From: a phage
Direction: 5' to 3' (one strand)
Length of the DNA stretch: 64,000 bases
Sequence record: PX092659.1
This document shows, one piece after another, positions 1 through 64,000 of the stretch. Within the stretch, counting starts at the first letter, position 1, and every line of letters starts with the position of its first letter. The translations under genes were made by a program, and so were the position numbers. Below the pieces are notes generated by a model. It worked only from the letters and a program-made list of their open reading frames with translations, was not told the origin of the DNA and ran no database searches.

Positions 1-1317
1 ATGGAAGTATCAAGACCCTACGTTAATACAGTAGATGTTATCGATTTCGGAATAGATAAGCGTTTCTTTCGTTTACCTGTTTCCGGAATACTAGCACAAG
101 AGGGTATCACGCCTAATGGCCCTCAAATAGCAATTATCAATGCCCTAGAAGACCCTAGACATCGTTTTGTAACGGCATGTGTATCACGCCGTGTAGGTAA
201 ATCTTTTATAGCGTATACACTTGGGTTCCTAAAATTGCTGGAACCTAATGTGAAGGTGCTAGTAGTTGCCCCTAACTACTCACTGGCCAATATCGGATGG
301 TCTCAGATTCGTGGTCTCATTAAGAAGTATGGCCTACAAACCGAACGTGAGAACGCTAAAGATAAAGAGATTGAGTTAGCTAATGGTTCTCTATTTAAAC
401 TAGCTTCTGCGGCTCAGGCTGACTCCGCGGTTGGACGTTCATATGATTTTATCATCTTTGACGAGGCGGCAATTTCCGACGTAGGTGGTGATGCCTTCAG
501 GGTTCAGCTGCGCCCTACCCTAGATAAGCCTAATTCTAAGGCTCTATTTATTTCCACCCCTCGTGGAGGTAACTGGTTTAAAGAGTTTTACGCCTACGGA
601 TTCGATGATACGTTACCTAACTGGGTGTCTATTCATGGTACATATCGCGATAACCCACGTGCTGATTTGAATGACATTGAGGAAGCACGTCGTACGGTTA
701 GTAAAAACTACTTCCGCCAGGAATACGAGGCTGACTTCTCTGTATTCGAAGGTCAGATCTTCGATACCTTTAATGCTATTGATCATGTTAAAGACCTTAA
801 AGGTATGCGTCACTTCTTTAAAGATGATGAAGCATTCGAAACATTGCTTGGTATTGACGTTGGTTATCGTGATCCTACAGCAGTTCTTACTATTAAATAT
901 CACTATGATACGGATACTTACTATGTATTAGAAGAGTACCAGCAAGCTGAGAAGACTACAGCCCAACATGCAGCGTATATTCAGCATTGTATAGATCGTT
1001 ATAATGTTGATCGTATCTTTGTTGACTCCGCAGCAGCTCAGTTCCGCCAGGATTTAGCTTATGAACATGAAATTGCATCAGCTCCAGCTAAAAAATCTGT
1101 CCTAGATGGTCTAGCATGTTTACAGGCACTATTCCAACAGGGAAAGATTATTGTAGACGCTTCATGCTCTTCATTAATCCATGCATTGCAGAACTACAAG
1201 TGGGATTTCCAAGAAGGTGAAGAGAAATTATCACGCGAAAAACCACGTCATGATGCTAACTCTCACCTTTGTGATGCGCTGCGCTATGGAATTTACTCTA
1301 TTTCCCGTGGTAAATAA
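1..1317 (+). CDS. terL: terminase large subunit
   Basis: 438-aa ORF beginning at window position 1 with ATG; Walker A-like VSRRVGKS and Walker B-like DFIIFDEAA in the N-terminal ATPase half, acidic nuclease-fold motifs (GIDVGYRD, VDSAAAQ) in the C-terminal half; lies upstream of portal as in T5-like phages. Confidence 0.88.
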   Translation: MEVSRPYVNTVDVIDFGIDKRFFRLPVSGILAQEGITPNGPQIAIINALEDPRHRFVTACVSRRVGKSFIAYTLGFLKLLEPNVKVLVVAPNYSLANIGWSQIRGLIKKYGLQTERENAKDKEIELANGSLFKLASAAQADSAVGRSYDFIIFDEAAISDVGGDAFRVQLRPTLDKPNSKALFISTPRGGNWFKEFYAYGFDDTLPNWVSIHGTYRDNPRADLNDIEEARRTVSKNYFRQEYEADFSVFEGQIFDTFNAIDHVKDLKGMRHFFKDDEAFETLLGIDVGYRDPTAVLTIKYHYDTDTYYVLEEYQQAEKTTAQHAAYIQHCIDRYNVDRIFVDSAAAQFRQDLAYEHEIASAPAKKSVLDGLACLQALFQQGKIIVDASCSSLIHALQNYKWDFQEGEEKLSREKPRHDANSHLCDALRYGIYSISRGK

Positions 1318-1488
1318 ATAAGTATAGGATGGGATACTACTCAGTTGGTATCCCATTCCTGCATTTTAAAATCCCCTTTACAAATTCGATACGATTATGT
1401 ATACTATATTCATTGATCGGGAGAACTTCTCCCATAATAGAACATAAACAAGAAAAATTAATGCTCTACATGGGGTGTAGGAGATTCT

Positions 1489-2163
1489 ATGGGTCGACAA
1501 AAGCTAACAATAAAAGATATAAATATTAGATTAGCTGATCGTGGAATCCAAATTGTCGGTGAATATGTAAACCAACGTACAAAAACAGTATTTAAATGCC
1601 AGAGAGCACACGTTTGGGAAGCAACACCACATTCTATACTCCATATGAGGAGAGGTTGTCCACACTGCTCCAATAATACAATATCGTTAGATGAAGTTAG
1701 TAATAGAATATCTAATATAGGGTATACTCTGTTAAGCAGCTATACTAATGCTAAAACAAAACTACATCTACGCTGCAATAATGGGCATGACTGTTTCATT
1801 ACCTTAGATGGATTGACTCAAGGTAAGAGATGTCCTTATTGTTCTCTTAAATGGGAGAATGGCGGATTCCTCTATATCATGTCCTCCTCTAGTGGTACTA
1901 AAGTAGGCATAAGCTTATACCCTGAGAAACGGCTGAATGAAGTTAAAAGAGAATCTGGATTTTCTGACCTATACTTGTTCACCGTGTATCATCTGCCAGA
2001 TAGAGAGACTGCTTTAGATTTAGAAAAGGAAGTTCACAGAGAATATTATAATAAAAACTGTGGGTTTTCTAATTTTACAGGAAGCACGGAATTTTTTAAT
2101 GTTGCTCCTGAGGATATAGTAATCTTTCTAAGTAGCTTTGGATTGGAGGATTATGGCCACTAA
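1489..2163 (+). CDS. zinc-ribbon plus T5orf172/GIY-YIG-like putative homing endonuclease
   Basis: 224 aa; two N-terminal repeats each ending in CPxC (CPHCS, CPYCS); C-terminal LYIMSSSSGTKVGIS...RL...GSTEFF resembles the T5orf172 (GIY-YIG superfamily) domain; SD TAGGAGA 7 nt upstream of ATG; paralogous to 42986..43651 and 54845..55708. Confidence 0.6.
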   Translation: MGRQKLTIKDINIRLADRGIQIVGEYVNQRTKTVFKCQRAHVWEATPHSILHMRRGCPHCSNNTISLDEVSNRISNIGYTLLSSYTNAKTKLHLRCNNGHDCFITLDGLTQGKRCPYCSLKWENGGFLYIMSSSSGTKVGISLYPEKRLNEVKRESGFSDLYLFTVYHLPDRETALDLEKEVHREYYNKNCGFSNFTGSTEFFNVAPEDIVIFLSSFGLEDYGH

Positions 2164-2590
2164 TACTAAGTACAAACGTGATGCCATTTCCATAATGAGA
2201 GATGGTATAAAATCTAGGTATAGTAAGGATGGTTGCTGTGCTATATGTGGTAGTAGTGAAGACCTAGAACTTCATCACTATCATACTATATCTCAGCTAA
2301 TAAAAAAATTTGCTAAAGAACTCCAGCTGGATTTCACTGATGAGAATATCGTCCTTTCAAATAGGGAAGCATTCTACAAGAAATATGAGCATGAGTTAGT
2401 TAGGGACGTGGTAACATTGTGCCAGCACCATCACCAATTATTACATAAGGTTTACACGAAAGAACCTCCTTTATTTTCTGCTAATAAACAGAAAACATGG
2501 GTTCAAAAGCAGAAAGACAAATTACAGAATCCTCAAGAAAAGACACAAGTCAAGACTGAAATAAAATCAGGATTCGCAAGGTTCTTATAA
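2153..2590 (+). CDS. HNH endonuclease (terminase-associated type)
   Basis: CAICGS...ELHHYH...CQHHHQLLH pattern (Cys pair plus His-rich HNH core); likely start is ATG 2153 with SD GGAGGA, track ORF extends to TTG 2138; stop overlaps portal start (TAATG). Confidence 0.72.
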   Translation: MATNTKYKRDAISIMRDGIKSRYSKDGCCAICGSSEDLELHHYHTISQLIKKFAKELQLDFTDENIVLSNREAFYKKYEHELVRDVVTLCQHHHQLLHKVYTKEPPLFSANKQKTWVQKQKDKLQNPQEKTQVKTEIKSGFARFL

Positions 2591-3807
2591 TGGGTTTAAA
2601 AAGCTGGATTACTGAAAAGTTAAATCCGGGTCAACGTATTATAAGAGACATGGAACCAGTTAGTCATCGCACTAACCGTAAGCCTTTTACCACTGGACAA
2701 GCCTATAGCAAGATTGAGATTCTCAATCGAACTGCCAATATGGTTATAGATAGTGCGGCGGAGTGTTCTTATACTGTCGGAGATAAATATAATATTGTTA
2801 CGTACGCTAATGGCGTCAAAACAAAGACTCTAGACACTCTCTTAAATGTACGACCTAATCCATTCATGGATATAAGCACATTCCGTAGACTTGTAGTCAC
2901 TGACCTACTTTTTGAAGGTTGTGCGTACATCTATTGGGATGGCACATCGCTTTACCACGTCCCGGCTGCTCTTATGCAGGTCGAGGCAGATGCCAATAAG
3001 TTTATCAAAAAATTTATATTTAATAATCAGATAGACTATCGCGTAGATGAGATTATCTTTATAAAGGATAACAGTTACGTGTGTGGCACAAACTCTCAAA
3101 TTTCTGGACAATCTCGTGTTGCTACTGTTATTGATTCTCTTGAGAAGCGTTCTAAGATGCTTAACTTTAAAGAGAAATTCCTCGATAACGGAACCGTGAT
3201 TGGTCTTATTCTTGAGACGGATGAAATCCTGAACAAGAAATTGCGTGAGCGTAAACAAGAAGAATTACAACTCGATTATAATCCTAGTACGGGTCAGTCT
3301 TCTGTCCTGATTCTAGATGGTGGTATGAAAGCTAAACCGTACTCCCAAATATCCTCTTTTAAAGATCTAGACTTTAAGGAAGACATCGAAGGATTTAATA
3401 AATCTATCTGTCTAGCCTTTGGTGTTCCGCAAGTACTGCTTGATGGTGGTAATAACGCGAACATTCGACCAAATATCGAACTGTTCTATTACATGACTAT
3501 CATTCCTATGCTGAACAAACTGACTAGTTCTCTTACTTTCTTTTTTGGTTATAAGATCACTCCTAATACTAAGGAGGTAGCTGCATTAACACCAGATAAA
3601 GAAGCTGAGGCTAAACATTTAACCTCATTGGTTAATAATGGTATTATGACTGGTAACGAAGCTCGTTTAGAGCTGAACCTTGAACCTTTAGATGATGAGC
3701 AGATGGATAAGATTCGTATTCCTGCTAACGTTGCTGGTTCTGCAACAGGTGTATCTGGTCAAGAAGGTGGCAGACCTCAAGGTTCCACCGAGGGAGATAA
3801 AGAATGA
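2590..3807 (+). CDS. portal protein
   Basis: 405 aa, position between terminase and prohead protease, size matches T5 portal (pb7-like); translationally coupled to neighbours. Confidence 0.82.
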   Translation: MGLKSWITEKLNPGQRIIRDMEPVSHRTNRKPFTTGQAYSKIEILNRTANMVIDSAAECSYTVGDKYNIVTYANGVKTKTLDTLLNVRPNPFMDISTFRRLVVTDLLFEGCAYIYWDGTSLYHVPAALMQVEADANKFIKKFIFNNQIDYRVDEIIFIKDNSYVCGTNSQISGQSRVATVIDSLEKRSKMLNFKEKFLDNGTVIGLILETDEILNKKLRERKQEELQLDYNPSTGQSSVLILDGGMKAKPYSQISSFKDLDFKEDIEGFNKSICLAFGVPQVLLDGGNNANIRPNIELFYYMTIIPMLNKLTSSLTFFFGYKITPNTKEVAALTPDKEAEAKHLTSLVNNGIMTGNEARLELNLEPLDDEQMDKIRIPANVAGSATGVSGQEGGRPQGSTEGDKE

Positions 3808-4298
3808 TTGATTATAATGGTCTAAAGACCATTTTTGGTGAAAAACTACCAGAACCTCATATCTTCTTTGCTACGGTTGCTGCGCATAAACATGTTCCTA
3901 GCTATGCTTTTCTGCGTAGAGAACTAGGAATTTCATCTGCGCATACTAACCGTAAAGTATGGAAGAAATTTGTAGAGGCTTATGGTAAAGCAATTCCTCC
4001 GGCTCCACCGGCTCCACCATTAACTCTTTCTAAAGATTTAACTGCGAGCATGTCAGTTGAAGAGGGAGCAGCATTAACACTTTCTGTTACTGCAACTGGT
4101 GGTACTGGTCCATATACTTATGCATGGACTAAAGATGGTTCTCCTATTCCGGAAGCTTCAGGAGCTACCTATACTAAGCCTGCAGCAGCTACGGAGGATT
4201 CTGGAGCCTATAAAGTAACTGTAACAGATAGTAAGCAAGTAAGCAAGGACTCTACTACATGTGCTGTGACAGTTAATCCTACTGTTCCTGGAGGCTAA
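3804..4298 (+). CDS. head decoration protein with C-terminal Ig-like domain (pb10-like)
   Basis: 164 aa; PPAPPAPP linker followed by Ig-like fold signature (LTLSVTATGGTGPYTYAWTKDGSPIP...SGAYKVTVTD); size equals T5 pb10. Confidence 0.6.
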   Translation: MIDYNGLKTIFGEKLPEPHIFFATVAAHKHVPSYAFLRRELGISSAHTNRKVWKKFVEAYGKAIPPAPPAPPLTLSKDLTASMSVEEGAALTLSVTATGGTGPYTYAWTKDGSPIPEASGATYTKPAAATEDSGAYKVTVTDSKQVSKDSTTCAVTVNPTVPGG

Positions 4299-4301
4299 TA
4301 A

Positions 4302-4934
4302 ATGACACAAGCTGCTATTGACTATAACAAGTTAAAATCAGCACCCGTTCATTTAGATGCTTATATTAAATCTATTGATAGCGAATCCAAAGAGGGCGTT
4401 GTAAAAATCCGTGGATTCGCTAATACAATTAGTAAAGATCGCGCTGGTGATGTAATTCCTGCTTCTGCGTGGAAAACATCTAATGCACTTACTAACTATA
4501 TGAAAAACCCGATTATTCTTTTCGGACACGATCATCGTCGTCCAATCGGTAAGTGTATTGATCTTAACCCTACTGAAATGGGTCTCGAAATAGAATGCGA
4601 GATCTATGAAAGTTCTGACCCGGCTATCTTTTCACTAATTAAAAACGGTGTACTGAAAACTTTTAGTATCGGATTCCGCTGCCTAGATGCAGAGTGGGAT
4701 GAAGCTACTGATATATTTATTATTAAAGATTTAGAACTATACGAAGTTTCGGTAGTTTCTGTACCTTGTAATCAGGACTCAACGTTCAATCTCGCTAAGA
4801 GCATGAATGGTCATGATTATACTGAATGGCGTAAATCTTTTACTGCAATAAGTTCTAAAGCTGTCCCAGCTCAAGAACGTAATCTTTCTGAACTAGAAAA
4901 ACTTGCGATAGCTTTAGGCTACGTTAAAGAATAA
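4302..4934 (+). CDS. prohead maturation protease
   Basis: 210 aa directly upstream of major capsid gene; HK97-like protease position and size (T5 pb11-like); conserved His (GHDHRRPIGK) and Ser-containing segments. Confidence 0.78.
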   Translation: MTQAAIDYNKLKSAPVHLDAYIKSIDSESKEGVVKIRGFANTISKDRAGDVIPASAWKTSNALTNYMKNPIILFGHDHRRPIGKCIDLNPTEMGLEIECEIYESSDPAIFSLIKNGVLKTFSIGFRCLDAEWDEATDIFIIKDLELYEVSVVSVPCNQDSTFNLAKSMNGHDYTEWRKSFTAISSKAVPAQERNLSELEKLAIALGYVKE

Positions 4935-4951
4935 CGGAGAATTATTTAAAA

Positions 4952-6328
4952 ATGACTATTGATATTAATAAGCTGAAAGAAGAACTTGGTCTGGGTGATC
5001 TGGCTAAATCTCTGGAAGGTCTGACCGCTGCTCAGAAAGCTCAGGAAGCTGAACGTATGCGTAAAGAGCAGGAAGAAAAAGAACTGGCTCGTATGAATGA
5101 CCTGGTTTCTAAAGCAGTTGGCGAAGATCGTCAGAAACTGGAACAAGCTCTGGAACTAGTTAAGTCCCTGGATGAAAAATCTAAAAAGAGCGCAGAACTG
5201 TTCGCACAGACTGTAGAAAAACAGCAGGAAACTATTGTTGGTCTTCAGGATGAAATTAAATCTCTGCTGACAGCTCGTGAAGGTCGTTCCTTCGTTGGTG
5301 ATAGTGTTGCTAAAGCACTGTACGGTACTCAGGAAAACTTTGAAGATGAAGTTGAAAAACTGGTTCTGTTATCTTATGTAATGGAAAAGGGCGTATTCGA
5401 GACCGAACACGGTCAAAAACACCTGAAAGCAGTGAATCAGTCTTCTTCTGTAGAAGTTTCTAGTGAAAGCTATGAAACTATTTTCTCTCAGCGTATTATC
5501 CGTGACCTGCAGAAAGAGCTTGTAGTTGGCGCACTGTTCGAAGAACTGCCGATGTCCAGTAAGATTCTTACTATGCTGGTTGAACCGGATGCTGGTAAAG
5601 CTACTTGGGTTGCTGCTTCTACTTATGGTACTGATGCAACTACTGGTGATGAAGTTAAAGGTGCTCTTAAAGAAATCCACTTCAGTACTTACAAACTGGC
5701 TGCTAAGTCCTTCATTACTGATGAAACTGAAGAAGATGCAATCTTCTCCCTGCTGCCACTGCTTCGTAAGCGTCTGATCGAAGCACACGCTGTTTCTATT
5801 GAAGAAGCCTTCATGACTGGTGATGGTTCCGGTAAACCGAAAGGTCTGCTGACTCTTGCTAGTGAAGATAGTGCTAAAGTTATTACTGAAGCTAAAGCTG
5901 ATGGTTCCGTACTGGTAACTGCTAAAACTATCTCTAAATTGCGTCGTAAACTGGGCCGTCATGGTCTGAAACTGAGCAAACTGGTACTGATTGTATCTAT
6001 GGATGCTTACTATGATCTGCTGGAAGATGAAGAATGGCAGGATGTTGCCCAAGTTGGTAATGATGCTGTTAAACTGCAGGGTCAGGTTGGTCGTATTTAT
6101 GGTCTGCCGGTTGTAGTTTCTGAGTACTTCCCAGCTAAAGCTACTTCCGCAGAGTTCGCAGTTATTGTTTATAAAGATAACTTCGTAATGCCACGTCAGC
6201 GTGCTGTTACTGTTGAACGTGAGCGTCAAGCTGGTAAACAGCGTGATGCTTACTATGTTACTCAGCGTGTTAACCTGCAACGTTACTTTGCAAATGGCGT
6301 TGTATCTGGTGCTTACGCTGCATCTTAA
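4952..6328 (+). CDS. major capsid protein precursor
   Basis: 458 aa; N-terminal coiled-coil delta/scaffold-like domain (KLKEELGLGDLAKSLEGLTAAQKAQEAERMRKEQEEKELARMNDL) followed by HK97-fold body; strongly E. coli-optimal codon usage; followed by intrinsic terminator. Confidence 0.9.
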   Translation: MTIDINKLKEELGLGDLAKSLEGLTAAQKAQEAERMRKEQEEKELARMNDLVSKAVGEDRQKLEQALELVKSLDEKSKKSAELFAQTVEKQQETIVGLQDEIKSLLTAREGRSFVGDSVAKALYGTQENFEDEVEKLVLLSYVMEKGVFETEHGQKHLKAVNQSSSVEVSSESYETIFSQRIIRDLQKELVVGALFEELPMSSKILTMLVEPDAGKATWVAASTYGTDATTGDEVKGALKEIHFSTYKLAAKSFITDETEEDAIFSLLPLLRKRLIEAHAVSIEEAFMTGDGSGKPKGLLTLASEDSAKVITEAKADGSVLVTAKTISKLRRKLGRHGLKLSKLVLIVSMDAYYDLLEDEEWQDVAQVGNDAVKLQGQVGRIYGLPVVVSEYFPAKATSAEFAVIVYKDNFVMPRQRAVTVERERQAGKQRDAYYVTQRVNLQRYFANGVVSGAYAAS

Positions 6329-6349
6329 TACAGGCTTTTCAGCCGATAA

Positions 6350-6374
6350 GGAGAGCTTCGGCTCTCCTTTTTTA
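6350..6374 (+). terminator. intrinsic terminator after major capsid gene
   Basis: GGAGAGC-TTCG-GCTCTCC hairpin (UUCG tetraloop) followed by TTTTTTA. Confidence 0.8.
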
Positions 6375-6387
6375 TTGGGAAAAATAA

Positions 6388-6900
6388 ATGCAAATAATCA
6401 CAGCTGAAGACTATAGATTATATGGTGGGTTAAAACGACCTGAACTAGAATCTGGAGTAGAGATGATGATTACTGCTGCCAATGCGCTGATTACTAGCCT
6501 TTTAGGTATGGATGATGCTGATGCGGTAGACCAGTTAATCAATACAAAACCTACTCGTAAAAAATACTTCTTAAGTTCTCCCTCGGCTACTTCAGTAACC
6601 AAAATGACTATTAACGACAAGGAGATAGATCCCGAACAGTATAAGTTGTACTCTGATGGGGTTATACTTCTTAAATTTAATCCTCCGGAAGGTTATATGG
6701 ATGTAGAATACACACAAGGTGGATTTAATCCAATACCTGAGGATCTCAAACTTGCAGCATGTATGCTAGTAGATCATTGGCATAAACAGGATTACCGTCA
6801 AGCTAAAACAATTGGCGGAGAAACAGTTACTTTTAATAATACTAAGTCTGGTATTCCAGAGCATATTCGTACTATTATTGAAGTTTACAGGAGAGTATAA
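6388..6900 (+). CDS. head completion / head-tail adaptor protein (p144-like)
   Basis: 170 aa immediately after capsid gene, synteny with T5 neck module. Confidence 0.5.
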   Translation: MQIITAEDYRLYGGLKRPELESGVEMMITAANALITSLLGMDDADAVDQLINTKPTRKKYFLSSPSATSVTKMTINDKEIDPEQYKLYSDGVILLKFNPPEGYMDVEYTQGGFNPIPEDLKLAACMLVDHWHKQDYRQAKTIGGETVTFNNTKSGIPEHIRTIIEVYRRV

Positions 6901-7667
6901 TGTCTCTTTCTGACTTAGCTACACAAATTATTAAGGAGCAACTAGATACTGCAGGACGATCTGAAAATAATAAGAATACTGTTGTATATTCTGTTGAAAC
7001 AGGATTAAAAGATCCCACTAGAGATGGTACTATTGCTCAAGTATCCTTTAAATTCTCAAAACCTGTATCCCAAGATCTCCTTAATGTTAGGACCGCTTCT
7101 ATTCTAAAAGCAGTTTCTTCTAGCTTAGATCTAACAGGAGACTTAGGTGCTTTAGAAAGTCTTATTCAAGCAACCGCCGGTAAAAAATCCTCTGTAGGTA
7201 AAAAACGTTCTACTGGTAGAGTTCAAGTAAACTTTGGGGATCCTAGAGATGTAGAAGATGGATATTCTGGTGCAGTAACAGGTGCTTCTGGTCGTTTTGT
7301 CTCAAATAGTAATATGAAGGTTATTCTGGAGTTGGTTGCTAAAGAATACTTAATAAAGGATATGAAAAAAGCAGGAGCTCCACTTAAATTTAGAACTGGT
7401 AGATTTGCAAATTCTCTAAAAATTAAAGATGTTATGCTTAGAGATGCAGAGACTAGTAAAGGTGCTCCCGAACTAAACGTGACGTATAATTATATGGTAC
7501 GCCCATATTCTGTATTTAATCCAGCAGTATCTACATATAGAAGATTATCTTTACGACCCTACCCAGGTGCTAGAAATCCACAAAAACTTATTGGTGAGGC
7601 TATAGCAAAAGCTGCAAGAGACCTGATTCACTCTAGATATAAAATCAAGGTTAATCAAGGAACCTAA
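6900..7667 (+). CDS. neck / tail completion protein (p143-like)
   Basis: 255 aa, ATGA-type overlap with upstream gene; synteny only. Confidence 0.45.
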   Translation: MSLSDLATQIIKEQLDTAGRSENNKNTVVYSVETGLKDPTRDGTIAQVSFKFSKPVSQDLLNVRTASILKAVSSSLDLTGDLGALESLIQATAGKKSSVGKKRSTGRVQVNFGDPRDVEDGYSGAVTGASGRFVSNSNMKVILELVAKEYLIKDMKKAGAPLKFRTGRFANSLKIKDVMLRDAETSKGAPELNVTYNYMVRPYSVFNPAVSTYRRLSLRPYPGARNPQKLIGEAIAKAARDLIHSRYKIKVNQGT

Positions 7668-7670
7668 TAA

Positions 7671-8156
7671 ATGGATCATAGAACAAGTATTGCACAAGCT
7701 CTGGTTGACCGTATATCTAAACAGTTGGATGGTTCTCAACCTGACGAATATTTTAATAACCTATATGGAAACGTTTCTCGTCAAACTTATAAATTTGAGG
7801 AAATACGAGAGTTTCCTTATGTGGCAGTTCATATCGGAACTGAAACTGGGCAGTATCTTCCTTCAGGCCAACAGTGGATGTTTTTAGAACTTCCAATCCT
7901 GGTGTACGATAAAGAGAAAACAGACATTCAAGAGCAACTTGAAAAACTCGTAGCGGATATAAAAACCGTCATTGACACAGGTGGAAATTTAGAATATACT
8001 GTTAGTAAACCTAATGGATCGACCTTCCCATGTGAGGCAACTGATATGATCATTACATCAGTTAGTACAGATGAGGGTCTACTGGCCCCATATGGTTTAG
8101 CAGAAATAAATGTAACAGTGAGGTATCAGCCTCCACGTAGGTCACTTCGCAGATAA
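7671..8156 (+). CDS. tail terminator protein (p142-like)
   Basis: 161 aa, located immediately upstream of tail tube gene; size equals T5 p142. Confidence 0.5.
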   Translation: MDHRTSIAQALVDRISKQLDGSQPDEYFNNLYGNVSRQTYKFEEIREFPYVAVHIGTETGQYLPSGQQWMFLELPILVYDKEKTDIQEQLEKLVADIKTVIDTGGNLEYTVSKPNGSTFPCEATDMIITSVSTDEGLLAPYGLAEINVTVRYQPPRRSLRR

Positions 8157-8182
8157 GTTACAGATTAGGAGAAAATAATTAA

Positions 8183-9577
8183 ATGTCTTTACAACTATTA
8201 CGTAATACTCGAATCTTCGTGTCTACGGTTAAGGCTGGTCATAATAAGACCAACACGCAAGAGATTCTAGTTCAGGATGATATTTCTTGGGGTCAGGACA
8301 GTAACTCAACAGATATTACTGTTAATGAAGCTGGTCCGCGTCCAACTCGTGGTTCTAAACGTTTTAATGACTCTTTAAACGCGGCTGAGTGGAGTTTCTC
8401 TACTTACATCCTGCCCTATATCAATAAAGATGATCAGAAGCAAATCGTTCCTGACTATATGTTATGGCATGCACTTTCTAGTGGTAAAGCTATTAACCTA
8501 GAAGGTAATACAGGGGCACACAATAACGAAGCTAACTTCATGGTTAACTTCAAAGATAACTCCTATCATGAGTTAGCAATGTTACATATTTATATCCTGA
8601 CTGATAAAGCATGGAGTTACATCGATTCCTGTCAGATTAATCAGGCAGAAGTTAACGTTGATATCGAAGATATTGGCCGTGTAACTTGGTCTGGTAATGG
8701 TAATCAGCTTATTCCTCTGGATGCGCAACCATTTGACCCAGATGAGTTAGGTATTGATGATGAAACTTATATGACTATCCAGGGTTCTTATATTAAGAAC
8801 AAACTAACGATCTTGAAGATCAAAGACATGGATACCAATAAGTCTTATGATATTCCTATTACTGGTGGTACTTTCACTATTAATAACAACATCACATACC
8901 TAACCCCGAATATTATGTCTCGTGTTAATATTCCAATTGGTTCTTTTACTGGTGCTTTTGAATTAACGGGTTCATTAACTGCTTATCTGAATGATAAATC
9001 TCTTGGTTCTATGGAGCTGTACAAAGATCTTATCAAGACTCTGAAGGTAGTTAACCGCTTCGAAATTGCTCTAGTACTTGGTGGTGAATACGATGAAGAA
9101 CGTCCTGCGGCTATTCTGGTAGCTAAACAAGCACACGTTAATATTCCTACTATTGAAACTGATGATGTACTTGGTACTTCAGTAGAGTTTAAAGCTATTC
9201 CATCTGATCTGGATGCTGGTGATGAAGGTTACCTAGGCTTCTCTAGTAAATATACCAAAACAACTATTAATAACTTGATTGTTAATGGTGATGGTGCTAC
9301 TAATGCTGTAACCGCAATTACTGTTAAATCTGCTGGTGATGCTACTACAGTAAACAACTCGGCTACTCTTCAAATGAGTGTTGAAGTTACTCCTTCTTCC
9401 GCAAAGAATAAGGAAGTTACTTGGGCTATCACTGCCGGCGATGCAGCTACTATCAGTGCAACCGGACTGTTAACAGCAGATGCTAGTAAAACTGGTGCAG
9501 TTACTGTAGAAGCTACTGCTAAAGATGGTTCTGGAGTTAAAGGTACTAAACAGATTACTGTAACAGCAGGTGGCTAA
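8183..9577 (+). CDS. tail tube protein with C-terminal Ig-like domain (pb6-like)
   Basis: 464 aa (same as T5 pb6); C-terminal approx 90 aa (nt approx 9300-9577) is an Ig-like domain (KEVTWAITAGDAATISATGLLTA...TVEATAKDGSGVKGTKQITVTAGG). Confidence 0.75.
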   Translation: MSLQLLRNTRIFVSTVKAGHNKTNTQEILVQDDISWGQDSNSTDITVNEAGPRPTRGSKRFNDSLNAAEWSFSTYILPYINKDDQKQIVPDYMLWHALSSGKAINLEGNTGAHNNEANFMVNFKDNSYHELAMLHIYILTDKAWSYIDSCQINQAEVNVDIEDIGRVTWSGNGNQLIPLDAQPFDPDELGIDDETYMTIQGSYIKNKLTILKIKDMDTNKSYDIPITGGTFTINNNITYLTPNIMSRVNIPIGSFTGAFELTGSLTAYLNDKSLGSMELYKDLIKTLKVVNRFEIALVLGGEYDEERPAAILVAKQAHVNIPTIETDDVLGTSVEFKAIPSDLDAGDEGYLGFSSKYTKTTINNLIVNGDGATNAVTAITVKSAGDATTVNNSATLQMSVEVTPSSAKNKEVTWAITAGDAATISATGLLTADASKTGAVTVEATAKDGSGVKGTKQITVTAGG

Positions 9578-9581
9578 TTAA

Positions 9582-10484
9582 ATGTACTACTCTCTAATGA
9601 GAGAGTCAAAAGTTATAGTTGAGTATGATGGTAGGGCATTTCATTTTGATGCCCTATCAAACTATGATATACAGACTTCCTACGAGGAATTCAAGACTCT
9701 TCGTAGGACTGTTCATCGTAGAACTAACTATGCAGACTCTATTATAAATGCTCAAACCCCCTCTTCTATCTCTTTAGCAGTAAATTTCAGTAATACTCTT
9801 ACTGAGGCTAACTTTTTTGAATGGCTAGGTTTTGATAGAAAAGGTAATACTTTCTTACTCCCACTATATAGTAGTAATATTGAACCTATTATGTTCAATA
9901 TATATATAGTAAATAAAGATAATAACTGTGTATATTTTGAAAACTGTTATGTATCTACAGTAGATTTTTCCTTAGATAAGAACATACCAATTCTTAATGT
10001 TGGTATTGAGTCTGGGAAATTCTCAGAAGTATCCACCTATAGAGAAGCAGCTTCTATTATACAGGGTGAAGTAATGTCTTATAGCCCAGTAATAGCTTCT
10101 ACTAATGGTAGCATCTTACCCGGTCTTATCTCTGCCTCTTTATCTTTCCAGCAGCAGTGCTCTTGGAGAGAAGATAAGAGTGTTTTTGATATAAATAAAA
10201 TTTATAATAATAAAAGAGCTTATGTAAATGAAATGAATGCTTCGGCAACCATTTCTCTATATTACTTAAAACGTTTTGCAGGAGATATGGTTTACAATAT
10301 CGAACCGGAGACAGATGTACCTTTAAATATAAGAAATAATAATATTTCTATAGATTTTCCTTTAGCACGTATTACAAAACGCCTAGATTTCTCAGATGTG
10401 TATAGAGTTGAGTGGGATATTATACCTACTGCTTCTTCAGACCCAGTGAGAATAGATTTCTTTGGAGAAATTAAAAATGATTAA
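9582..10484 (+). CDS. tail structural protein (p140-like)
   Basis: 300 aa, AT-rich, between tail tube and chaperone-position ORFs; synteny only. Confidence 0.4.
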   Translation: MYYSLMRESKVIVEYDGRAFHFDALSNYDIQTSYEEFKTLRRTVHRRTNYADSIINAQTPSSISLAVNFSNTLTEANFFEWLGFDRKGNTFLLPLYSSNIEPIMFNIYIVNKDNNCVYFENCYVSTVDFSLDKNIPILNVGIESGKFSEVSTYREAASIIQGEVMSYSPVIASTNGSILPGLISASLSFQQQCSWREDKSVFDINKIYNNKRAYVNEMNASATISLYYLKRFAGDMVYNIEPETDVPLNIRNNNISIDFPLARITKRLDFSDVYRVEWDIIPTASSDPVRIDFFGEIKND

Positions 10485-10881
10485 TTTAAAAGATATTACC
10501 CTTGATACTCGTACTGTTACTCTTTCCTACCCAGGTATGCCGAACTTTAAATTAGAACTTAACTATATGTCTCGTGCTACCTCTAAACGTGTTATTTCTT
10601 CTGCTAAACGCGATGAATGGGTTAATGGTACTTTGATTCAGGTACAGGATGATGATAAGTTCATTGAAGCCTTCGTTGACGCAGCTATTAAAGGTTGGAC
10701 CGGTTTGACTGTAGGTGACGTTGAAAAACTGATGCTGATTGAAACAGATGCTGATCCTGCTACTGAAGTTCCTTTTAGCCGCGATAATGCTGTAATGCTC
10801 ATGCAGAATTCTGCTGCGTTTGATTCTTGGATCAACCAGACAGTGTTCCACTTAGACACTTTTCGTAGCCCAAAAGCGTAA
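10477..10881 (+). CDS. putative tail assembly chaperone
   Basis: Small acidic ORF upstream of tape measure gene; ATG 10477 with SD GGAG 9 nt upstream (track ORF starts at TTG 10462). Confidence 0.4.
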   Translation: MINLKDITLDTRTVTLSYPGMPNFKLELNYMSRATSKRVISSAKRDEWVNGTLIQVQDDDKFIEAFVDAAIKGWTGLTVGDVEKLMLIETDADPATEVPFSRDNAVMLMQNSAAFDSWINQTVFHLDTFRSPKA

Positions 10882-10942
10882 AGAACTCCTAGATGCTGTT
10901 GCTGATTTTGCAGATAAGTGTATTAAAAGCTCAGCATCTAAA

Positions 10943-11311
10943 ATGACTAAACAACAATATTTAATACTTTGTGAATCAATGGGTATAGAGCCTGATCCTA
11001 AGGCTATGCCTGTTGAACTTGAAGACTTTCCACCTATTGTAGCTATTAGTATGAATATTTATAATAGTCTAATTGACTGTTTCATACCTGGTGACTTTCC
11101 TATTTTTATAGGTAAAGACAAAGCTGCTTTAGGTGTTTTATTTGATATTTATGGGATTACTGATCCTATAGAAAAAGAATTCGTTCTACACATTATCAAT
11201 ATATTTGATGCTAAAGCTGTAGATGCTGCACGTAAACGTGCCGAGAAGCATAAACCGCAAAACGGAAGGATTCCTAACGTTAAGCCACATGCTAGATCTC
11301 GTGCACGGTAA
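10943..11311 (+). CDS. putative tail assembly chaperone
   Basis: 122 aa, immediately upstream of tape measure gene; followed by terminator. Confidence 0.4.
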   Translation: MTKQQYLILCESMGIEPDPKAMPVELEDFPPIVAISMNIYNSLIDCFIPGDFPIFIGKDKAALGVLFDIYGITDPIEKEFVLHIINIFDAKAVDAARKRAEKHKPQNGRIPNVKPHARSRAR

Positions 11312-11346
11312 AAGTTTCCTCCAATGGGCGTTCCACGATGAGGCTT

Positions 11347-11378
11347 GGCTCTGGGTGATTTGCCCAGAGCTTTTTTAT
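11347..11378 (+). terminator. intrinsic terminator
   Basis: GCTCTGGG...CCCAGAGC hairpin followed by TTTTTTATT; directly followed by conserved GGGAAAAATAAA element and TMP start. Confidence 0.7.
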
Positions 11379-11393
11379 TGGGAAAAATAAAAT

Positions 11394-14300
11394 ATGACTG
11401 ATAAGCTAATACGAGAATTATTAATAGACGTTAAACAGAAGGGGGCGACTCGTACTGCAAAGTCTATTGAAAACGTAGCTGATGCATTAGAGAACGCTGC
11501 TGCTGCTTCTGAACTAACAAATGAACAGTTAGGTAAAATGCCCAGAACTCTATACTCCATTGAGAGGGCAGCAGATAGAGCAGCAAAAAGTCTTACTAAA
11601 ATGCAAGCTAGTAGGGGTATGGCTGGTATCACTAAATCCATTGATGGTATTGGTGATAAGCTAGATTACCTGGCTATCCAACTTATTGAAGTAACAGATA
11701 AACTAGAAATTGGATTCGATGGAGTTTCTAGATCTGTTAAAACAATGGGCAATGATGTTGCAGCTGCAACAGAGAAAGTTCAAGATAGGTTATACGACAC
11801 TAATAGGGCTTTAGGAGGTACGGCTAAAGGCTTTAATGATACTACTGGTGCTGCTGGTAGAGCTTCTAGAGCTATTGGTAATACTTCTGGTTCGGCACGT
11901 GGGGCTACCCGTGATTTTGCAGCAATGGCTAAGATCGGTGGTAGTTTACCTATTATGTATGCAGCTCTTGCTTCCAACATCTTCGTTTTGCAATCTGCAT
12001 TCGAACAACTTAAACTAGGTGATCAGCTAAATCGTCTAGAAAAATTTGGTGTTATAGTGGGTACTCAGACAGGTACTCCTGTTCAGTCCCTTGCTAGATC
12101 CCTACAAGAAGCAGCCGGGTACGCTATTTCCTTTGAAGAAGCTATGAGACAAGCATCCTCTGCTTCTGCATACGGTTTTGATGCTGAACAACTTAATAAA
12201 TTTGGTCTAGTAGCTCGTCGTGCTGCTGCTGTTCTTGGCGTTGATATGACTGATGCACTTAACCGTGTAATTAAGGGTGTATCTAAACAGGAAATAGAAC
12301 TTCTGGATGAACTTGGTGTTACTATTCGTCTTAATGATGCTTATGCTGATTACGTTAAGCAGTTAAATGCTGCAAACACAGGTATAACATATAATATTAA
12401 CAGCCTTACTACTTTCCAGAAACAGCAGGCGTATGCTAATGCTGTTATAGCAGAGTCTACTAAACGTTTTGGCTACTTAGATGAAGTTTTACGCGCTACT
12501 CCATGGGAGCAGTTTGCCGCTAATGCTGATGCCGCACTGAGAAAGATTCAGCAGGCTGCTGCTAAGTACTTAGGGCCAGTAATTGATGCTATCAACACAG
12601 TATTTTATACTTCTCAGGCTTCTGTATCTGCGGAGGCAGCTAGAGCTCAAGAAAAAACCAATAGACAGATAGACCCTACCAACGTTGGTGCTGTTGCTTT
12701 AAGTTTAACTGCTTCTGAAGAAGGCTATAATAAAGCTCTAGATATGTATAAGGAATCTCTTGATAAGCGTAATAAGCTAAAATCTGAGTTCGATAAACGA
12801 ATGGAACAAGCAGATTTCTATACAAAACTAGCTATACGTCAAGTTGGTGAAGGTATTCCTGTTGGTCTTGCAGCAGCAGGTGCTTCGGAGGCCAATAAGC
12901 AATTTGTAGCAGAAACTGCAGCTATGGGTCTACAAGTAACTAGACTTGGTAAGGAAGTAGAGGATTCTACTGAAAACCTTAATGCCTGGAAATCAGCGTA
13001 TCAAGCTGCTGGAGCTGCTGCTGCAAAAGCTAACCCCGAGTTTCAGAAGCAAATTAATCTACAGAGAGATACTACTGATCCTGATGCTGTATACGATTTT
13101 AACTCTACTGTATTAAAAGGACTAACCGAGCAGCAGAAAGCGTACAATCAGACTAAGAAAACTGCTAGTGACTTAGCTAATGATATACAGAACGTTGCTC
13201 AGAATACAGATACTGCTGCTAAAACTAGTGCTACTTTAGCAGATGCTATAAAAAACATAGAATCTCTATCTCTAGGTACGGGTAAAAGTGCAGATGAGTA
13301 TGTTAAAAATCTTAATTTAGGCTATAATACGTTATCTGAGATGAAAACTGCTTCTCAGGCCTTGTCCGAGTATGTTAAACTAACTGGTAATGAAACTAAA
13401 AATCAGTTAGCAGTTCAACAGAAAATAGCCGATGTGTATAATCAAACTAAGGATAAGGAAAAGGCTCAGGAAGCTGGTAGACGTTTAGAGTTGCAACAGT
13501 TAGAAGAGCAAGAAGCTGCTTTACGCCGTGTTCTTCAAACAAACCAGGGAAATAAAGCTGTTGAAAAAGAAATTGAAAAAATTCAGCTGGAGAAGCTTAA
13601 ACTTACTAATCAGGGTATGGAAGCCCAGAAGAAGGTTAAAGATTACACAGATAAAATTCTTGGTGTAGATCGTGAGATAGCTCTTCTGAATGACCGCACT
13701 ATGACTACTACTCAATATAGATTAGCTCAGCTAAAACTAGAACTAACTATAGAGAAAGAGAAGTACGAATGGTATACAAAACAAGCGGACAAACAGAAAG
13801 AGGCAGAACAGTCTAGACGTGCTCAAGCACAAATAAGTAGAGAAATATGGGAAGCGGAGAAACAGGCAACTGCCTCACATGTATCAGCTCTCATGGATGC
13901 GCTAGAGGTCAGTCAAACGCAGAGGAATGTTACTGGTCAATCTCAAATTCTTACTGAAAGATTATCCATTCTGCAGCAACAGCTGGAGCTGTCTAAGGGC
14001 AATACTGAGGAAGAAATTAAATATCGTAATGAGATTTATAAAACTTCGGCGGCCTTAGAGCAGCTTAGAAAACAGAGAGATACCCAGATGCAGCAACAGG
14101 TGGGATCTTCTGTAGGTGCTGTATATACTCCTACAACTGGACTATCTGGGGAGGATAAAGATTTTGCTGATATGCAAAATAGAATGGCCTCCTATGATCA
14201 GGCAATCTCTAAACTATCTGAGCTAAACTCTGAAGCAACCGCTGTAGCTCAAAGCATGGGTAACCTAACTAATGCTATGATTCAATTCTCTCAGGGATCT

Positions 14301-15074
14301 TTAGATACTACATCTATGATTGCTTCCGGTATGCAGACCGTAGCCTCTATGATTCAATATAGTACTAGTCAACAGGTTAGTGCAATTGATCAGGCTATTG
14401 CAGCAGAACAGAAACGTGATGGTAAATCAGAAGCATCTAAAGCTAAGTTGAAGAAGTTGGAAGCTGAAAAGTTGAAGATTCAACAAGACGCAGCTAAGAA
14501 GCAGATCATCATCCAAACTGCAGTAGCTGTAATGCAGGCGGCGACAGCTGTACCGTACCCATTCTCTATTCCTTTGATGGTGGCAGCAGGTTTGGCAGGT
14601 GCCTTAGCTCTTGCTCAAGCATCTTCTGCATCTGGTATGTCTTCTATTGCAGATTCTGGAGCTGATACCACTAGTTATTTAACTCTTGGAGAGCGTCAGA
14701 AGAACATTGATGTATCTATGTCTGCTAATGCTGGAGAACTATCTTATGTACGTGGTGATCAAGGTATTGGTAATGCTAATTCATTTGTGCCGCGTGCCGA
14801 AGGTGGTAATATGTACCCAGGGGTTAGCTATCAGATGGGAGAACATGGTACAGAAGTAGTTACACCTATGATTCCTATGAAAGCTACACCTAATGATGAG
14901 TTAAAAAATTCCTCTAATTCAACTTCAGGAAGACCTATCATCCTGAATATTAGTGCTATGGATGCTGCTAGTTTTAGAGAGTTCGCCTCTAGTAATAGCG
15001 GTGCTCTGAGGGATGCAGTAGAATTAGCTCTGAATGAAAATGGTGCTAGCCTAAAAACACTAGGAAATTCTTAA
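11394..15074 (+). CDS. tape measure protein (pb2-like)
   Basis: 1226 aa, long alpha-helical/coiled-coil protein, Ala/Gln/Lys rich; hydrophobic segment AVAVMQAATAVPYPFSIPLMVAAGLAGALALAQA near C-terminus; canonical position. Confidence 0.9.
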   Translation: MTDKLIRELLIDVKQKGATRTAKSIENVADALENAAAASELTNEQLGKMPRTLYSIERAADRAAKSLTKMQASRGMAGITKSIDGIGDKLDYLAIQLIEVTDKLEIGFDGVSRSVKTMGNDVAAATEKVQDRLYDTNRALGGTAKGFNDTTGAAGRASRAIGNTSGSARGATRDFAAMAKIGGSLPIMYAALASNIFVLQSAFEQLKLGDQLNRLEKFGVIVGTQTGTPVQSLARSLQEAAGYAISFEEAMRQASSASAYGFDAEQLNKFGLVARRAAAVLGVDMTDALNRVIKGVSKQEIELLDELGVTIRLNDAYADYVKQLNAANTGITYNINSLTTFQKQQAYANAVIAESTKRFGYLDEVLRATPWEQFAANADAALRKIQQAAAKYLGPVIDAINTVFYTSQASVSAEAARAQEKTNRQIDPTNVGAVALSLTASEEGYNKALDMYKESLDKRNKLKSEFDKRMEQADFYTKLAIRQVGEGIPVGLAAAGASEANKQFVAETAAMGLQVTRLGKEVEDSTENLNAWKSAYQAAGAAAAKANPEFQKQINLQRDTTDPDAVYDFNSTVLKGLTEQQKAYNQTKKTASDLANDIQNVAQNTDTAAKTSATLADAIKNIESLSLGTGKSADEYVKNLNLGYNTLSEMKTASQALSEYVKLTGNETKNQLAVQQKIADVYNQTKDKEKAQEAGRRLELQQLEEQEAALRRVLQTNQGNKAVEKEIEKIQLEKLKLTNQGMEAQKKVKDYTDKILGVDREIALLNDRTMTTTQYRLAQLKLELTIEKEKYEWYTKQADKQKEAEQSRRAQAQISREIWEAEKQATASHVSALMDALEVSQTQRNVTGQSQILTERLSILQQQLELSKGNTEEEIKYRNEIYKTSAALEQLRKQRDTQMQQQVGSSVGAVYTPTTGLSGEDKDFADMQNRMASYDQAISKLSELNSEATAVAQSMGNLTNAMIQFSQGSLDTTSMIASGMQTVASMIQYSTSQQVSAIDQAIAAEQKRDGKSEASKAKLKKLEAEKLKIQQDAAKKQIIIQTAVAVMQAATAVPYPFSIPLMVAAGLAGALALAQASSASGMSSIADSGADTTSYLTLGERQKNIDVSMSANAGELSYVRGDQGIGNANSFVPRAEGGNMYPGVSYQMGEHGTEVVTPMIPMKATPNDELKNSSNSTSGRPIILNISAMDAASFREFASSNSGALRDAVELALNENGASLKTLGNS

Positions 15075-15081
15075 AACTGGA

Positions 15082-15109
15082 GGAGGACTTTGAGTCCTCC
15101 TTTTCTTTA
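15082..15109 (+). terminator. intrinsic terminator after tape measure gene
   Basis: GGAGGACTTTGAGTCCTCC hairpin followed by TTTTCTTTA. Confidence 0.75.
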
Positions 15110-15127
15110 TGGAAAAATAAAAATTTC

Positions 15128-15156
15128 TTGATAAAATTTTCTAATACTATTATAAT
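15128..15156 (+). promoter_or_regulatory. sigma70-type promoter upstream of pb9-like gene
   Basis: TTGATA (15128-15133), 17-bp spacer, TATAAT (15151-15156); SD AAGAGGAG and ATG at 15184. Confidence 0.6.
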
Positions 15157-15183
15157 AATTGTATCTAAGAGGAGAAATTAACT

Positions 15184-15798
15184 ATGAGATTACCAGACCC
15201 ATACACGAATCCAGAACTTTCAGGATTAGGATTCGAAAGTGTTAACCTGATTGATAATGACCCAGTAATTCGTGATGAGTTACCAAATGGTAAAGTTAAC
15301 GAAGTTAAGGTATCTGCTCAATACTGGGGTATAAATATTTCTTATCCAGAATTATTTCCAGATGAATATAATGTTCTAGATGCTTTTATTCTAGAATACA
15401 AAAGGACTGGTAGTTATATAGATGTTATATTACCACAATACGAAGCTTTTAGAGTTAGAGGTAATACTAGTCTAGTAAATATACCTGCTGGACAGAAGGG
15501 TTCTAATATAACTATGGATACAAAAGGACTTCTTATCGGTACTCCAAAACCAGGGGATCTATTTAAGCTATCTAACCATCCAAAAGTATATAAAATAACA
15601 TCATTCAATAAATCAGGTAATACGTGGTCTATAAACTTATATCCTGATTTATTTATAACTACTACTGGGGCTGAGAAACCCATATTTAACGGAATACTAT
15701 TTAGAACAAAACTCATGAATGGTGATGCTTTCGGATCTACATTAAATAATAACGGAACATATTCCGGCATCTCATTAAATTTACGGGAAAGTTTATGA
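15184..15798 (+). CDS. distal tail protein (pb9-like)
   Basis: 204 aa, identical length to T5 pb9, directly downstream of TMP. Confidence 0.7.
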   Translation: MRLPDPYTNPELSGLGFESVNLIDNDPVIRDELPNGKVNEVKVSAQYWGINISYPELFPDEYNVLDAFILEYKRTGSYIDVILPQYEAFRVRGNTSLVNIPAGQKGSNITMDTKGLLIGTPKPGDLFKLSNHPKVYKITSFNKSGNTWSINLYPDLFITTTGAEKPIFNGILFRTKLMNGDAFGSTLNNNGTYSGISLNLRESL

Positions 15799-18644
15799 AG
15801 AAAATACTAGATAGTGCTAGAAACTACTTAAAAAATAATAGCAGAATAAAAACTGCTAGTCTAATTTCCCTAGAATTACCTGGCTCTACTGGTACTAGTA
15901 CTGCTTTTATTTATTTAACTGATTATTTTAGAGATGTACTATATAATGGTATTTTGTACCAGGCCGGTAAGGTTAAGTCCATTAGCACACATAAACAAAA
16001 TAGAGATTTATCTATTGGCAGTCTATCTTTTACTATTACAGGTACAGCGCAGGATGAAGTACTTAAATTAGTGCAGAATGGTGTGTCCTTTTTAGATAGA
16101 ATAGTATCAATCCACCAAGCAATTATTACAGAAGATGGTTCTATTTTACCGGTAGACCCAGACACAAATGGCCCTTTATTATACTTTAGAGGAAGAATTA
16201 CCGGTGGTGGTATTAAGGACAACATTAGTACTTCTGGGGTTGGAACATCCACAATTACTTGGAATTGTTCTAACCAGTTCTATGATTTTGATAGGGTTAA
16301 TGGTAGATTTACTGATGATGCTTCTCATAGAGGGCTTGAGGTTGTAGCAGGGCAGTTAGTTCCATCTAACGGGGCTAAAAGACTTGAATACCAAGAAGAT
16401 TATGGGTTCTTTCATGCCAATAAAAGTATCTCTATTCTAGCAAAATATCAGGTACAGGAAGAAAGATACAAGCTAAAGTCTAAGAAAAAGCTATTTGGCC
16501 TATCTAGAAGCTATAGTCTTAAAAAGTACTATGAGACTGTTACTAAAGAAGTAGATATAGATTTTAACCTTGCTGCTAAGTATATACCAGTAGTTTATGG
16601 TGTACAGAAAATACCAGGAATACCTATTTTTGCGGATACGGAATTACACAATCCTAATATAGTTTATGTAGTATATGCTTTTGCGGAAGGAGAGATAGAC
16701 GGTTTTCTTGATTTTTCCTTTGGGGATAACCCCATGATTTGTATGGACTCTAATGATAGCTCTGCTAGAACCTGTTTCGGTGTTAAAAAAGTAGCCGGAG
16801 ACACCATGCAAAGAATAGCATCGGGAATATCTTCTAGTAGTCCTTCTGTGCATGGTCAGGAATACAAGTATAATGATGGTAATGGTGATATAAGGATTTG
16901 GACCTATCATGGAAAAGCTGATCAAACGGCTTCTGAAGTATTAGTAAATATAGCGAAGGAACGTGGGTTCTATCTCCAAAATATGAACGGTAATGGGCCT
17001 GAATACTGGGATGCTAGATATAAACTATTAGATACTGCATACGCGATAGTACGCTTTACTATTAATGAAAATAGAACTGAGATTCCAGAAGTTAGTGCTG
17101 AGATTCAGGGTAAGAAGATAAAAATCTACCATTCTGATGGTAGAGTAACTGCTAATAGTACTAGTTTAAATGGTATTTGGCAAACACTTGACTACTTAAC
17201 TTCAGATAGGTATGGCGCTAATATTACCATTGATCAGTTCCACCTTCAGCAATTAATACAGGAAGCAGCTATTTTAGATATTATAGATGAATCCTATCAG
17301 GTATCTTGGCAGCCATACTGGAGATACGTTGGGTGGACTGATCCACTAGCAGAAAATAGACAAATAGTACAGATGAATACTATTCTAGACACATCTGAAT
17401 CAGTATTTAAAAATGTGCAAGGTTTATTAGAGTCCTACGGTGGGGCTATTAACAACTTATCTGGCCAGTACAGGGTTACTGTAGAAAAATACTCTAATAC
17501 TCCATTAGAGATTAATTTTCTAGATACTTATGGTGATTTGGAGCTATCAGATACTACTGGTAGAAATAAATTCAACTCAGTTCAAGCATCTATCGTAGAC
17601 CCAGCCCTTAGCTGGAAAACTAATTCCATTACATTCTATAACTCCAAGTATAAGGAACAGGACAAGAACCTGGATAAAAAATTACAACTATCTTTTGCTA
17701 ATATTACTAATTACTATACTGCAAGAAGTTTTGCGGATAGAGAACTTAAGAAATCCAGATACTCAAGAACACTTTCTTTCTCATTGCCATATCAATTCAT
17801 TGGTATTGAGCCTAATGATGCTATTGCATTCACATATGATCGTTATGGATGGGACAAAAAGTATTTCCTAGTTGATGAGGTTGAAAACTCTAGAGAGGGT
17901 AAGATAAATGTTACTCTACAGGAGTATGGAGAAGATGTATTCATTAACTCTGAGCAGGTTGATAATAGCGGTAATGATATACCAGATATTAGTAACAATG
18001 TTCTTCCTCCTAGAGATTTTAAGTATACTCCTACACCCGGTGGCTTAGTTGGTTCTATAGGTAAAAATGGTGAGTTATCCTGGCTTCCGAGTCTAACCAA
18101 TAATGTAGTTTATTACTCTATCGTGCACTCAGGCCATGCCGAACCTTACATAGTACAACAGTTAGAGACCAATCCTAACGAACGTATGATCCAAGAAATA
18201 ATTGGGGAACCAGCAGGTCTGGCTATATTTGAGATAAGGGCAGTAGATATTAATGGTAGAAGAAGTTCCCCGGTGACTCTGTCTATAGAACTTAACTCTG
18301 CTAAAAACCTTAGTGTAGTATCTAATTTTAGGGTAACTAATACTGCTTCTGGAGATGTAACTGAGTTTGTTGGCCCAGATGTGAAACTAGCCTGGGATAG
18401 AATACCTGAAGAAGATATAATAGAGAGTATATTTTATACCCTTGAAATACACGATTCACAAAATAGGATGTTAAGAAGTGTACGTATTGAAAATCAGTAT
18501 ACTTATGACTATTTATTAACGTATAATAAGGCAGACTTTGCTCTCCAGAACAGTGGTGCTCTAGGTATAAATAGAAAATTGTATTTTCGTATTAGGGCTG
18601 AAGGGGATGATGGAGAACAGTCTGTGGAGTGGGCATCCATTTAA
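15795..18644 (+). CDS. baseplate hub protein (pb3-like)
   Basis: 949 aa, same length as T5 pb3; position after distal tail protein. Confidence 0.75.
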   Translation: MKKILDSARNYLKNNSRIKTASLISLELPGSTGTSTAFIYLTDYFRDVLYNGILYQAGKVKSISTHKQNRDLSIGSLSFTITGTAQDEVLKLVQNGVSFLDRIVSIHQAIITEDGSILPVDPDTNGPLLYFRGRITGGGIKDNISTSGVGTSTITWNCSNQFYDFDRVNGRFTDDASHRGLEVVAGQLVPSNGAKRLEYQEDYGFFHANKSISILAKYQVQEERYKLKSKKKLFGLSRSYSLKKYYETVTKEVDIDFNLAAKYIPVVYGVQKIPGIPIFADTELHNPNIVYVVYAFAEGEIDGFLDFSFGDNPMICMDSNDSSARTCFGVKKVAGDTMQRIASGISSSSPSVHGQEYKYNDGNGDIRIWTYHGKADQTASEVLVNIAKERGFYLQNMNGNGPEYWDARYKLLDTAYAIVRFTINENRTEIPEVSAEIQGKKIKIYHSDGRVTANSTSLNGIWQTLDYLTSDRYGANITIDQFHLQQLIQEAAILDIIDESYQVSWQPYWRYVGWTDPLAENRQIVQMNTILDTSESVFKNVQGLLESYGGAINNLSGQYRVTVEKYSNTPLEINFLDTYGDLELSDTTGRNKFNSVQASIVDPALSWKTNSITFYNSKYKEQDKNLDKKLQLSFANITNYYTARSFADRELKKSRYSRTLSFSLPYQFIGIEPNDAIAFTYDRYGWDKKYFLVDEVENSREGKINVTLQEYGEDVFINSEQVDNSGNDIPDISNNVLPPRDFKYTPTPGGLVGSIGKNGELSWLPSLTNNVVYYSIVHSGHAEPYIVQQLETNPNERMIQEIIGEPAGLAIFEIRAVDINGRRSSPVTLSIELNSAKNLSVVSNFRVTNTASGDVTEFVGPDVKLAWDRIPEEDIIESIFYTLEIHDSQNRMLRSVRIENQYTYDYLLTYNKADFALQNSGALGINRKLYFRIRAEGDDGEQSVEWASI

Positions 18645-20701
18645 TGATTTCAAATAATGCACCAGCCAAAATGGTCTTAAATAGTATAATGACTGGATAT
18701 ACTTTGGCTTATGTCCAGCACTCCATTTATACTGATTATGATGTTATTGGTAGATCTTTTTGGTTAAAAATAGGAGAAAGTATAGATAGACGTGATTACA
18801 CCGGTATAGATACTTTCTTCGTAATGATTAATAATCTAACCCCCTCTACCTCCTATGAGATTCAGGGGGCTTTCTATGACTCAATTATTGACTCAGAGTT
18901 ACTGGAAGCTAAGATTGGTATCAACCTCTCTAATGAAACTAACTTTAGAACAAAGGAAAAGCCAATAATTACTGCAGCAAGATCTGAATCAGAACCCGTT
19001 GACGTTGGTGTTGGTGCTCCAATAGTTGTTGTAGAGACTGCTGGTGAAGCTAGTTACTGCACTATTGAATTAAAAAGTACTGCATCAGAAGATAGTGAAT
19101 GGGTTAAATATTATATAGGCGCACTGGGACCTACTATCAAATTTGGTGGTGTTCCTGTTGGCGACTATAAGATCAGAATATCTGGTCAAATTACGATGCC
19201 AGATGGTGTTACAGTTGACTCATCTGGTTATTATGAATATCCTAGCATTTTCACTGTAGCTTATAATTTTGTACCACCTACTGCACCTACTAACATTGCC
19301 TTTAAAGCTGCACGAATTGCAGATGGTAAGGAACGATATGATGTCAGAATAGAGTGGGACTGGGAACGTGGTGCGGGTGCTAATGTCCGTGAATTTCTGG
19401 TTACTTATATAAACTCTGAAGAATACGCTAAGACTGGCTGGGCTAAAGCTCAAAAGATAAACGTTGGGGCTGCTAGAGCTGCAACGATTATATCATTCCC
19501 GTGGAAAGTTGAGCATACTTTTAAGGTATCATCAATTGCCTGGGGACCAAATAAGCAAGATATAACAGAATCAGCTCCTGTAACATTTATATTAAATGAA
19601 GATACTCCTCTAGACAACAGCTTTGTCAATGAGACTGGTATTGATGTTAACTATGCCTTTATTAAGGGCAGCATGAAAGATGGAGAAATCTGGAGACAGA
19701 CATTCTTAATCGACGCAGCTACTGGTGCTATTAACATTGGTCTGCTAGATGAAGAAGGAAAAGCACCTATTTCTTTTGACCCTATAAACCGTGTTGTTAA
19801 CGTTGATGGTAAAGTAATTACTAGAGATATTAATGCTGCGAGCTTTATCATGACTAACTTATCTGGTAAGGATAATCCAGCAATTTACACTCAAGGTAAA
19901 TCTTGGGGTGATAATAACTCCGGTATTTGGATGGGTATGGATAATACTTCTGCCAAAGCTAAACTAGACATTGGTAACGCTACACAATGGATACGTTATG
20001 ATGGTACTACTTTGCGTATCTCTAGTGGTGTAGTAATTGGAACTCCTAATGGCGATGTAGATCTGGGTACTGGTATGCAAGGTAAGCAAACAGTATTTGT
20101 TTATAAGTTAGCAACATCTCTACCTGCTAAACCACTAGAACAAGATTATCCGCCCCCTGGTTGGTCAAAAACTCCGCCTAACCGTACAGATATGACACAA
20201 AATATCTATGCCACTACAGGTACGCTTGATCCAGTTACTAATAGGTTATTAGAGGGTACTAGCTGGTCGGATGCAGTTCAGTGGAGTGGTACTGAAGGTA
20301 CTATAGGGCATGATGGACAACGTGGTCCTGGGATGTATTCTGTAGGTATAGCAGGTTTAGGTGGTTGGGATGATGGACAAGCTAATTCCTTCTTTCAAAG
20401 TAACTTCGGTTCTCCACCAGTTAAATACGATGTATTAACTGAATTTAATAGTAATGCCCCCCAATCAGCATTTACAAGGCAATGGAATGGGTCTGGTTGG
20501 GTTAACCCTGCAATGGTTCTCCACGGAAACATGATTGTTAACGGAACGGTGACGGCAGATAAAATTGTAGCAGGAAATGCTTTCTTATCCCAGATCGGTG
20601 TTAACATCATTTATGATAGGAACGCTGCATTATCCGGAAACCCTGAGGCGTACTATAAGATGAAGATAGACCTAAATAGTGGGTATATCCATATAAGGTA
20701 A
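18644..20701 (+). CDS. central straight fibre / baseplate tip protein (pb4-like)
   Basis: approx 685-690 aa; ATG 18644 overlaps pb3 stop (TAATG), track ORF starts at GTG 18629. Confidence 0.62.
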   Translation: MISNNAPAKMVLNSIMTGYTLAYVQHSIYTDYDVIGRSFWLKIGESIDRRDYTGIDTFFVMINNLTPSTSYEIQGAFYDSIIDSELLEAKIGINLSNETNFRTKEKPIITAARSESEPVDVGVGAPIVVVETAGEASYCTIELKSTASEDSEWVKYYIGALGPTIKFGGVPVGDYKIRISGQITMPDGVTVDSSGYYEYPSIFTVAYNFVPPTAPTNIAFKAARIADGKERYDVRIEWDWERGAGANVREFLVTYINSEEYAKTGWAKAQKINVGAARAATIISFPWKVEHTFKVSSIAWGPNKQDITESAPVTFILNEDTPLDNSFVNETGIDVNYAFIKGSMKDGEIWRQTFLIDAATGAINIGLLDEEGKAPISFDPINRVVNVDGKVITRDINAASFIMTNLSGKDNPAIYTQGKSWGDNNSGIWMGMDNTSAKAKLDIGNATQWIRYDGTTLRISSGVVIGTPNGDVDLGTGMQGKQTVFVYKLATSLPAKPLEQDYPPPGWSKTPPNRTDMTQNIYATTGTLDPVTNRLLEGTSWSDAVQWSGTEGTIGHDGQRGPGMYSVGIAGLGGWDDGQANSFFQSNFGSPPVKYDVLTEFNSNAPQSAFTRQWNGSGWVNPAMVLHGNMIVNGTVTADKIVAGNAFLSQIGVNIIYDRNAALSGNPEAYYKMKIDLNSGYIHIR

Positions 20702-20707
20702 TAAATA

Positions 20708-21130
20708 ATGAGTACTGAAAATAGAGTTATAGACTTAGTGATAGATGAGAAAGTACCTTATGGTCTAATGATGCAATTCTTAGATGTTGATGATAGTACT
20801 TATCCACCTACAAATACCCCTGTTAACTTAACAGGGTATTCCCTAAGGGGTACTATAAAGGCCGGGCTTGATGAGAACGCGGAAACTTTGGCATCTTTTA
20901 CTACTAAAATTATTGATGCTGCTCAAGGTGCTATAGCTATAAGTTTACCTGTAGAGGCGGTAGATAATATTGGTGAAAAAGCTACCAAAGAGAGAGATAA
21001 GTATAACCCTCGCCAACGTTTTGCAGGATACTATGATATAATTATGACACGAGATGTCATAGGATCAGCTATTAGCTCTTTTCGTATAATGGAGGGTAAA
21101 GTATTTATCAGTGATGGGGTAACTAGATAA
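20708..21130 (+). CDS. collar protein (p132-like)
   Basis: 140 aa, between pb4-like gene and L-shaped fibre genes, same size as T5 p132. Confidence 0.5.
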
Positions 21131-23481
21131 TGGCAATAACTACTAAGATTATTGTACAACAAATATTAAATATTGATGATACTAAAGCTACTGCTAGTAA
21201 ATTTCCTAGATACACAGTAACTCTTGGAAATTCTATTAGCTCTATTACTGCTAATGAGTTAGTATCTTCTATAGAGGCTGCTGCTAAATCTGCTGCGGCT
21301 GCAAAAGATTCTGAAATAGCTGCTAAAACCTCAGAACTTAATGCTAAAAACTCTGAACAGGAAGCTGCTATTTCTGCTGGAGCTTCTGAAGCTTCTGCTA
21401 CTCAGTCTGCTACCTCTGCTACTCAGTCTGCCACTTCTGCTACTAAATCTGCAGAATCAGCTGCAGCTGCAAAAACCTCTGAAACTAATGCTAAGTCTAG
21501 TGAAACAAAAGCTAAAACTAGCGAAACTAATGCAAAAGCTAGTGAAACAAAAGCTAAAACTAGCGAAACTAATGCAAAAGCTAGTGAGGATAAGGCAAAG
21601 GCTAGCGAAACTAATGCTGCTGCATCGGCGGCTGATGCAAAAATTAGTGAAGATAAAGCAAAAACCAGTGAGACTAATGCAGCTCAATCAGCGGCTGATT
21701 CTAGCGGTTTTAGGAATGAGGCGGAAATATTTTCTGGGCAAGCTGCTGCATCGGCATCTGCGGCAAAAATCTCTGAAACCAATGCAAAAACCTCGGAAAC
21801 AAAAGCTAAGGCTAGTGAAACTAATGCTGCGGGATCTGCAACTTCTGCCAGCCAATCTGTAGCTGCTATTCAAGTACTTAAATCAGATGTCGAACAGTTA
21901 AAATCTGATACCCAAGCCATTAAAAATAGTGCTGTAACAGAGACAACAGCTTTAAAAGCGGATGTAGAACAGTTAAAATCTGATACCCAGGCCATTAAAA
22001 ATAGTGCTGTAACAGAGACAACAGCTTTAAAAAACCAAGCTGCAACTTCTGCAACTAATGCTGCTAATTCTGCAGCAGAAGCGGGGGGACAGGCTACTGC
22101 TGCTGCTAATAGTGCTAATACTGCTAAAACTGAAGCCGATCGTTCAAAAACTGAGGCTGATAGATCAGAAGCTGCTGCTAATTCTACCCCCGACATTCAA
22201 CCTCTTCCAGATGTATGGATACCGTTTAACGATTCTCTAGATATGATCACCGGCTTTGCACCAGGCTATAAAAAAATAACAGTCGGTGATGAGGAAATAA
22301 CACTGCCTAGTGACAAAATTGTCTCGTTTTCCCGCGCGAGTTCCGCGACCTATATCAATAAGTCCGGCGCTCTTACCATTGCAGAAATTAATGAGCCACG
22401 TTTTGAAAAAGAAGGGCTGTTAATTGAAGGGCAGAGAACTAACTATCTAAAAAATTCTAATACACCGGAATTGTGGTACTACCACAGTTTACTGGCGAAA
22501 GAGTATGGGGTTGATAATTACGGTTTTAATTATGCAACCGTCACCGTGACAGACAGCCTTGTAGGCACAACCAGTAGTTATCAGATTCATAGTGTAACTG
22601 GAGAGAACAGGTTTTCTCTGTCCATCGGTGAAACCTGCACTTTTTCTGCCCGCTTTCGTGGAGTTAATTCACGTTGTCGCGTCCATATATCTCTTGTTAT
22701 TGGCGAAAATGTTAAAACATCTGTTGATGTATGTCTGGAGCCAGATACAGGTGAGGTTAAGGCGTACGGTAATAAGGCGCTGGTGACATTCAGAACGGAA
22801 AAACAGGGGGACTGGTGTTACTTTGAAACAACATATACCGCCGCAGAGAATATTGACGAAGTGGTATGCGGTTTTTTTATAACCAATCCTGAAGATGGTG
22901 GTTTTTCTTCTGATTCGTCATTAACAATGACTACGCCACAAATTGAAAAGGGGTCATGTGCTTCATCATTTATAATCACAGGAGAAACGCCAGCAACTCG
23001 CGCTAGTGACATGGTTTTTATACCAACCGATTGCAATGAACCATCATCTATACCGTTAAGTCTACTTGTTGAGGTAAATAGAAATTGGGATATAGCCCCA
23101 AACTCAGCTCCAAGGATAGTACATGTAGCAAATTTACCAGAAGACCAGTTATTAGTTGCTTTCAGGGTTCCATCAAGCGATACAGTAGAGCCGCTGCCTT
23201 ATTCTCAGTTGGGGGTCAGTCAGTCATTTACGCCAGTATCAACAAAAACAAGCGGGAAAATGGTGACGGGTTTTGTTTGCAACAAAAGCTCAGAATTAAG
23301 ATGCGTAACAAACGCTGTGTTCGGTGCGCCTGTGAAAACAACATGGAAAGCTGGTTTATCTAAAAATCTTCGTATCGGCGGCATAAGTGCAGATGGTGGT
23401 AAACATCTTTTCGGGCATGTCAGAAATTTTAGAATCTGGCATAAAGAATTAACGGATCGTCAAATGAGGGAGTCTGTGTGA
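21130..23481 (+). CDS. ltfA: L-shaped tail fibre protein A (LtfA-like), C-terminal lectin-like receptor-binding domain
   Basis: 783 aa; N-terminal Ala/Ser/Thr/Lys-rich repeat shaft (SETNAKA-type repeats), C-terminal domain with composition shift and ...GHVRNFRIWHKELTDRQM ending resembling LamG/concanavalin-like domains. Confidence 0.68.
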   Translation: MAITTKIIVQQILNIDDTKATASKFPRYTVTLGNSISSITANELVSSIEAAAKSAAAAKDSEIAAKTSELNAKNSEQEAAISAGASEASATQSATSATQSATSATKSAESAAAAKTSETNAKSSETKAKTSETNAKASETKAKTSETNAKASEDKAKASETNAAASAADAKISEDKAKTSETNAAQSAADSSGFRNEAEIFSGQAAASASAAKISETNAKTSETKAKASETNAAGSATSASQSVAAIQVLKSDVEQLKSDTQAIKNSAVTETTALKADVEQLKSDTQAIKNSAVTETTALKNQAATSATNAANSAAEAGGQATAAANSANTAKTEADRSKTEADRSEAAANSTPDIQPLPDVWIPFNDSLDMITGFAPGYKKITVGDEEITLPSDKIVSFSRASSATYINKSGALTIAEINEPRFEKEGLLIEGQRTNYLKNSNTPELWYYHSLLAKEYGVDNYGFNYATVTVTDSLVGTTSSYQIHSVTGENRFSLSIGETCTFSARFRGVNSRCRVHISLVIGENVKTSVDVCLEPDTGEVKAYGNKALVTFRTEKQGDWCYFETTYTAAENIDEVVCGFFITNPEDGGFSSDSSLTMTTPQIEKGSCASSFIITGETPATRASDMVFIPTDCNEPSSIPLSLLVEVNRNWDIAPNSAPRIVHVANLPEDQLLVAFRVPSSDTVEPLPYSQLGVSQSFTPVSTKTSGKMVTGFVCNKSSELRCVTNAVFGAPVKTTWKAGLSKNLRIGGISADGGKHLFGHVRNFRIWHKELTDRQMRESV
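21499..21582 (+). repeat. exact 42-bp tandem duplication inside fibre repeat array
   Basis: agtgaaacaaaagctaaaactagcgaaactaatgcaaaagct occurs twice in tandem (21499-21540, 21541-21582), in frame (SETKAKTSETNAKA); part of degenerate repeat array approx 21280-21870. Confidence 0.85.
21886..22035 (+). repeat. 75-bp tandem direct repeat (2 copies) in ltfA
   Basis: 21886-21960 and 21961-22035 differ at 2-3 positions; encode 25-aa repeat DVEQLKSDTQAIKNSAVTETTALKA. Confidence 0.85.
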
Positions 23482-23756
23482 AAGATATAATATTAAAATT
23501 TAAAGACAAGAACGAATATAAAAATTTCTTAGTTGGAATAAACTGGCAAGAAAATGAAGAGTTACTAGATATGTTTCTCCTGGACGAGATTGGCTATACT
23601 TATACTGAAATCTCCGCACCAGGCGATGAGGAACCTAGATACATCCGTAATGAAGGATACTATGTTAATGTAAGGATTCTTGATGAATCCTTTACTTATG
23701 AATACTTTGAGCCTTTTATAGTTCAGTTGGAACAGCCTCTTAGAGAGTGGGCGTAA
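23478..23756 (+). CDS. hypothetical protein between fibre genes
   Basis: 92 aa, GTG start overlapping ltfA stop (GTGA), acidic; possible fibre assembly factor (inference from position only). Confidence 0.4.
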   Translation: MKDIILKFKDKNEYKNFLVGINWQENEELLDMFLLDEIGYTYTEISAPGDEEPRYIRNEGYYVNVRILDESFTYEYFEPFIVQLEQPLREWA

Positions 23757-23765
23757 GGTTTTATA

Positions 23766-25496
23766 ATGGTAACTAAAACAGTAATTCCTACGGATATTAC
23801 AAAACTTAAAAATGAGTCACTTAACAAGAATAATAATTTAAGTGACTTAGCAGACCGTGCAGCAGCATGGTTAAATGTGCGTCCTATTGGGTCCACCCCT
23901 CTTGCGGGGGATCCTGTTGGGGACTATGATGCCGCAACTAAACGTTGGGTAGAGAATAAGATTAACACTGGTACAGTCGGTCCTACTATGAACGGCGTTA
24001 TGAATTACGGGGTTGGTGATTTCCACCTTCGAGATAGTCGTGCGTATATCCAACCGTACGAAGTGGTTTCTGACGGTCAATTACTGAATCGTGCAGACTG
24101 GCCTGAACTCTGGGCATACGCTCAAATGGTTGGTGTTATAGAGGATTCCGTATGGTTAGCGGATAAATTTCAGCGTGGTAAGTACTCATCTGGGGATGGG
24201 ACAACAACCTTTCGTGTTCCAGATAAGAATGGGGTGCAGGAGGGATCAATACGTGCTCTTTATGGCCGTGGAGATGGTGGGAATAGTGGTGCAAATGGGC
24301 AACTGTTCGAATCCGCTGCGCCTAATATTACAGGTTTTTTCACCACTTATGCCTCTCAAACCTACGGCCAAGTATTAGGTCAAACAGGTGGTTGTTTTAA
24401 TGCAAACAATAATGCTTTCCCTGACGGAAGAGGTGACGGAATCCCACCAGGAAGTACAGCTCTTTCTGGACGTTATAACACCTGTGACTTCAATGCTTCA
24501 ATTTCAAGTCCGATTTATGGCGCATCCACTGATGAAATCCTTACGCGCAACTTTGTCGGTGTGTGGGTAATCCGCGCGTCGGGGGGATTCGTTGCTGCAA
24601 ATACATCATGGAGTGTTATTAACGCTGATAAAACAACTCCCAATTCAGGTGTTGTTGTTTTTGGTGGCAGTGTTAAATCTGAATATAAATCACCCGGTGC
24701 AAATGTAACAGCGGAACTAAAATCAAGTAAAGTAATTAATGGCGCATGGGGTGTTAGCTTAACTATAACAGATGATAGAGGGATCCCTGTAAGCATTAAG
24801 TATGACAGTAATGGTCAGTTTTCAACATCTCATAGGCCATCTGGAGTCGGTACTGGGAGTTCCTATACTCATTGCGCTTATCGCGCGCCAGACTGGTGGA
24901 ATAACACAGCATATAGTGCCTTCGTACCAATTCTTGGAGGTGGTAGCGGTAACTCACTAAAGAACTATAGATCTTTTGCTTGTTTTGGACAAATATCTTA
25001 TCCTGATTCTAGTAATAGTTATCCTAGAGCTGCAATTGCTCAAGTAAGGGATTGGGCACTACCAGATGGTGAACAAGGTAACGGCAAGAGTATTACCGTG
25101 TTTACGTTTATTGATAATTCATTTGACCTTCAATATGGGTACAACGATGGTTCGCTAAACTATATTTTTTCAAAATCTCCAATTTGTGATGAAAGATTAA
25201 AGAAAAATATTGAATCCATTGATACTAATATTGCAATAAGTAATATTAAGCAGATGTTATATAAATCATACATCTATAAAAATGACGAGAATGAACAGGT
25301 GCGCCGTGGTTTTATAGCTCAGGATTTACAGAAAATAGATCCCCAATATGTGCGGGAATATGGAGATCCTGGAAGAGAGAAAACGTTGGCCATTGATGAA
25401 AACGTTATGTTGCTTGATTCAGTTGCTGCGGTTAAGTGGCTTATTAATAAAGTTGAGGAGTTGCAAGAAGAAATAAATGTATTGAAAGCTAAGTAA
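23766..25496 (+). CDS. ltfB: tail fibre protein with phage-tail-collar domain and C-terminal intramolecular chaperone domain (LtfB-like)
   Basis: 576 aa; N-terminal region with collar-domain-like segment (LNRADWPELWAYAQ...TTFRVPD); C-terminus RRGFIAQDLQKIDPQYV...LAIDENVMLLDSVAAVKWL matches S74-type intramolecular chaperone/autoprotease module. Confidence 0.7.
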   Translation: MVTKTVIPTDITKLKNESLNKNNNLSDLADRAAAWLNVRPIGSTPLAGDPVGDYDAATKRWVENKINTGTVGPTMNGVMNYGVGDFHLRDSRAYIQPYEVVSDGQLLNRADWPELWAYAQMVGVIEDSVWLADKFQRGKYSSGDGTTTFRVPDKNGVQEGSIRALYGRGDGGNSGANGQLFESAAPNITGFFTTYASQTYGQVLGQTGGCFNANNNAFPDGRGDGIPPGSTALSGRYNTCDFNASISSPIYGASTDEILTRNFVGVWVIRASGGFVAANTSWSVINADKTTPNSGVVVFGGSVKSEYKSPGANVTAELKSSKVINGAWGVSLTITDDRGIPVSIKYDSNGQFSTSHRPSGVGTGSSYTHCAYRAPDWWNNTAYSAFVPILGGGSGNSLKNYRSFACFGQISYPDSSNSYPRAAIAQVRDWALPDGEQGNGKSITVFTFIDNSFDLQYGYNDGSLNYIFSKSPICDERLKKNIESIDTNIAISNIKQMLYKSYIYKNDENEQVRRGFIAQDLQKIDPQYVREYGDPGREKTLAIDENVMLLDSVAAVKWLINKVEELQEEINVLKAK

Positions 25497-25503
25497 AAGA
25501 AAA

Positions 25504-25545
25504 CCCCAGAGGGCTATCCCTCTGGGGTTTATTATTATTATTTAT
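25504..25545. terminator. bidirectional intrinsic terminator between convergent late and early modules
   Basis: CCCCAGAGGGCTATCCCTCTGGGG hairpin flanked by A-run upstream and TTTATTATTATT downstream; lies between stop of ltfB (+) and stop of dut (-). Confidence 0.8.
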
Positions 25546-25557
25546 TTGATACGTAGA

Positions 25558-26004
25558 TTATTTACTTCCTGAGCTTCCAAAGCCGCCTTCTCCACGATTA
25601 GTCTCCCCTAGTTCGTCAACGATTTCAAAATTATGGGTTGAATAGTGGGGTAGTACCACTAGCTGACAAAGTCTTTCAAAATTTTCCAAAGTTTGAATTT
25701 CAGAACCATAGTTGAACAGGTTCATCTTAATAGTTCCACGATAGTCTGAGTCGATCACTCCTGCAGTATTTGCAATCATCAGATGGCGTTTACCTAAAGA
25801 GCTGCGTGGAACTACCAAACCGAACCAACCTCGCGGAATTTCCACCGCGACACCGGTGTCAATCATTAAGGATTTGCCTGGTGCAATAGCCCGTAAATCT
25901 GCAGCAGGGTTAGTACCAAAGAATGCTCGCAGATCCATACCTGCGGCATCTTCAGAGCCGATCTTAGGCATACAATCTGGATGAGTTAACTTAATTTTAA
26001 TCAT
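25558..26004 (-). CDS. dut: dUTP pyrophosphatase
   Basis: 148 aa; dUTPase motifs AAGMDLRA, RSSLGKRH, GVIDSDYRG, and C-terminal RGEGGFGSSG. Confidence 0.88.
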   Translation of the reverse strand: MIKIKLTHPDCMPKIGSEDAAGMDLRAFFGTNPAADLRAIAPGKSLMIDTGVAVEIPRGWFGLVVPRSSLGKRHLMIANTAGVIDSDYRGTIKMNLFNYGSEIQTLENFERLCQLVVLPHYSTHNFEIVDELGETNRGEGGFGSSGSK

Positions 26005-26876
26005 TGTTCTGCAATCTCCAAAATATCTTTTGTAAACTTATCTAATACGTCTTGACCTACAGCAGCAATAGCATCCACACAGTAGGTAGGTAAATCAACC
26101 AGAATTAGGTTTCGATAAAGCAATTCTTCCGAAGCATTTAAATTCTGTATATATTTCTGTTTTCCAGGTAGTGGAAGCTGATCAATAATATCCAGAACGT
26201 TACCAAATTCACGAATAATATTATATCCGCGTTTTGCCCCAATACCTTCAACACCCCGGATATTATCCCCTAAATCACCCATAATTGCCTTTAGAGAGAT
26301 GAACTGCTCTACATCGTCAACATTATGATGCTCATACATATCACGAAGATGATATTCACGACGTGTTGTGAAAGAGAAGCGAGAAACTTTATCTGTTAGT
26401 AAAGTATCCCAGTCACCGTCTGTAGAGATTAACCAAACATGATCATATAGATGCCCAATGAGTTTAACAATATAAGCCGCCATATCATCTGCTTCTACAC
26501 CACGAATGGTGAAAGTTGGGAATGTAGTTTCACATAATTCGAAAGCATCTTTCAAATACTCGAAGAACTGCTCATCTAGCGCTTTCTCCTCTTCCGTACG
26601 CTGCGAGTATTTCTCATCTCGGTTCCCTTTATACTCGGGGAGATGTTCTAAGCGGAATACAGATTTCCCCTTATCTCCTAAAACTATTGTAGTTCTAGCA
26701 GAATAAGATTTTGCAAGAGATTGAATAGTGGAAACATAACTTGAGGCAAATGGTTTTTTACTATTATTATGTTTGAAGCGAAAGCCTAAGTTAGTTCCAT
26801 CGACAATCATTAGGTTACGACGGGAAGCCATTTCAGCTTCCTCTTCTTCAATAAATTTTCCCCAGGATTTACTCAT
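26001..26876 (-). CDS. flap endonuclease / 5'-3' exonuclease (T5 D15-like)
   Basis: 291 aa (same as T5 D15); FEN motifs LMIVDGTNL, VVLGDKGKSVFR, GVEADDMAAY, ISTDGDWDTL, helix-hairpin-helix GVEGIGAKRG. Confidence 0.88.
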   Translation of the reverse strand: MSKSWGKFIEEEEAEMASRRNLMIVDGTNLGFRFKHNNSKKPFASSYVSTIQSLAKSYSARTTIVLGDKGKSVFRLEHLPEYKGNRDEKYSQRTEEEKALDEQFFEYLKDAFELCETTFPTFTIRGVEADDMAAYIVKLIGHLYDHVWLISTDGDWDTLLTDKVSRFSFTTRREYHLRDMYEHHNVDDVEQFISLKAIMGDLGDNIRGVEGIGAKRGYNIIREFGNVLDIIDQLPLPGKQKYIQNLNASEELLYRNLILVDLPTYCVDAIAAVGQDVLDKFTKDILEIAEQ

Positions 26877-27358
26877 TATTTAATTAAGTCCTCAACAGAT
26901 GCATGATGTAGCCACGGCTCAAATAAACCAATTACGATTTCCATGTCTTTCTTATTTAACACCATATGGGTACGACTCATTAAGTTGTCAACCATCGGGT
27001 CTGAGCTATCCAAAGCTATTAACCACTGTCCTCTGTCTTTTTTGAATATTAATGCAGGCTTGGAGTTCATCTGCTCACCTTCACGTGAGCACTGCTGCCA
27101 CCACTTCTCTAGAGTGGATTCACCAACATTAAATAAATTACTTGATATATTATCATCTTTATACCACTTAACCTCGAAGCAGTATTTACTAATGTGTCCG
27201 CTTTGTGGTGGAAGGTAGATGTCGCCCTTCAGTCCATGGCTCTGGCCAAAAGCACCAGAACCAGGAACACGTTCCCACTCAAGACCCGTACGTTCACGTA
27301 AAATATCTCTTACCTGATATTCACCACGTTTACCCTTCTCTCTACTATCTACAGCCAT
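26876..27358 (-). CDS. putative Holliday-junction resolvase-like PD-(D/E)xK nuclease (D14-like)
   Basis: 160 aa; KGKRGEYQVRDIL...PGSGAFG...GDIYL...FEVKW pattern resembles Hjc/RecU-type resolvases. Confidence 0.45.
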   Translation of the reverse strand: MAVDSREKGKRGEYQVRDILRERTGLEWERVPGSGAFGQSHGLKGDIYLPPQSGHISKYCFEVKWYKDDNISSNLFNVGESTLEKWWQQCSREGEQMNSKPALIFKKDRGQWLIALDSSDPMVDNLMSRTHMVLNKKDMEIVIGLFEPWLHHASVEDLIK

Positions 27359-27361
27359 GTT

Positions 27362-29200
27362 TTATTCTAAGTAGGAAAATCCTTCTGCATCTTTTTTGAC
27401 AGTAATCTTATGGGCTAGTGGATGCGTATGCCCATGAGAAACAATGATAGAGTTTAGACTTTCTTCCTCATTTAATAGTTCAACAAGGGTGTCAAGTCCT
27501 TTAGTATCAATAAAGCTAATTACTTCATCAAGGAATAGAAGATTAATATTAACTTTACTAATAGATGTTAACAGCATCCGAATAGCTAACAGGGTTGCTA
27601 GATTAATTCGACTTTGCTGACCAGTAGAGCAGTTCTCCATACTGGTACGGTTTCCATCATTGAAGATTACTACTTGTAATTTTGTTTCATCAAGCTCAAA
27701 TCCAAGTGCGAACTTACCACCAGTCATAATGGAAAGGTATTTATTGATAAGCTCTTCAAATACTTTCACACTATGTTCTAGTTTATACCCTACCAGATTT
27801 TTCAATGCGGCGATCAGAATATCGAGGTCAGCAACAGCTTCTGATACTTCATTTAGTTTGGAAGTAATCTCAGACATTTCTGCCTCAGCTTTCTCAATCT
27901 GTTCTAGTTTCGCTTTATATTTTGCATTGGCTAATTCAACATTTGCATTATGCTCTTTGGCAATTGCAACCTTAGAGCGGCCATCAGCGATTTCCTGTTC
28001 TAATTGTCGGATTTGCACCTGTAGGATTTGCACATTGAGTTCTTCAAAAGAAGCATCACTCATTGAATTTTTGAACTCGTCTCTAGCTACCACTGCTTTA
28101 TCCAAAGCATCCTTTGCTCTAGTATACGCAACGTACTCAAGTTGTTCTTTCTTCAACTGTTCTAGCTTAGCTTCTAGAGATTGCTTCTCTTTGAACAGAG
28201 GATCATATTCTACTCTAGCCATATCCATTGCTTTTTGAGCAGCAGTTGTATCCAGATGAGTACCACAAGTAGGACATTCAGTATTTGAAGCCTCTTGCTT
28301 GAACTTCTGATAACGTTTCTTAACTTCTCCTGCACGTGAGGTTACAATCGTTAGGTCACGCGTAACACTCGAGATCTCTTCATTTTGGTCAGTGGGCGCA
28401 GGCAAATTTTTGAAAGGCTCGAAAGATTGTTCGGCAACTTGTACAGCTTTGTCCAAATTACGCAATTTAGTAATATTAGCCTCTTGAGACTTGGCTAATG
28501 CCGCCTTAATTTTCGATTCAGTAAGTTCTTGTGCTAATGGCTCTTCATCAAACTCCGGTACTTCTACAGGTTCCTGCAAAGTACCTAGATTATTTTTCCC
28601 ATTAAGGATTTTCGTAATTACAGCCATCTGGCCCTGCAAATTATTTAAGGTATTTGCTATTTCTTTACGATCAGCCTTAATAGTTTCTGACATTTCTTTG
28701 TACTGTTCTTGATTGAACAAGTTGACAAGAAAAGCCTTACGTGTTGCATCTGTTGCTTTTAGAAAGTCTAGATTGGAACCCACTGATTGATAAATTAGTT
28801 TGGTGAATGTTTGGAAGTCACCACCCATAATCTCTTCAATCATCTTGTATGTTTGGGTTGCCGTGTGTCCACTAATATCTTCTCCATTCTTAATAAGAGT
28901 TACTTTAGCAGTTGATTTAACTACTTTGTGTAGTTCATACTCATCTTCATCTTTTGAGAAGTAAGCGTGCATATCATACTCTTTCTTCGGAGAAGACCAG
29001 GAGAACAGAGCATCCTTCTTAATACCGCGTGAGTTCTTATTATAAAAGAGTTCTTCAATAATAGTAGCAATGGTGGATTTCCCTAGCCCATTGCCACCAA
29101 TTAGTTGAGTAACTGGATTCTTATCGAAATGAATTACGATGTCCTTACCGTAAGACATAACGTTACTAAATTTTAGTGTCTTAATTGTAATCTTTGACAT
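27362..29200 (-). CDS. sbcC: SbcC/Rad50-like ATPase (D13-like)
   Basis: 612 aa; Walker A GGNGLGKST at N-terminus, long central coiled coil, C-terminal signature and Walker B (LLFLDEVISFID). Confidence 0.8.
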   Translation of the reverse strand: MSKITIKTLKFSNVMSYGKDIVIHFDKNPVTQLIGGNGLGKSTIATIIEELFYNKNSRGIKKDALFSWSSPKKEYDMHAYFSKDEDEYELHKVVKSTAKVTLIKNGEDISGHTATQTYKMIEEIMGGDFQTFTKLIYQSVGSNLDFLKATDATRKAFLVNLFNQEQYKEMSETIKADRKEIANTLNNLQGQMAVITKILNGKNNLGTLQEPVEVPEFDEEPLAQELTESKIKAALAKSQEANITKLRNLDKAVQVAEQSFEPFKNLPAPTDQNEEISSVTRDLTIVTSRAGEVKKRYQKFKQEASNTECPTCGTHLDTTAAQKAMDMARVEYDPLFKEKQSLEAKLEQLKKEQLEYVAYTRAKDALDKAVVARDEFKNSMSDASFEELNVQILQVQIRQLEQEIADGRSKVAIAKEHNANVELANAKYKAKLEQIEKAEAEMSEITSKLNEVSEAVADLDILIAALKNLVGYKLEHSVKVFEELINKYLSIMTGGKFALGFELDETKLQVVIFNDGNRTSMENCSTGQQSRINLATLLAIRMLLTSISKVNINLLFLDEVISFIDTKGLDTLVELLNEEESLNSIIVSHGHTHPLAHKITVKKDAEGFSYLE

Positions 29201-30158
29201 ATTTTGCAGCTCTAGCTAAGATTCTATCAATATCGCCTTGAGATAGCTTCTCGACTTCACGGAAGTAAAGTTCAAGTTCACCTAACATATCAAGATCAAC
29301 AAGATTTAACTTAGCGTCTTTAGTGACTCGATGATTAATCTTCTTATCTAATAAATCAGAGTCTTTGATAGACTTTAATTGAACAACGTCACCAGTAACT
29401 TCATAGACTACACGATCATAATCACTAGGTTCCATCTCTTCACCAGCTCCGATTGTTTTACGAATCAGTTGTGGTAAATCACCGAGTTCAATCCATTCTA
29501 CTTTTAATGTGTCGGTATCAACGATAAAACAACCATTTGTACCTTTTGTGCGTTCTCTATGGAACGATGTAGTTAATGGAGATCCTGGGTAGAGAAGTCT
29601 AGTAGATCCGATAGTCTGGCTATTAGTATAAGAATGTAAATCGCCAGCAATTACAGTATCATAACAGTTGTACTTAGTTAGATCAATTTCTGGTTTTACA
29701 TGTGGAGGGATTTCACCACGAACATGTGTGAAACATAGTTTTGATTCAGATGGTTTCCATTTGGATTTATGGATCTCATCATATGGAACAATATCAAATT
29801 CAGGGGAACGATATGGTTTGGTAATTACTTCCCACTTACCACTCGTTACTTTATTAATAACCCCCGCATAATGATATAGACATGAAATGGTTTTAGTTAA
29901 CATTTCATGATTTCCAGTAAAGATTTTGCCTGGATGGTCAAGTCTTGACATGAACTGTTCAAGCAGTTCTATTTCTTCTGACGACGGGTCGGCAACATCA
30001 AGTATATCACCACCAGCAATATGAAGATCACAGTTATGATTATGGAATATATCATTTAACCGTTCTCCTAGCATCAGGAAGCGACGCTTCTGCCATTCTT
30101 TAGGTATCTTATCTTGGCCCAACTTAATATGATGATCAGCACTAAATAGTATTTTCAC
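29181..30158 (-). CDS. sbcD: SbcD/Mre11-like nuclease (D12-like)
   Basis: 325 aa; calcineurin-like phosphoesterase motifs (FSADHHI, GDILD, GNHE); GTG start; overlaps sbcC-like start. Confidence 0.8.
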   Translation of the reverse strand: MKILFSADHHIKLGQDKIPKEWQKRRFLMLGERLNDIFHNHNCDLHIAGGDILDVADPSSEEIELLEQFMSRLDHPGKIFTGNHEMLTKTISCLYHYAGVINKVTSGKWEVITKPYRSPEFDIVPYDEIHKSKWKPSESKLCFTHVRGEIPPHVKPEIDLTKYNCYDTVIAGDLHSYTNSQTIGSTRLLYPGSPLTTSFHRERTKGTNGCFIVDTDTLKVEWIELGDLPQLIRKTIGAGEEMEPSDYDRVVYEVTGDVVQLKSIKDSDLLDKKINHRVTKDAKLNLVDLDMLGELELYFREVEKLSQGDIDRILARAAKYVKDYN

Positions 30159-30618
30159 TTAATAGACTATCATATACTGCATTTGCTACAGTCTCTGCTT
30201 CATATATGGAATCTGTGTATCCATAATGCTTACCTTTAATTTGAACAAAATATCTACCAGTTGAATGTTTTAAGAAAACACCTTTTGGTAATTCTTTATT
30301 ACTGTTTTTGTTTCTATTCAACTGATTGCGTGACTTAGAAGAGTCTAGTAAATTATCTATGGCATTATTTAATGGATTCCTATCCTTATGGTCAATTTCT
30401 TCTGGAATGTACCCATACACGTATAAGAAAGCTAGCTGATGTGCTTTGTACCTTTTACCGTCAATTCGGATTTCCAATCTGATATAGTTATCAGATACCC
30501 ATACTTCCGTCCCTGCTATGGAGCCTTTTGATACTCTTCCTCTGGAGACTTTCCATCTAAATATACCAGTTAGATGGTCATAGTCCAATAACTCTTTAAG
30601 TCTATCTTGTGTAATCAT
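30142..30618 (-). CDS. HNH homing endonuclease with AP2-like DNA-binding domain
   Basis: 158 aa; N-terminal MITQDRLKELLDY...AHQLAFLYVYGYIPEEIDHKDRNPLNN HNH core plus C-terminal AP2-like module; no SD; sits between D11-like and sbcD-like genes. Confidence 0.8.
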   Translation of the reverse strand: MITQDRLKELLDYDHLTGIFRWKVSRGRVSKGSIAGTEVWVSDNYIRLEIRIDGKRYKAHQLAFLYVYGYIPEEIDHKDRNPLNNAIDNLLDSSKSRNQLNRNKNSNKELPKGVFLKHSTGRYFVQIKGKHYGYTDSIYEAETVANAVYDSLLSENTI

Positions 30619-30620
30619 AA

Positions 30621-30648
30621 AGATATAAGAAAAGGGGCCGAAGCCCCG
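30621..30648 (-). terminator. intrinsic terminator after D11-like gene
   Basis: minus-strand GGGGC-UUCG-GCCCC hairpin followed by UUUUCUUAU. Confidence 0.7.
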
Positions 30649-30655
30649 CTATTTA

Positions 30656-31429
30656 TTAGTCGTCCAGATCGCTTGCAGCTTCTTGGTCAATACCTTTCTG
30701 GGAACCAGCATTGCTGTTACCAGATTTGGCATCATCATCTTTATTCTCACGACCTTCCATGAAGGCTTGAATTGCTTCCTTCTGCTCTTCATAGGTAGGA
30801 ACCGGATAGGTTTGTTCCAGAGAAGGAACTTTTTCGAACTTAATGATGTCACCATCTTCATCACACATAGCTTCACCGATCAGATCTACATCCGCAGCAT
30901 ATTGCTTAGATTCCGCACTGTTAGGATCTTGCAGCTTAATCTGGAACTGCATAGCAGCAATCTGCTGTACATCATACTCAGTATCGAAACCTTTACCTTT
31001 TTTCTCGATAGAAATATCAATATCAAACGGAGTTGCCAGGTTCAACTGCTTCATGATAGACTGGATGCCTTTCAGAATAGTAGCCTTGACTTCCATTACT
31101 TTCAGTTTGTTATCAGAACGGTCAATAACAAAAGCAATATAGTTTTTCTTCGGTTTCAGCGGAACACGATTACCGTCTTTATCCAGCTCTTTCTCAAAGA
31201 AGCCCATCTCATGAACCGGATCGGCTTTACCACGAACAAAGCTCTCTTTGTCACGGTTGAAACGAAGACATTCGAAAGGAGCTACGCTACCCTCTTTATT
31301 AGTCAGCCAATAGACATAACGTGGAAGAACACCAGAAACGATACGAACACGAGTGATACCGTTGTTGAACTTCAGGAATTCGATTTTATCGTTAGAACCG
31401 CCAGTAGTTTCGCCCCAAGACTTAGCCAT
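30656..31429 (-). CDS. D11-like abundant early protein, possible ssDNA-binding protein
   Basis: 257 aa, strong SD AAGAGGA, E. coli-optimal codons, acidic C-terminal tail (DQEAASDLDD) reminiscent of SSB tails; function is inference. Confidence 0.4.
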   Translation of the reverse strand: MAKSWGETTGGSNDKIEFLKFNNGITRVRIVSGVLPRYVYWLTNKEGSVAPFECLRFNRDKESFVRGKADPVHEMGFFEKELDKDGNRVPLKPKKNYIAFVIDRSDNKLKVMEVKATILKGIQSIMKQLNLATPFDIDISIEKKGKGFDTEYDVQQIAAMQFQIKLQDPNSAESKQYAADVDLIGEAMCDEDGDIIKFEKVPSLEQTYPVPTYEEQKEAIQAFMEGRENKDDDAKSGNSNAGSQKGIDQEAASDLDD

Positions 31430-31706
31430 ATTTTATTTCCTCTTTAAAGATTAATTTCGATTTGTTAATTGCGATTAGTGGGTTAGTGTCGATTACTAAA
31501 CGTGGTATCCATACTGGAACATATTGTATGTCCAAACTAGGATCGTTTGTAAACTTGTATTCGGCATAATTTCGTAGACTTAAAATTCCTAGATATTCTG
31601 CCAGTTGTCTATTAGACAATTTATTTGGATTATCAACTATTGTTGATTCATTCAAAATGAATGAGGAACCGACCAATAATTGGTGAGCATCAGGCTCCAT
31701 AAGCAT
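31422..31706 (-). CDS. hypothetical small ORF (questionable)
   Basis: 94-aa ORF downstream of tandem promoters; no SD, rare codons; may be untranslated leader of the D11-like gene. Confidence 0.25.
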   Translation of the reverse strand: MLMEPDAHQLLVGSSFILNESTIVDNPNKLSNRQLAEYLGILSLRNYAEYKFTNDPSLDIQYVPVWIPRLVIDTNPLIAINKSKLIFKEEIKYG

Positions 31707-31813
31707 TCTTTTGAATAGCTTAATAATTAAGTCGGAATTTCCTCTAGCTAGTAAGTATAGCTTTTCATAATCGAAGAATTTAATTTTTGTTTTCTCCTCG
31801 AATTTATGTATAT

Positions 31814-31843
31814 ATTATACTAGATTTCGAGAGAATTTAGCAA
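31814..31843 (-). promoter_or_regulatory. T5-type early promoter (copy 1 of tandem pair)
   Basis: minus strand TTGCTA(31843-31838)-18 bp-TATAAT(31819-31814) followed by ATAAATTCGAGGAG start region. Confidence 0.6.
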
Positions 31844-31914
31844 CTAAAATTTTTATTTTTCTGCTTCGGACTTTCTTATCAATCCGAAACTTTCTCTCTC
31901 AAATTTATGTATAT

Positions 31915-31943
31915 ATTATACATCATTTATGAGCTGTTGCCAA
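31915..31943 (-). promoter_or_regulatory. T5-type early promoter (copy 2 of tandem pair)
   Basis: minus strand TTGGCA(31943-31938)-17 bp-TATAAT(31920-31915) followed by ATAAATTTGAGAGAG; -35 lies inside 3' end of helicase gene. Confidence 0.6.
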
Positions 31944-33279
31944 ATGCAATTTTAGCTAATTGAACTGCTTTCTCCGGAGTCATAGTAATAGTTTTCCACC
32001 CGTTGTTACGATATACTGCCATACGTCCAGAAGCCTGTCTTAGTCCAGTGCCACCTTTCATAATTAGATCTACAACAATAGGGTCGAGTTTACCCTCGAC
32101 AATACGTTGAACACGGCCTGCAAGCTGTTCAATGAGAGATTCATTATTAATGAGGCTTCCCATTATTAAACAAGATAGCTCATTAAGGGAAATACCTTCA
32201 GAGAAGATACTTTGAGCTGCTGCAAGTACACAAGGGCCACCTTTTGCTATATCTTCCTGAATTTTTAACCGATCATCAAGTGGGGTTGCGCCAATAATCT
32301 CATAGGTTGTGACGCCTCGCTGAGATAGTGCTTCTAGTACTGTTTGGATTAACTCTGTTCTATCACTTACAATGAGTACTTTATGTCCCATATTCACATA
32401 TAAATGTGCTAGGTTTATAATAGTCTCTCGATATTCATGGTGATTATATACATCGTTAGCACGTAATGCCCATGGTACGTTTTGGTTCCCTGATAACTCA
32501 ACAGGTACGGAGTATCTATGGATTGTAGGTGCAACAGTATTATTAACCGGTGGGCTAAAGATCTTATATCCAAAGAAATCTTTGAACATAACTTGTAGAC
32601 CATCTTTACGTTTTAATGTTCCAGATAGCCCAATCTTATAGCGAGCACATGATATTTCTAGGAAGTTAGTGAAAGTTGTAGCCACACAATGGTGAACTTC
32701 ATCAACTATAACAGTACCGAATACTTTAGAAAGATTATTCGCATGTTTATTCACTGTTTGAATATTACTGACCACAATTGGTGGATCAATATTGTATTTT
32801 CCAGAACCTATGATACCAGGTTCAAACCCAAACCATTTACGAACTTCTGCTGCCCACATTTCACGAATGGATGTATTCGTACAGATTACCAAAGTTTTCT
32901 GGCCAAATTTATACGCAAGTGCAAGGGCTAGGATAGTTTTACCAAATCCAGGCTTACCATTAATAATACAGGTATCATCACACTCTTCATATATTGGGAG
33001 CTGGTCTTCTTCACGCAGTTTGAACTTAGGTTTTGGTATATCTACCGGAGCTAATGTGCGTTTATCTACTAATTCGTATTTTACTCCTTTAGCATCTAAT
33101 AAATCTAGACGCGTGATAGGAATCCACTTAATCTCTTTGGCAACAACACCACTATTCTTATACATAATAGGGTATTTACTAGTCATTGTCTCAATGTGAT
33201 AAGTGGTTTGCTTACTACAATAATCCCAAAGTTCATCATCGGGCTTGAAATAGGCTTTATTAGATATAACAACCTTCAT
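31927..33279 (-). CDS. SF2 DNA helicase (T5 D10-like)
   Basis: 450 aa; Walker A GKPGFGKT, DExH box VIVDEVHH, helicase C-terminal domain motifs. Confidence 0.8.
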   Translation of the reverse strand: MKVVISNKAYFKPDDELWDYCSKQTTYHIETMTSKYPIMYKNSGVVAKEIKWIPITRLDLLDAKGVKYELVDKRTLAPVDIPKPKFKLREEDQLPIYEECDDTCIINGKPGFGKTILALALAYKFGQKTLVICTNTSIREMWAAEVRKWFGFEPGIIGSGKYNIDPPIVVSNIQTVNKHANNLSKVFGTVIVDEVHHCVATTFTNFLEISCARYKIGLSGTLKRKDGLQVMFKDFFGYKIFSPPVNNTVAPTIHRYSVPVELSGNQNVPWALRANDVYNHHEYRETIINLAHLYVNMGHKVLIVSDRTELIQTVLEALSQRGVTTYEIIGATPLDDRLKIQEDIAKGGPCVLAAAQSIFSEGISLNELSCLIMGSLINNESLIEQLAGRVQRIVEGKLDPIVVDLIMKGGTGLRQASGRMAVYRNNGWKTITMTPEKAVQLAKIAFGNSS

Positions 33280-33773
33280 AATTTTATTCTAAGTCTAGGA
33301 ATTTCAGGCTCCTCTTGATGGACTTGATAAATAACAGGGCTATTATTTACCAGAATATAGCTTATATAAGCTGGAACATAGGATAATACAAATGGATATG
33401 GAACTTTAGCTACATAGCATTGGTATTTTCCGTTATAAATTCTAGCTGAATGCAAAACTTTAGAGGTGACAACATCATAGAACGTAGTTTTCTTCCAGTT
33501 AATAAGATTTCCATCAGAATCTATAAATTGGCTACGCTTTGACCCAACTAATTGAGACAACATTGATATTCTACCTCTAATAGGATAGAGCTTGTATGGT
33601 AATTCTTTCCGTTTCTCAAATAGAATAAGTCTACGTTGAGAAAAAGTGCCAGGCAACTTCCTGTTATCTAGCACATATTTATTATACCTTGTTATAATTA
33701 CGGAATAATCACCTTCTTGCTCAATTGATACAAACGCCCGTAAAGCATATACGGGCAATTTGAAATCAAGCAC
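33276..33773 (-). CDS. hypothetical protein
   Basis: 165-aa ORF uninterrupted in AT-rich sequence, GTG start overlapping DNA polymerase stop; rare AGA/AGG/ATA codons. Confidence 0.4.
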   Translation of the reverse strand: MLDFKLPVYALRAFVSIEQEGDYSVIITRYNKYVLDNRKLPGTFSQRRLILFEKRKELPYKLYPIRGRISMLSQLVGSKRSQFIDSDGNLINWKKTTFYDVVTSKVLHSARIYNGKYQCYVAKVPYPFVLSYVPAYISYILVNNSPVIYQVHQEEPEIPRLRIKL

Positions 33774-36333
33774 CGAGAATCCTTCTCACGTTATCCAAAT
33801 CTTTACATACAGCAATAAACTTATCATCCTTGTATTTGCTATGATCTGGATGCTCTTTATCCATTGCAGCTAGTTTCTTATACTCGAATTCTGCATCAAG
33901 TAATACACCCTTGACATAACGAGTATATTCATCATCATCAATACAAGCGATTGATGGATGCTGCTTCTTCATCTTACCACAAGAGTAGTCACGAGAACCT
34001 CCAGCTTCAGAATCAGAATCAATACCAATCGGACAACCAGGAATACTGATACCGCGGTCTTTCTGAATATTACGAATCAGGATTTCATTGTATTGGTCGA
34101 TCAAATCCTCACGAACAATAGCAACTACGGAGTCGTGAACCAGCATAACAATCTTCATCTCTTGTTCTAGGCCAAGAGAAATGATCTCATTATCTGCATC
34201 TACAGCACCTAAAAGGAGGCTATCAGAGGAAGCAGACTGAATGATTGCGTTAAATCCAGAACGAATTTCTTCACCCTGAACACCACGGTCTTCGGAGTGG
34301 ATATTGTGCAGACGACGCTTACGACCAAAGTGACTATAGATAAATCCATGATTCTTGATCTGATCGTGGCACTTATCAATCCAACGCTTAAGCTGCGGGA
34401 ACTGACCGAAGTAAGTTTCGATATACTCTTTAGCATCTGCAACCGTACATTCTACAAACGGTTCGCCTGTCTTAGCAGCCTGTTCCAGAAGAGCTTCGTT
34501 AACAGAATGAGCTACTTTAGCTGGGCCAGAACCATACAAAATACCGAAGGTAATTGCCTTAGCAGCCTGACGCAGAGCTGGGAATAACTTTTTAACATCA
34601 CGAGGTTCACATTGCAATTTAAATACCATGTGGGCGATGTTAGAGTGGAAGTCGGGGTATTTATCAGGTTCATTTCTCATGTTGATAAATACCTGTTGCA
34701 TATTTCTATCACCAGATAGAACAGCAGCATAATAAACTTCCGCAGTTGTTAAGTCCCATGCGATTACACGATACCCGGGAGGAGCTACTACACAACCCTT
34801 GATAATAGATTCATCACGAGGTAACTGTTGCAGGTTCAGTTTACCAGAAGAACTCAGACGACCAGAAGTAGTCATATGTTCATGGAAACCAGTACGAATG
34901 CAACCATCAGCATCAATGCTCAGAAGAATCTTCTCAACGTAAGTAGAGATTAGCTTAGTCAGCTTACGAATCTCTAGTAGAGTCTTAGCAATTGGATGCT
35001 GTGTAGACAGTTCGTTCAGAGCTTCTGCATCTGTAGAGTCTGCTCCAGTATCCGTCAATTTACCTGTTGGAGTTAAGCCAACATAATCAAACAGAAGAAC
35101 ACGTAGCTGCTTAACAGAGTTTGGGTTAAACGCTTCGTTCTGATCTTTCTCTAGCTGAACGACTTCTGGATAAGTATACAGCTTTTCACGAGCTTTATTC
35201 AGATTATGAGTTAACTGGTACTGAGCTTCTTTTAAACGATCAATAGAAATAGGTACACCACGATCCTCAACACGCTGGAGAAATACACAACCAGGCATTA
35301 GAACATCATAATACAGACTGCAAAGTTTTTCATTCTTCTCAATTTTTGGTAAGAAGAAATTGTGCAAACGTATGGTGGCATCGGTATCTTTTGCAGCGTA
35401 AGGCCACATAATATCAAACGGAATTAAATCATATGTGAAATCTTCTTTCTTGATTTTATGTGCTTTGCAGTAATCATCTTTGAACTTATCTAGTTCAAAG
35501 TCATAGTCACCCATATCTGTATACTTCATTGCTAGAGATTTCAAGCCATGAGTACCACGACGCTCATCTAGAACATAATGCTGCAACATAGTATCATGGA
35601 GCCTGCGTTCTTTATGTGCTTTATCAAAAGTAAGTCCCAGATGGTACTTATAAAAGTGCATATCAAACTTCAAGTTGTGAAAAACAATAGTGTGGTTTTC
35701 ACTATCCAGAATTTTCTGGAGATAATATACTGCAACCTCTGTGAGACAATCAGAATCGATATATACACCCTGGTACTCTTGGTGAGATATAGAAACACCA
35801 AGCAGATAACCATCTCGACAGTATAGTGCTGAGGTTTCGGAGTCGAATGCGACAGGTCCGATAACCATATTATACACCATCTTGATATATTCTTCCGCCT
35901 CGTCAGGGTCAGTAATAGGACGGTAATCACCAGCTTTTGCAATCTTCTCACGACCATTGATAATATCGTGGATATTCTCTACTGTTGCATCGAAAACTGG
36001 TTTCATTTCAGGCTTAAAGTGTAACTGGGCTGGGCTGATACTCGCAATCCAGTTAGCATATCCATTATACTCTACACGTTTACCAGTATAGTCACCAATG
36101 CCTTTCTTACCTGCGAAATACAGGAAAGGTTCAGCACCTACTAGTATAACAAAATCATAATCATTCGGGTCAAATGGGTTTTCCGGGGTCCCGATAGTAA
36201 TATGTTTTTTGAGCAAACGACCGGACAACTTCTCGTTACACATATGGAATACATCAACTTCCTCGCCGTATAGCTGGAAATGTTTATCGTAACGAGTGTT
36301 GTTTAGAGCTTTATCAACTACTGCGATTTTCAA
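33766..36333 (-). CDS. DNA polymerase, family A, with 3'-5' exonuclease domain
   Basis: 855 aa (same as T5 polymerase); exo motif VAFDSETSALY; pol motif B RQAAKAITFGILYGSG; motif C MLVHDSVV; TTG start with SD GAGGAG. Confidence 0.92.
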   Translation of the reverse strand: MKIAVVDKALNNTRYDKHFQLYGEEVDVFHMCNEKLSGRLLKKHITIGTPENPFDPNDYDFVILVGAEPFLYFAGKKGIGDYTGKRVEYNGYANWIASISPAQLHFKPEMKPVFDATVENIHDIINGREKIAKAGDYRPITDPDEAEEYIKMVYNMVIGPVAFDSETSALYCRDGYLLGVSISHQEYQGVYIDSDCLTEVAVYYLQKILDSENHTIVFHNLKFDMHFYKYHLGLTFDKAHKERRLHDTMLQHYVLDERRGTHGLKSLAMKYTDMGDYDFELDKFKDDYCKAHKIKKEDFTYDLIPFDIMWPYAAKDTDATIRLHNFFLPKIEKNEKLCSLYYDVLMPGCVFLQRVEDRGVPISIDRLKEAQYQLTHNLNKAREKLYTYPEVVQLEKDQNEAFNPNSVKQLRVLLFDYVGLTPTGKLTDTGADSTDAEALNELSTQHPIAKTLLEIRKLTKLISTYVEKILLSIDADGCIRTGFHEHMTTSGRLSSSGKLNLQQLPRDESIIKGCVVAPPGYRVIAWDLTTAEVYYAAVLSGDRNMQQVFINMRNEPDKYPDFHSNIAHMVFKLQCEPRDVKKLFPALRQAAKAITFGILYGSGPAKVAHSVNEALLEQAAKTGEPFVECTVADAKEYIETYFGQFPQLKRWIDKCHDQIKNHGFIYSHFGRKRRLHNIHSEDRGVQGEEIRSGFNAIIQSASSDSLLLGAVDADNEIISLGLEQEMKIVMLVHDSVVAIVREDLIDQYNEILIRNIQKDRGISIPGCPIGIDSDSEAGGSRDYSCGKMKKQHPSIACIDDDEYTRYVKGVLLDAEFEYKKLAAMDKEHPDHSKYKDDKFIAVCKDLDNVRRILGA

Positions 36334-36394
36334 ATTTAATCTCCTCTTGGTAAGTAAGTATAACTTCAGTGTTTCTTCTCTAACTTACCAATAT

Positions 36395-36424
36395 ATTATA
36401 CCAAATCTTTGAGCGATTCAGCAA
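36395..36424 (-). promoter_or_regulatory. T5-type early promoter upstream of DNA polymerase gene
   Basis: minus strand TTGCTG(36424-36419)-18 bp-TATAAT(36400-36395); overlaps 3' end of primase gene. Confidence 0.5.
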
Positions 36425-37286
36425 CTAAAATTTCAATACGTTTTGCTAACATATCAATTTCATCTTTGTTTAAATCACCTGGGTCTTTACCTTCAGGCAG
36501 AAGAAAGTTAGCCACTACAGGCGTTAAACGCGTTTTTGTACGAATTAGCTTGGCCAACGCTTGTGCAGCTTTATTACCAGAAGCATCATTATCTAGTAAG
36601 ATAACAACAACTTTTACACCAGCAATAATATAAGGACTGAACTTATCTGCAATGTTATCCGAGGTAAACTGATGTGTACCAAAGCAGCAAGAAGCATAGT
36701 CTATACCATTATCCTCTAGGTTCAGCATATCAAAGATACCTTCAACTAGAATAAGAACTGGAGTATTATATCGTACAGGGAAAATCGGTGGTGAAACTTG
36801 TTTTGGTTTTACTAAGTATTTAGGAGGGGCAGAACTGTTTATAGAACGACCCAAAAATAGGATATTGCGTCCAACAGCATCTGTGATTGGGAATACAATT
36901 CTGCCTTCCCAATTTTCTTGGTGTTGGAAAGCAAAATATTTCTTCAAGGTCTTAGAACTTATACCTCGGAAATCACCTTCGAAAAGAAAGGCAGATTCTG
37001 GGATTGCAAGATTCGTAGATCCATTTCTAATTTCAGAAATTTTTTTACGTACTTGGGATAGTCTTGGAGATTGTCTATATTGAGTTTCATTAAAATAATG
37101 ATAAATACTAGGTATACCTTTGCCAAAACCGCAACTCAAACAGTGCATAATCCCGGTTTCAGGATCAATACGCAAACTTGGGTGTTTATCGTCATGATCT
37201 GGATTCAGGCAGCATATAAGAATATCTCCTCCAGTATCTTTATACTCAATTCCTTTCAGATCAAGTAGTTCTGTTATTCTACTCAT
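36396..37286 (-). CDS. DNA primase (zinc-finger CHC2 plus TOPRIM)
   Basis: 296 aa; zinc finger CCLNPDHDDKHPSLRIDPETGIMHCLSCG; TOPRIM motifs LVEGIFDMLNLEDNG and LLDNDASGNKAA. Confidence 0.82.
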   Translation of the reverse strand: MSRITELLDLKGIEYKDTGGDILICCLNPDHDDKHPSLRIDPETGIMHCLSCGFGKGIPSIYHYFNETQYRQSPRLSQVRKKISEIRNGSTNLAIPESAFLFEGDFRGISSKTLKKYFAFQHQENWEGRIVFPITDAVGRNILFLGRSINSSAPPKYLVKPKQVSPPIFPVRYNTPVLILVEGIFDMLNLEDNGIDYASCCFGTHQFTSDNIADKFSPYIIAGVKVVVILLDNDASGNKAAQALAKLIRTKTRLTPVVANFLLPEGKDPGDLNKDEIDMLAKRIEILVAESLKDLV

Positions 37287-37816
37287 GCGTTTAGCTCCTC
37301 TAATGCAGGATAATTAGACGGGTCGAATATTTCTTGAATAGCGTTTTCCCCATGGAACTGTAGTCGTAGCTTATTAATCTTATCTATTGCTGATTCTAAA
37401 TTCTGGTACTCAAAATATCCACCGAATACTTTCTTTTTATTGGTATCTCTTAGTTGAACTTGCCATTTTTGCCTTTGTTTATTCCAACTAACTCCTATAT
37501 ACCCTGATTTACTTTTAGCTGCTTTATTCCTACTATTCTCTTGGTGAGAAGAATCTTTAAGATTAACCCAACGATTATCACTTCGTATACGGTTTATATG
37601 GTCTACCTCTTCAGGTAAATAACCTTCCATATAGAGAAAAGCTAGTTGATGAGCATAGTAAGGCTTTCCATCTACCCATATACATATATAATCATCTTTT
37701 CTTAAAGAACCAGCTATACTACCAGCTCTTTGATTGCCTCTAGATACTTTTCTAGTAAACTCCCCAGTTCCTGGGGAGTAATCAAATAACTCTTTTAGCC
37801 TTTCCTGTGTTATCAT
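37283..37816 (-). CDS. HNH homing endonuclease with AP2-like domain
   Basis: 177 aa; HNH core AHQLAFLYMEGYLPEEVDHINRIRSDN; YIGVSWNKQRQKWQVQ AP2-like; ATGA overlaps with both flanking genes (helicase stop and primase start). Confidence 0.8.
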   Translation of the reverse strand: MITQERLKELFDYSPGTGEFTRKVSRGNQRAGSIAGSLRKDDYICIWVDGKPYYAHQLAFLYMEGYLPEEVDHINRIRSDNRWVNLKDSSHQENSRNKAAKSKSGYIGVSWNKQRQKWQVQLRDTNKKKVFGGYFEYQNLESAIDKINKLRLQFHGENAIQEIFDPSNYPALEELNA

Positions 37817-39279
37817 ATATCGCTGGCCTGTTCACCTGTTGAATTTTCAGCTTTGTCTTTCTTAGCACGTTTAGGTTGAGCCGGCTTATCCTTCTCAATA
37901 GGGATAACGAACTCAGCTTCCATTTGAGATATATCTTCCATTGCTAGGTTGGTAGTGTTATCCATTCGCAGAGTTTCCCAGTTCATTTTAGGCATAAACT
38001 TCACGCTATCAGAAGAACGAGTCTTAACGAAGTCAAACATAATAGCACCTTGACCATTATCAGCTTTTGCAGCATTAAGATTAGCAGCCATGTCTGCGGA
38101 ATCAAGAATCCCCTTTGACATACGTGTTCTACCATCCTGATCGATCTGGTAAGGAGCTACACCAGCCACGTTATGTTTCTGGCAGATAGATTTGAAAGAC
38201 GAGCTAACAACCATCTGTTCTTTCCAGTCATACATATCAATGGTTTTAGAATCTGGAAGTCGGGTTTGGTTAATATAGTCCAGTAAAGCTACTGTAACTT
38301 TATCACCATATCTAGCAACTAATTTATTTAACTCTACATCAACTGTTGTAATGGACAGTTCAGGGTCATAAACGATAATCATAGGAGTATGTAGTTCATA
38401 CCCCTCTATTAGTTTACTCTCCATATCGTAGAAATCACTCATCTTAGCCATTGTGTACTGTTTAACAAAGTTATCGAAAAGCTCTTCACCACCATTAAAC
38501 ATTCTAGCTCTAGTTCTGGCTAATCTCAACAGAGCTGCACCTTCTAGAGTATTATTACGCATTGCTAGTGCTGATACACCAGCTAACATGGCTAGATTAC
38601 GTCTAAATACTTCATGTTCTTTCATCTCAATTGAGAAGTATGGAGCAATATCTCCATTCAAATATTGCTGAACCTGTATGTTTGAACAGATAATGGATTT
38701 ACCAGTACCACGCCAACCACCAAGCAGTAACGTTTCTGTGCGAGCTAAACCAATTTGAGCGTCGAACTCATTACAAATACCAAGAGCGATTAAGTTCAGT
38801 TTGGTATCTTCTTCTCTCTGGAAAATACGCATGTTATCTGCGTTGAATACTTTTCCAGTATTCGTTACTTTCTCTTCTAATTTTAAGTGAAGGGAGGCAA
38901 CTCGGTTGAGAATTTCTCCCTGATCCAGCATTGTTAAATCTTGAAGCACGTCTGTTTCTAGAAGCTTCAGGAATAAATCCTGTGTATATTCGGCCTCTAG
39001 GACTTCAAGTGCCTGTTCCATGCTCACTTCTGGAATTTGAGTGTTAGCTAAGACGACTAGAGCTTGAGAAAGGCGGGCGTTCCTATTAGCTTCAAGCATA
39101 AGTGCGTCAATGGACGGCATTGTGTTATATTTTTTATAATAATTCTGGACGGCTTGGTAAATTGAGGAGAAAGCGTCATTAAAATGATCTTTATGCAGTT
39201 TTGAGAATGTTTCCAATGCTATTTGCTTCTGTTCGGAAGCTAGAAGCATCTTCAACACTACAGCTTGCACGTTAAACAT
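37813..39279 (-). CDS. replicative DNA helicase, DnaB-like RecA-fold ATPase
   Basis: 488 aa; Walker A LLLGGWRGTGKS, Walker B-like IIVYDPELS; N-terminal helical domain; adjacent to primase. Confidence 0.65.
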   Translation of the reverse strand: MFNVQAVVLKMLLASEQKQIALETFSKLHKDHFNDAFSSIYQAVQNYYKKYNTMPSIDALMLEANRNARLSQALVVLANTQIPEVSMEQALEVLEAEYTQDLFLKLLETDVLQDLTMLDQGEILNRVASLHLKLEEKVTNTGKVFNADNMRIFQREEDTKLNLIALGICNEFDAQIGLARTETLLLGGWRGTGKSIICSNIQVQQYLNGDIAPYFSIEMKEHEVFRRNLAMLAGVSALAMRNNTLEGAALLRLARTRARMFNGGEELFDNFVKQYTMAKMSDFYDMESKLIEGYELHTPMIIVYDPELSITTVDVELNKLVARYGDKVTVALLDYINQTRLPDSKTIDMYDWKEQMVVSSSFKSICQKHNVAGVAPYQIDQDGRTRMSKGILDSADMAANLNAAKADNGQGAIMFDFVKTRSSDSVKFMPKMNWETLRMDNTTNLAMEDISQMEAEFVIPIEKDKPAQPKRAKKDKAENSTGEQASDI

Positions 39280-39853
39280 TATCTAGCAGCTCCTCTGTAA
39301 AGTTATCCGCTATATTCTGCGGTTTAACCCTCTCTATATCTAGAGCATCTAGAGCTGCGAAATCTCCATACAGGGCTAAAAGCAGCTTATCTCTATACCA
39401 CAGAGCTTCTCCTAGAGTTTTTAGGGTTTTTCTAAATACTTTGGAGTTTTTAGATATGGTTACTTTAAATGTGTTATTTTTTGTTACTTCTATATTACGA
39501 ATGCCTAGCTTGTTACCTATAAAGCTATTAGCGGAATTTTGAGAGGAAGTAACTTCACGTAAGTTATTCCAAGTATTATCAGTTTTAATTCTATTTTTAT
39601 GATCTACCTTGTCAGGAATTTCTCCTTCCATGTATAGAAAGGCCCACCTATGCGCTCCCATAGATTTTTGTATACCTGACTCTAAGGTTATCTTTATATA
39701 AATGTAGCCCGATGAATGCATATAGCCTGCAGGTTTGTTAGCGTGCTTAGCATTGAACGCAGGATTATTTTCTCTAGGTAGCCAGTAAAAATTTCCAGTA
39801 TCAGGCTCATATCTTAATAATGTTTTAAGATACTGCTGGGTAATCTCCCCCAT
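39272..39853 (-). CDS. HNH homing endonuclease with AP2-like domain
   Basis: 193 aa; HNH core AHRWAFLYMEGEIPDKVDHKNRIKTDN; C-terminal AP2-like segment. Confidence 0.75.
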   Translation of the reverse strand: MGEITQQYLKTLLRYEPDTGNFYWLPRENNPAFNAKHANKPAGYMHSSGYIYIKITLESGIQKSMGAHRWAFLYMEGEIPDKVDHKNRIKTDNTWNNLREVTSSQNSANSFIGNKLGIRNIEVTKNNTFKVTISKNSKVFRKTLKTLGEALWYRDKLLLALYGDFAALDALDIERVKPQNIADNFTEELLDNV

Positions 39854-39861
39854 TATGTAGC

Positions 39862-39897
39862 CTTCTAATATACAAGAAAGGAGAACCGAAGTTCTCC
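39862..39897 (-). terminator. intrinsic terminator after D5-like gene
   Basis: minus-strand GGAGAAC-UUCG-GUUCUCC hairpin followed by UUUCUUGUAU. Confidence 0.7.
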
Positions 39898-39912
39898 TTA
39901 TCTGCCTTCTAA

Positions 39913-40680
39913 TTATTCAGCAGCCGCAGCTTTTGCATCCAGTTTAGCACGCTTAGCGGCACCATCATAGTCCTTAGCAACCAGACCACGACGGGACAGC
40001 ATAGATTTAACACCACGCTCAGACTTACCAGTTTTCTCAGCGATCTCAGCAACAGTCATGTTAACCAGATCCAGACCTTCTAACAGATCTTCACGAGTTT
40101 TAGCACTTGAAGTTTCCTGTACCGGCATAGCCGCAATACGACCTTCACGGAGCAGGCTCAGAGCTTTACCACGGATCTGCTTAATATTGCGACCGAAGTG
40201 AGCAGCGATAGCTTCAATAGTAGCACCAGCAACAACCTGATTAACAAAGTCAGTTTCTTCATCCGGAGTGAAGGAACGAACAGCAGCAGCTTTTTCAGTT
40301 GGTTTAACAGAAGCGGTCATTTCCAGACTCAGGATCTTACCCTGTACCTGTTTAGCACCAAACTGACCACCAGCTACAGCAGCAGCGATTTCAGCATAAG
40401 TATACTGACCAGCATGAGCGTTCAGGAAATCAACCAGTTCAGCTTCCTGCTCAGGAGTCCACGGGGATTTCTGTACTTCGTTAGCTTTCTGTACTTCGAA
40501 ACCTTCTTTACGCAGCTTAGAGCCAACAGAGCGAGCGGTAACGTCTTTGCCAGTTTCAGCAGCCAGTTCAGCAGCGATAGCCGCTACTTGTTCTTGAGAG
40601 ATTACAGCAACACCCAGAGCAGTGGCTTTTGCTTTCAGAGACTCGGTTACACCTTCTACGTTCCAGTTCAGTTTAGACAT
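39913..40680 (-). CDS. abundant early DNA-binding protein with three internal repeats (D5-like)
   Basis: 255 aa, Ala-rich, E. coli-optimal codons; three repeated helix-turn-helix-like modules (TYAEIAAAVAGGQFGAKQVQGKILSL / TIEAIAAHFGRNIKQIRGKALSL / TVAEIAEKTGKSERGVKSMLSR). Confidence 0.5.
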   Translation of the reverse strand: MSKLNWNVEGVTESLKAKATALGVAVISQEQVAAIAAELAAETGKDVTARSVGSKLRKEGFEVQKANEVQKSPWTPEQEAELVDFLNAHAGQYTYAEIAAAVAGGQFGAKQVQGKILSLEMTASVKPTEKAAAVRSFTPDEETDFVNQVVAGATIEAIAAHFGRNIKQIRGKALSLLREGRIAAMPVQETSSAKTREDLLEGLDLVNMTVAEIAEKTGKSERGVKSMLSRRGLVAKDYDGAAKRAKLDAKAAAAE

Positions 40681-41452
40681 TATTATTTTTCTCCAATAGT
40701 TCTTTAATCGACAGGATTTCTATCCCATTCGTTTCGGCTTTCTTATAAGATGAGGAAGAACGCTTCGATTCATCCTCACAGATTAGGTATTTGACGTCTT
40801 TGGTAACGGATTTCTTAACCGTATATCCTAGACCTTCTAAATAGTTTGTTGCATCCGTTCTATTTGCAAAATCTTGCAAAGATCCGGTAATACATACCGT
40901 TATTCCGTTTGGTTGGGCTACTAGACCATCAGTGATGATGACCTCAGCTTTAGCACCTTTAATACCGGTTGTGAATTTCCATGGTAATTCGATAACATCC
41001 TTGCCTTGTGGGGAATTTAGCCAGGCTTTATAATTTTCTCCAGCTTTGCCATCAGCTCTCACATCATGGAAGCTAGTGCAATTTTGGGATAATTTCTTTG
41101 CTGCAACCTCTCCAATTAGAGGGATTCCTAAAGAACCGAGAACTGAACCAAAGTCAATGTCTCCGCGAACTTTAGTATTTAATTCGCTAATTAACTTAGC
41201 GGCAACCTTGCTACCCACGGCTCTAACCAAATCTTCTTCGGTTAGGTAAAATAGTTCTGAAATCTTCGTCAGCTCCAGCTTCTCAATAGTTTTTGGGCCA
41301 AAGCCCTTTAACTTCATTTTTGTACAGAAGTTCTCAATTAACTTACTTGACTGCGCTGGACAGTTGGACTTATTCCTACAGAATAATTGTCCGTTGACAA
41401 GATCTAGCTTAGAACCACAAGAGGGACATTGTGTTGGAATTTCGATTTTCAT
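40673..41452 (-). CDS. ligB: NAD-dependent DNA ligase, C-terminal part (Zn finger, HhH, BRCT) - subunit B
   Basis: LigA-type zinc finger CPSCGSKLDLVNGQLFCRNKSNCPAQ, HhH GFGPKTIEKL, C-terminal BRCT-like; ATG 41452 with SD AGGAAG. Confidence 0.8.
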   Translation of the reverse strand: MKIEIPTQCPSCGSKLDLVNGQLFCRNKSNCPAQSSKLIENFCTKMKLKGFGPKTIEKLELTKISELFYLTEEDLVRAVGSKVAAKLISELNTKVRGDIDFGSVLGSLGIPLIGEVAAKKLSQNCTSFHDVRADGKAGENYKAWLNSPQGKDVIELPWKFTTGIKGAKAEVIITDGLVAQPNGITVCITGSLQDFANRTDATNYLEGLGYTVKKSVTKDVKYLICEDESKRSSSSYKKAETNGIEILSIKELLEKNNNV

Positions 41453-41482
41453 CAAATTTCTTCCTTATCAATTTATATAAAT

Positions 41483-41511
41483 ATTATAGCAAGTATTTAA
41501 GCATTTAGCAA
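41483..41511 (-). promoter_or_regulatory. T5-type early promoter between ligase halves
   Basis: minus strand TTGCTA(41511-41506)-17 bp-TATAAT(41488-41483) followed by ATTTATATAAATTGA. Confidence 0.6.
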
Positions 41512-41654
41512 CTACAATTTTAACTAACTTTGCTCACCCTCGCCATAACTTTCTATCCCTCAACTGAATGATAATAGTATATACCTAAGCGGCGAAAATG
41601 TCAATAACCACTTTATAATTCCGATATGGTAGATGGGTAGCAAAGGGTTATGTA

Positions 41655-42626
41655 TTAATCATATACTCGCTCTACTATGCACGGGATTACACCACCAGCA
41701 CGAATCACTCGAATCTGGCAACCGATCTCTAGATCGAGAGAGTTAATATAATCAACGTTATTAAGAGTCGCTTTAACAATTGTAGCATCATCAATAATTA
41801 CCGGTTCGAAATAACCAACTGGAGTTACTTTACCAGAAGCCCCTACCTGCCACTCAACTTTAGTAAGAGTTGTAATCTCGCCTTCTTCATCCTCTTTAAC
41901 AGCAAATGCTCCACGAGGGAATTTATTAGTCCAGCCTTCACGGAAGAATTTGTTGTTGTCATTAATACGAACAACTTTACCGTCCGTCGGAATCCATTTA
42001 AAGAAGGAACGCACATTAACAACTGTTAAGAAGTTCTCATTCTCTAGCCAAAGCATATCTTTTAAGTATGCTTCTGTAATACCTACAGATTCAGCAGAAC
42101 ACTGGATACCATAAGCAACAAAGATTAAACCACCTTCCCCGATACGTTGTACGAAATCATCACTATCTTTGAGGTTAATAGCACCAGAGGCAAAGTTACG
42201 TTTATTTTCTACTTCTTTTGTAATTAGAACTTCACCAGTGATTTGAGTTGGTACTTTTTGGGAAATCTTTTTAGGGATATTCAGCAGTCTTACGTTGCTT
42301 GTGACATCATTCCCTAGAATACCATTACCACGAGTTAGTGCTTGAACAAATTCGCCATTAATATATAGTAGAGAAATCGCACAACCATCTAACTTGTCAG
42401 TTTCTACCTGACCTAATGGGTTAAATGGGGGTTTATCTCCACGATTATAATAAACTTTCTGTAAAGAATACATACGATACAGATGTGGAATATCGCCCTT
42501 AGGCCCGATCTCTTCTTCTAACGGAAATCTTTTAATCAGACGATCATATTCTTCGTCAGAGATTAAAGACATTCCCTGGTAATATGCTTCTTGACAGCGT
42601 TTAATAAATTCTTTTACATTGGTCAT
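41655..42626 (-). CDS. ligA: NAD-dependent DNA ligase, N-terminal adenylation/OB part - subunit A
   Basis: 323 aa; adenylation motif KLDG (ETDKLDGCAISLLY), NAD-ligase nucleotidyltransferase and OB-fold region; ends where Zn-finger domain would begin. Confidence 0.85.
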   Translation of the reverse strand: MTNVKEFIKRCQEAYYQGMSLISDEEYDRLIKRFPLEEEIGPKGDIPHLYRMYSLQKVYYNRGDKPPFNPLGQVETDKLDGCAISLLYINGEFVQALTRGNGILGNDVTSNVRLLNIPKKISQKVPTQITGEVLITKEVENKRNFASGAINLKDSDDFVQRIGEGGLIFVAYGIQCSAESVGITEAYLKDMLWLENENFLTVVNVRSFFKWIPTDGKVVRINDNNKFFREGWTNKFPRGAFAVKEDEEGEITTLTKVEWQVGASGKVTPVGYFEPVIIDDATIVKATLNNVDYINSLDLEIGCQIRVIRAGGVIPCIVERVYD

Positions 42627-42657
42627 TTATTTATATCTCTCATTAATTTATATAAAT

Positions 42658-42686
42658 ATTATATAACAAAACTGAGTTGAAAGCAA
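42658..42686 (-). promoter_or_regulatory. T5-type early promoter upstream of ligA
   Basis: minus strand TTGCTT(42686-42681)-17 bp-TATAAT(42663-42658), A/T-rich upstream, ATTTATATAAATTAATGAGAG start region. Confidence 0.65.
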
Positions 42687-42692
42687 ATACAT

Positions 42693-43004
42693 TTATTCTT
42701 TTTCCGCCAGGCGTTTAGCTTCTTTTTCTACTTCTAATAAAACCTCACTATTAGATAATATTTTAGTAAATGCCTTAAATAAATGAGATGTTGTTTCTAG
42801 AGTGTATGGCATACTGAATCCACTTTTTGTTGGAAACCATTCACCTTCTATATCTTGGAGCCAGTACCTAATTCCTAAGTATAGATTCCCCCTAAACTCA
42901 GATACAGTTAGCCTAACCTGTTGGCCATCTTCTCTTTCCCAGATAACTATGGACTGATCATCTACATGTCCAACATAATCCTGATTTACATTATCTCCCG
43001 ACAT
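42693..43004 (-). CDS. putative PC4-like ssDNA-binding protein
   Basis: 103 aa; RLTVSEFRGNLYLGIRYW...WFPTKSGFS pattern resembles PC4/YdbC-like fold; assignment by motif only. Confidence 0.4.
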   Translation of the reverse strand: MSGDNVNQDYVGHVDDQSIVIWEREDGQQVRLTVSEFRGNLYLGIRYWLQDIEGEWFPTKSGFSMPYTLETTSHLFKAFTKILSNSEVLLEVEKEAKRLAEKE

Positions 43005-43651
43005 TTTATTGCTCCCTGACTTAGGAGATATTCCTCTGCCTCCTCTGGTTGAATATTAAAAAACTCAGTAGAACCATCAAATATTGATTCTGTAAATATC
43101 TGTGTAGTACTAAAAAATCTATGAGCTTTATTTTCTAGATTATACGCTGACTCATCATAAGAGTATACTCCATATATACTCAAGTCCTCCAGATTAGAAT
43201 CTTTTTTGATCTCTAAAAGTCTTCTATCTGGACTTTTAGATGTTCCTATTTTTGTGCCTAGTTGTGGGCTATAAAATACGTATAAATAGCTAGTAGATTT
43301 ACACATAGGGCATGATCTACCAGCATTTTTAACTTTATCTACACTACTAGTCCACGTGTGTCCGTGGGTGCACTCAAATATTGCCGGACTTTGGGAATTT
43401 ATATAGGAGGATATAAGTTTTATACCTTTAGTACTTAACTGTTGATTTATGACCTCTACAGTTAGTTTAGCTTTGCCACTACAATAAGGGCAGCCACTAC
43501 CTTTCCGTATATTACTTAAATATCCCTTCCATTGATGACCTTTTGAACACTCAAATATAGCGGGTGTTCTTATATTAGCCCATTCACTCACTATATGAAA
43601 ACCTAGTGGCTCTAACTCTTTATTTATTTGCTCTTCTGTTAATTTTTTCAC
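42986..43651 (-). CDS. zinc-ribbon plus T5orf172/GIY-YIG-like putative homing endonuclease
   Basis: 221 aa; two repeats ending in CPYC/CPMC; C-terminal YLYVFYSPQLGTKIGTSKSPDRRL...GSTEFF; GTG start; paralog of 1489..2163 and 54845..55708. Confidence 0.6.
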   Translation of the reverse strand: MKKLTEEQINKELEPLGFHIVSEWANIRTPAIFECSKGHQWKGYLSNIRKGSGCPYCSGKAKLTVEVINQQLSTKGIKLISSYINSQSPAIFECTHGHTWTSSVDKVKNAGRSCPMCKSTSYLYVFYSPQLGTKIGTSKSPDRRLLEIKKDSNLEDLSIYGVYSYDESAYNLENKAHRFFSTTQIFTESIFDGSTEFFNIQPEEAEEYLLSQGAIKCREIM

Positions 43652-43671
43652 TATAATTTACATATGACAAA

Positions 43672-43700
43672 GGAGAGCCGAAGCTCTCCTTTTCTTTATT
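43672..43700 (+). terminator. intrinsic terminator-like hairpin oriented on + strand within minus-strand gene block
   Basis: GGAGAGC-CGAA-GCTCTCC followed by TTTTCTTTATTATTTTTT on + strand; exact reverse complement of the capsid-gene terminator stem. Confidence 0.5.
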
Positions 43701-43989
43701 ATTTTTTGCCTACTGGCGTAGCTCTATCAAGTTCACTAGACAATGAAGTGACACGTTTCACCTTATTTACAGGAATAAATCGGAAGCTATCATTAGTGCG
43801 ACTAAACACTAGAATTTCGTCATCTTTTGGTTGACGGATACGCTCCTGAGCAAAACGTTTACTTAGGTACTTATCAGTAAAATCCATAGTGCCCTGTAAA
43901 TAGGTAGTGCCCTTTTGACGGAGCTTTTCGTAATGAAGATAAAATTCATTATGAGCTTCACATGCGGAGATAATTTCTTGCTTAGTCAT
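43699..43989 (-). CDS. hypothetical protein
   Basis: 96-aa ORF with ATG start, between two early genes. Confidence 0.4.
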   Translation of the reverse strand: MTKQEIISACEAHNEFYLHYEKLRQKGTTYLQGTMDFTDKYLSKRFAQERIRQPKDDEILVFSRTNDSFRFIPVNKVKRVTSLSSELDRATPVGKK

Positions 43990-44004
43990 TTTTAATCCCC
44001 CTTA

Positions 44005-44415
44005 TTACTTAGTGATAGCTCGGATTGCTTCTGCCAGATGAGCAGCCGCTTTACCGGTCAGTTTGTCGATAATTGCATCATCCAGAAAATCTGGTGCTAA
44101 GCCAGCATCAGAGAACGCTGAACGAAGATCAGCATGAGCTTGGGCTTTGGAGGTACGAGAGCCACCGGAAGCTTTTTCTCCAGTAGATGCACTAGATTTA
44201 GAAGTAGAACCAGCAGCTTTCTTGATATACAAACCTGCTTTAGTCAGTTTCATACGAAAACCGTTCGGAGTTACACCATTTTCCTGGGCAATTTCACTAA
44301 CAATTTCCATGCTAACGCCCGGACGTTCATCCTCTGGGAATTGCTCCATACGAGCAACGTATTCGGAAGACATTTTTTCGAACAGTTCATCAGTCCACTG
44401 AGTTGGAGTAGTCAT
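44005..44415 (-). CDS. hypothetical abundant early protein
   Basis: 136 aa; E. coli-optimal codons; Ser/Ala-rich central linker; promoter immediately upstream. Confidence 0.45.
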   Translation of the reverse strand: MTTPTQWTDELFEKMSSEYVARMEQFPEDERPGVSMEIVSEIAQENGVTPNGFRMKLTKAGLYIKKAAGSTSKSSASTGEKASGGSRTSKAQAHADLRSAFSDAGLAPDFLDDAIIDKLTGKAAAHLAEAIRAITK

Positions 44416-44472
44416 ATTTTATATTTCCTTAATTAAGAATTAAACAGAATAGTTCTTTCAAACTATGAGAAT

Positions 44473-44501
44473 ATTATATCAAGAATTATAGGATTAAGCA
44501 A
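44473..44501 (-). promoter_or_regulatory. T5-type early promoter
   Basis: minus strand TTGCTT(44501-44496)-17 bp-TATAAT(44478-44473). Confidence 0.6.
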
Positions 44502-44518
44502 CTGAAATTTTTAAGTAG

Positions 44519-44794
44519 TTACTCCACTAGGCCAACAGCGAGCATATCATCAATGCTGGCAACCTCCCAATCGTCCGCAATAGCTTCGCATACTGTTAAT
44601 GAAACAACCTCGCTATATGGATAGTTACCGGCTACCCAGGTATGCTGAGTAGCTACATCCGAGTCAGCATCTAAAGTTAGTAACACTAAGCCGTTATTAT
44701 CGTTATCCCAGCTTCTGCGATATAGTGTTTTTACTTCCCCATCTTTAAGTAAATCAGTTAGTTTACTCACGGCGTTTTCCTTTTTCTTTATCAA
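44519..44794 (-). CDS. hypothetical protein
   Basis: Track ORF 91 aa with TTG start; a GTG at 44770 with SD AAGGAAAA overlapping the upstream stop is the more likely start (83 aa). Confidence 0.35.
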   Translation of the reverse strand: MIKKKENAVSKLTDLLKDGEVKTLYRRSWDNDNNGLVLLTLDADSDVATQHTWVAGNYPYSEVVSLTVCEAIADDWEVASIDDMLAVGLVE

Positions 44795-45467
44795 GTTTCA
44801 AGGCAGCCTTAACAGCTTCGTTAATCAGTGTGATAACTTCTTCCCGGGACCATTTGTACCCCAGAGACTTTACATCAACCCCTAACTTTTCCAGATGTTT
44901 AACAGAAGCCAGCTCGTAATTCATATAATGAACGTTCTGTTGTTTGCCTTCCGATAGTAACCAGACTCGATAACAACCAACAGGATTATCCATTGCTTTT
45001 TTGATTTCACCGATACACTGGTATCCAGGAACCCAAACTAGTTCTCCAACTTCAAATTCTTCTGCTACAGCATCATCAGGAATAATTGGAGGATTCAATG
45101 GATCTACAATATCGTTCAAACGAAGTAGAGCACCATATCGTTCCAGAACAGATTTAACCATTGCTACAGAGCGATAATTACGATCGGCAATCTCTTCAAA
45201 AGAATCGCCAGATAGATACTGTTCAATAACGTTGGCCAACTCAATACCTTCAATGAGTGTACCACGTTTCTTTTTCTTCATCTCAGCAACTTGAATCTGG
45301 CGGTCTTGCCATTCTTCAATCATCCTTTCCATAGTTGGGTTGGATGATACACCGAGCATTTCACATGCTGCTTTCTTAGTACCACCGTTCTCCAGATGCT
45401 CTATAACTTTTTTAAAGACTTCATCCGGGATTTCATGGATATGTTTTTTTCTGCGAGAACCAGCCAT
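44763..45467 (-). CDS. putative helix-turn-helix DNA-binding protein
   Basis: 234 aa; N-terminal HTH-like segment (GTKKAACEMLGVSSNPTMERMIEEW); driven by PN25-like promoter with SD GAGAGGAG. Confidence 0.5.
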   Translation of the reverse strand: MAGSRRKKHIHEIPDEVFKKVIEHLENGGTKKAACEMLGVSSNPTMERMIEEWQDRQIQVAEMKKKKRGTLIEGIELANVIEQYLSGDSFEEIADRNYRSVAMVKSVLERYGALLRLNDIVDPLNPPIIPDDAVAEEFEVGELVWVPGYQCIGEIKKAMDNPVGCYRVWLLSEGKQQNVHYMNYELASVKHLEKLGVDVKSLGYKWSREEVITLINEAVKAALKLDKEKGKRRE

Positions 45468-45498
45468 ATTTAAACTCCTCTCTCAAATTTATGAATCT

Positions 45499-45527
45499 AT
45501 TATACAGAAAATTTTTCCTGAAAGCAA
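45499..45527 (-). promoter_or_regulatory. strong T5 early promoter, PN25-like
   Basis: minus strand reads AAAAATTTATTTGCTTTCAGGAAAAATTTTCTGTATAATAGATTCATAAATTTGAGAGAGGAG; TTGCTT(45527-45522)-17 bp-TATAAT(45504-45499); near-identical to the T5 PN25 promoter as I recall it. Confidence 0.8.
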
Positions 45528-45535
45528 ATAAATTT

Positions 45536-45769
45536 TTACGATTCCTTGAGTAAAGAAGAAAGTTCAGCATATACTTTATCTAACTCAAACCCTATGCGAA
45601 GAGATACGTTAGTCCTCCGTTGTTTAAGTAACCACTCGGATATGTTAGGGATACCAGCTAATCTATGTGGTACCACCCTACATAGCTTTTCCGAAGTGTC
45701 ATAAACAGGAACTTTACGTTCTTTTACTGGGAACTTCCTTGTTTCCCATTTCTTATTCTTCACTGTCAT
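45536..45769 (-). CDS. hypothetical small protein (questionable)
   Basis: Track ORF 45536..45877 overlaps HNH gene by 125 nt; internal ATG at 45769 gives 77-aa product MTVKNKKWETRK... Confidence 0.25.
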   Translation of the reverse strand: MTVKNKKWETRKFPVKERKVPVYDTSEKLCRVVPHRLAGIPNISEWLLKQRRTNVSLRIGFELDKVYAELSSLLKES

Positions 45770-46283
45770 ATCTCTCCGAGGGATTAAATTCACCAAACAG
45801 CTCTTTAACTCCCCTAAGGTATAGCTGATGGGCTTCTTCCGGGGTATCTCGTCTACCAAAAATATGTTGCTTTCCATCGCAGTAAGCGTAGGCCATATAC
45901 CTATTACCTCGTTTTACAACTCCAGTGAATCCGGTAGAATTAGTAGAACACTTCTTATTCTTCCCATTTTCGGAATAGGTAGCCTTACGTAAATTATCCC
46001 ACAAGTTGTTTAAACTATCGCCGTCTTTATGGTCAATAGTTTTACCCCCAGGATCTTCACCTGTCTTTATAAACCAGATTATTCTATGGGCTAAGTAAGC
46101 TGTCCGCTCCCCATTTATCGTAAACTCTAGCTGTCTCCCAGTTTTCATTTTGGAGCCCGCTACCTTTCCCTTCCTTGGGCCAGATAACCAAATTAAGTCC
46201 CCAGTACTTTCGTCATACCTAAGCTTTTCTAGGATAAATGCCATAGGAGGCATTGGTTTATGCATTTTCATTAGTTGCTCCAA
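45753..46283 (-). CDS. HNH homing endonuclease with AP2-like domain
   Basis: HNH core AHRIIWFIKTGEDPGGKTIDHKDGDSLNN; AP2-like FTGVVKRGNRYMAYAYCDGKQHIFGRRDTPEEAHQLYLRGVKELFGEF; start overlaps 3' end of origin-binding gene. Confidence 0.75.
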   Translation of the reverse strand: MEQLMKMHKPMPPMAFILEKLRYDESTGDLIWLSGPRKGKVAGSKMKTGRQLEFTINGERTAYLAHRIIWFIKTGEDPGGKTIDHKDGDSLNNLWDNLRKATYSENGKNKKCSTNSTGFTGVVKRGNRYMAYAYCDGKQHIFGRRDTPEEAHQLYLRGVKELFGEFNPSERYDSEE

Positions 46284-49044
46284 GTTCGGACAGTACTTCT
46301 TCTGCCATAGCCTTCTCTTCCTCTGTCATGAATTTGAAAGGAATTGGCATACACTCGATTTTACAATAGGTTCTGTACCAGTCTACGATATTCTCCGTGT
46401 TCATATCTTTACCAATACCCATCATACCAAGATACATTCTAGCATATTTTGGGTTAGCACTCTGACCTGTTTTAAGGAAGAAGTCCTTCTTCTTACCTTT
46501 CAGAGCCTCTATGAATGGTTTAATGGTCACATTTGAACACTTCTTAATATCTTCCCAGAACATCTCGTGCATCTTATGGAAGAATGCAGCTCGATCATTC
46601 GGTTTATCTTTGATATATTGTTCAACATGCTCAACTGTTACATCTTTAATAGACTCGAGATGATAATAGCGAACAAGAAGTAGCTTAGCTTCATATGCAT
46701 CCGCATGGCGCGGAGCACAATAATCAGGAGTTGAGTGCAGAATAGCTTTGATTCGCTCCTCTGTGTACTCTTTACCAGCACCTTCAATAGTTCCCCAGCT
46801 TTCACTGAAAATATCAATAGTTGCACCCTGATCAAGCAAGTAATAACGTAAAGTACTAGTATAGTTCCTAGATTCTAATTCCCTGCGACGTGCGTATAAT
46901 TGCTGTGCTAACTCCAGCCAACCTTCATCAATATTATATTGTTCAGAACCTGCGGAGAATCCACTCGTAGATTTATCAATAAAATAATAGATATTTTGAG
47001 CACCACGGTCGCGCCTGATTGCTTGGAAACGCATGTTTGGCGCTTGATTACTAGTTCTAGTAATAACGAATACGTTATCAAAATAGTTGAAGTCAACACC
47101 ACTCGTTACGGATGGACTACATAATAAGCAATCAATTTGTTGATCAATTAGCTCATTAGTTGTGTAATCCAGAATACGTCTAATATCTACATCAGACGTA
47201 GAGTTTGAGTGGATTTCCTTAACTAACGCACCCGTATTACGACGCAACGCCATGCCCTTCTCATTCAGTTCATCTGGCCCACAGTCAGATACTAGGATAG
47301 ATTTCTCACCCATCTCCAGGGAAGTCTGAAGTGCAACCCAAATACTAGACTCATCAGGGAACTCATAAGCATGAGCTTTTGATAGCATTTTACGGTGGTG
47401 ATTGTAAAATGCAACCGGTTTATCAAACTCAATCAAAGAACCATATGCTTCAATTGTTTCTGCACTAATATCCCCATCAGATAATATAATGATTTTTGCA
47501 GTTGCAAGAATATCCCGAAGAACCTGAATACATTCACGACGTTGTTTAACAACCGGGGCGAATAATAGGTCATTCATTACAGCGTCACATTCATCGATAA
47601 AGATTGCATCGATTTGACCAATAAAACTCTTGAACTTATGTAAAGAGTGAATAGTTGTGGACATACGGTCAATAGCGCCACGCTTAAAATTAAGCATATC
47701 TACAGACTTATCATATTGTCCTGCACTAAATTTCTTAGCATTTGAAGATACCAGTGCTCGAGTATTGGTAATTGCTAAGAAATTACCTTTAATAACTCCT
47801 GAATCTAACCAACGAACAACAGCCGTTGTTTTACCCGTGCCTAGGCTTGCTTTTACAAAAGTCATATAGCCTTCTGGTGGTACAGTATTTAATTTCAAGA
47901 AGTTGTCGGTCTCTAGTGAGTTAGTCTCTAGTTTTTTAAGTGGAATACCTTTTAAAACATCAGGTATATCACGTTTAGAATTATTCACAAAGGCTTTTAA
48001 CGCCTGCTTACGACCGTTATTAAAGTAATCTTGAATATTACGACTATTATCTTTAGTTGCAATATACTCAGATAAAGCTGGGCGGATCTCCTTCTCTAGC
48101 CAGCCAAAATCTACACCATCCTCTAGTGCTCGGTGATAGAGTTTAGGAATAATACGTAGATATACACCATCCTCAGCTTCTTCTAACTCGCTGATGGTTT
48201 CTTCTACTTTATCAGAGGCAGCTTTTTTACCCTTAATTTGGTCTAGTAAAGAGTAGAACTCTTCCTTAAACTCACCTCTAGTTGTTTCATAGTCAACTAG
48301 ATTATTAGGTAAATTTACTTTTGAGCCTTTAACAAATACCAGACGTGAAGCACCCTCCGCTTTAAACGGATCTACTATACCATCAGTGAATAAAGGATCT
48401 GCAAAGTAATGGAGCTGTACGGAAGAGTAATAAGCTAAGTCGGCAATATCAAAGCCATACTTTTGTCTACTACTTTCGTTGATAGATGTAAATAAGAATT
48501 TGATTTGACCCTGAGTTACTTTAACATTAGATTCTAGTATTAAGTGCATTCGGATACCTGGTTTTAGCCCAGCCGAAGACGATGCATGAGCGATAAACCC
48601 TGCATCAAGAGGAAACATATCCTCACTAATACTATTTAACATTCTAATAATATGTCGAGCCATGCCAACAAGATCAAACTTGTTACAACCACCTGTATCT
48701 ACAATACCATCCACGTCCATTGCAATTATATGACTTGGGTTAGATACATTAAAGTTGCCCTTCTTACGTCGCACATTATTTTTAGGTGCAAGACATCGAC
48801 CTCGTACCGCAACGATATGAGGGTCAGACGTTAAACGTCTCATAAGAGGAAGCATTTCTACTAGGGTTTGAGGATCAACTTCATCAATTACATCAAACTT
48901 GAAGGGCATTGAAGCTGGTTTACCTTCAGGATGCTTTGAGGAAAATCTTTTAGCAAAAAGATAGTCTTCTGCTTTAACTTCTCGCCAATTGCCTGTGGCT
49001 AAATCGCGATGAAATCCTGCATGACCTTGTAGGATTGAAAACAC
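46258..49044 (-). CDS. putative replication origin-binding protein / DNA helicase-like ATPase
   Basis: Walker A SLGTGKTTAVV and Walker B IFIDECDAV in central region; track ORF extends to TTG 49122 but GTG 49044 has SD AGGAG 7 nt upstream. Confidence 0.6.
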   Translation of the reverse strand: MFSILQGHAGFHRDLATGNWREVKAEDYLFAKRFSSKHPEGKPASMPFKFDVIDEVDPQTLVEMLPLMRRLTSDPHIVAVRGRCLAPKNNVRRKKGNFNVSNPSHIIAMDVDGIVDTGGCNKFDLVGMARHIIRMLNSISEDMFPLDAGFIAHASSSAGLKPGIRMHLILESNVKVTQGQIKFLFTSINESSRQKYGFDIADLAYYSSVQLHYFADPLFTDGIVDPFKAEGASRLVFVKGSKVNLPNNLVDYETTRGEFKEEFYSLLDQIKGKKAASDKVEETISELEEAEDGVYLRIIPKLYHRALEDGVDFGWLEKEIRPALSEYIATKDNSRNIQDYFNNGRKQALKAFVNNSKRDIPDVLKGIPLKKLETNSLETDNFLKLNTVPPEGYMTFVKASLGTGKTTAVVRWLDSGVIKGNFLAITNTRALVSSNAKKFSAGQYDKSVDMLNFKRGAIDRMSTTIHSLHKFKSFIGQIDAIFIDECDAVMNDLLFAPVVKQRRECIQVLRDILATAKIIILSDGDISAETIEAYGSLIEFDKPVAFYNHHRKMLSKAHAYEFPDESSIWVALQTSLEMGEKSILVSDCGPDELNEKGMALRRNTGALVKEIHSNSTSDVDIRRILDYTTNELIDQQIDCLLCSPSVTSGVDFNYFDNVFVITRTSNQAPNMRFQAIRRDRGAQNIYYFIDKSTSGFSAGSEQYNIDEGWLELAQQLYARRRELESRNYTSTLRYYLLDQGATIDIFSESWGTIEGAGKEYTEERIKAILHSTPDYCAPRHADAYEAKLLLVRYYHLESIKDVTVEHVEQYIKDKPNDRAAFFHKMHEMFWEDIKKCSNVTIKPFIEALKGKKKDFFLKTGQSANPKYARMYLGMMGIGKDMNTENIVDWYRTYCKIECMPIPFKFMTEEEKAMAEEVLSELGATNENA

Positions 49045-49643
49045 AACAATACTCCTGTGTTGGAAATGGAATAAGTTTTCTTTAGGACTATTCAGAAAGA
49101 ATAGAACAACTGTTACTGTCAATTTCTCAACAAATTAATTGCAAATACTGAAGTGGGGTGGCAACTTCCACTTTCACGCTGCGCTGCTGCCTCATTATAC
49201 CGCACAAATCCTTGAGGATGGCCGCTAAGCCAGATTTGCTCACCTAATGCTTCATATACTAGCTCATACTAGATGCAATATAACTTACAGAATCACGTCT
49301 CGGTAGTTTTTCACTCCTCCCATCTCACTTCACAACCACCTCATACTAGGTTGCTTCGAGGCCTTACCAGGGTTCCTATGGGACGCAGATCGCTAAGTAT
49401 TCTATTAACTATTTGCTTAAAAACTAACACGTAACAGTTAAAACAACCCTTAATGGGGCAGCCTAACTGTTCCGTATCGCGGATTGTAAACAAGAAAAAA
49501 CTTTTTCGTAAAGCTCTAGCAACGTACCTTATGCAGCTATTTACGGGTCATCGATTCCTCTCGCCGTAAATCTCTTGTCAGCTTCACTAAGAAAAATTAG
49601 TAAAAGATCAATTTTTACTAATGTCTCTCAATTCAATATAAAT
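49045..49643 (-). other. long promoter-proximal noncoding region (candidate structured leader, ncRNA or replication origin)
   Basis: No ORF of 60 aa or more on either strand; lies between promoter (-10 at 49644-49649) and origin-binding gene start; contains CTAGTATGAG-like decamer x3 and hairpins. Confidence 0.4.
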
Positions 49644-49672
49644 ATTATAGCAAGATTTTGAGCATCATGCAA
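49644..49672 (-). promoter_or_regulatory. T5-type early promoter
   Basis: minus strand TATAAT(49649-49644) followed by ATTTATATTGAATTGAGAGA start region; weaker -35 TTGCAT(49672-49667). Confidence 0.55.
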
Positions 49673-49704
49673 GTAGATTTTTAAAGAGAATGCTATCAGT
49701 GTCT

Positions 49705-49740
49705 TTGAGCACAGAGAAAACCGAGCCAAAATGACTCGGT
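49705..49740 (-). terminator. intrinsic terminator
   Basis: minus-strand ACCGAG-UCAUUUUGG-CUCGGU hairpin followed by UUUCUCUGUGCU; immediately precedes next promoter. Confidence 0.55.
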
Positions 49741-49748
49741 TATACGGA

Positions 49749-49943
49749 TTAATCATAAAAAAGACCACGAATAGTATTAGCAAATTTAAGTATAATAGCG
49801 CGGTTTGAGCTACTTAACTTTTTAATATCGAAAGTGGGATCAGTCAAATATCTCGCCATAAATTTTACTTGTTTAGCTGAAAGTTGACCCTTATTCCACT
49901 TTTTAATTTTACCATAACATACCCAATATTCTTTATTCATCAT
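49749..49943 (-). CDS. hypothetical small protein
   Basis: 64-aa basic ORF at end of early small-gene operon. Confidence 0.35.
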   Translation of the reverse strand: MMNKEYWVCYGKIKKWNKGQLSAKQVKFMARYLTDPTFDIKKLSSSNRAIILKFANTIRGLFYD

Positions 49944-50325
49944 TTAGTCCCGGAACATAGATCCCAACACGATTTAATTGTTCTTTAGCTTCTTTGAGAA
50001 TATCTGGAGTGTACTCCCAAATATCATCTTCCACCTGTAAAAGATGTGGCGAACAACCGTCATCAGGCACACGACATATGGCCAAACCACGTGGATGGAA
50101 CAAAGAGAAATTTAGGGCAACAATCAAGCCCATAGCAGACAATTCATTCCAATCCAATTCCCATTCCCTGGCATATCCAGACAGGAAAATGCCAATGCAT
50201 GGATCATCTATTTGCTGCTCCGGAAAAGTGAAGGAGGCTTGTCTTACCCCCAACCAACGTTGTAGCAGCTTCTCCGCACGCTTCACCAAACTAGGATCAA
50301 TCTGACGCCAGTATACTTGTTCCAT
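49933..50325 (-). CDS. hypothetical protein, paralog of 50335..50763
   Basis: 130 aa; shares PCIG...W.ELD...MGL(I/V).ALN..LF.P...W.Y(S/T)P...G..(I/V)PGL pattern with upstream neighbour. Confidence 0.45.
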   Translation of the reverse strand: MEQVYWRQIDPSLVKRAEKLLQRWLGVRQASFTFPEQQIDDPCIGIFLSGYAREWELDWNELSAMGLIVALNFSLFHPRGLAICRVPDDGCSPHLLQVEDDIWEYTPDILKEAKEQLNRVGIYVPGLNDE

Positions 50326-50334
50326 TATGCCTCC

Positions 50335-50763
50335 TTAGGCAGTTAAACCCGGAATTTGATAACCAAAACGGCGAAGTTTTTGGATACCATCATTTACTTC
50401 TTCCGGTGAGTAAGACCAACCATAACGTTCATTAACCTGAAAACCAGGAGATTCACTAGTTTTATAGTTAACAACGAGGCGATGCTTAGCAGGCATAAAC
50501 AGCTTATAGTTTAACGCAAAAACTAAGCCCATTTCATCTAACTCTTTCCAGCCGACAATTTCTTCAAGACCATCCTCTACCTGCACAATTAAACCAATAC
50601 AGGGAGCCTCATCAATATCATCTTTAAAAGCAAAGGAGATTTCGTTATTCTCACACCATATTTTCAAAGAGTTAATAGCCTCATTATACAGGCTAGCTGG
50701 GAGAGTACGCCAAAAGTTAACCAAAATTGGGTTAGCTTCTTTAGAGAGTACATTATTGAACAT
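50335..50763 (-). CDS. hypothetical protein, paralog of 49933..50325
   Basis: 142 aa; same conserved motif series as downstream neighbour. Confidence 0.45.
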   Translation of the reverse strand: MFNNVLSKEANPILVNFWRTLPASLYNEAINSLKIWCENNEISFAFKDDIDEAPCIGLIVQVEDGLEEIVGWKELDEMGLVFALNYKLFMPAKHRLVVNYKTSESPGFQVNERYGWSYSPEEVNDGIQKLRRFGYQIPGLTA

Positions 50764-50765
50764 AT

Positions 50766-51272
50766 TTACACCTTAAATTGTTGTAAGGATTTACACATTT
50801 CAAGATCTGGGCTAAATTCTAGCATATAGCTAACAGCTTTTAAATCTTGAAGATTTATCCCAGTCCTACCGTTGACTATAACTGTTGGATACTGATACAT
50901 CATAGCACCCGCATCATCAAGTACACACCAATGTTTGAGCTTATACTTTTCAACGAAACGAAGAACAGAATTACCCCTAGATAATCCACCTCCAGTAAAA
51001 TCCGTTGTACCAAGAAAACGATCGATAAGACCTAATCTGGTCATAATCTGAACGTTCTCCATCTCATTTCTAACAGAGAACCAAGATGATACTCCAACAA
51101 TCATTATCGGAGAAGGACGAATAAAGTCCTGAAAAGCCTTGAGAAGCGGTTTGAAAACCCAGTCACTTCCAAAGAAAATCTTTTCATCATCAGGTGCATG
51201 ATGGTGGGAGATGCTCGAATTGAGCACCCCATCAATGTCTAGAAAAATAATCGGAGTATTACTTATTTCCAC
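50766..51272 (-). CDS. HAD-superfamily phosphatase-like protein (possible nucleotidase)
   Basis: 168 aa; N-terminal motif I FLDIDGVL (DxDG), downstream VLDDAG-like motif. Confidence 0.5.
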   Translation of the reverse strand: MEISNTPIIFLDIDGVLNSSISHHHAPDDEKIFFGSDWVFKPLLKAFQDFIRPSPIMIVGVSSWFSVRNEMENVQIMTRLGLIDRFLGTTDFTGGGLSRGNSVLRFVEKYKLKHWCVLDDAGAMMYQYPTVIVNGRTGINLQDLKAVSYMLEFSPDLEMCKSLQQFKV

Positions 51273-51441
51273 TTTTGTCCCTTTCTAAGAACGTATCATA
51301 CTCAACCGTATCAACATATATGACACCATAGTCATCGGATTTATAGTCCATTTCCCACAGCTCACAGCGATAGCACCAACTACCGTCCGCCCATACAAAT
51401 ATATCATCAGGGTGTGCATACACAGATTTAATTATGGACAT
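51259..51441 (-). CDS. hypothetical small protein
   Basis: 60-aa ORF overlapping both neighbours by 14 nt; ATG start. Confidence 0.3.
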   Translation of the reverse strand: MSIIKSVYAHPDDIFVWADGSWCYRCELWEMDYKSDDYGVIYVDTVEYDTFLERDKSGNK

Positions 51442-52255
51442 ATTTGTTCCCCGGCATATAAGGCCTACCCTCTAGATGAGCTTCTACACGAGCAATAAAA
51501 TCAGGGTCACTGAAGGCATCTACAGCCCCTTTACCCCAGTAAGGGATACCGCGTTCTTCCAACTGGTACATCTCACTACGAGTCATGCCTTGATAGCCAG
51601 GTTCCGCTGCTAGGGCATTATCATAGTAGTTAACAACCATTAGCTTGGCAGCAGTAAGGTTAAGAATAGGAAATAATTCCCAGTAGAAGTTAATTACTTG
51701 GTTAGAGCAACCAACCACAATGATCATATCTTGACTGGTAATACCATCAAAAACATTGTACATTTCTGTATATGCTGGAGCATGCTCACCAAAGAAGATG
51801 ACATTAGGTTTAACCCATTTATAGTCATCTGGGTCAATAGAGTTATACCCAACATCAATAATTCGTTTATTACTACTATTGTAGCTATCAGCTACAACAA
51901 CCTCCTTTAAGTATCCATGAATGTGGAGAATATCATTATGGGGAACACCAGCACGCTCAATAAGGTCATCAACGTTAGTAGTCAAATTTACTACTTGACC
52001 TGGGTATTGTTTATACCACTCACCAATACGAAGATGCGCAAGGTTAGGTTCAACAGTTTTTAGCTCTTCACGACGCTTGTTGTAAAACATATGGGTTTTA
52101 TGATAAAAATTACCACGAAAGGCATGAATATTACATACTTCTTCTAGATCATAATCATCCCACAATGCTTTACCACTAGCAGTATCAGTACGAAAGGCTC
52201 GTACACCACTTTCAACGCTCAAACCCGCACCGCTAATAATAATTAATCTACGCAT
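51428..52255 (-). CDS. Sir2-family (sirtuin-like) NAD-binding protein lacking zinc ribbon
   Basis: 275 aa; sirtuin motifs ISGAGLSVESGVRAFR (GAGxS...G(I/V)xxFR), TTNVDDL (TQNxDxL), catalytic His in LHIHGYL, VIFFGE, IIVVGCS; no CxxC zinc-binding pairs. Confidence 0.65.
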   Translation of the reverse strand: MRRLIIISGAGLSVESGVRAFRTDTASGKALWDDYDLEEVCNIHAFRGNFYHKTHMFYNKRREELKTVEPNLAHLRIGEWYKQYPGQVVNLTTNVDDLIERAGVPHNDILHIHGYLKEVVVADSYNSSNKRIIDVGYNSIDPDDYKWVKPNVIFFGEHAPAYTEMYNVFDGITSQDMIIVVGCSNQVINFYWELFPILNLTAAKLMVVNYYDNALAAEPGYQGMTRSEMYQLEERGIPYWGKGAVDAFSDPDFIARVEAHLEGRPYMPGNKYVHN

Positions 52256-52469
52256 TTTTCACCTGTTCTCTGAAGTTTTGCCCAATACTGTCTAATAGCT
52301 CAGCTAATTCTTTATTGCCTTTCTCCATTAAGGTATTAGCAATAACTTCTAGCATAGTAGCGCAGGATTCAACACCATCCTTATAGCCAGTTTCCCAGTG
52401 CTGCATTAATGCGTTTTCCAAAGCGGCGTTTAAACCCTTATCTGGTAGTATCGGCTTCAAGAATGCCAT
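52248..52469 (-). CDS. hypothetical small protein
   Basis: 73 aa; ATG 52469 with strong SD GAGGAG; overlaps upstream ORF by 32 nt. Confidence 0.4.
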   Translation of the reverse strand: MAFLKPILPDKGLNAALENALMQHWETGYKDGVESCATMLEVIANTLMEKGNKELAELLDSIGQNFREQVKNA

Positions 52470-52641
52470 AAAGTTTCTCCTCTAATTCCATAACACGATT
52501 TTCATAAGAGGCACGCAACTTTTCAATTGCCAGTGCACGCACCGTAACCTCATTAGAATTAATAGCTAATTGGGCCAGATCTTCTGTTTCCATACGTCCG
52601 TTGTAAATTAAGCGATATTTAAGATGTTTTACGTTTTTCAT
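52438..52641 (-). CDS. hypothetical small protein
   Basis: 67-aa ORF with predicted helical C-terminus. Confidence 0.35.
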   Translation of the reverse strand: MKNVKHLKYRLIYNGRMETEDLAQLAINSNEVTVRALAIEKLRASYENRVMELEEKLYGILEADTTR

Positions 52642-52650
52642 TCTTGTTCC

Positions 52651-52932
52651 TTAGTTCTGTACTGTAAATTCATTCTTATCACAGTGAGCATAATAATACC
52701 CATACATACGATAAATCTTCACAGCCTTAGTAGACCCCTTCGATTCTTCGTAATCAATCCAGAGCCACTTGTCTTTACCTACATAATGTACCCGAAACTT
52801 CTTAACTTTCTTATCATTCCATGTTGCAACAACACGACGATAATCAAATCCGCCCAACCAATCCAGAGCTTTACGTTCTTCACTAGGCTCTCCAAGATGG
52901 GAGACATCTACTTTAGGAAGCAACTCGCTCAT
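52651..52932 (-). CDS. hypothetical protein
   Basis: 93 aa; first gene after promoter, SD GAGAGGAG. Confidence 0.45.
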   Translation of the reverse strand: MSELLPKVDVSHLGEPSEERKALDWLGGFDYRRVVATWNDKKVKKFRVHYVGKDKWLWIDYEESKGSTKAVKIYRMYGYYYAHCDKNEFTVQN

Positions 52933-52960
52933 AACTTTCTCCTCTCAAATTTATAAATCT

Positions 52961-52989
52961 ATTATATATAAATTTTTGGCTGAAAGCAA
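52961..52989 (-). promoter_or_regulatory. T5-type early promoter
   Basis: minus strand TTGCTT(52989-52984)-17 bp-TATAAT(52966-52961) followed by ATAGATTTATAAATTTGAGAGGAG. Confidence 0.7.
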
Positions 52990-53024
52990 ATAAAATAAAA
53001 GCCAGGTCGACTAGCAACCCGGCT
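52988..53024 (-). terminator. intrinsic terminator after nrdD
   Basis: minus-strand AGCCGGG...CCUGGCU hairpin (one G-U pair) followed by UUUAUUUUAUUU. Confidence 0.6.
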
Positions 53025-53031
53025 GATTAGC

Positions 53032-54858
53032 TTACTTAAGATTTAAGTGTTTTACTCTACCAAGAACTTCTTTTTGTTTCCCAGAATTGAAAGGCCTACT
53101 GCCAGGAGATCCCAGGTACCCGCAAACCCTACGTGTAACCTCTATTTCTTCAGACCCACAACTCGGACATACAAACCCACGTTCAGAGGCAACAGATTCA
53201 CCCATATACCCACAGTTGAAGCACTCATCAATTGGTATATTAACACCAATATAATGGCTACATTCTAGCCCCTTATCCACCACATACTCAAGAGCTTTGT
53301 GGAACTTTTTCATTTGAGGTAGTTCCACAAATGATATATTACCACCATTAGCTATTTTGGTAAAATGAGCCTCGTACTCAAATTTAGTATCTGGAGCTAC
53401 CTTCTCTCTTACGTCCAAATGGTGACTATTAGTAAGATAGCCTTTGTCTGTTAACCAAGAATACTCTGGGAATCTACGTTCTAGTAATTTATTAAAACGA
53501 TTACATAGAGACTCACTAGGAGTAGCATACAAGCTAAACCCAAGATTAGTCTCATTAGCTTTAACTTCGCAACGATTTTTTAGGTGAGTGAGAACTTCCT
53601 CTGTAAATTCAATACAGTCCCTATGGGTCTGTGGTAAACTAAACATTATTTGGCACATCTCATAGACCCCAATATACCCAAGAGATACAGAGGATCTACC
53701 CTCAAAAATAGGCCATACATATTCTTCCCCTTCTAAACGTGCACCAAACCCACCGTGCATATAAAGAATAGGGGCTTGTTTAGCCTTAACTTTCTTCAGT
53801 CTGTTTAAGAAGAAGTCATGCGCTTCAAAAGCCTCATCCACATATTTGTCTAGAATACCCCAGAAATCTTCAAAAACTCCATCTGCCTCAGCAGCAACCA
53901 TAGGTAGATTGATAGACACAACACCTAAATTATTACGTCCTGCAATTTCTCCAGAGGGGATAGCAGATAAAAAACTACGACAACCCATAGGGGCTTTAAA
54001 ATCACCAGTAACAGCTACAACTCTCTCGTAACTTAAATAGTCTGGATACATACGAGTAGCAGAACACTCAAGTGCTAGCTGTTTTATATCATAGTTAGGA
54101 TCACCTGGGTTTTTATTTAACCCTTCTTTAACTGAGAATACTAGTTTAGGGAAGATAGGGGTTGACTCAGCAGCACCTAAACCTTTAATGCGATTTTGGA
54201 GGATGGCTTTCTGAATCATCCTTTCCTCCCACTCCTGCCCTAATCCAAAGCCAAGCGTAACAAAAGGGGTCTGCCCATTAGAGTTAAATAATGAATTAGT
54301 TTCATACTCTAGAGCTTGGAATGCATCATAACACTCTTTTTCAGTAAGCTCAGTAGCATACACAGCAGCTTTTCTTTCATCCTTGAGCCAACGTAGCCCA
54401 CGACCCAGATGTTTATTGTAAGACTTTCTGACATACGGGGCTAGAACCTCGTCGATACGATCAATAGAGGTGCCACCATACTGAGCACCAGATACTTGGG
54501 CAATAATCTGAGCAGTGATTGCACATGCAGTAGTTATGGATTTAGGAGTTTCAATATTTGCATTACCAATTTTAGTACCATTCTTCAGCATGCCACCAAG
54601 GTCTACTAAGCAACAGTTAGTGTACCCCTGCGCCCTGTAATCCATATCATGAATGTGTATCTTACCTAGATTATGTGCGTCTAATAGATGTTTGGGTAAT
54701 TCCTGCGATACTAAATACTTGTTGATTTCTCCGGCTAATAAGTCTCTTTGAGTATGGAACATCTCACTAGGCTTATTAGCATTATTATGTTGTAAGTCCT
54801 TGTCAGCAGTTAGAGTGAGCAGGCCTTTGCAATTCTCAATTAATTCATTCTCTGTCAT
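53032..54858 (-). CDS. nrdD: anaerobic ribonucleoside-triphosphate reductase
   Basis: 608 aa; C-terminal glycyl-radical motif RVCGYLGSP and zinc site CFNCGY...CPSCGS; catalytic Cys region. Confidence 0.9.
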   Translation of the reverse strand: MTENELIENCKGLLTLTADKDLQHNNANKPSEMFHTQRDLLAGEINKYLVSQELPKHLLDAHNLGKIHIHDMDYRAQGYTNCCLVDLGGMLKNGTKIGNANIETPKSITTACAITAQIIAQVSGAQYGGTSIDRIDEVLAPYVRKSYNKHLGRGLRWLKDERKAAVYATELTEKECYDAFQALEYETNSLFNSNGQTPFVTLGFGLGQEWEERMIQKAILQNRIKGLGAAESTPIFPKLVFSVKEGLNKNPGDPNYDIKQLALECSATRMYPDYLSYERVVAVTGDFKAPMGCRSFLSAIPSGEIAGRNNLGVVSINLPMVAAEADGVFEDFWGILDKYVDEAFEAHDFFLNRLKKVKAKQAPILYMHGGFGARLEGEEYVWPIFEGRSSVSLGYIGVYEMCQIMFSLPQTHRDCIEFTEEVLTHLKNRCEVKANETNLGFSLYATPSESLCNRFNKLLERRFPEYSWLTDKGYLTNSHHLDVREKVAPDTKFEYEAHFTKIANGGNISFVELPQMKKFHKALEYVVDKGLECSHYIGVNIPIDECFNCGYMGESVASERGFVCPSCGSEEIEVTRRVCGYLGSPGSRPFNSGKQKEVLGRVKHLNLK

Positions 54859-55708
54859 TGATTATTTCCTCGATAAACTTTATAGCTACTTTTGGTTCAA
54901 TATTGAAGAATTCCGTAGCGCCATCAAAATCTTTGTAATGGCAATTCTGTTCTTTAAAGTAGTTATGAGCTAATTTTTCGATTCGAACTGCACTACTATA
55001 TTCGCCAATTTCAAATACTTTAAGTATTTCCAAATCAATAAGGTGGCCACTAGATTTAATATGTAGAAGCCTACGCTCTGGATTGTTAGACCTACCTATT
55101 TTAACTCCATGTGTGGGGCTATGCATAACATATATCTTAGTACTTTCTAAATCTCTATAGCTACAGTAAGGACAACCGTTCCCTCTTAATACAGATCCTG
55201 GAGTAGCTCCCCACCTATGCCCTGCGCCACAGAGAAAGGTAGTCTTAGTATTCGCATTAACATATTCACCTACTATTCTGATATTTCTGGCAGTAAGACG
55301 ATCATTTATAACACTAATACTAAGTTTCTGCTTATTAATAGCACAAGACGGACAGCCACTCCCCCTATTAATTATGCTATTAAGCGTAGTAGTCCACTCA
55401 TGACCACAAATACACCTAAATTTAGTGTTTATATCAACACTATTTTTATATCCCCCCAACAATGTAATACCTCTGTCCTGTAATACAGAACTAATTTTAT
55501 CAATATCTAGTTTACGGCTATTAGTAGAGCAAGTAGGACAATTGGTCTTTCCATTCCTAATAGCGTCAAATTTAGCTGTCCATTGATGGCCATATTCACA
55601 CTGATACGTATGCCTATACCTAGAATTTTGATACGGCTTATCCACCATAGTAAAACCACGCTCGGCTAGGCATTTATCTACTTCTTCTTGGGTTAATTTT
55701 TTCGGCAT
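54845..55708 (-). CDS. zinc-ribbon plus T5orf172/GIY-YIG-like putative homing endonuclease
   Basis: approx 288 aa from ATG 55708 (track extends to TTG 55765); four repeats ending CPTC/CPSC/CPYC; C-terminal IYVMHSPTHGVKIGRSNNPERRL...GATEFF; consensus promoter upstream. Confidence 0.6.
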   Translation of the reverse strand: MPKKLTQEEVDKCLAERGFTMVDKPYQNSRYRHTYQCEYGHQWTAKFDAIRNGKTNCPTCSTNSRKLDIDKISSVLQDRGITLLGGYKNSVDINTKFRCICGHEWTTTLNSIINRGSGCPSCAINKQKLSISVINDRLTARNIRIVGEYVNANTKTTFLCGAGHRWGATPGSVLRGNGCPYCSYRDLESTKIYVMHSPTHGVKIGRSNNPERRLLHIKSSGHLIDLEILKVFEIGEYSSAVRIEKLAHNYFKEQNCHYKDFDGATEFFNIEPKVAIKFIEEIINDRE

Positions 55709-55736
55709 TACTCTTCTCCATAGAATTTTTACATTT

Positions 55737-55765
55737 ATTATACTAAACATTATCCACCATGTCAA
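55737..55765 (-). promoter_or_regulatory. consensus sigma70 promoter
   Basis: minus strand TTGACA(55765-55760)-17 bp-TATAAT(55742-55737), then SD GGAGAAGAG and ATG 55708. Confidence 0.7.
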
Positions 55766-55902
55766 TTAAAATTTTCTTTCGCCATCTAATACTGTAATAT
55801 TTCGCGTATAAATAGTTGAGTATCTAGTATCACACATCCCACGTTAAAAGCAAGCAAATTTTTTATTTAAATGCAATATCATAGGCTTATTTAAAATTGT
55901 AG

Positions 55903-55931
55903 TTGCTTTTTACTGTATATATTGGTATAAT
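55903..55931 (+). promoter_or_regulatory. T5-type promoter upstream of phoH (divergent from 55737..55765)
   Basis: TTGCTT(55903-55908)-17 bp-TATAAT(55926-55931) with TG at -15/-14 (extended -10). Confidence 0.65.
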
Positions 55932-56004
55932 ATATTTGTAAGTTGATAAACAAGATCTTTTTGTTGATCCTCTGTTAGCGAAGTACACTATAGGAGTGTT
56001 ATTT

Positions 56005-56757
56005 ATGGGAAAAGCACGTCAAAAAAGAGAGAACCGCAACGGTTCAAGAAAGCGTGGCAACAAATATGAGAATAACGTAATTCAGGCGGATTTTTCTAAT
56101 GATTACGCTAACCCAGTTGCTAAATCCCTAGTAGGTAAAAACCGCGAGCAAAAATCATATATCAATATGATCAAGAACAACACAGTGACTGTGGGTATTG
56201 GTGAGCCGGGTACAGGTAAAACCTTTATTCCGTCTGTTCTTGCAGCTCAGGAACTCGTAGACATTCACTCAGATATTGAGCAAGTGATCCTCGTACGTCC
56301 TAATGAACCTCTAGGTAAGTCTCTTGGTATGCTTCCTGGTGATCTAGCGGAAAAGCTAGAGCCTTGGTTGGAGCCAATAGCTGATGGTATGAAATGGGCC
56401 ATCGGCGATCATGCGTATAAAGGATATGTCGAACGTCAGAAAATTAAATTTTTGGCTGTCGAACATGCTCGTGGCAGAACTTTCAACAACTCCTATGTAA
56501 TTGTCGATGAAGCTCAGAATATTTCCGTTGAGGCAATGATTTGTCTCCTAACTCGTGTAGGACAAGACTGCCGTTTAATTATCTGCGGAGATATAGCTCA
56601 GAAAGACATTAAAGGTGACTCAGGTCTAGCACTCCTTATGGAAGTCTATGAGAAATACGAAAATGCCCCATTCTCAATGATCGAATTGATTGATAACGTT
56701 CGTTCTGTCGAGTCTAAAGCATTCTATGATATTTTTAAAGACATGGGGAAGGTGTAA
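56005..56757 (+). CDS. phoH: PhoH-like ATPase
   Basis: Walker A GEPGTGKTF, Walker B VIVDEAQN; ATG 56005 with SD TAGGAGTG (track ORF begins at GTG 55996). Confidence 0.85.
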   Translation: MGKARQKRENRNGSRKRGNKYENNVIQADFSNDYANPVAKSLVGKNREQKSYINMIKNNTVTVGIGEPGTGKTFIPSVLAAQELVDIHSDIEQVILVRPNEPLGKSLGMLPGDLAEKLEPWLEPIADGMKWAIGDHAYKGYVERQKIKFLAVEHARGRTFNNSYVIVDEAQNISVEAMICLLTRVGQDCRLIICGDIAQKDIKGDSGLALLMEVYEKYENAPFSMIELIDNVRSVESKAFYDIFKDMGKV

Positions 56758-56758
56758 T

Positions 56759-56980
56759 ATGGGAAACGTCGTTCATCTGAGCCGTAAAACTAAAATACAT
56801 CGTACTTCACTGAGTGCTGCTAATATTATTACACGTAAAGAAGGAGAAGAAAGTCCTAAGACAACCCTAGCGTGGAAAATTGTAACCTCAAACCCAAATA
56901 AACCCTTCAATTATAACGAGCTGAGCACCTCCATAGATATTCTATTAAAAGAAGTAGCTAGAGCTAAAGTAATTGAATAA
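56759..56980 (+). CDS. hypothetical small protein
   Basis: 73 aa from ATG 56759 with SD GGGGAAGGTG; overlaps phoH stop (track ORF 56690..56980 extends upstream in-frame). Confidence 0.4.
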   Translation: MGNVVHLSRKTKIHRTSLSAANIITRKEGEESPKTTLAWKIVTSNPNKPFNYNELSTSIDILLKEVARAKVIE

Positions 56981-57122
56981 GCTAAAAAGCTAGACTGGTA
57001 ATATACAGGGCCTGGGTATGAAAATACTCGGGCCTTTTCTATCAGAAAATTTTATTTGCCTAATGACCAATAATAATGTAGAATATTCCTTAAATCCTGA
57101 TAACTATAAAAAGGAAAGCCAA

Positions 57123-59453
57123 ATGAGCCATCGCATTGAAAAAGTAATTAAACGTGACGGTACTGTAGAAGACTTTGCTCCTGAAAAACTCAATGGTTGG
57201 GCAGAGTATGGTTGCAAAACAGTTGATGTAAGTTGGTCAGCCATTACTATGGCTGCTCAAAAAACTCTACCTAAAGGGGTTGTAGATTCCGACACTCTGA
57301 TGGACGCATTAATTAAAGCTGCTGAAAGTCTTATCAAAGATAACCCAGCATACGATGTGCCAGCAAAGGAATTACGTCTTGCGCAAATGCGTAAGCGCCT
57401 TTATGACTCTTTCGAACCACCTTCTCTACGTTTCTTCCATGACCATATGGTTAGCGTAGGTGCATGGGAAGACATGAGTGCATGGATTACCGATGAGCAA
57501 TTTGAAGCTCTGAATCAGGTTATCGATCATGATCGTGACCGTCTTTTTACTAGTGGTGGACTGAAACAGTTCTTTGATAAGTATTCCCGTCGTAACATAG
57601 CCACTGGTGAAATTTATGAAACCCCGCAGTTTGCCTACATGGGTATGGCAATGGCGATGTTATCTCAACCTAACTGGACAATTCTAGATGCAATCGACCT
57701 CTACAACGCAATGTCGCTCCACAAAATCAACGTTCCTACGCCGCCACTGGTTGGTCTGCGCTCTAGTGACCGTGGATTTGCTAGTTGCTGCCTCGTGGAT
57801 TCCACTGACACGTTGGATTCAATCGACACCGCCGAGCACATCGTCTTCAAAATGGTCGCAGCCAGAGCGGGAATCGGGTATCATCTTGAAAGCCGATCAA
57901 TTGCTGATCCGGTGCGAAATGGGGCATTCCCGCATTCCGGAAAACTGCCATATTATAGACACATTGACCGCTCAGTAAAGGCCAATACTCAGCAAACTCG
58001 TGGGGGTTCTGCCACAGTGTCTTATCCATACTTCGACCCTGAAATCATTCAATTGATGCAGGTTAAGCAACAACGTGCTACAGATGAGAATAAAATCGAT
58101 AAGATGGATTATTCTCTGAGCTTCAACAATCTTTTGTTAAAACGTTATCTGAAAAATGAAGATATTACGCTAATGTCATACTTCTATGCTCCAGAAGTTC
58201 ATGAAGCGTTTTATAGTGATGACGAGGCTAAATTTGAAGAAATCTACGTGGCAGCGGAGAAACGTGTGGCATCTCTTACAAAGATCGACCACGAAGGAAA
58301 AACAGTTCCTGCAGCTCCTAAAGTCTCTGCAAAAGAAATCCTAGATACTTGGCTACGTATCCGAATGGAAACAGGACGTATGTATGCTCATCACATCGGG
58401 GAATCTAATCGTCACGGTAACTTCCTTGATCCGATCCGTATGACAAACCTTTGTGTTGAGATTACTCAGCCTACGCGCCCGTTCCATCATATCACAGAAC
58501 TGTATAAGACAAAAGAGCAGCTTGATCAAATGAAGCCGGAGGATATTGGTGAAGTATCTCTGTGTAACTTAGGTGGTGTTGTACTTGGGCGCATGGAATC
58601 TCTGGCTGAGTGGGAAAAAACTTGCTACATCCTTCTGAAATTCGTTGATACAATTATCGAAATTCAGGATTATCCGTTCCCAACTATGGAATATACGGCT
58701 AAGAAACGTCGTAATGTTGGTATTGGTCTAATGAACGCAGCAGGTGCAATGGCAGCAGAAGGTCTGGCTTATGAAGGTATTGAAGCCCGTAACTGGATTC
58801 ACCGTGAGGCTGAAAAACTGTCTTACTTCCTGCATAAAGCCTCTGTACGCCTAGCTAGAGAACAGGGCGCATGTGAGTGGTTTGATCGTACTAAACCATC
58901 TAAAGGAATTCTGGTAATCGACACGTACAAGAAAACTGTTGATGAACTGGTATCCGTAGGTCTAGAAATGGATTGGGAGTCTCTGCGTGCAGATATTCTG
59001 AAATACGGTATGCGTAACTCTGTTCTGACTGCTCAGATGCCGGGGGAAAGTTCCTCTGTTCTGTTAGGTGTTACTAACTCTATCGAACCGCCTCGTAAGA
59101 TTGTATCTATCAAGGGTAGTGCAGTAAATAAAGTAATTGCAATTGCTCCAGGTGCAACCGATTGGGAAACGTTAATGAGCTATAAATTGGCTTATGATGT
59201 AGATCGTATCGAGTGGATCAAATGGGTAGCAACTATGCAGAAATTCTTCAGTCAGTCTATCAGTACGAATATGTACTATGACTACACTAAGTTTGAGAAT
59301 GAAATCATTCCTGGCCCAGTAGTAGTTCGTGATTTCATGACTGCTGTTAAGTATGGGTGGAAAACTTGGTATTATGCTAACTTCAATACCGCAAATGGTG
59401 GAGGTGCTGGAGAAGAAGCAGCCGGTTGTGCATCAGGTGGTTGTACTATTTAA
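57123..59453 (+). CDS. nrdA: ribonucleoside-diphosphate reductase large subunit
   Basis: 776 aa from ATG 57123 (SD AAAAAGGAAAG); N-terminal ATP-cone (HRIEKVIKRDGTVEDF), catalytic Cys regions, C-terminal Cys pair CASGGCTI. Confidence 0.9.
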   Translation: MSHRIEKVIKRDGTVEDFAPEKLNGWAEYGCKTVDVSWSAITMAAQKTLPKGVVDSDTLMDALIKAAESLIKDNPAYDVPAKELRLAQMRKRLYDSFEPPSLRFFHDHMVSVGAWEDMSAWITDEQFEALNQVIDHDRDRLFTSGGLKQFFDKYSRRNIATGEIYETPQFAYMGMAMAMLSQPNWTILDAIDLYNAMSLHKINVPTPPLVGLRSSDRGFASCCLVDSTDTLDSIDTAEHIVFKMVAARAGIGYHLESRSIADPVRNGAFPHSGKLPYYRHIDRSVKANTQQTRGGSATVSYPYFDPEIIQLMQVKQQRATDENKIDKMDYSLSFNNLLLKRYLKNEDITLMSYFYAPEVHEAFYSDDEAKFEEIYVAAEKRVASLTKIDHEGKTVPAAPKVSAKEILDTWLRIRMETGRMYAHHIGESNRHGNFLDPIRMTNLCVEITQPTRPFHHITELYKTKEQLDQMKPEDIGEVSLCNLGGVVLGRMESLAEWEKTCYILLKFVDTIIEIQDYPFPTMEYTAKKRRNVGIGLMNAAGAMAAEGLAYEGIEARNWIHREAEKLSYFLHKASVRLAREQGACEWFDRTKPSKGILVIDTYKKTVDELVSVGLEMDWESLRADILKYGMRNSVLTAQMPGESSSVLLGVTNSIEPPRKIVSIKGSAVNKVIAIAPGATDWETLMSYKLAYDVDRIEWIKWVATMQKFFSQSISTNMYYDYTKFENEIIPGPVVVRDFMTAVKYGWKTWYYANFNTANGGGAGEEAAGCASGGCTI

Positions 59454-59462
59454 TAAAAACAA

Positions 59463-59489
59463 GGAGATCTTCGGGTCTCCTTTTTCTTT
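59463..59489 (+). terminator. intrinsic terminator after nrdA
   Basis: GGAGATC-TTCG-GGTCTCC hairpin followed by TTTTTCTTT. Confidence 0.75.
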
Positions 59490-59499
59490 GAAATTTTAC

Positions 59500-59528
59500 T
59501 TGCTAATCGCTACCAGATTTGCTATAAT
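59500..59528 (+). promoter_or_regulatory. T5-type promoter upstream of HNH gene and nrdB
   Basis: TTGCTA(59500-59505)-17 bp-TATAAT(59523-59528) with TG extended -10. Confidence 0.7.
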
Positions 59529-59554
59529 ATCTCCATTAGTTAAGGAGATTAGTT

Positions 59555-60070
59555 TTGATAACACAAGATGAATTAAAAAGGATTCTGGAGTATAATCCAG
59601 ATGAAGGAACATTTACTTGGTTAAATAACCAAGAAGTACACAATAAAGTAAGAGGATTACCTGCTGGCTGTTTAAAACCACACTCAGTAGACCCTAACCG
59701 AAAAGACTTAGTGATACAAATCAAGGGCAAGAAGTACCCTGCACAAAATATTGCCTTCCTGTACATGACAGGAAACTTACCTAAAGTTATGGTTGACCAT
59801 ATAGATGGAGATTCACTAAACTATAAGTGGACTAATCTAAGAGAAGCAGACTGGCAATTAAATAGTCAAAATAGAAAAACCAGTAAAAACAATATATTGG
59901 GTACTAAGAATATTCGGAAGAAAGGGTCTGGATTTCAAGTTAGAAAATCCATTAACGGAAAAGAATATGTGAAAACTCTTCCAACTCTAGAAGAGGCAAT
60001 AGAGTATCGAGATTCTTTAATCCTCTCTATAACCAAAGATCCAACACTACTTAGAAACACAGATAAATAG
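59555..60070 (+). CDS. HNH homing endonuclease with AP2-like domain, between nrdA and nrdB
   Basis: 171 aa; TTG start with SD TAAGGAG; HNH core AQNIAFLYMTGNLPKVMVDHIDGDSLNYKWTN; paralog of 30142..30618 (both begin MITQD.LK). Confidence 0.8.
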   Translation: MITQDELKRILEYNPDEGTFTWLNNQEVHNKVRGLPAGCLKPHSVDPNRKDLVIQIKGKKYPAQNIAFLYMTGNLPKVMVDHIDGDSLNYKWTNLREADWQLNSQNRKTSKNNILGTKNIRKKGSGFQVRKSINGKEYVKTLPTLEEAIEYRDSLILSITKDPTLLRNTDK

Positions 60071-60078
60071 GAGAACTA

Positions 60079-61224
60079 ATGACAACTTTACTTAACTTAA
60101 ACTGGGATCATACCAATAAAGATCTATTTCTCGGTGATTCTCTTGGTATTGCAGATTATGTACGAGTAGCCCATCCAGAGCTGGAAAGGCTGGCGTTATT
60201 AGCTCGCTCTCAATTTTGGACTGAAACTGAAATCAGTCTGGAAGCAGATAAGAAACAATGGCCTAATCTCCCACGAGAAATTCAGGAAATTACACTCCTG
60301 AACTTAGCATGGCAGACTCAAACTGATTCCTTTATCAGTCGTGCCCCTGAAGCAGCTATTATGCCACTTGTAAGTCGTCCAGAATTGGAAGGTATGCTCA
60401 AACAGTGGAGCTATTTTGAAGACTTGCATAGTCGTGCTTATAGCAATATTATTCGTAATGTGCTGACTGATCCAGCAGAATTTATTGATTCTGTAACCAA
60501 AAACCAAGAAGCATTCGCGCGCATCGCTGATTCTGTTGAACTATTCGATGAACTGTACCAGTTAGGTCAGTATTTCATCGCAGTACGCGATCATCGTGGC
60601 GACAATACATACCCAGAAACGGAGTTTCCTGAAGTTAAACGTGAAACTCAGGCTAAACTATTAGATGCTTACTTTGCTATCTATGGTCTGGAAGCAATGC
60701 AGTTTTACGCATCCTTTGCATGTACCTTTGCATTAGCAGAGAACGATATTCTGCAAGGTATTGCTAAAAATCTGCAATTAATCGCTAAAGATGAAGCTCT
60801 GCACACTCAGATGTCCAAAGCAATCATCCAGATTATGTTCCAGCAGTTTGACAAAGACCTAGTAGATGAAGCAGTGGCTAAAGCACCAGCACAGCTCCTG
60901 AAAACCCTGAAAACTGAAATTGAATGGGGTCATTTCATTTTCAAAGGTCGTAGTCTGATTGGCTTGAATGCAGAACTTCTAGAAGAATATCTGTACTTTG
61001 TGGGGCGTAATGCATTTATGCACATCGGTGTAGAATGGCCTAGTCATTTACCAGTAATCACCAAAAACCCTATTCCGTGGATTATGAACTGGTTGGATAC
61101 TACTTCTCTACAGCCTGCTCCACAAGAAATTCAGATTGGTGCAGCCTACCGTGTAGGTCAGGTAACTGAGACCTCTACTGATACTCTGAAAGATCTGGGT
61201 AATGAATTTGGAGATTTCTTATGA
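60079..61224 (+). CDS. nrdB: ribonucleoside-diphosphate reductase small subunit
   Basis: 381 aa; di-iron ligand motifs (FEDLHSRAY, EALHTQ) and ferritin-like fold signature. Confidence 0.9.
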   Translation: MTTLLNLNWDHTNKDLFLGDSLGIADYVRVAHPELERLALLARSQFWTETEISLEADKKQWPNLPREIQEITLLNLAWQTQTDSFISRAPEAAIMPLVSRPELEGMLKQWSYFEDLHSRAYSNIIRNVLTDPAEFIDSVTKNQEAFARIADSVELFDELYQLGQYFIAVRDHRGDNTYPETEFPEVKRETQAKLLDAYFAIYGLEAMQFYASFACTFALAENDILQGIAKNLQLIAKDEALHTQMSKAIIQIMFQQFDKDLVDEAVAKAPAQLLKTLKTEIEWGHFIFKGRSLIGLNAELLEEYLYFVGRNAFMHIGVEWPSHLPVITKNPIPWIMNWLDTTSLQPAPQEIQIGAAYRVGQVTETSTDTLKDLGNEFGDFL

Positions 61225-61754
61225 TTACAGCAATGTATGCAGTTGGGCCGAATGGGGAGTTCGGCCTCCGAGGTAAACTTCCCTGGGGTTCCTTCAAAGA
61301 AGAACTAGATGCTTTCTATTCTCAACTGGACGTGTTGAATCCAGATAACATCATCATTGGTGCGGGTACTTATTTAGCTCTTCCATACGCCGTTAGAGAA
61401 CGTATGATTGGAGCTTCTGACCTATTTATTCGTGCTGATCGTCCACTGCCAGACGATATTACACATGATATTTACACTCCAATTTCTAAGATTGGGGATG
61501 CTTTACCTACATTTCTGAAAGATCAGCAGACAGTAGTTCTAGGTGGGGCTAACCTTCTTCTAGAAATGTATATTCATGGACATATTGAAAGTGCTTTTGT
61601 ATCTACAATCTTTAGTGATCAAAAACTAGAGGCAGATACACACCTAGATAGTATGATACTGGATTATAACTATGAATCCACTCGATTAGTCTATGCAGTT
61701 GGCGCAAACAGTGATAACAGCCTGCGATTTGTACAGGAATTGGTTACTTATTAA
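61221..61754 (+). CDS. dihydrofolate reductase-like protein
   Basis: 177 aa; N-terminal ITAMYAVGPNGEFGLRGKLPW resembles DHFR start; located between nrdB and thyA; ATGA overlap with nrdB. Confidence 0.6.
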   Translation: MITAMYAVGPNGEFGLRGKLPWGSFKEELDAFYSQLDVLNPDNIIIGAGTYLALPYAVRERMIGASDLFIRADRPLPDDITHDIYTPISKIGDALPTFLKDQQTVVLGGANLLLEMYIHGHIESAFVSTIFSDQKLEADTHLDSMILDYNYESTRLVYAVGANSDNSLRFVQELVTY

Positions 61755-62593
61755 TGCAACAATACTTAAAAATTTTGACAGATGTAATTTTACTAGGTGA
61801 ACCCCGTAATGACCGTACAGGAACAGGCACAGTTTCAATTTTTGATTCTTACGCTAAATTCGATCTACGTGACGGGTTTCCTGCTGTCACTACCAAACGT
61901 CTAGCTTGGAAATCAGTAGTAGGAGAACTTTTATGGTTCTTGTCTGGTTCTACAAATCTTCATGATCTACGTGTATTCACATTTGGTCGTGACGAAGGAC
62001 AGTGGACCATCTGGACTCCAAATTATGAAGACCAAGCTATAAGTATGGGTTATGATAAGGGTAATCTAGGACCAGTATATGGTAAACAGTGGCGTAACTT
62101 TGGTGGGCGAGATCAGATTCTAGAACTCATTGAGGGACTCAAAAATAACCCGCATGGCCGTAGACACCTAGTATCTGCATGGAACGTAGCTGAACTGGAC
62201 AAGATGGCATTACCACCATGTCACTATGGTTTCCAATGTTACATAAGTAATGATGGATACTTAGATCTTAAATGGACACAACGCTCTGTGGATTGTTTCC
62301 TCGGTTTACCTTTCAATATTGCTAGTTATGCTTTATTAACGCATATATTAGCAAAACTGACAGGATTAAAACCTCGTTATCTTATCTTTAGTGGCGGTGA
62401 TACTCATATCTATAATGACCACATGGAACAGGTAGAAGAACAGGTAAAACGTAAACCTCGTCCTTTACCGACTCTAGTAATGCCAGAATTTGTAGATCTT
62501 TACGACTTACTAGAAAATAATACGGCAGCTTGGTCATTCCATTTAGAGGGGTACGATCCTCATCCAGCTCTTAAAGCTAAAATGTCCTCTTAA
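61754..62593 (+). CDS. thyA: thymidylate synthase
   Basis: 279 aa; active-site LPPCH, RRHLVSAWN, DxxxHxYxN-like motifs. Confidence 0.92.
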   Translation: MQQYLKILTDVILLGEPRNDRTGTGTVSIFDSYAKFDLRDGFPAVTTKRLAWKSVVGELLWFLSGSTNLHDLRVFTFGRDEGQWTIWTPNYEDQAISMGYDKGNLGPVYGKQWRNFGGRDQILELIEGLKNNPHGRRHLVSAWNVAELDKMALPPCHYGFQCYISNDGYLDLKWTQRSVDCFLGLPFNIASYALLTHILAKLTGLKPRYLIFSGGDTHIYNDHMEQVEEQVKRKPRPLPTLVMPEFVDLYDLLENNTAAWSFHLEGYDPHPALKAKMSS

Positions 62594-62597
62594 ATTA

Positions 62598-62630
62598 AAT
62601 AGCCCTTCGGGGCTATTATATTTAAATTTC
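62598..62630 (+). terminator. intrinsic terminator after thyA
   Basis: TAGCCC-TTCG-GGGCTA hairpin followed by T-rich tract. Confidence 0.7.
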
Positions 62631-62632
62631 AT

Positions 62633-62661
62633 TTGCTTATTTAGTGAAATTTAAATATAAT
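62633..62661 (+). promoter_or_regulatory. T5-type promoter
   Basis: TTGCTT(62633-62638)-17 bp-TATAAT(62656-62661), SD GGAGG before ATG 62687. Confidence 0.7.
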
Positions 62662-62686
62662 ATATTTTATAAATTGGAGGTATACA

Positions 62687-62968
62687 ATGATTTCAGCCAA
62701 AGAAGCCCAAGAACTTGCAGGATTAACAGAAGTACCCGCATTTCTAAAGTTTATAGAAGAAAAGATTGTAGAAGCTGCTAAGTCTGGAAATACAGAAGTA
62801 ATTATTCGAGATAATCCTTACGCTAGGTGGCTATATAATCCTAGAGAAATGCCAGGAGCCGCTAAATCGGTACTAAAAACCTTATCGGATAAGGGGTATC
62901 ATCACTCACAATACTACCGAGAAGCCGCCTTTGTAGACATGGGTCTTAAAATTAGTTGGGGGGTATAA
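62687..62968 (+). CDS. hypothetical protein
   Basis: 93 aa, good SD, stop overlaps RNase H start. Confidence 0.45.
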   Translation: MISAKEAQELAGLTEVPAFLKFIEEKIVEAAKSGNTEVIIRDNPYARWLYNPREMPGAAKSVLKTLSDKGYHHSQYYREAAFVDMGLKISWGV

Positions 62969-63444
62969 TGTCGGTTTTCCACATTTACACAGATGGTGCT
63001 TGTAAGTCTAATCCGGGTCCAGGTGCTTGGGGTTTTATTGTCTATGATGATAACGACGATCGTTTAGGTTCTAAATCTGGTTATAATCCTAAAACTACAA
63101 ATAATGAGATGGAACTCACAGCTATTGTAGAAGCTCTACGTTGGTCTGTTAAAAAAGATAATAGACCAATTGCTATCTATACTGACTCTGCTTATTGCAA
63201 AAATGGTATGGAAAGTTGGATGTTTTCTTGGCAAAGGAAAGGCTGGAAGAAAGCAGATGGTGAAGTTCCTCTTAATCTAGAACTTTGGCAGGAAGCATTT
63301 AAATTAACACAGCAGTATATCAACTTTCATAATACTAACCCTACTTTTATTAAGGTTAAAGGACATTCTGGTATTAGTGGTAATGAAGCTGTAGACGCCT
63401 TATGTAACACAGTTATTACTGAAGCTGAAATGGCTGAGATGTAA
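62968..63444 (+). CDS. rnh: ribonuclease H
   Basis: RNase H catalytic motifs HIYTDGACKSNPGPGAWG (Asp), NNEMELTA (Glu), IYTDSAY (Asp), GHSGISGNEAVD; ATG 62968 (track starts at TTG 62956). Confidence 0.85.
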   Translation: MSVFHIYTDGACKSNPGPGAWGFIVYDDNDDRLGSKSGYNPKTTNNEMELTAIVEALRWSVKKDNRPIAIYTDSAYCKNGMESWMFSWQRKGWKKADGEVPLNLELWQEAFKLTQQYINFHNTNPTFIKVKGHSGISGNEAVDALCNTVITEAEMAEM

Positions 63445-63464
63445 TAAATAAATTAAAAATTCTC

Positions 63465-63493
63465 TTGCTTAAAGCCCTCTAATTTAGTATAAT
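63465..63493 (+). promoter_or_regulatory. T5-type promoter flanked by inverted repeat
   Basis: TTGCTT(63465-63470)-17 bp-TATAAT(63488-63493); AAAGCCCT (63471-63478) and AGGGCTTT (63512-63519) flank the -10 and SD. Confidence 0.65.
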
Positions 63494-63520
63494 ATTCGTA
63501 TTGAAAGTGAGGAGGGCTTT

Positions 63521-63799
63521 ATGCGGATTTATAACTTAAATTCATTAGGATTTAAACCATTGAGAAAACGTGCACAATCACCTCGTCAAATAAGAAAGGC
63601 TAATATTGGTGAGCCAGAAACACGTCTTCCACCTCCTCCAGAACAACGTTTAGTTTATCTGGATGAAGAATTAGCCGAACGCGAAAGAAAAGCTCAAGAA
63701 GAGATTGAGCGTAAGAAAATGTGTACTGCTCCAGCATATAATAAAGGAGCGTATCAATATGTTTCCGATGCAGAACAAGCCAAGATGGTTGGTAGATAA
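63521..63799 (+). CDS. hypothetical protein
   Basis: 92 aa; SD GAGGAGG; Pro-rich centre, charged helical segment. Confidence 0.4.
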   Translation: MRIYNLNSLGFKPLRKRAQSPRQIRKANIGEPETRLPPPPEQRLVYLDEELAERERKAQEEIERKKMCTAPAYNKGAYQYVSDAEQAKMVGR

Positions 63800-63815
63800 T
63801 TTTTAAAAAATTCAT

Positions 63816-63844
63816 TTGCTAAACGCTTCAAATTCTTGTATAAT
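63816..63844 (+). promoter_or_regulatory. T5-type promoter
   Basis: TTGCTA(63816-63821)-17 bp-TATAAT(63839-63844) then ATAAATTGA start region. Confidence 0.65.
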
Positions 63845-63882
63845 ATACTTCATAAATTGATAAACAAAAAGGAAAACAAATA

Positions 63883-64000
63883 ATGGCTAAGCAGAAAAAC
63901 GCAAAAACTCAAGCAGCTACTACAGTTAAAACTTTCCCGCAGACTGAGGCTAACCGCAAAGCTCGTCTGGAACGCCACCTGCGCAAGCACCCTACTGATG
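63883..64000 (+). CDS. hypothetical protein, 3'-truncated by window end
   Basis: ATG 63883 after SD AAAAAGGAAAAC; open to window end (MAKQKNAKTQAATTVKTFPQ...), E. coli-optimal codons. Confidence 0.3.
   Translation, partial: MAKQKNAKTQAATTVKTFPQTEANRKARLERHLRKHPTD

Follow-up and report, generated by a model that had tools for sequence, protein, structure and literature searches.

The open reading frame (ORF) that separates nrdA from nrdB in this T5-like phage genome (Demerecviridae) is very probably the orthologue of T5 hegH (P-TflVIII), a free-standing HNH homing-endonuclease gene that uses the resident promoter of nrdB. The window referred to below is the whole stretch of DNA analysed, 64,000 nucleotides of sequence record PX092659.1. 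Judging from alignments with related phages, the insertion appears to have neither a promoter nor a terminator of its own, and the 5' end of nrdB (nt 6-126, extending up to nt 231) appears to be a co-conversion tract inherited along with the HNH gene. Such joint movement of a gene and its variable flank is the classical signature of intronless homing.

The T5 reference annotations of 2004-2005 already contain the gene, its position, the promoter and the terminator. In AY587007 the order is a rho-independent terminator, "putative early promoter T5P28", "putative endonuclease", rir2 (nrdB), frd and thy; AY543070 contains the promoter and "hegH, putative H-N-H-endonuclease P-TflVIII" (T5.095), and in DT57C the gene is named "nicking homing endonuclease F-TflVIII". 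T5 hegH occupies the same position, has the same TTG start and is preceded by the same terminator and promoter, and its protein is identical over all 171 residues. The two genes differ at the C-terminal end. The window has a TAG codon 8 nt before the nrdB ATG, whereas T5 has CAG and an ORF that is three codons longer and overlaps the nrdB ATG (TAATG).

A 1.8-kb stretch of the locus matches 445 phage records, the best of which is Salmonella phage phB7 (97.5%), and its DNA identity to T5 is 94.7%. The features of the locus, in window coordinates, are as follows.

57018-59453, plus strand: nrdA, large subunit of class Ia ribonucleotide reductase (Pfam Ribonuc_red_lgC, 3.8e-119; stop TAA at 59453)
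59461-59489, plus strand: resident intrinsic terminator downstream of nrdA (stem of 9 bp with a UUCG loop, then a T-run)
59500-59528, plus strand: predicted sigma-70 early promoter of the nrdB-frd-td unit, T5 "P28" (promoter scan and T5 annotation)
59531-59554, plus strand: left insertion junction and HNH leader (alignment with empty sites; Shine-Dalgarno AAGGAG at 59542-59547)
59555-60070, plus strand: putative HNH homing endonuclease gene, probable T5 hegH / P-TflVIII orthologue (Pfam HNH_3, phrog_99)
60079-61224, plus strand: nrdB, small subunit of ribonucleotide reductase (Pfam Ribonuc_red_sm, 2.6e-36; ATG at 60079)
60084-60204, plus strand: putative HNH-linked co-conversion tract at the 5' end of nrdB (differences from SSP1 are clustered here)
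61221-62593, plus strand: frd (dihydrofolate reductase) and td (thymidylate synthase), overlapping ORFs

An earlier sequence-only reading of this DNA had listed a terminator, a promoter, a TTG-started HNH gene and its placement between nrdA and nrdB, and the scans, the ORF list and Pfam located all four elements where they had been described. Both nrdA and nrdB are intact on either side of the HNH ORF, which is intergenic, has its own Shine-Dalgarno sequence, start and stop codons, and is not part of an intron or intein. The Shine-Dalgarno sequence of nrdB (AGGAG, 60069-60073) overlaps the stop codon of the HNH gene (TAGGAG). The tightly packed downstream cistrons frd and td are predicted to belong to the same transcription unit as nrdB, and the next promoter in the T5 annotation is found only after thy.

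The start of nrdA deserves a separate comment. Two signals, a terminator and a promoter, fall inside the first 35 codons of the 811-residue ORF that begins at 57018 (region 57009-57125). The hairpin is CCTGGGTAT-GAAA-ATACTCGGG followed by CCTTTTCT, and the promoter is TTGCCT-17-TAGAAT(ATTCC) at 57056-57084. Both signals are annotated in AY587007, and AY543070 keeps the long ORF. The true start of nrdA is probably the ATG at 57123, because AY587007 starts the gene at the equivalent position, downstream of the annotated terminator and promoter.

The best plus-strand match of the terminator scan is the hairpin AAGGAGATC-TTCG-GGTCTCCTT (59461-59482), which is followed by TTTCTTT up to position 59489. 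The hairpin folds into a 9-bp stem capped by a UUCG tetraloop (dG of -12.5 kcal/mol, z = -2.5 relative to shuffled sequences) and looks bidirectional. Terminator-like sites were above chance in the same scan (12 compared with 3.6 expected), and the terminator after nrdA is also annotated in T5 AY587007 and in BB1. The promoter consists of TTGCTA (59500-59505), a 17-nt spacer, TG (59520-59521) and TATAAT (59523-59528), the latter two forming TGcTATAAT. With a score of 10 out of 12, it is the best site in the 6.3 kb scanned and has the sole extended -10 element there. As the scan by itself found 11 promoter-like sites where 16.2 were expected, which is not above chance, the support for the promoter comes from its conservation among T5-like records and its annotation as an early promoter in two T5 records. 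It is kept at 95% identity or better in 431 of 436 T5-like records, a level above that of the flanking coding DNA, and it is annotated in S114 as well as in AY587007 and AY543070. The HNH gene is probably transcribed from this promoter, in first place on a message that also covers nrdB, frd and td. A search of the literature for a T5 RNA-seq or transcription start site map covering the nrdB promoter gave just general statements on T5 early promoters.

The site between nrdA and nrdB is occupied differently in different T5-like phages. Sixty of the 445 records, sampled at even steps, were typed by the span of the match (1278-1285 nt for empty sites): 10 contained the present allele, 33 were empty and 15-16 contained other HNH alleles. 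About 55% of the sampled records thus have contiguous nrdA and nrdB genes, and these carry the same terminator-promoter module. A 261-nt query made from the empty junction matched 256 records at a coverage of 80% or more, but this number was dropped as a count of empty sites, since pieces up to 630 nt apart get joined and loci containing an HNH gene may pass. At the protein level, the carriers of the present allele amount to 75 records that are at least 80% identical, and no record falls between 60% and 80%.

Alignment with the empty sites defines the boundaries of the insertion. On the left, the sequences are identical through TATAATAT and homology breaks at 59530/59531, downstream of the -10 box. 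As divergence begins at 59531, the alignment places the HNH gene downstream of the -10 box and upstream of the ribosome-binding site of nrdB, where it appears to replace a native leader of ~29 nt. On the right, similarity to the empty sites does not resume at the nrdB ATG, but inside nrdB. Over nt 6-126, nrdB is 20-25% diverged from that of empty-site phages. The first 500 nt of the gene contain 43 differences between the window and SSP1, of which 30 are confined to nt 6-126 (Fisher p = 1.3e-10), and there are no more until nt 195. Most of these 30 differences (22) are at third codon positions, and just two amino acids differ. An equivalent diverged tract on the nrdA side was looked for and was not found.

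The diverged tract follows the HNH gene rather than the phage that carries it. Among 17 phages, nt 1-150 of nrdB differ by 0-4.7% within the seven carriers, which include both Tequintavirus and Epseptimavirus, and by 20-27% between these and every non-carrier. Beyond the tract, the sequence of nrdB tracks the genome background. This is illustrated by the carrier 8sent65 and the empty-site phage Stitch, whose nrdB genes are 24.7% diverged over nt 1-150 and 0.8% diverged over nt 241-900. The edge of the tract is sharp. Its position, nt 126 or nt 231, varies with the pair compared; for 8sent65 and Stitch it is at nt 231 (p = 3e-21). The tract of the present type (a-type) occurs in 72 records only, essentially the carrier set, and a search among these 72 tract records and the ~75 carriers for a phage that has the a-type tract and no HNH gene, as would be left behind by gene loss, found none, so that a loss phase of the homing cycle is not seen in these records. 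It is from the position of the diverged tract alone that the target of the endonuclease in HNH-less alleles is placed within the 5' tract of nrdB. Alternatively, the tract could be no more than donor DNA that flanked the gene in a distant lineage.

One record combines the tract with a different gene. In MG065692.1 ("Campylobacter phage C13", positions 28671-29301), an a-type nrdB 5' tract (91.6% identity) lies beside an HNH gene that is only 39.5% identical to the present one. This locus may be a recombinant or a sixth allele. MG065692.1 is a T5-like record with an unlikely host label, and records labelled as Listeria phage are also among the T5-like matches.

The HNH protein of 171 residues is encoded from the TTG at 59555 to the TAG at 60070. 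It matches Pfam HNH_3 with 31.5 bits (the cut-off is 24.8) and phrog_99 at 1.4e-45, and belongs to a very large phage HNH family with tblastn matches in 1686 phage records. No match was found in a search of NCBIfam with the protein, and Pfam searches with its C-terminal 60 and N-terminal 75 residues taken separately gave nothing usable. When six alleles found at this site are combined into a profile, it matches I-HmuI (1U3E) in the catalytic core with an E-value of 2.4e-5. Residues D81, H82, N94, N103 and N106 are invariant across the six alleles and align with the DH...N...N residues of I-HmuI. An AlphaFold model made from the single sequence, with a mean pLDDT of 47 and a catalytic region below 50, is too poor to confirm the beta-beta-alpha-metal fold; at its C-terminal end, a beta-beta-beta-alpha module (pLDDT 70-79) resembles a small domain for DNA binding. 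Among the carriers, the protein differs by 0-1 amino acid changes although the flanking genes differ by 5-11%.

In two Epseptimavirus carriers, atrejo and 8sent65, expansion of a TA repeat (ATATAT to ATATATAT) shifts the reading frame after the catalytic motif, at positions 1289-1291 of the atrejo locus (L013) and 1292-1294 of the 8sent65 locus (L016), which are equivalent to 59892 of the window. The frameshift could represent decay, repeat slippage or a sequencing error. As it is rare (2-3 of 68 records), widespread decay of the gene through frameshifted copies was rejected. An ORF of 76 residues also lies antisense inside the HNH gene (59536-59766, minus strand). Its equivalent in DT57C is labelled "putative H-N-H-endonuclease P-TflVIII" beside the real gene, and the assignment of that name to the minus-strand ORF is almost certainly an annotation artefact and was treated as one.

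Several further nuclease-like genes are found in the window. Four paralogues of the HNH gene, all on the minus strand, are located at 39275-39916, 37286-37831, 30145-30648 and 45756-46325. Their phmmer E-values against the HNH protein of the nrdA-nrdB site range from 2e-22 to 3e-13 (the self-match is 1e-117), and they are probably the counterparts of the F-TflI/II/IV-type genes of T5. Between nrdD and phoH, at 54845-55765 on the minus strand, there is an ORF of 306 residues that has DUF4379/CapR zinc-finger modules in repeats and, at its C-terminus, a T5orf172/MUG113 (GIY-YIG-like) domain. The region 54300-56300 of the window is covered to at least 80% in 27 of 444 T5-like records, and most records match the phoH side only. 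This ORF looks like a second, rarer mobile nuclease insertion.

The arrangement resembles several known systems, each in a different respect. In the description of the T5-like phage AKFV33 (2012), P-TflVIII is noted to separate nrdA from nrdB, and the gap is regarded as a hot spot for homing endonucleases, like that of mobE in T-even phages (PMC3326045). T4 MobE, which lies between nrdA and nrdB and has no promoter, introduces nicks into the 5' region of nrdB in T2, and flanking markers are inherited along with it (PMC2790892). The present gene shares with it the genomic niche, the lack of its own promoter and a linked region in the 5' end of nrdB. Unlike T4 MobE, the present gene is found behind a separate resident promoter and downstream of a terminator. 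Homology of the two proteins was considered and rejected (BLASTP E = 9.2; hhalign probability 0.2%), so that the resemblance is one of position and probable mode of action and not of family. The closest solved structure by sequence is that of I-HmuI from the Bacillus phage SPO1 (PDB 1U3E), with which the pattern vDH.DG...N...NLR.....N..N can be aligned. The two proteins have the same H-N-N variant of the motif, in which Asn replaces the last His. The similarity is limited to a catalytic core of ~55 residues, the C-terminal DNA-binding part being unmatched. In contrast to the present gene, which is free-standing, that of I-HmuI lies inside a group I intron. The T5 enzymes F-TflI and F-TflII, and also F-TflIV, are HNH nicking endonucleases from the tRNA region, that is, distant paralogues in the same phage family at other loci. 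They are cited as site-specific endonucleases of T5 (PMC3326045, PMC10644984). Their activity has been shown, whereas that of the present gene is putative.

The existence of these nickases bears on whether the protein might serve the phage rather than itself. A domesticated enzyme could introduce nicks into virion DNA or exclude competitors, and this reading would agree with the specific nicks carried by T5-like genomes and with the HNH nickases F-TflI, II and IV that T5 encodes (PMC10644984), with the label of a nicking endonuclease given to the gene in DT57C, with the four paralogues in the window, and with the integrity of the ORF in nearly all carriers, the TA-repeat frameshift being found in 2-3 of 68 records. 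The gene nevertheless cannot provide a core function, as it is missing from ~83% of T5-like phages and the site is empty in ~55% of them, and the linkage of the gene to a recoded flank across genus backgrounds is what homing would produce. Competitor exclusion, moreover, can hardly be separated from homing. Domestication is therefore considered unlikely.

The sequence-only reading had proposed instead that a cassette with its own terminator and promoter splits nrdA from nrdB and places nrdB under a promoter different from that of nrdA, which may decouple the expression of the two genes. On such a model, an autonomous cassette would have separated a formerly co-transcribed nrdA-nrdB pair. Part of this interpretation holds: an HNH gene has been inserted between nrdA and nrdB, which are contiguous in more than half of the sampled relatives, and a terminator and a promoter do precede it directly, the promoter being the best sigma-70 match in the region. 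The origin of these signals is a different matter. The HNH-less phages SSP1, BB1, S114, GSW6 and Stitch have a 106-nt spacer between nrdA and nrdB that contains the identical hairpin and the TTGCTA-17-TGnTATAAT promoter, and the same scan repeated on SSP1 recovers both. The promoter is thus already found upstream of nrdB in phages without any HNH gene, and the claim that the insertion put it there is contradicted. The 76-nt terminator-promoter module (59455-59530) occurs in 436 T5-like records (in 391 it is complete, and in 431 the identity is 95% or better), whereas the present HNH allele occurs in only ~75; about 45 records show the promoter half of the module alone. The break of homology downstream of the -10 box leaves the module outside the insertion. 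Furthermore, a comparable terminator-promoter pair is found upstream of nrdA, and such pairs appear to be the regular punctuation of the T5 early region. The cassette could be revived by assuming precise secondary deletions that left the signals behind, but this is unlikely in view of five alleles and two insertion points. Overall, an imported set of signals is highly improbable. Because phages without the HNH gene possess the resident module as well, any separation of nrdA from nrdB at the level of transcription would be ancestral in T5-like phages.

That the gene is a decaying, inactive relic, kept passively inside the nrdB transcription unit because it supplies the nrdB ribosome-binding site, is scarcely credible: the frameshifts of atrejo and 8sent65 after the HNH motif, the TTG start and the variation of the stop codon and C-terminus between T5 and the window would fit, but the protein is conserved to within 0-1 changes in carriers whose flanking genes are 5-11% apart, its catalytic residues are intact, and its spread over two genera with a sharp co-conversion boundary implies recent activity.

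By combining these observations, it is possible to outline how the homing gene would operate. Transcription would start at the resident early promoter, with the HNH gene as the first cistron of the HNH-nrdB-frd-td unit. The protein would be translated from a weak TTG codon behind a strong Shine-Dalgarno sequence and hence at a low level, and nrdB would be translated from the Shine-Dalgarno sequence that overlaps the HNH stop codon. HNH enzymes of the I-HmuI type and T4 MobE are nickases. In a mixed infection with an HNH-less relative, the enzyme would nick or cut the allele of that relative in the initial ~130-230 nt of nrdB, and repair templated by the genome that has the HNH gene would then copy this gene together with the synonymously recoded, cleavage-resistant stretch of nrdB. 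We infer the nuclease activity, the location of the target and homing itself from the sequence.

The present allele is not the only one to have entered the gap. At least four other HNH alleles, with 29-43% amino acid identity to the present one, are found between nrdA and nrdB; they are typified by Spc35, IrmaTschudi, phiLLS and the group of FFH1, phiR2-01 and AKFV33. Like the present allele, they belong to phrog_99, have the same domain order and are found at the same hot spot between the two genes. The left junction TATAATATCT is common to types b, c and e (Spc35, IrmaTschudi and phiLLS), and each of these types is accompanied by its own diverged nrdB 5' tract. Type d (FFH1 and phiR2-01) is unlike the present allele in being inserted upstream of the resident promoter, with the resident hairpin exchanged for a different one (GGGGCGAAAGCCCC followed by TTTTATT). 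The type d genes are located as follows.

855-1432 of the FFH1 locus (L010): type d HNH allele
2463-3068 of the phiR2-01 locus (L012): type d HNH allele

The 5' end of nrdB remains of the empty type in these phages (FFH1 differs from SSP1 by 1.3%), and inspection of the FFH1 and phiR2-01 loci revealed no convincing promoter belonging to the type d alleles themselves. In the phiR2-01 record, nrdA is annotated in two pieces.

The position of the left junction may also touch the promoter itself. T5 early promoters have been reported to contain an ATATT discriminator motif, which is possibly tied to regulation by gpT5.026 (PMC7472727). The sequence TATAATATT occurs 12 times in the window, compared with 2.2 occurrences expected. 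At the position following the -10 box (59523-59531), empty sites read TATAATATT, but wherever an HNH gene is inserted after the promoter the sequence is TATAATATC. The latter is also found at the promoter that precedes the present HNH gene, because the insertion junction falls there. It is conceivable, although rather doubtful, that the slot of ~30 nt from the -10 box to the nrdB start is a contested landing site, with the change from ATATT to ATATC as a side effect on expression. The left junction is the same in at least four HNH lineages (29-43% identical), each with its own synonymously recoded nrdB 5' tract. If this suggestion is correct, an arms race of endonucleases against resistant target alleles would be taking place inside one essential gene, and the ATATT to ATATC change could affect, in a gpT5.026-dependent manner, when or how strongly nrdB-frd-td is expressed in the carriers.

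The significance of the locus is otherwise small beyond its correct annotation, the correction being that the transcription signals belong to the phage backbone and not to the mobile gene. The recoded nrdB tract offers a concrete place in which to seek the target of the enzyme. The mobile unit appears to reach ~126-230 nt into nrdB, and this would explain the local mosaicism seen in comparisons of T5-like genomes.
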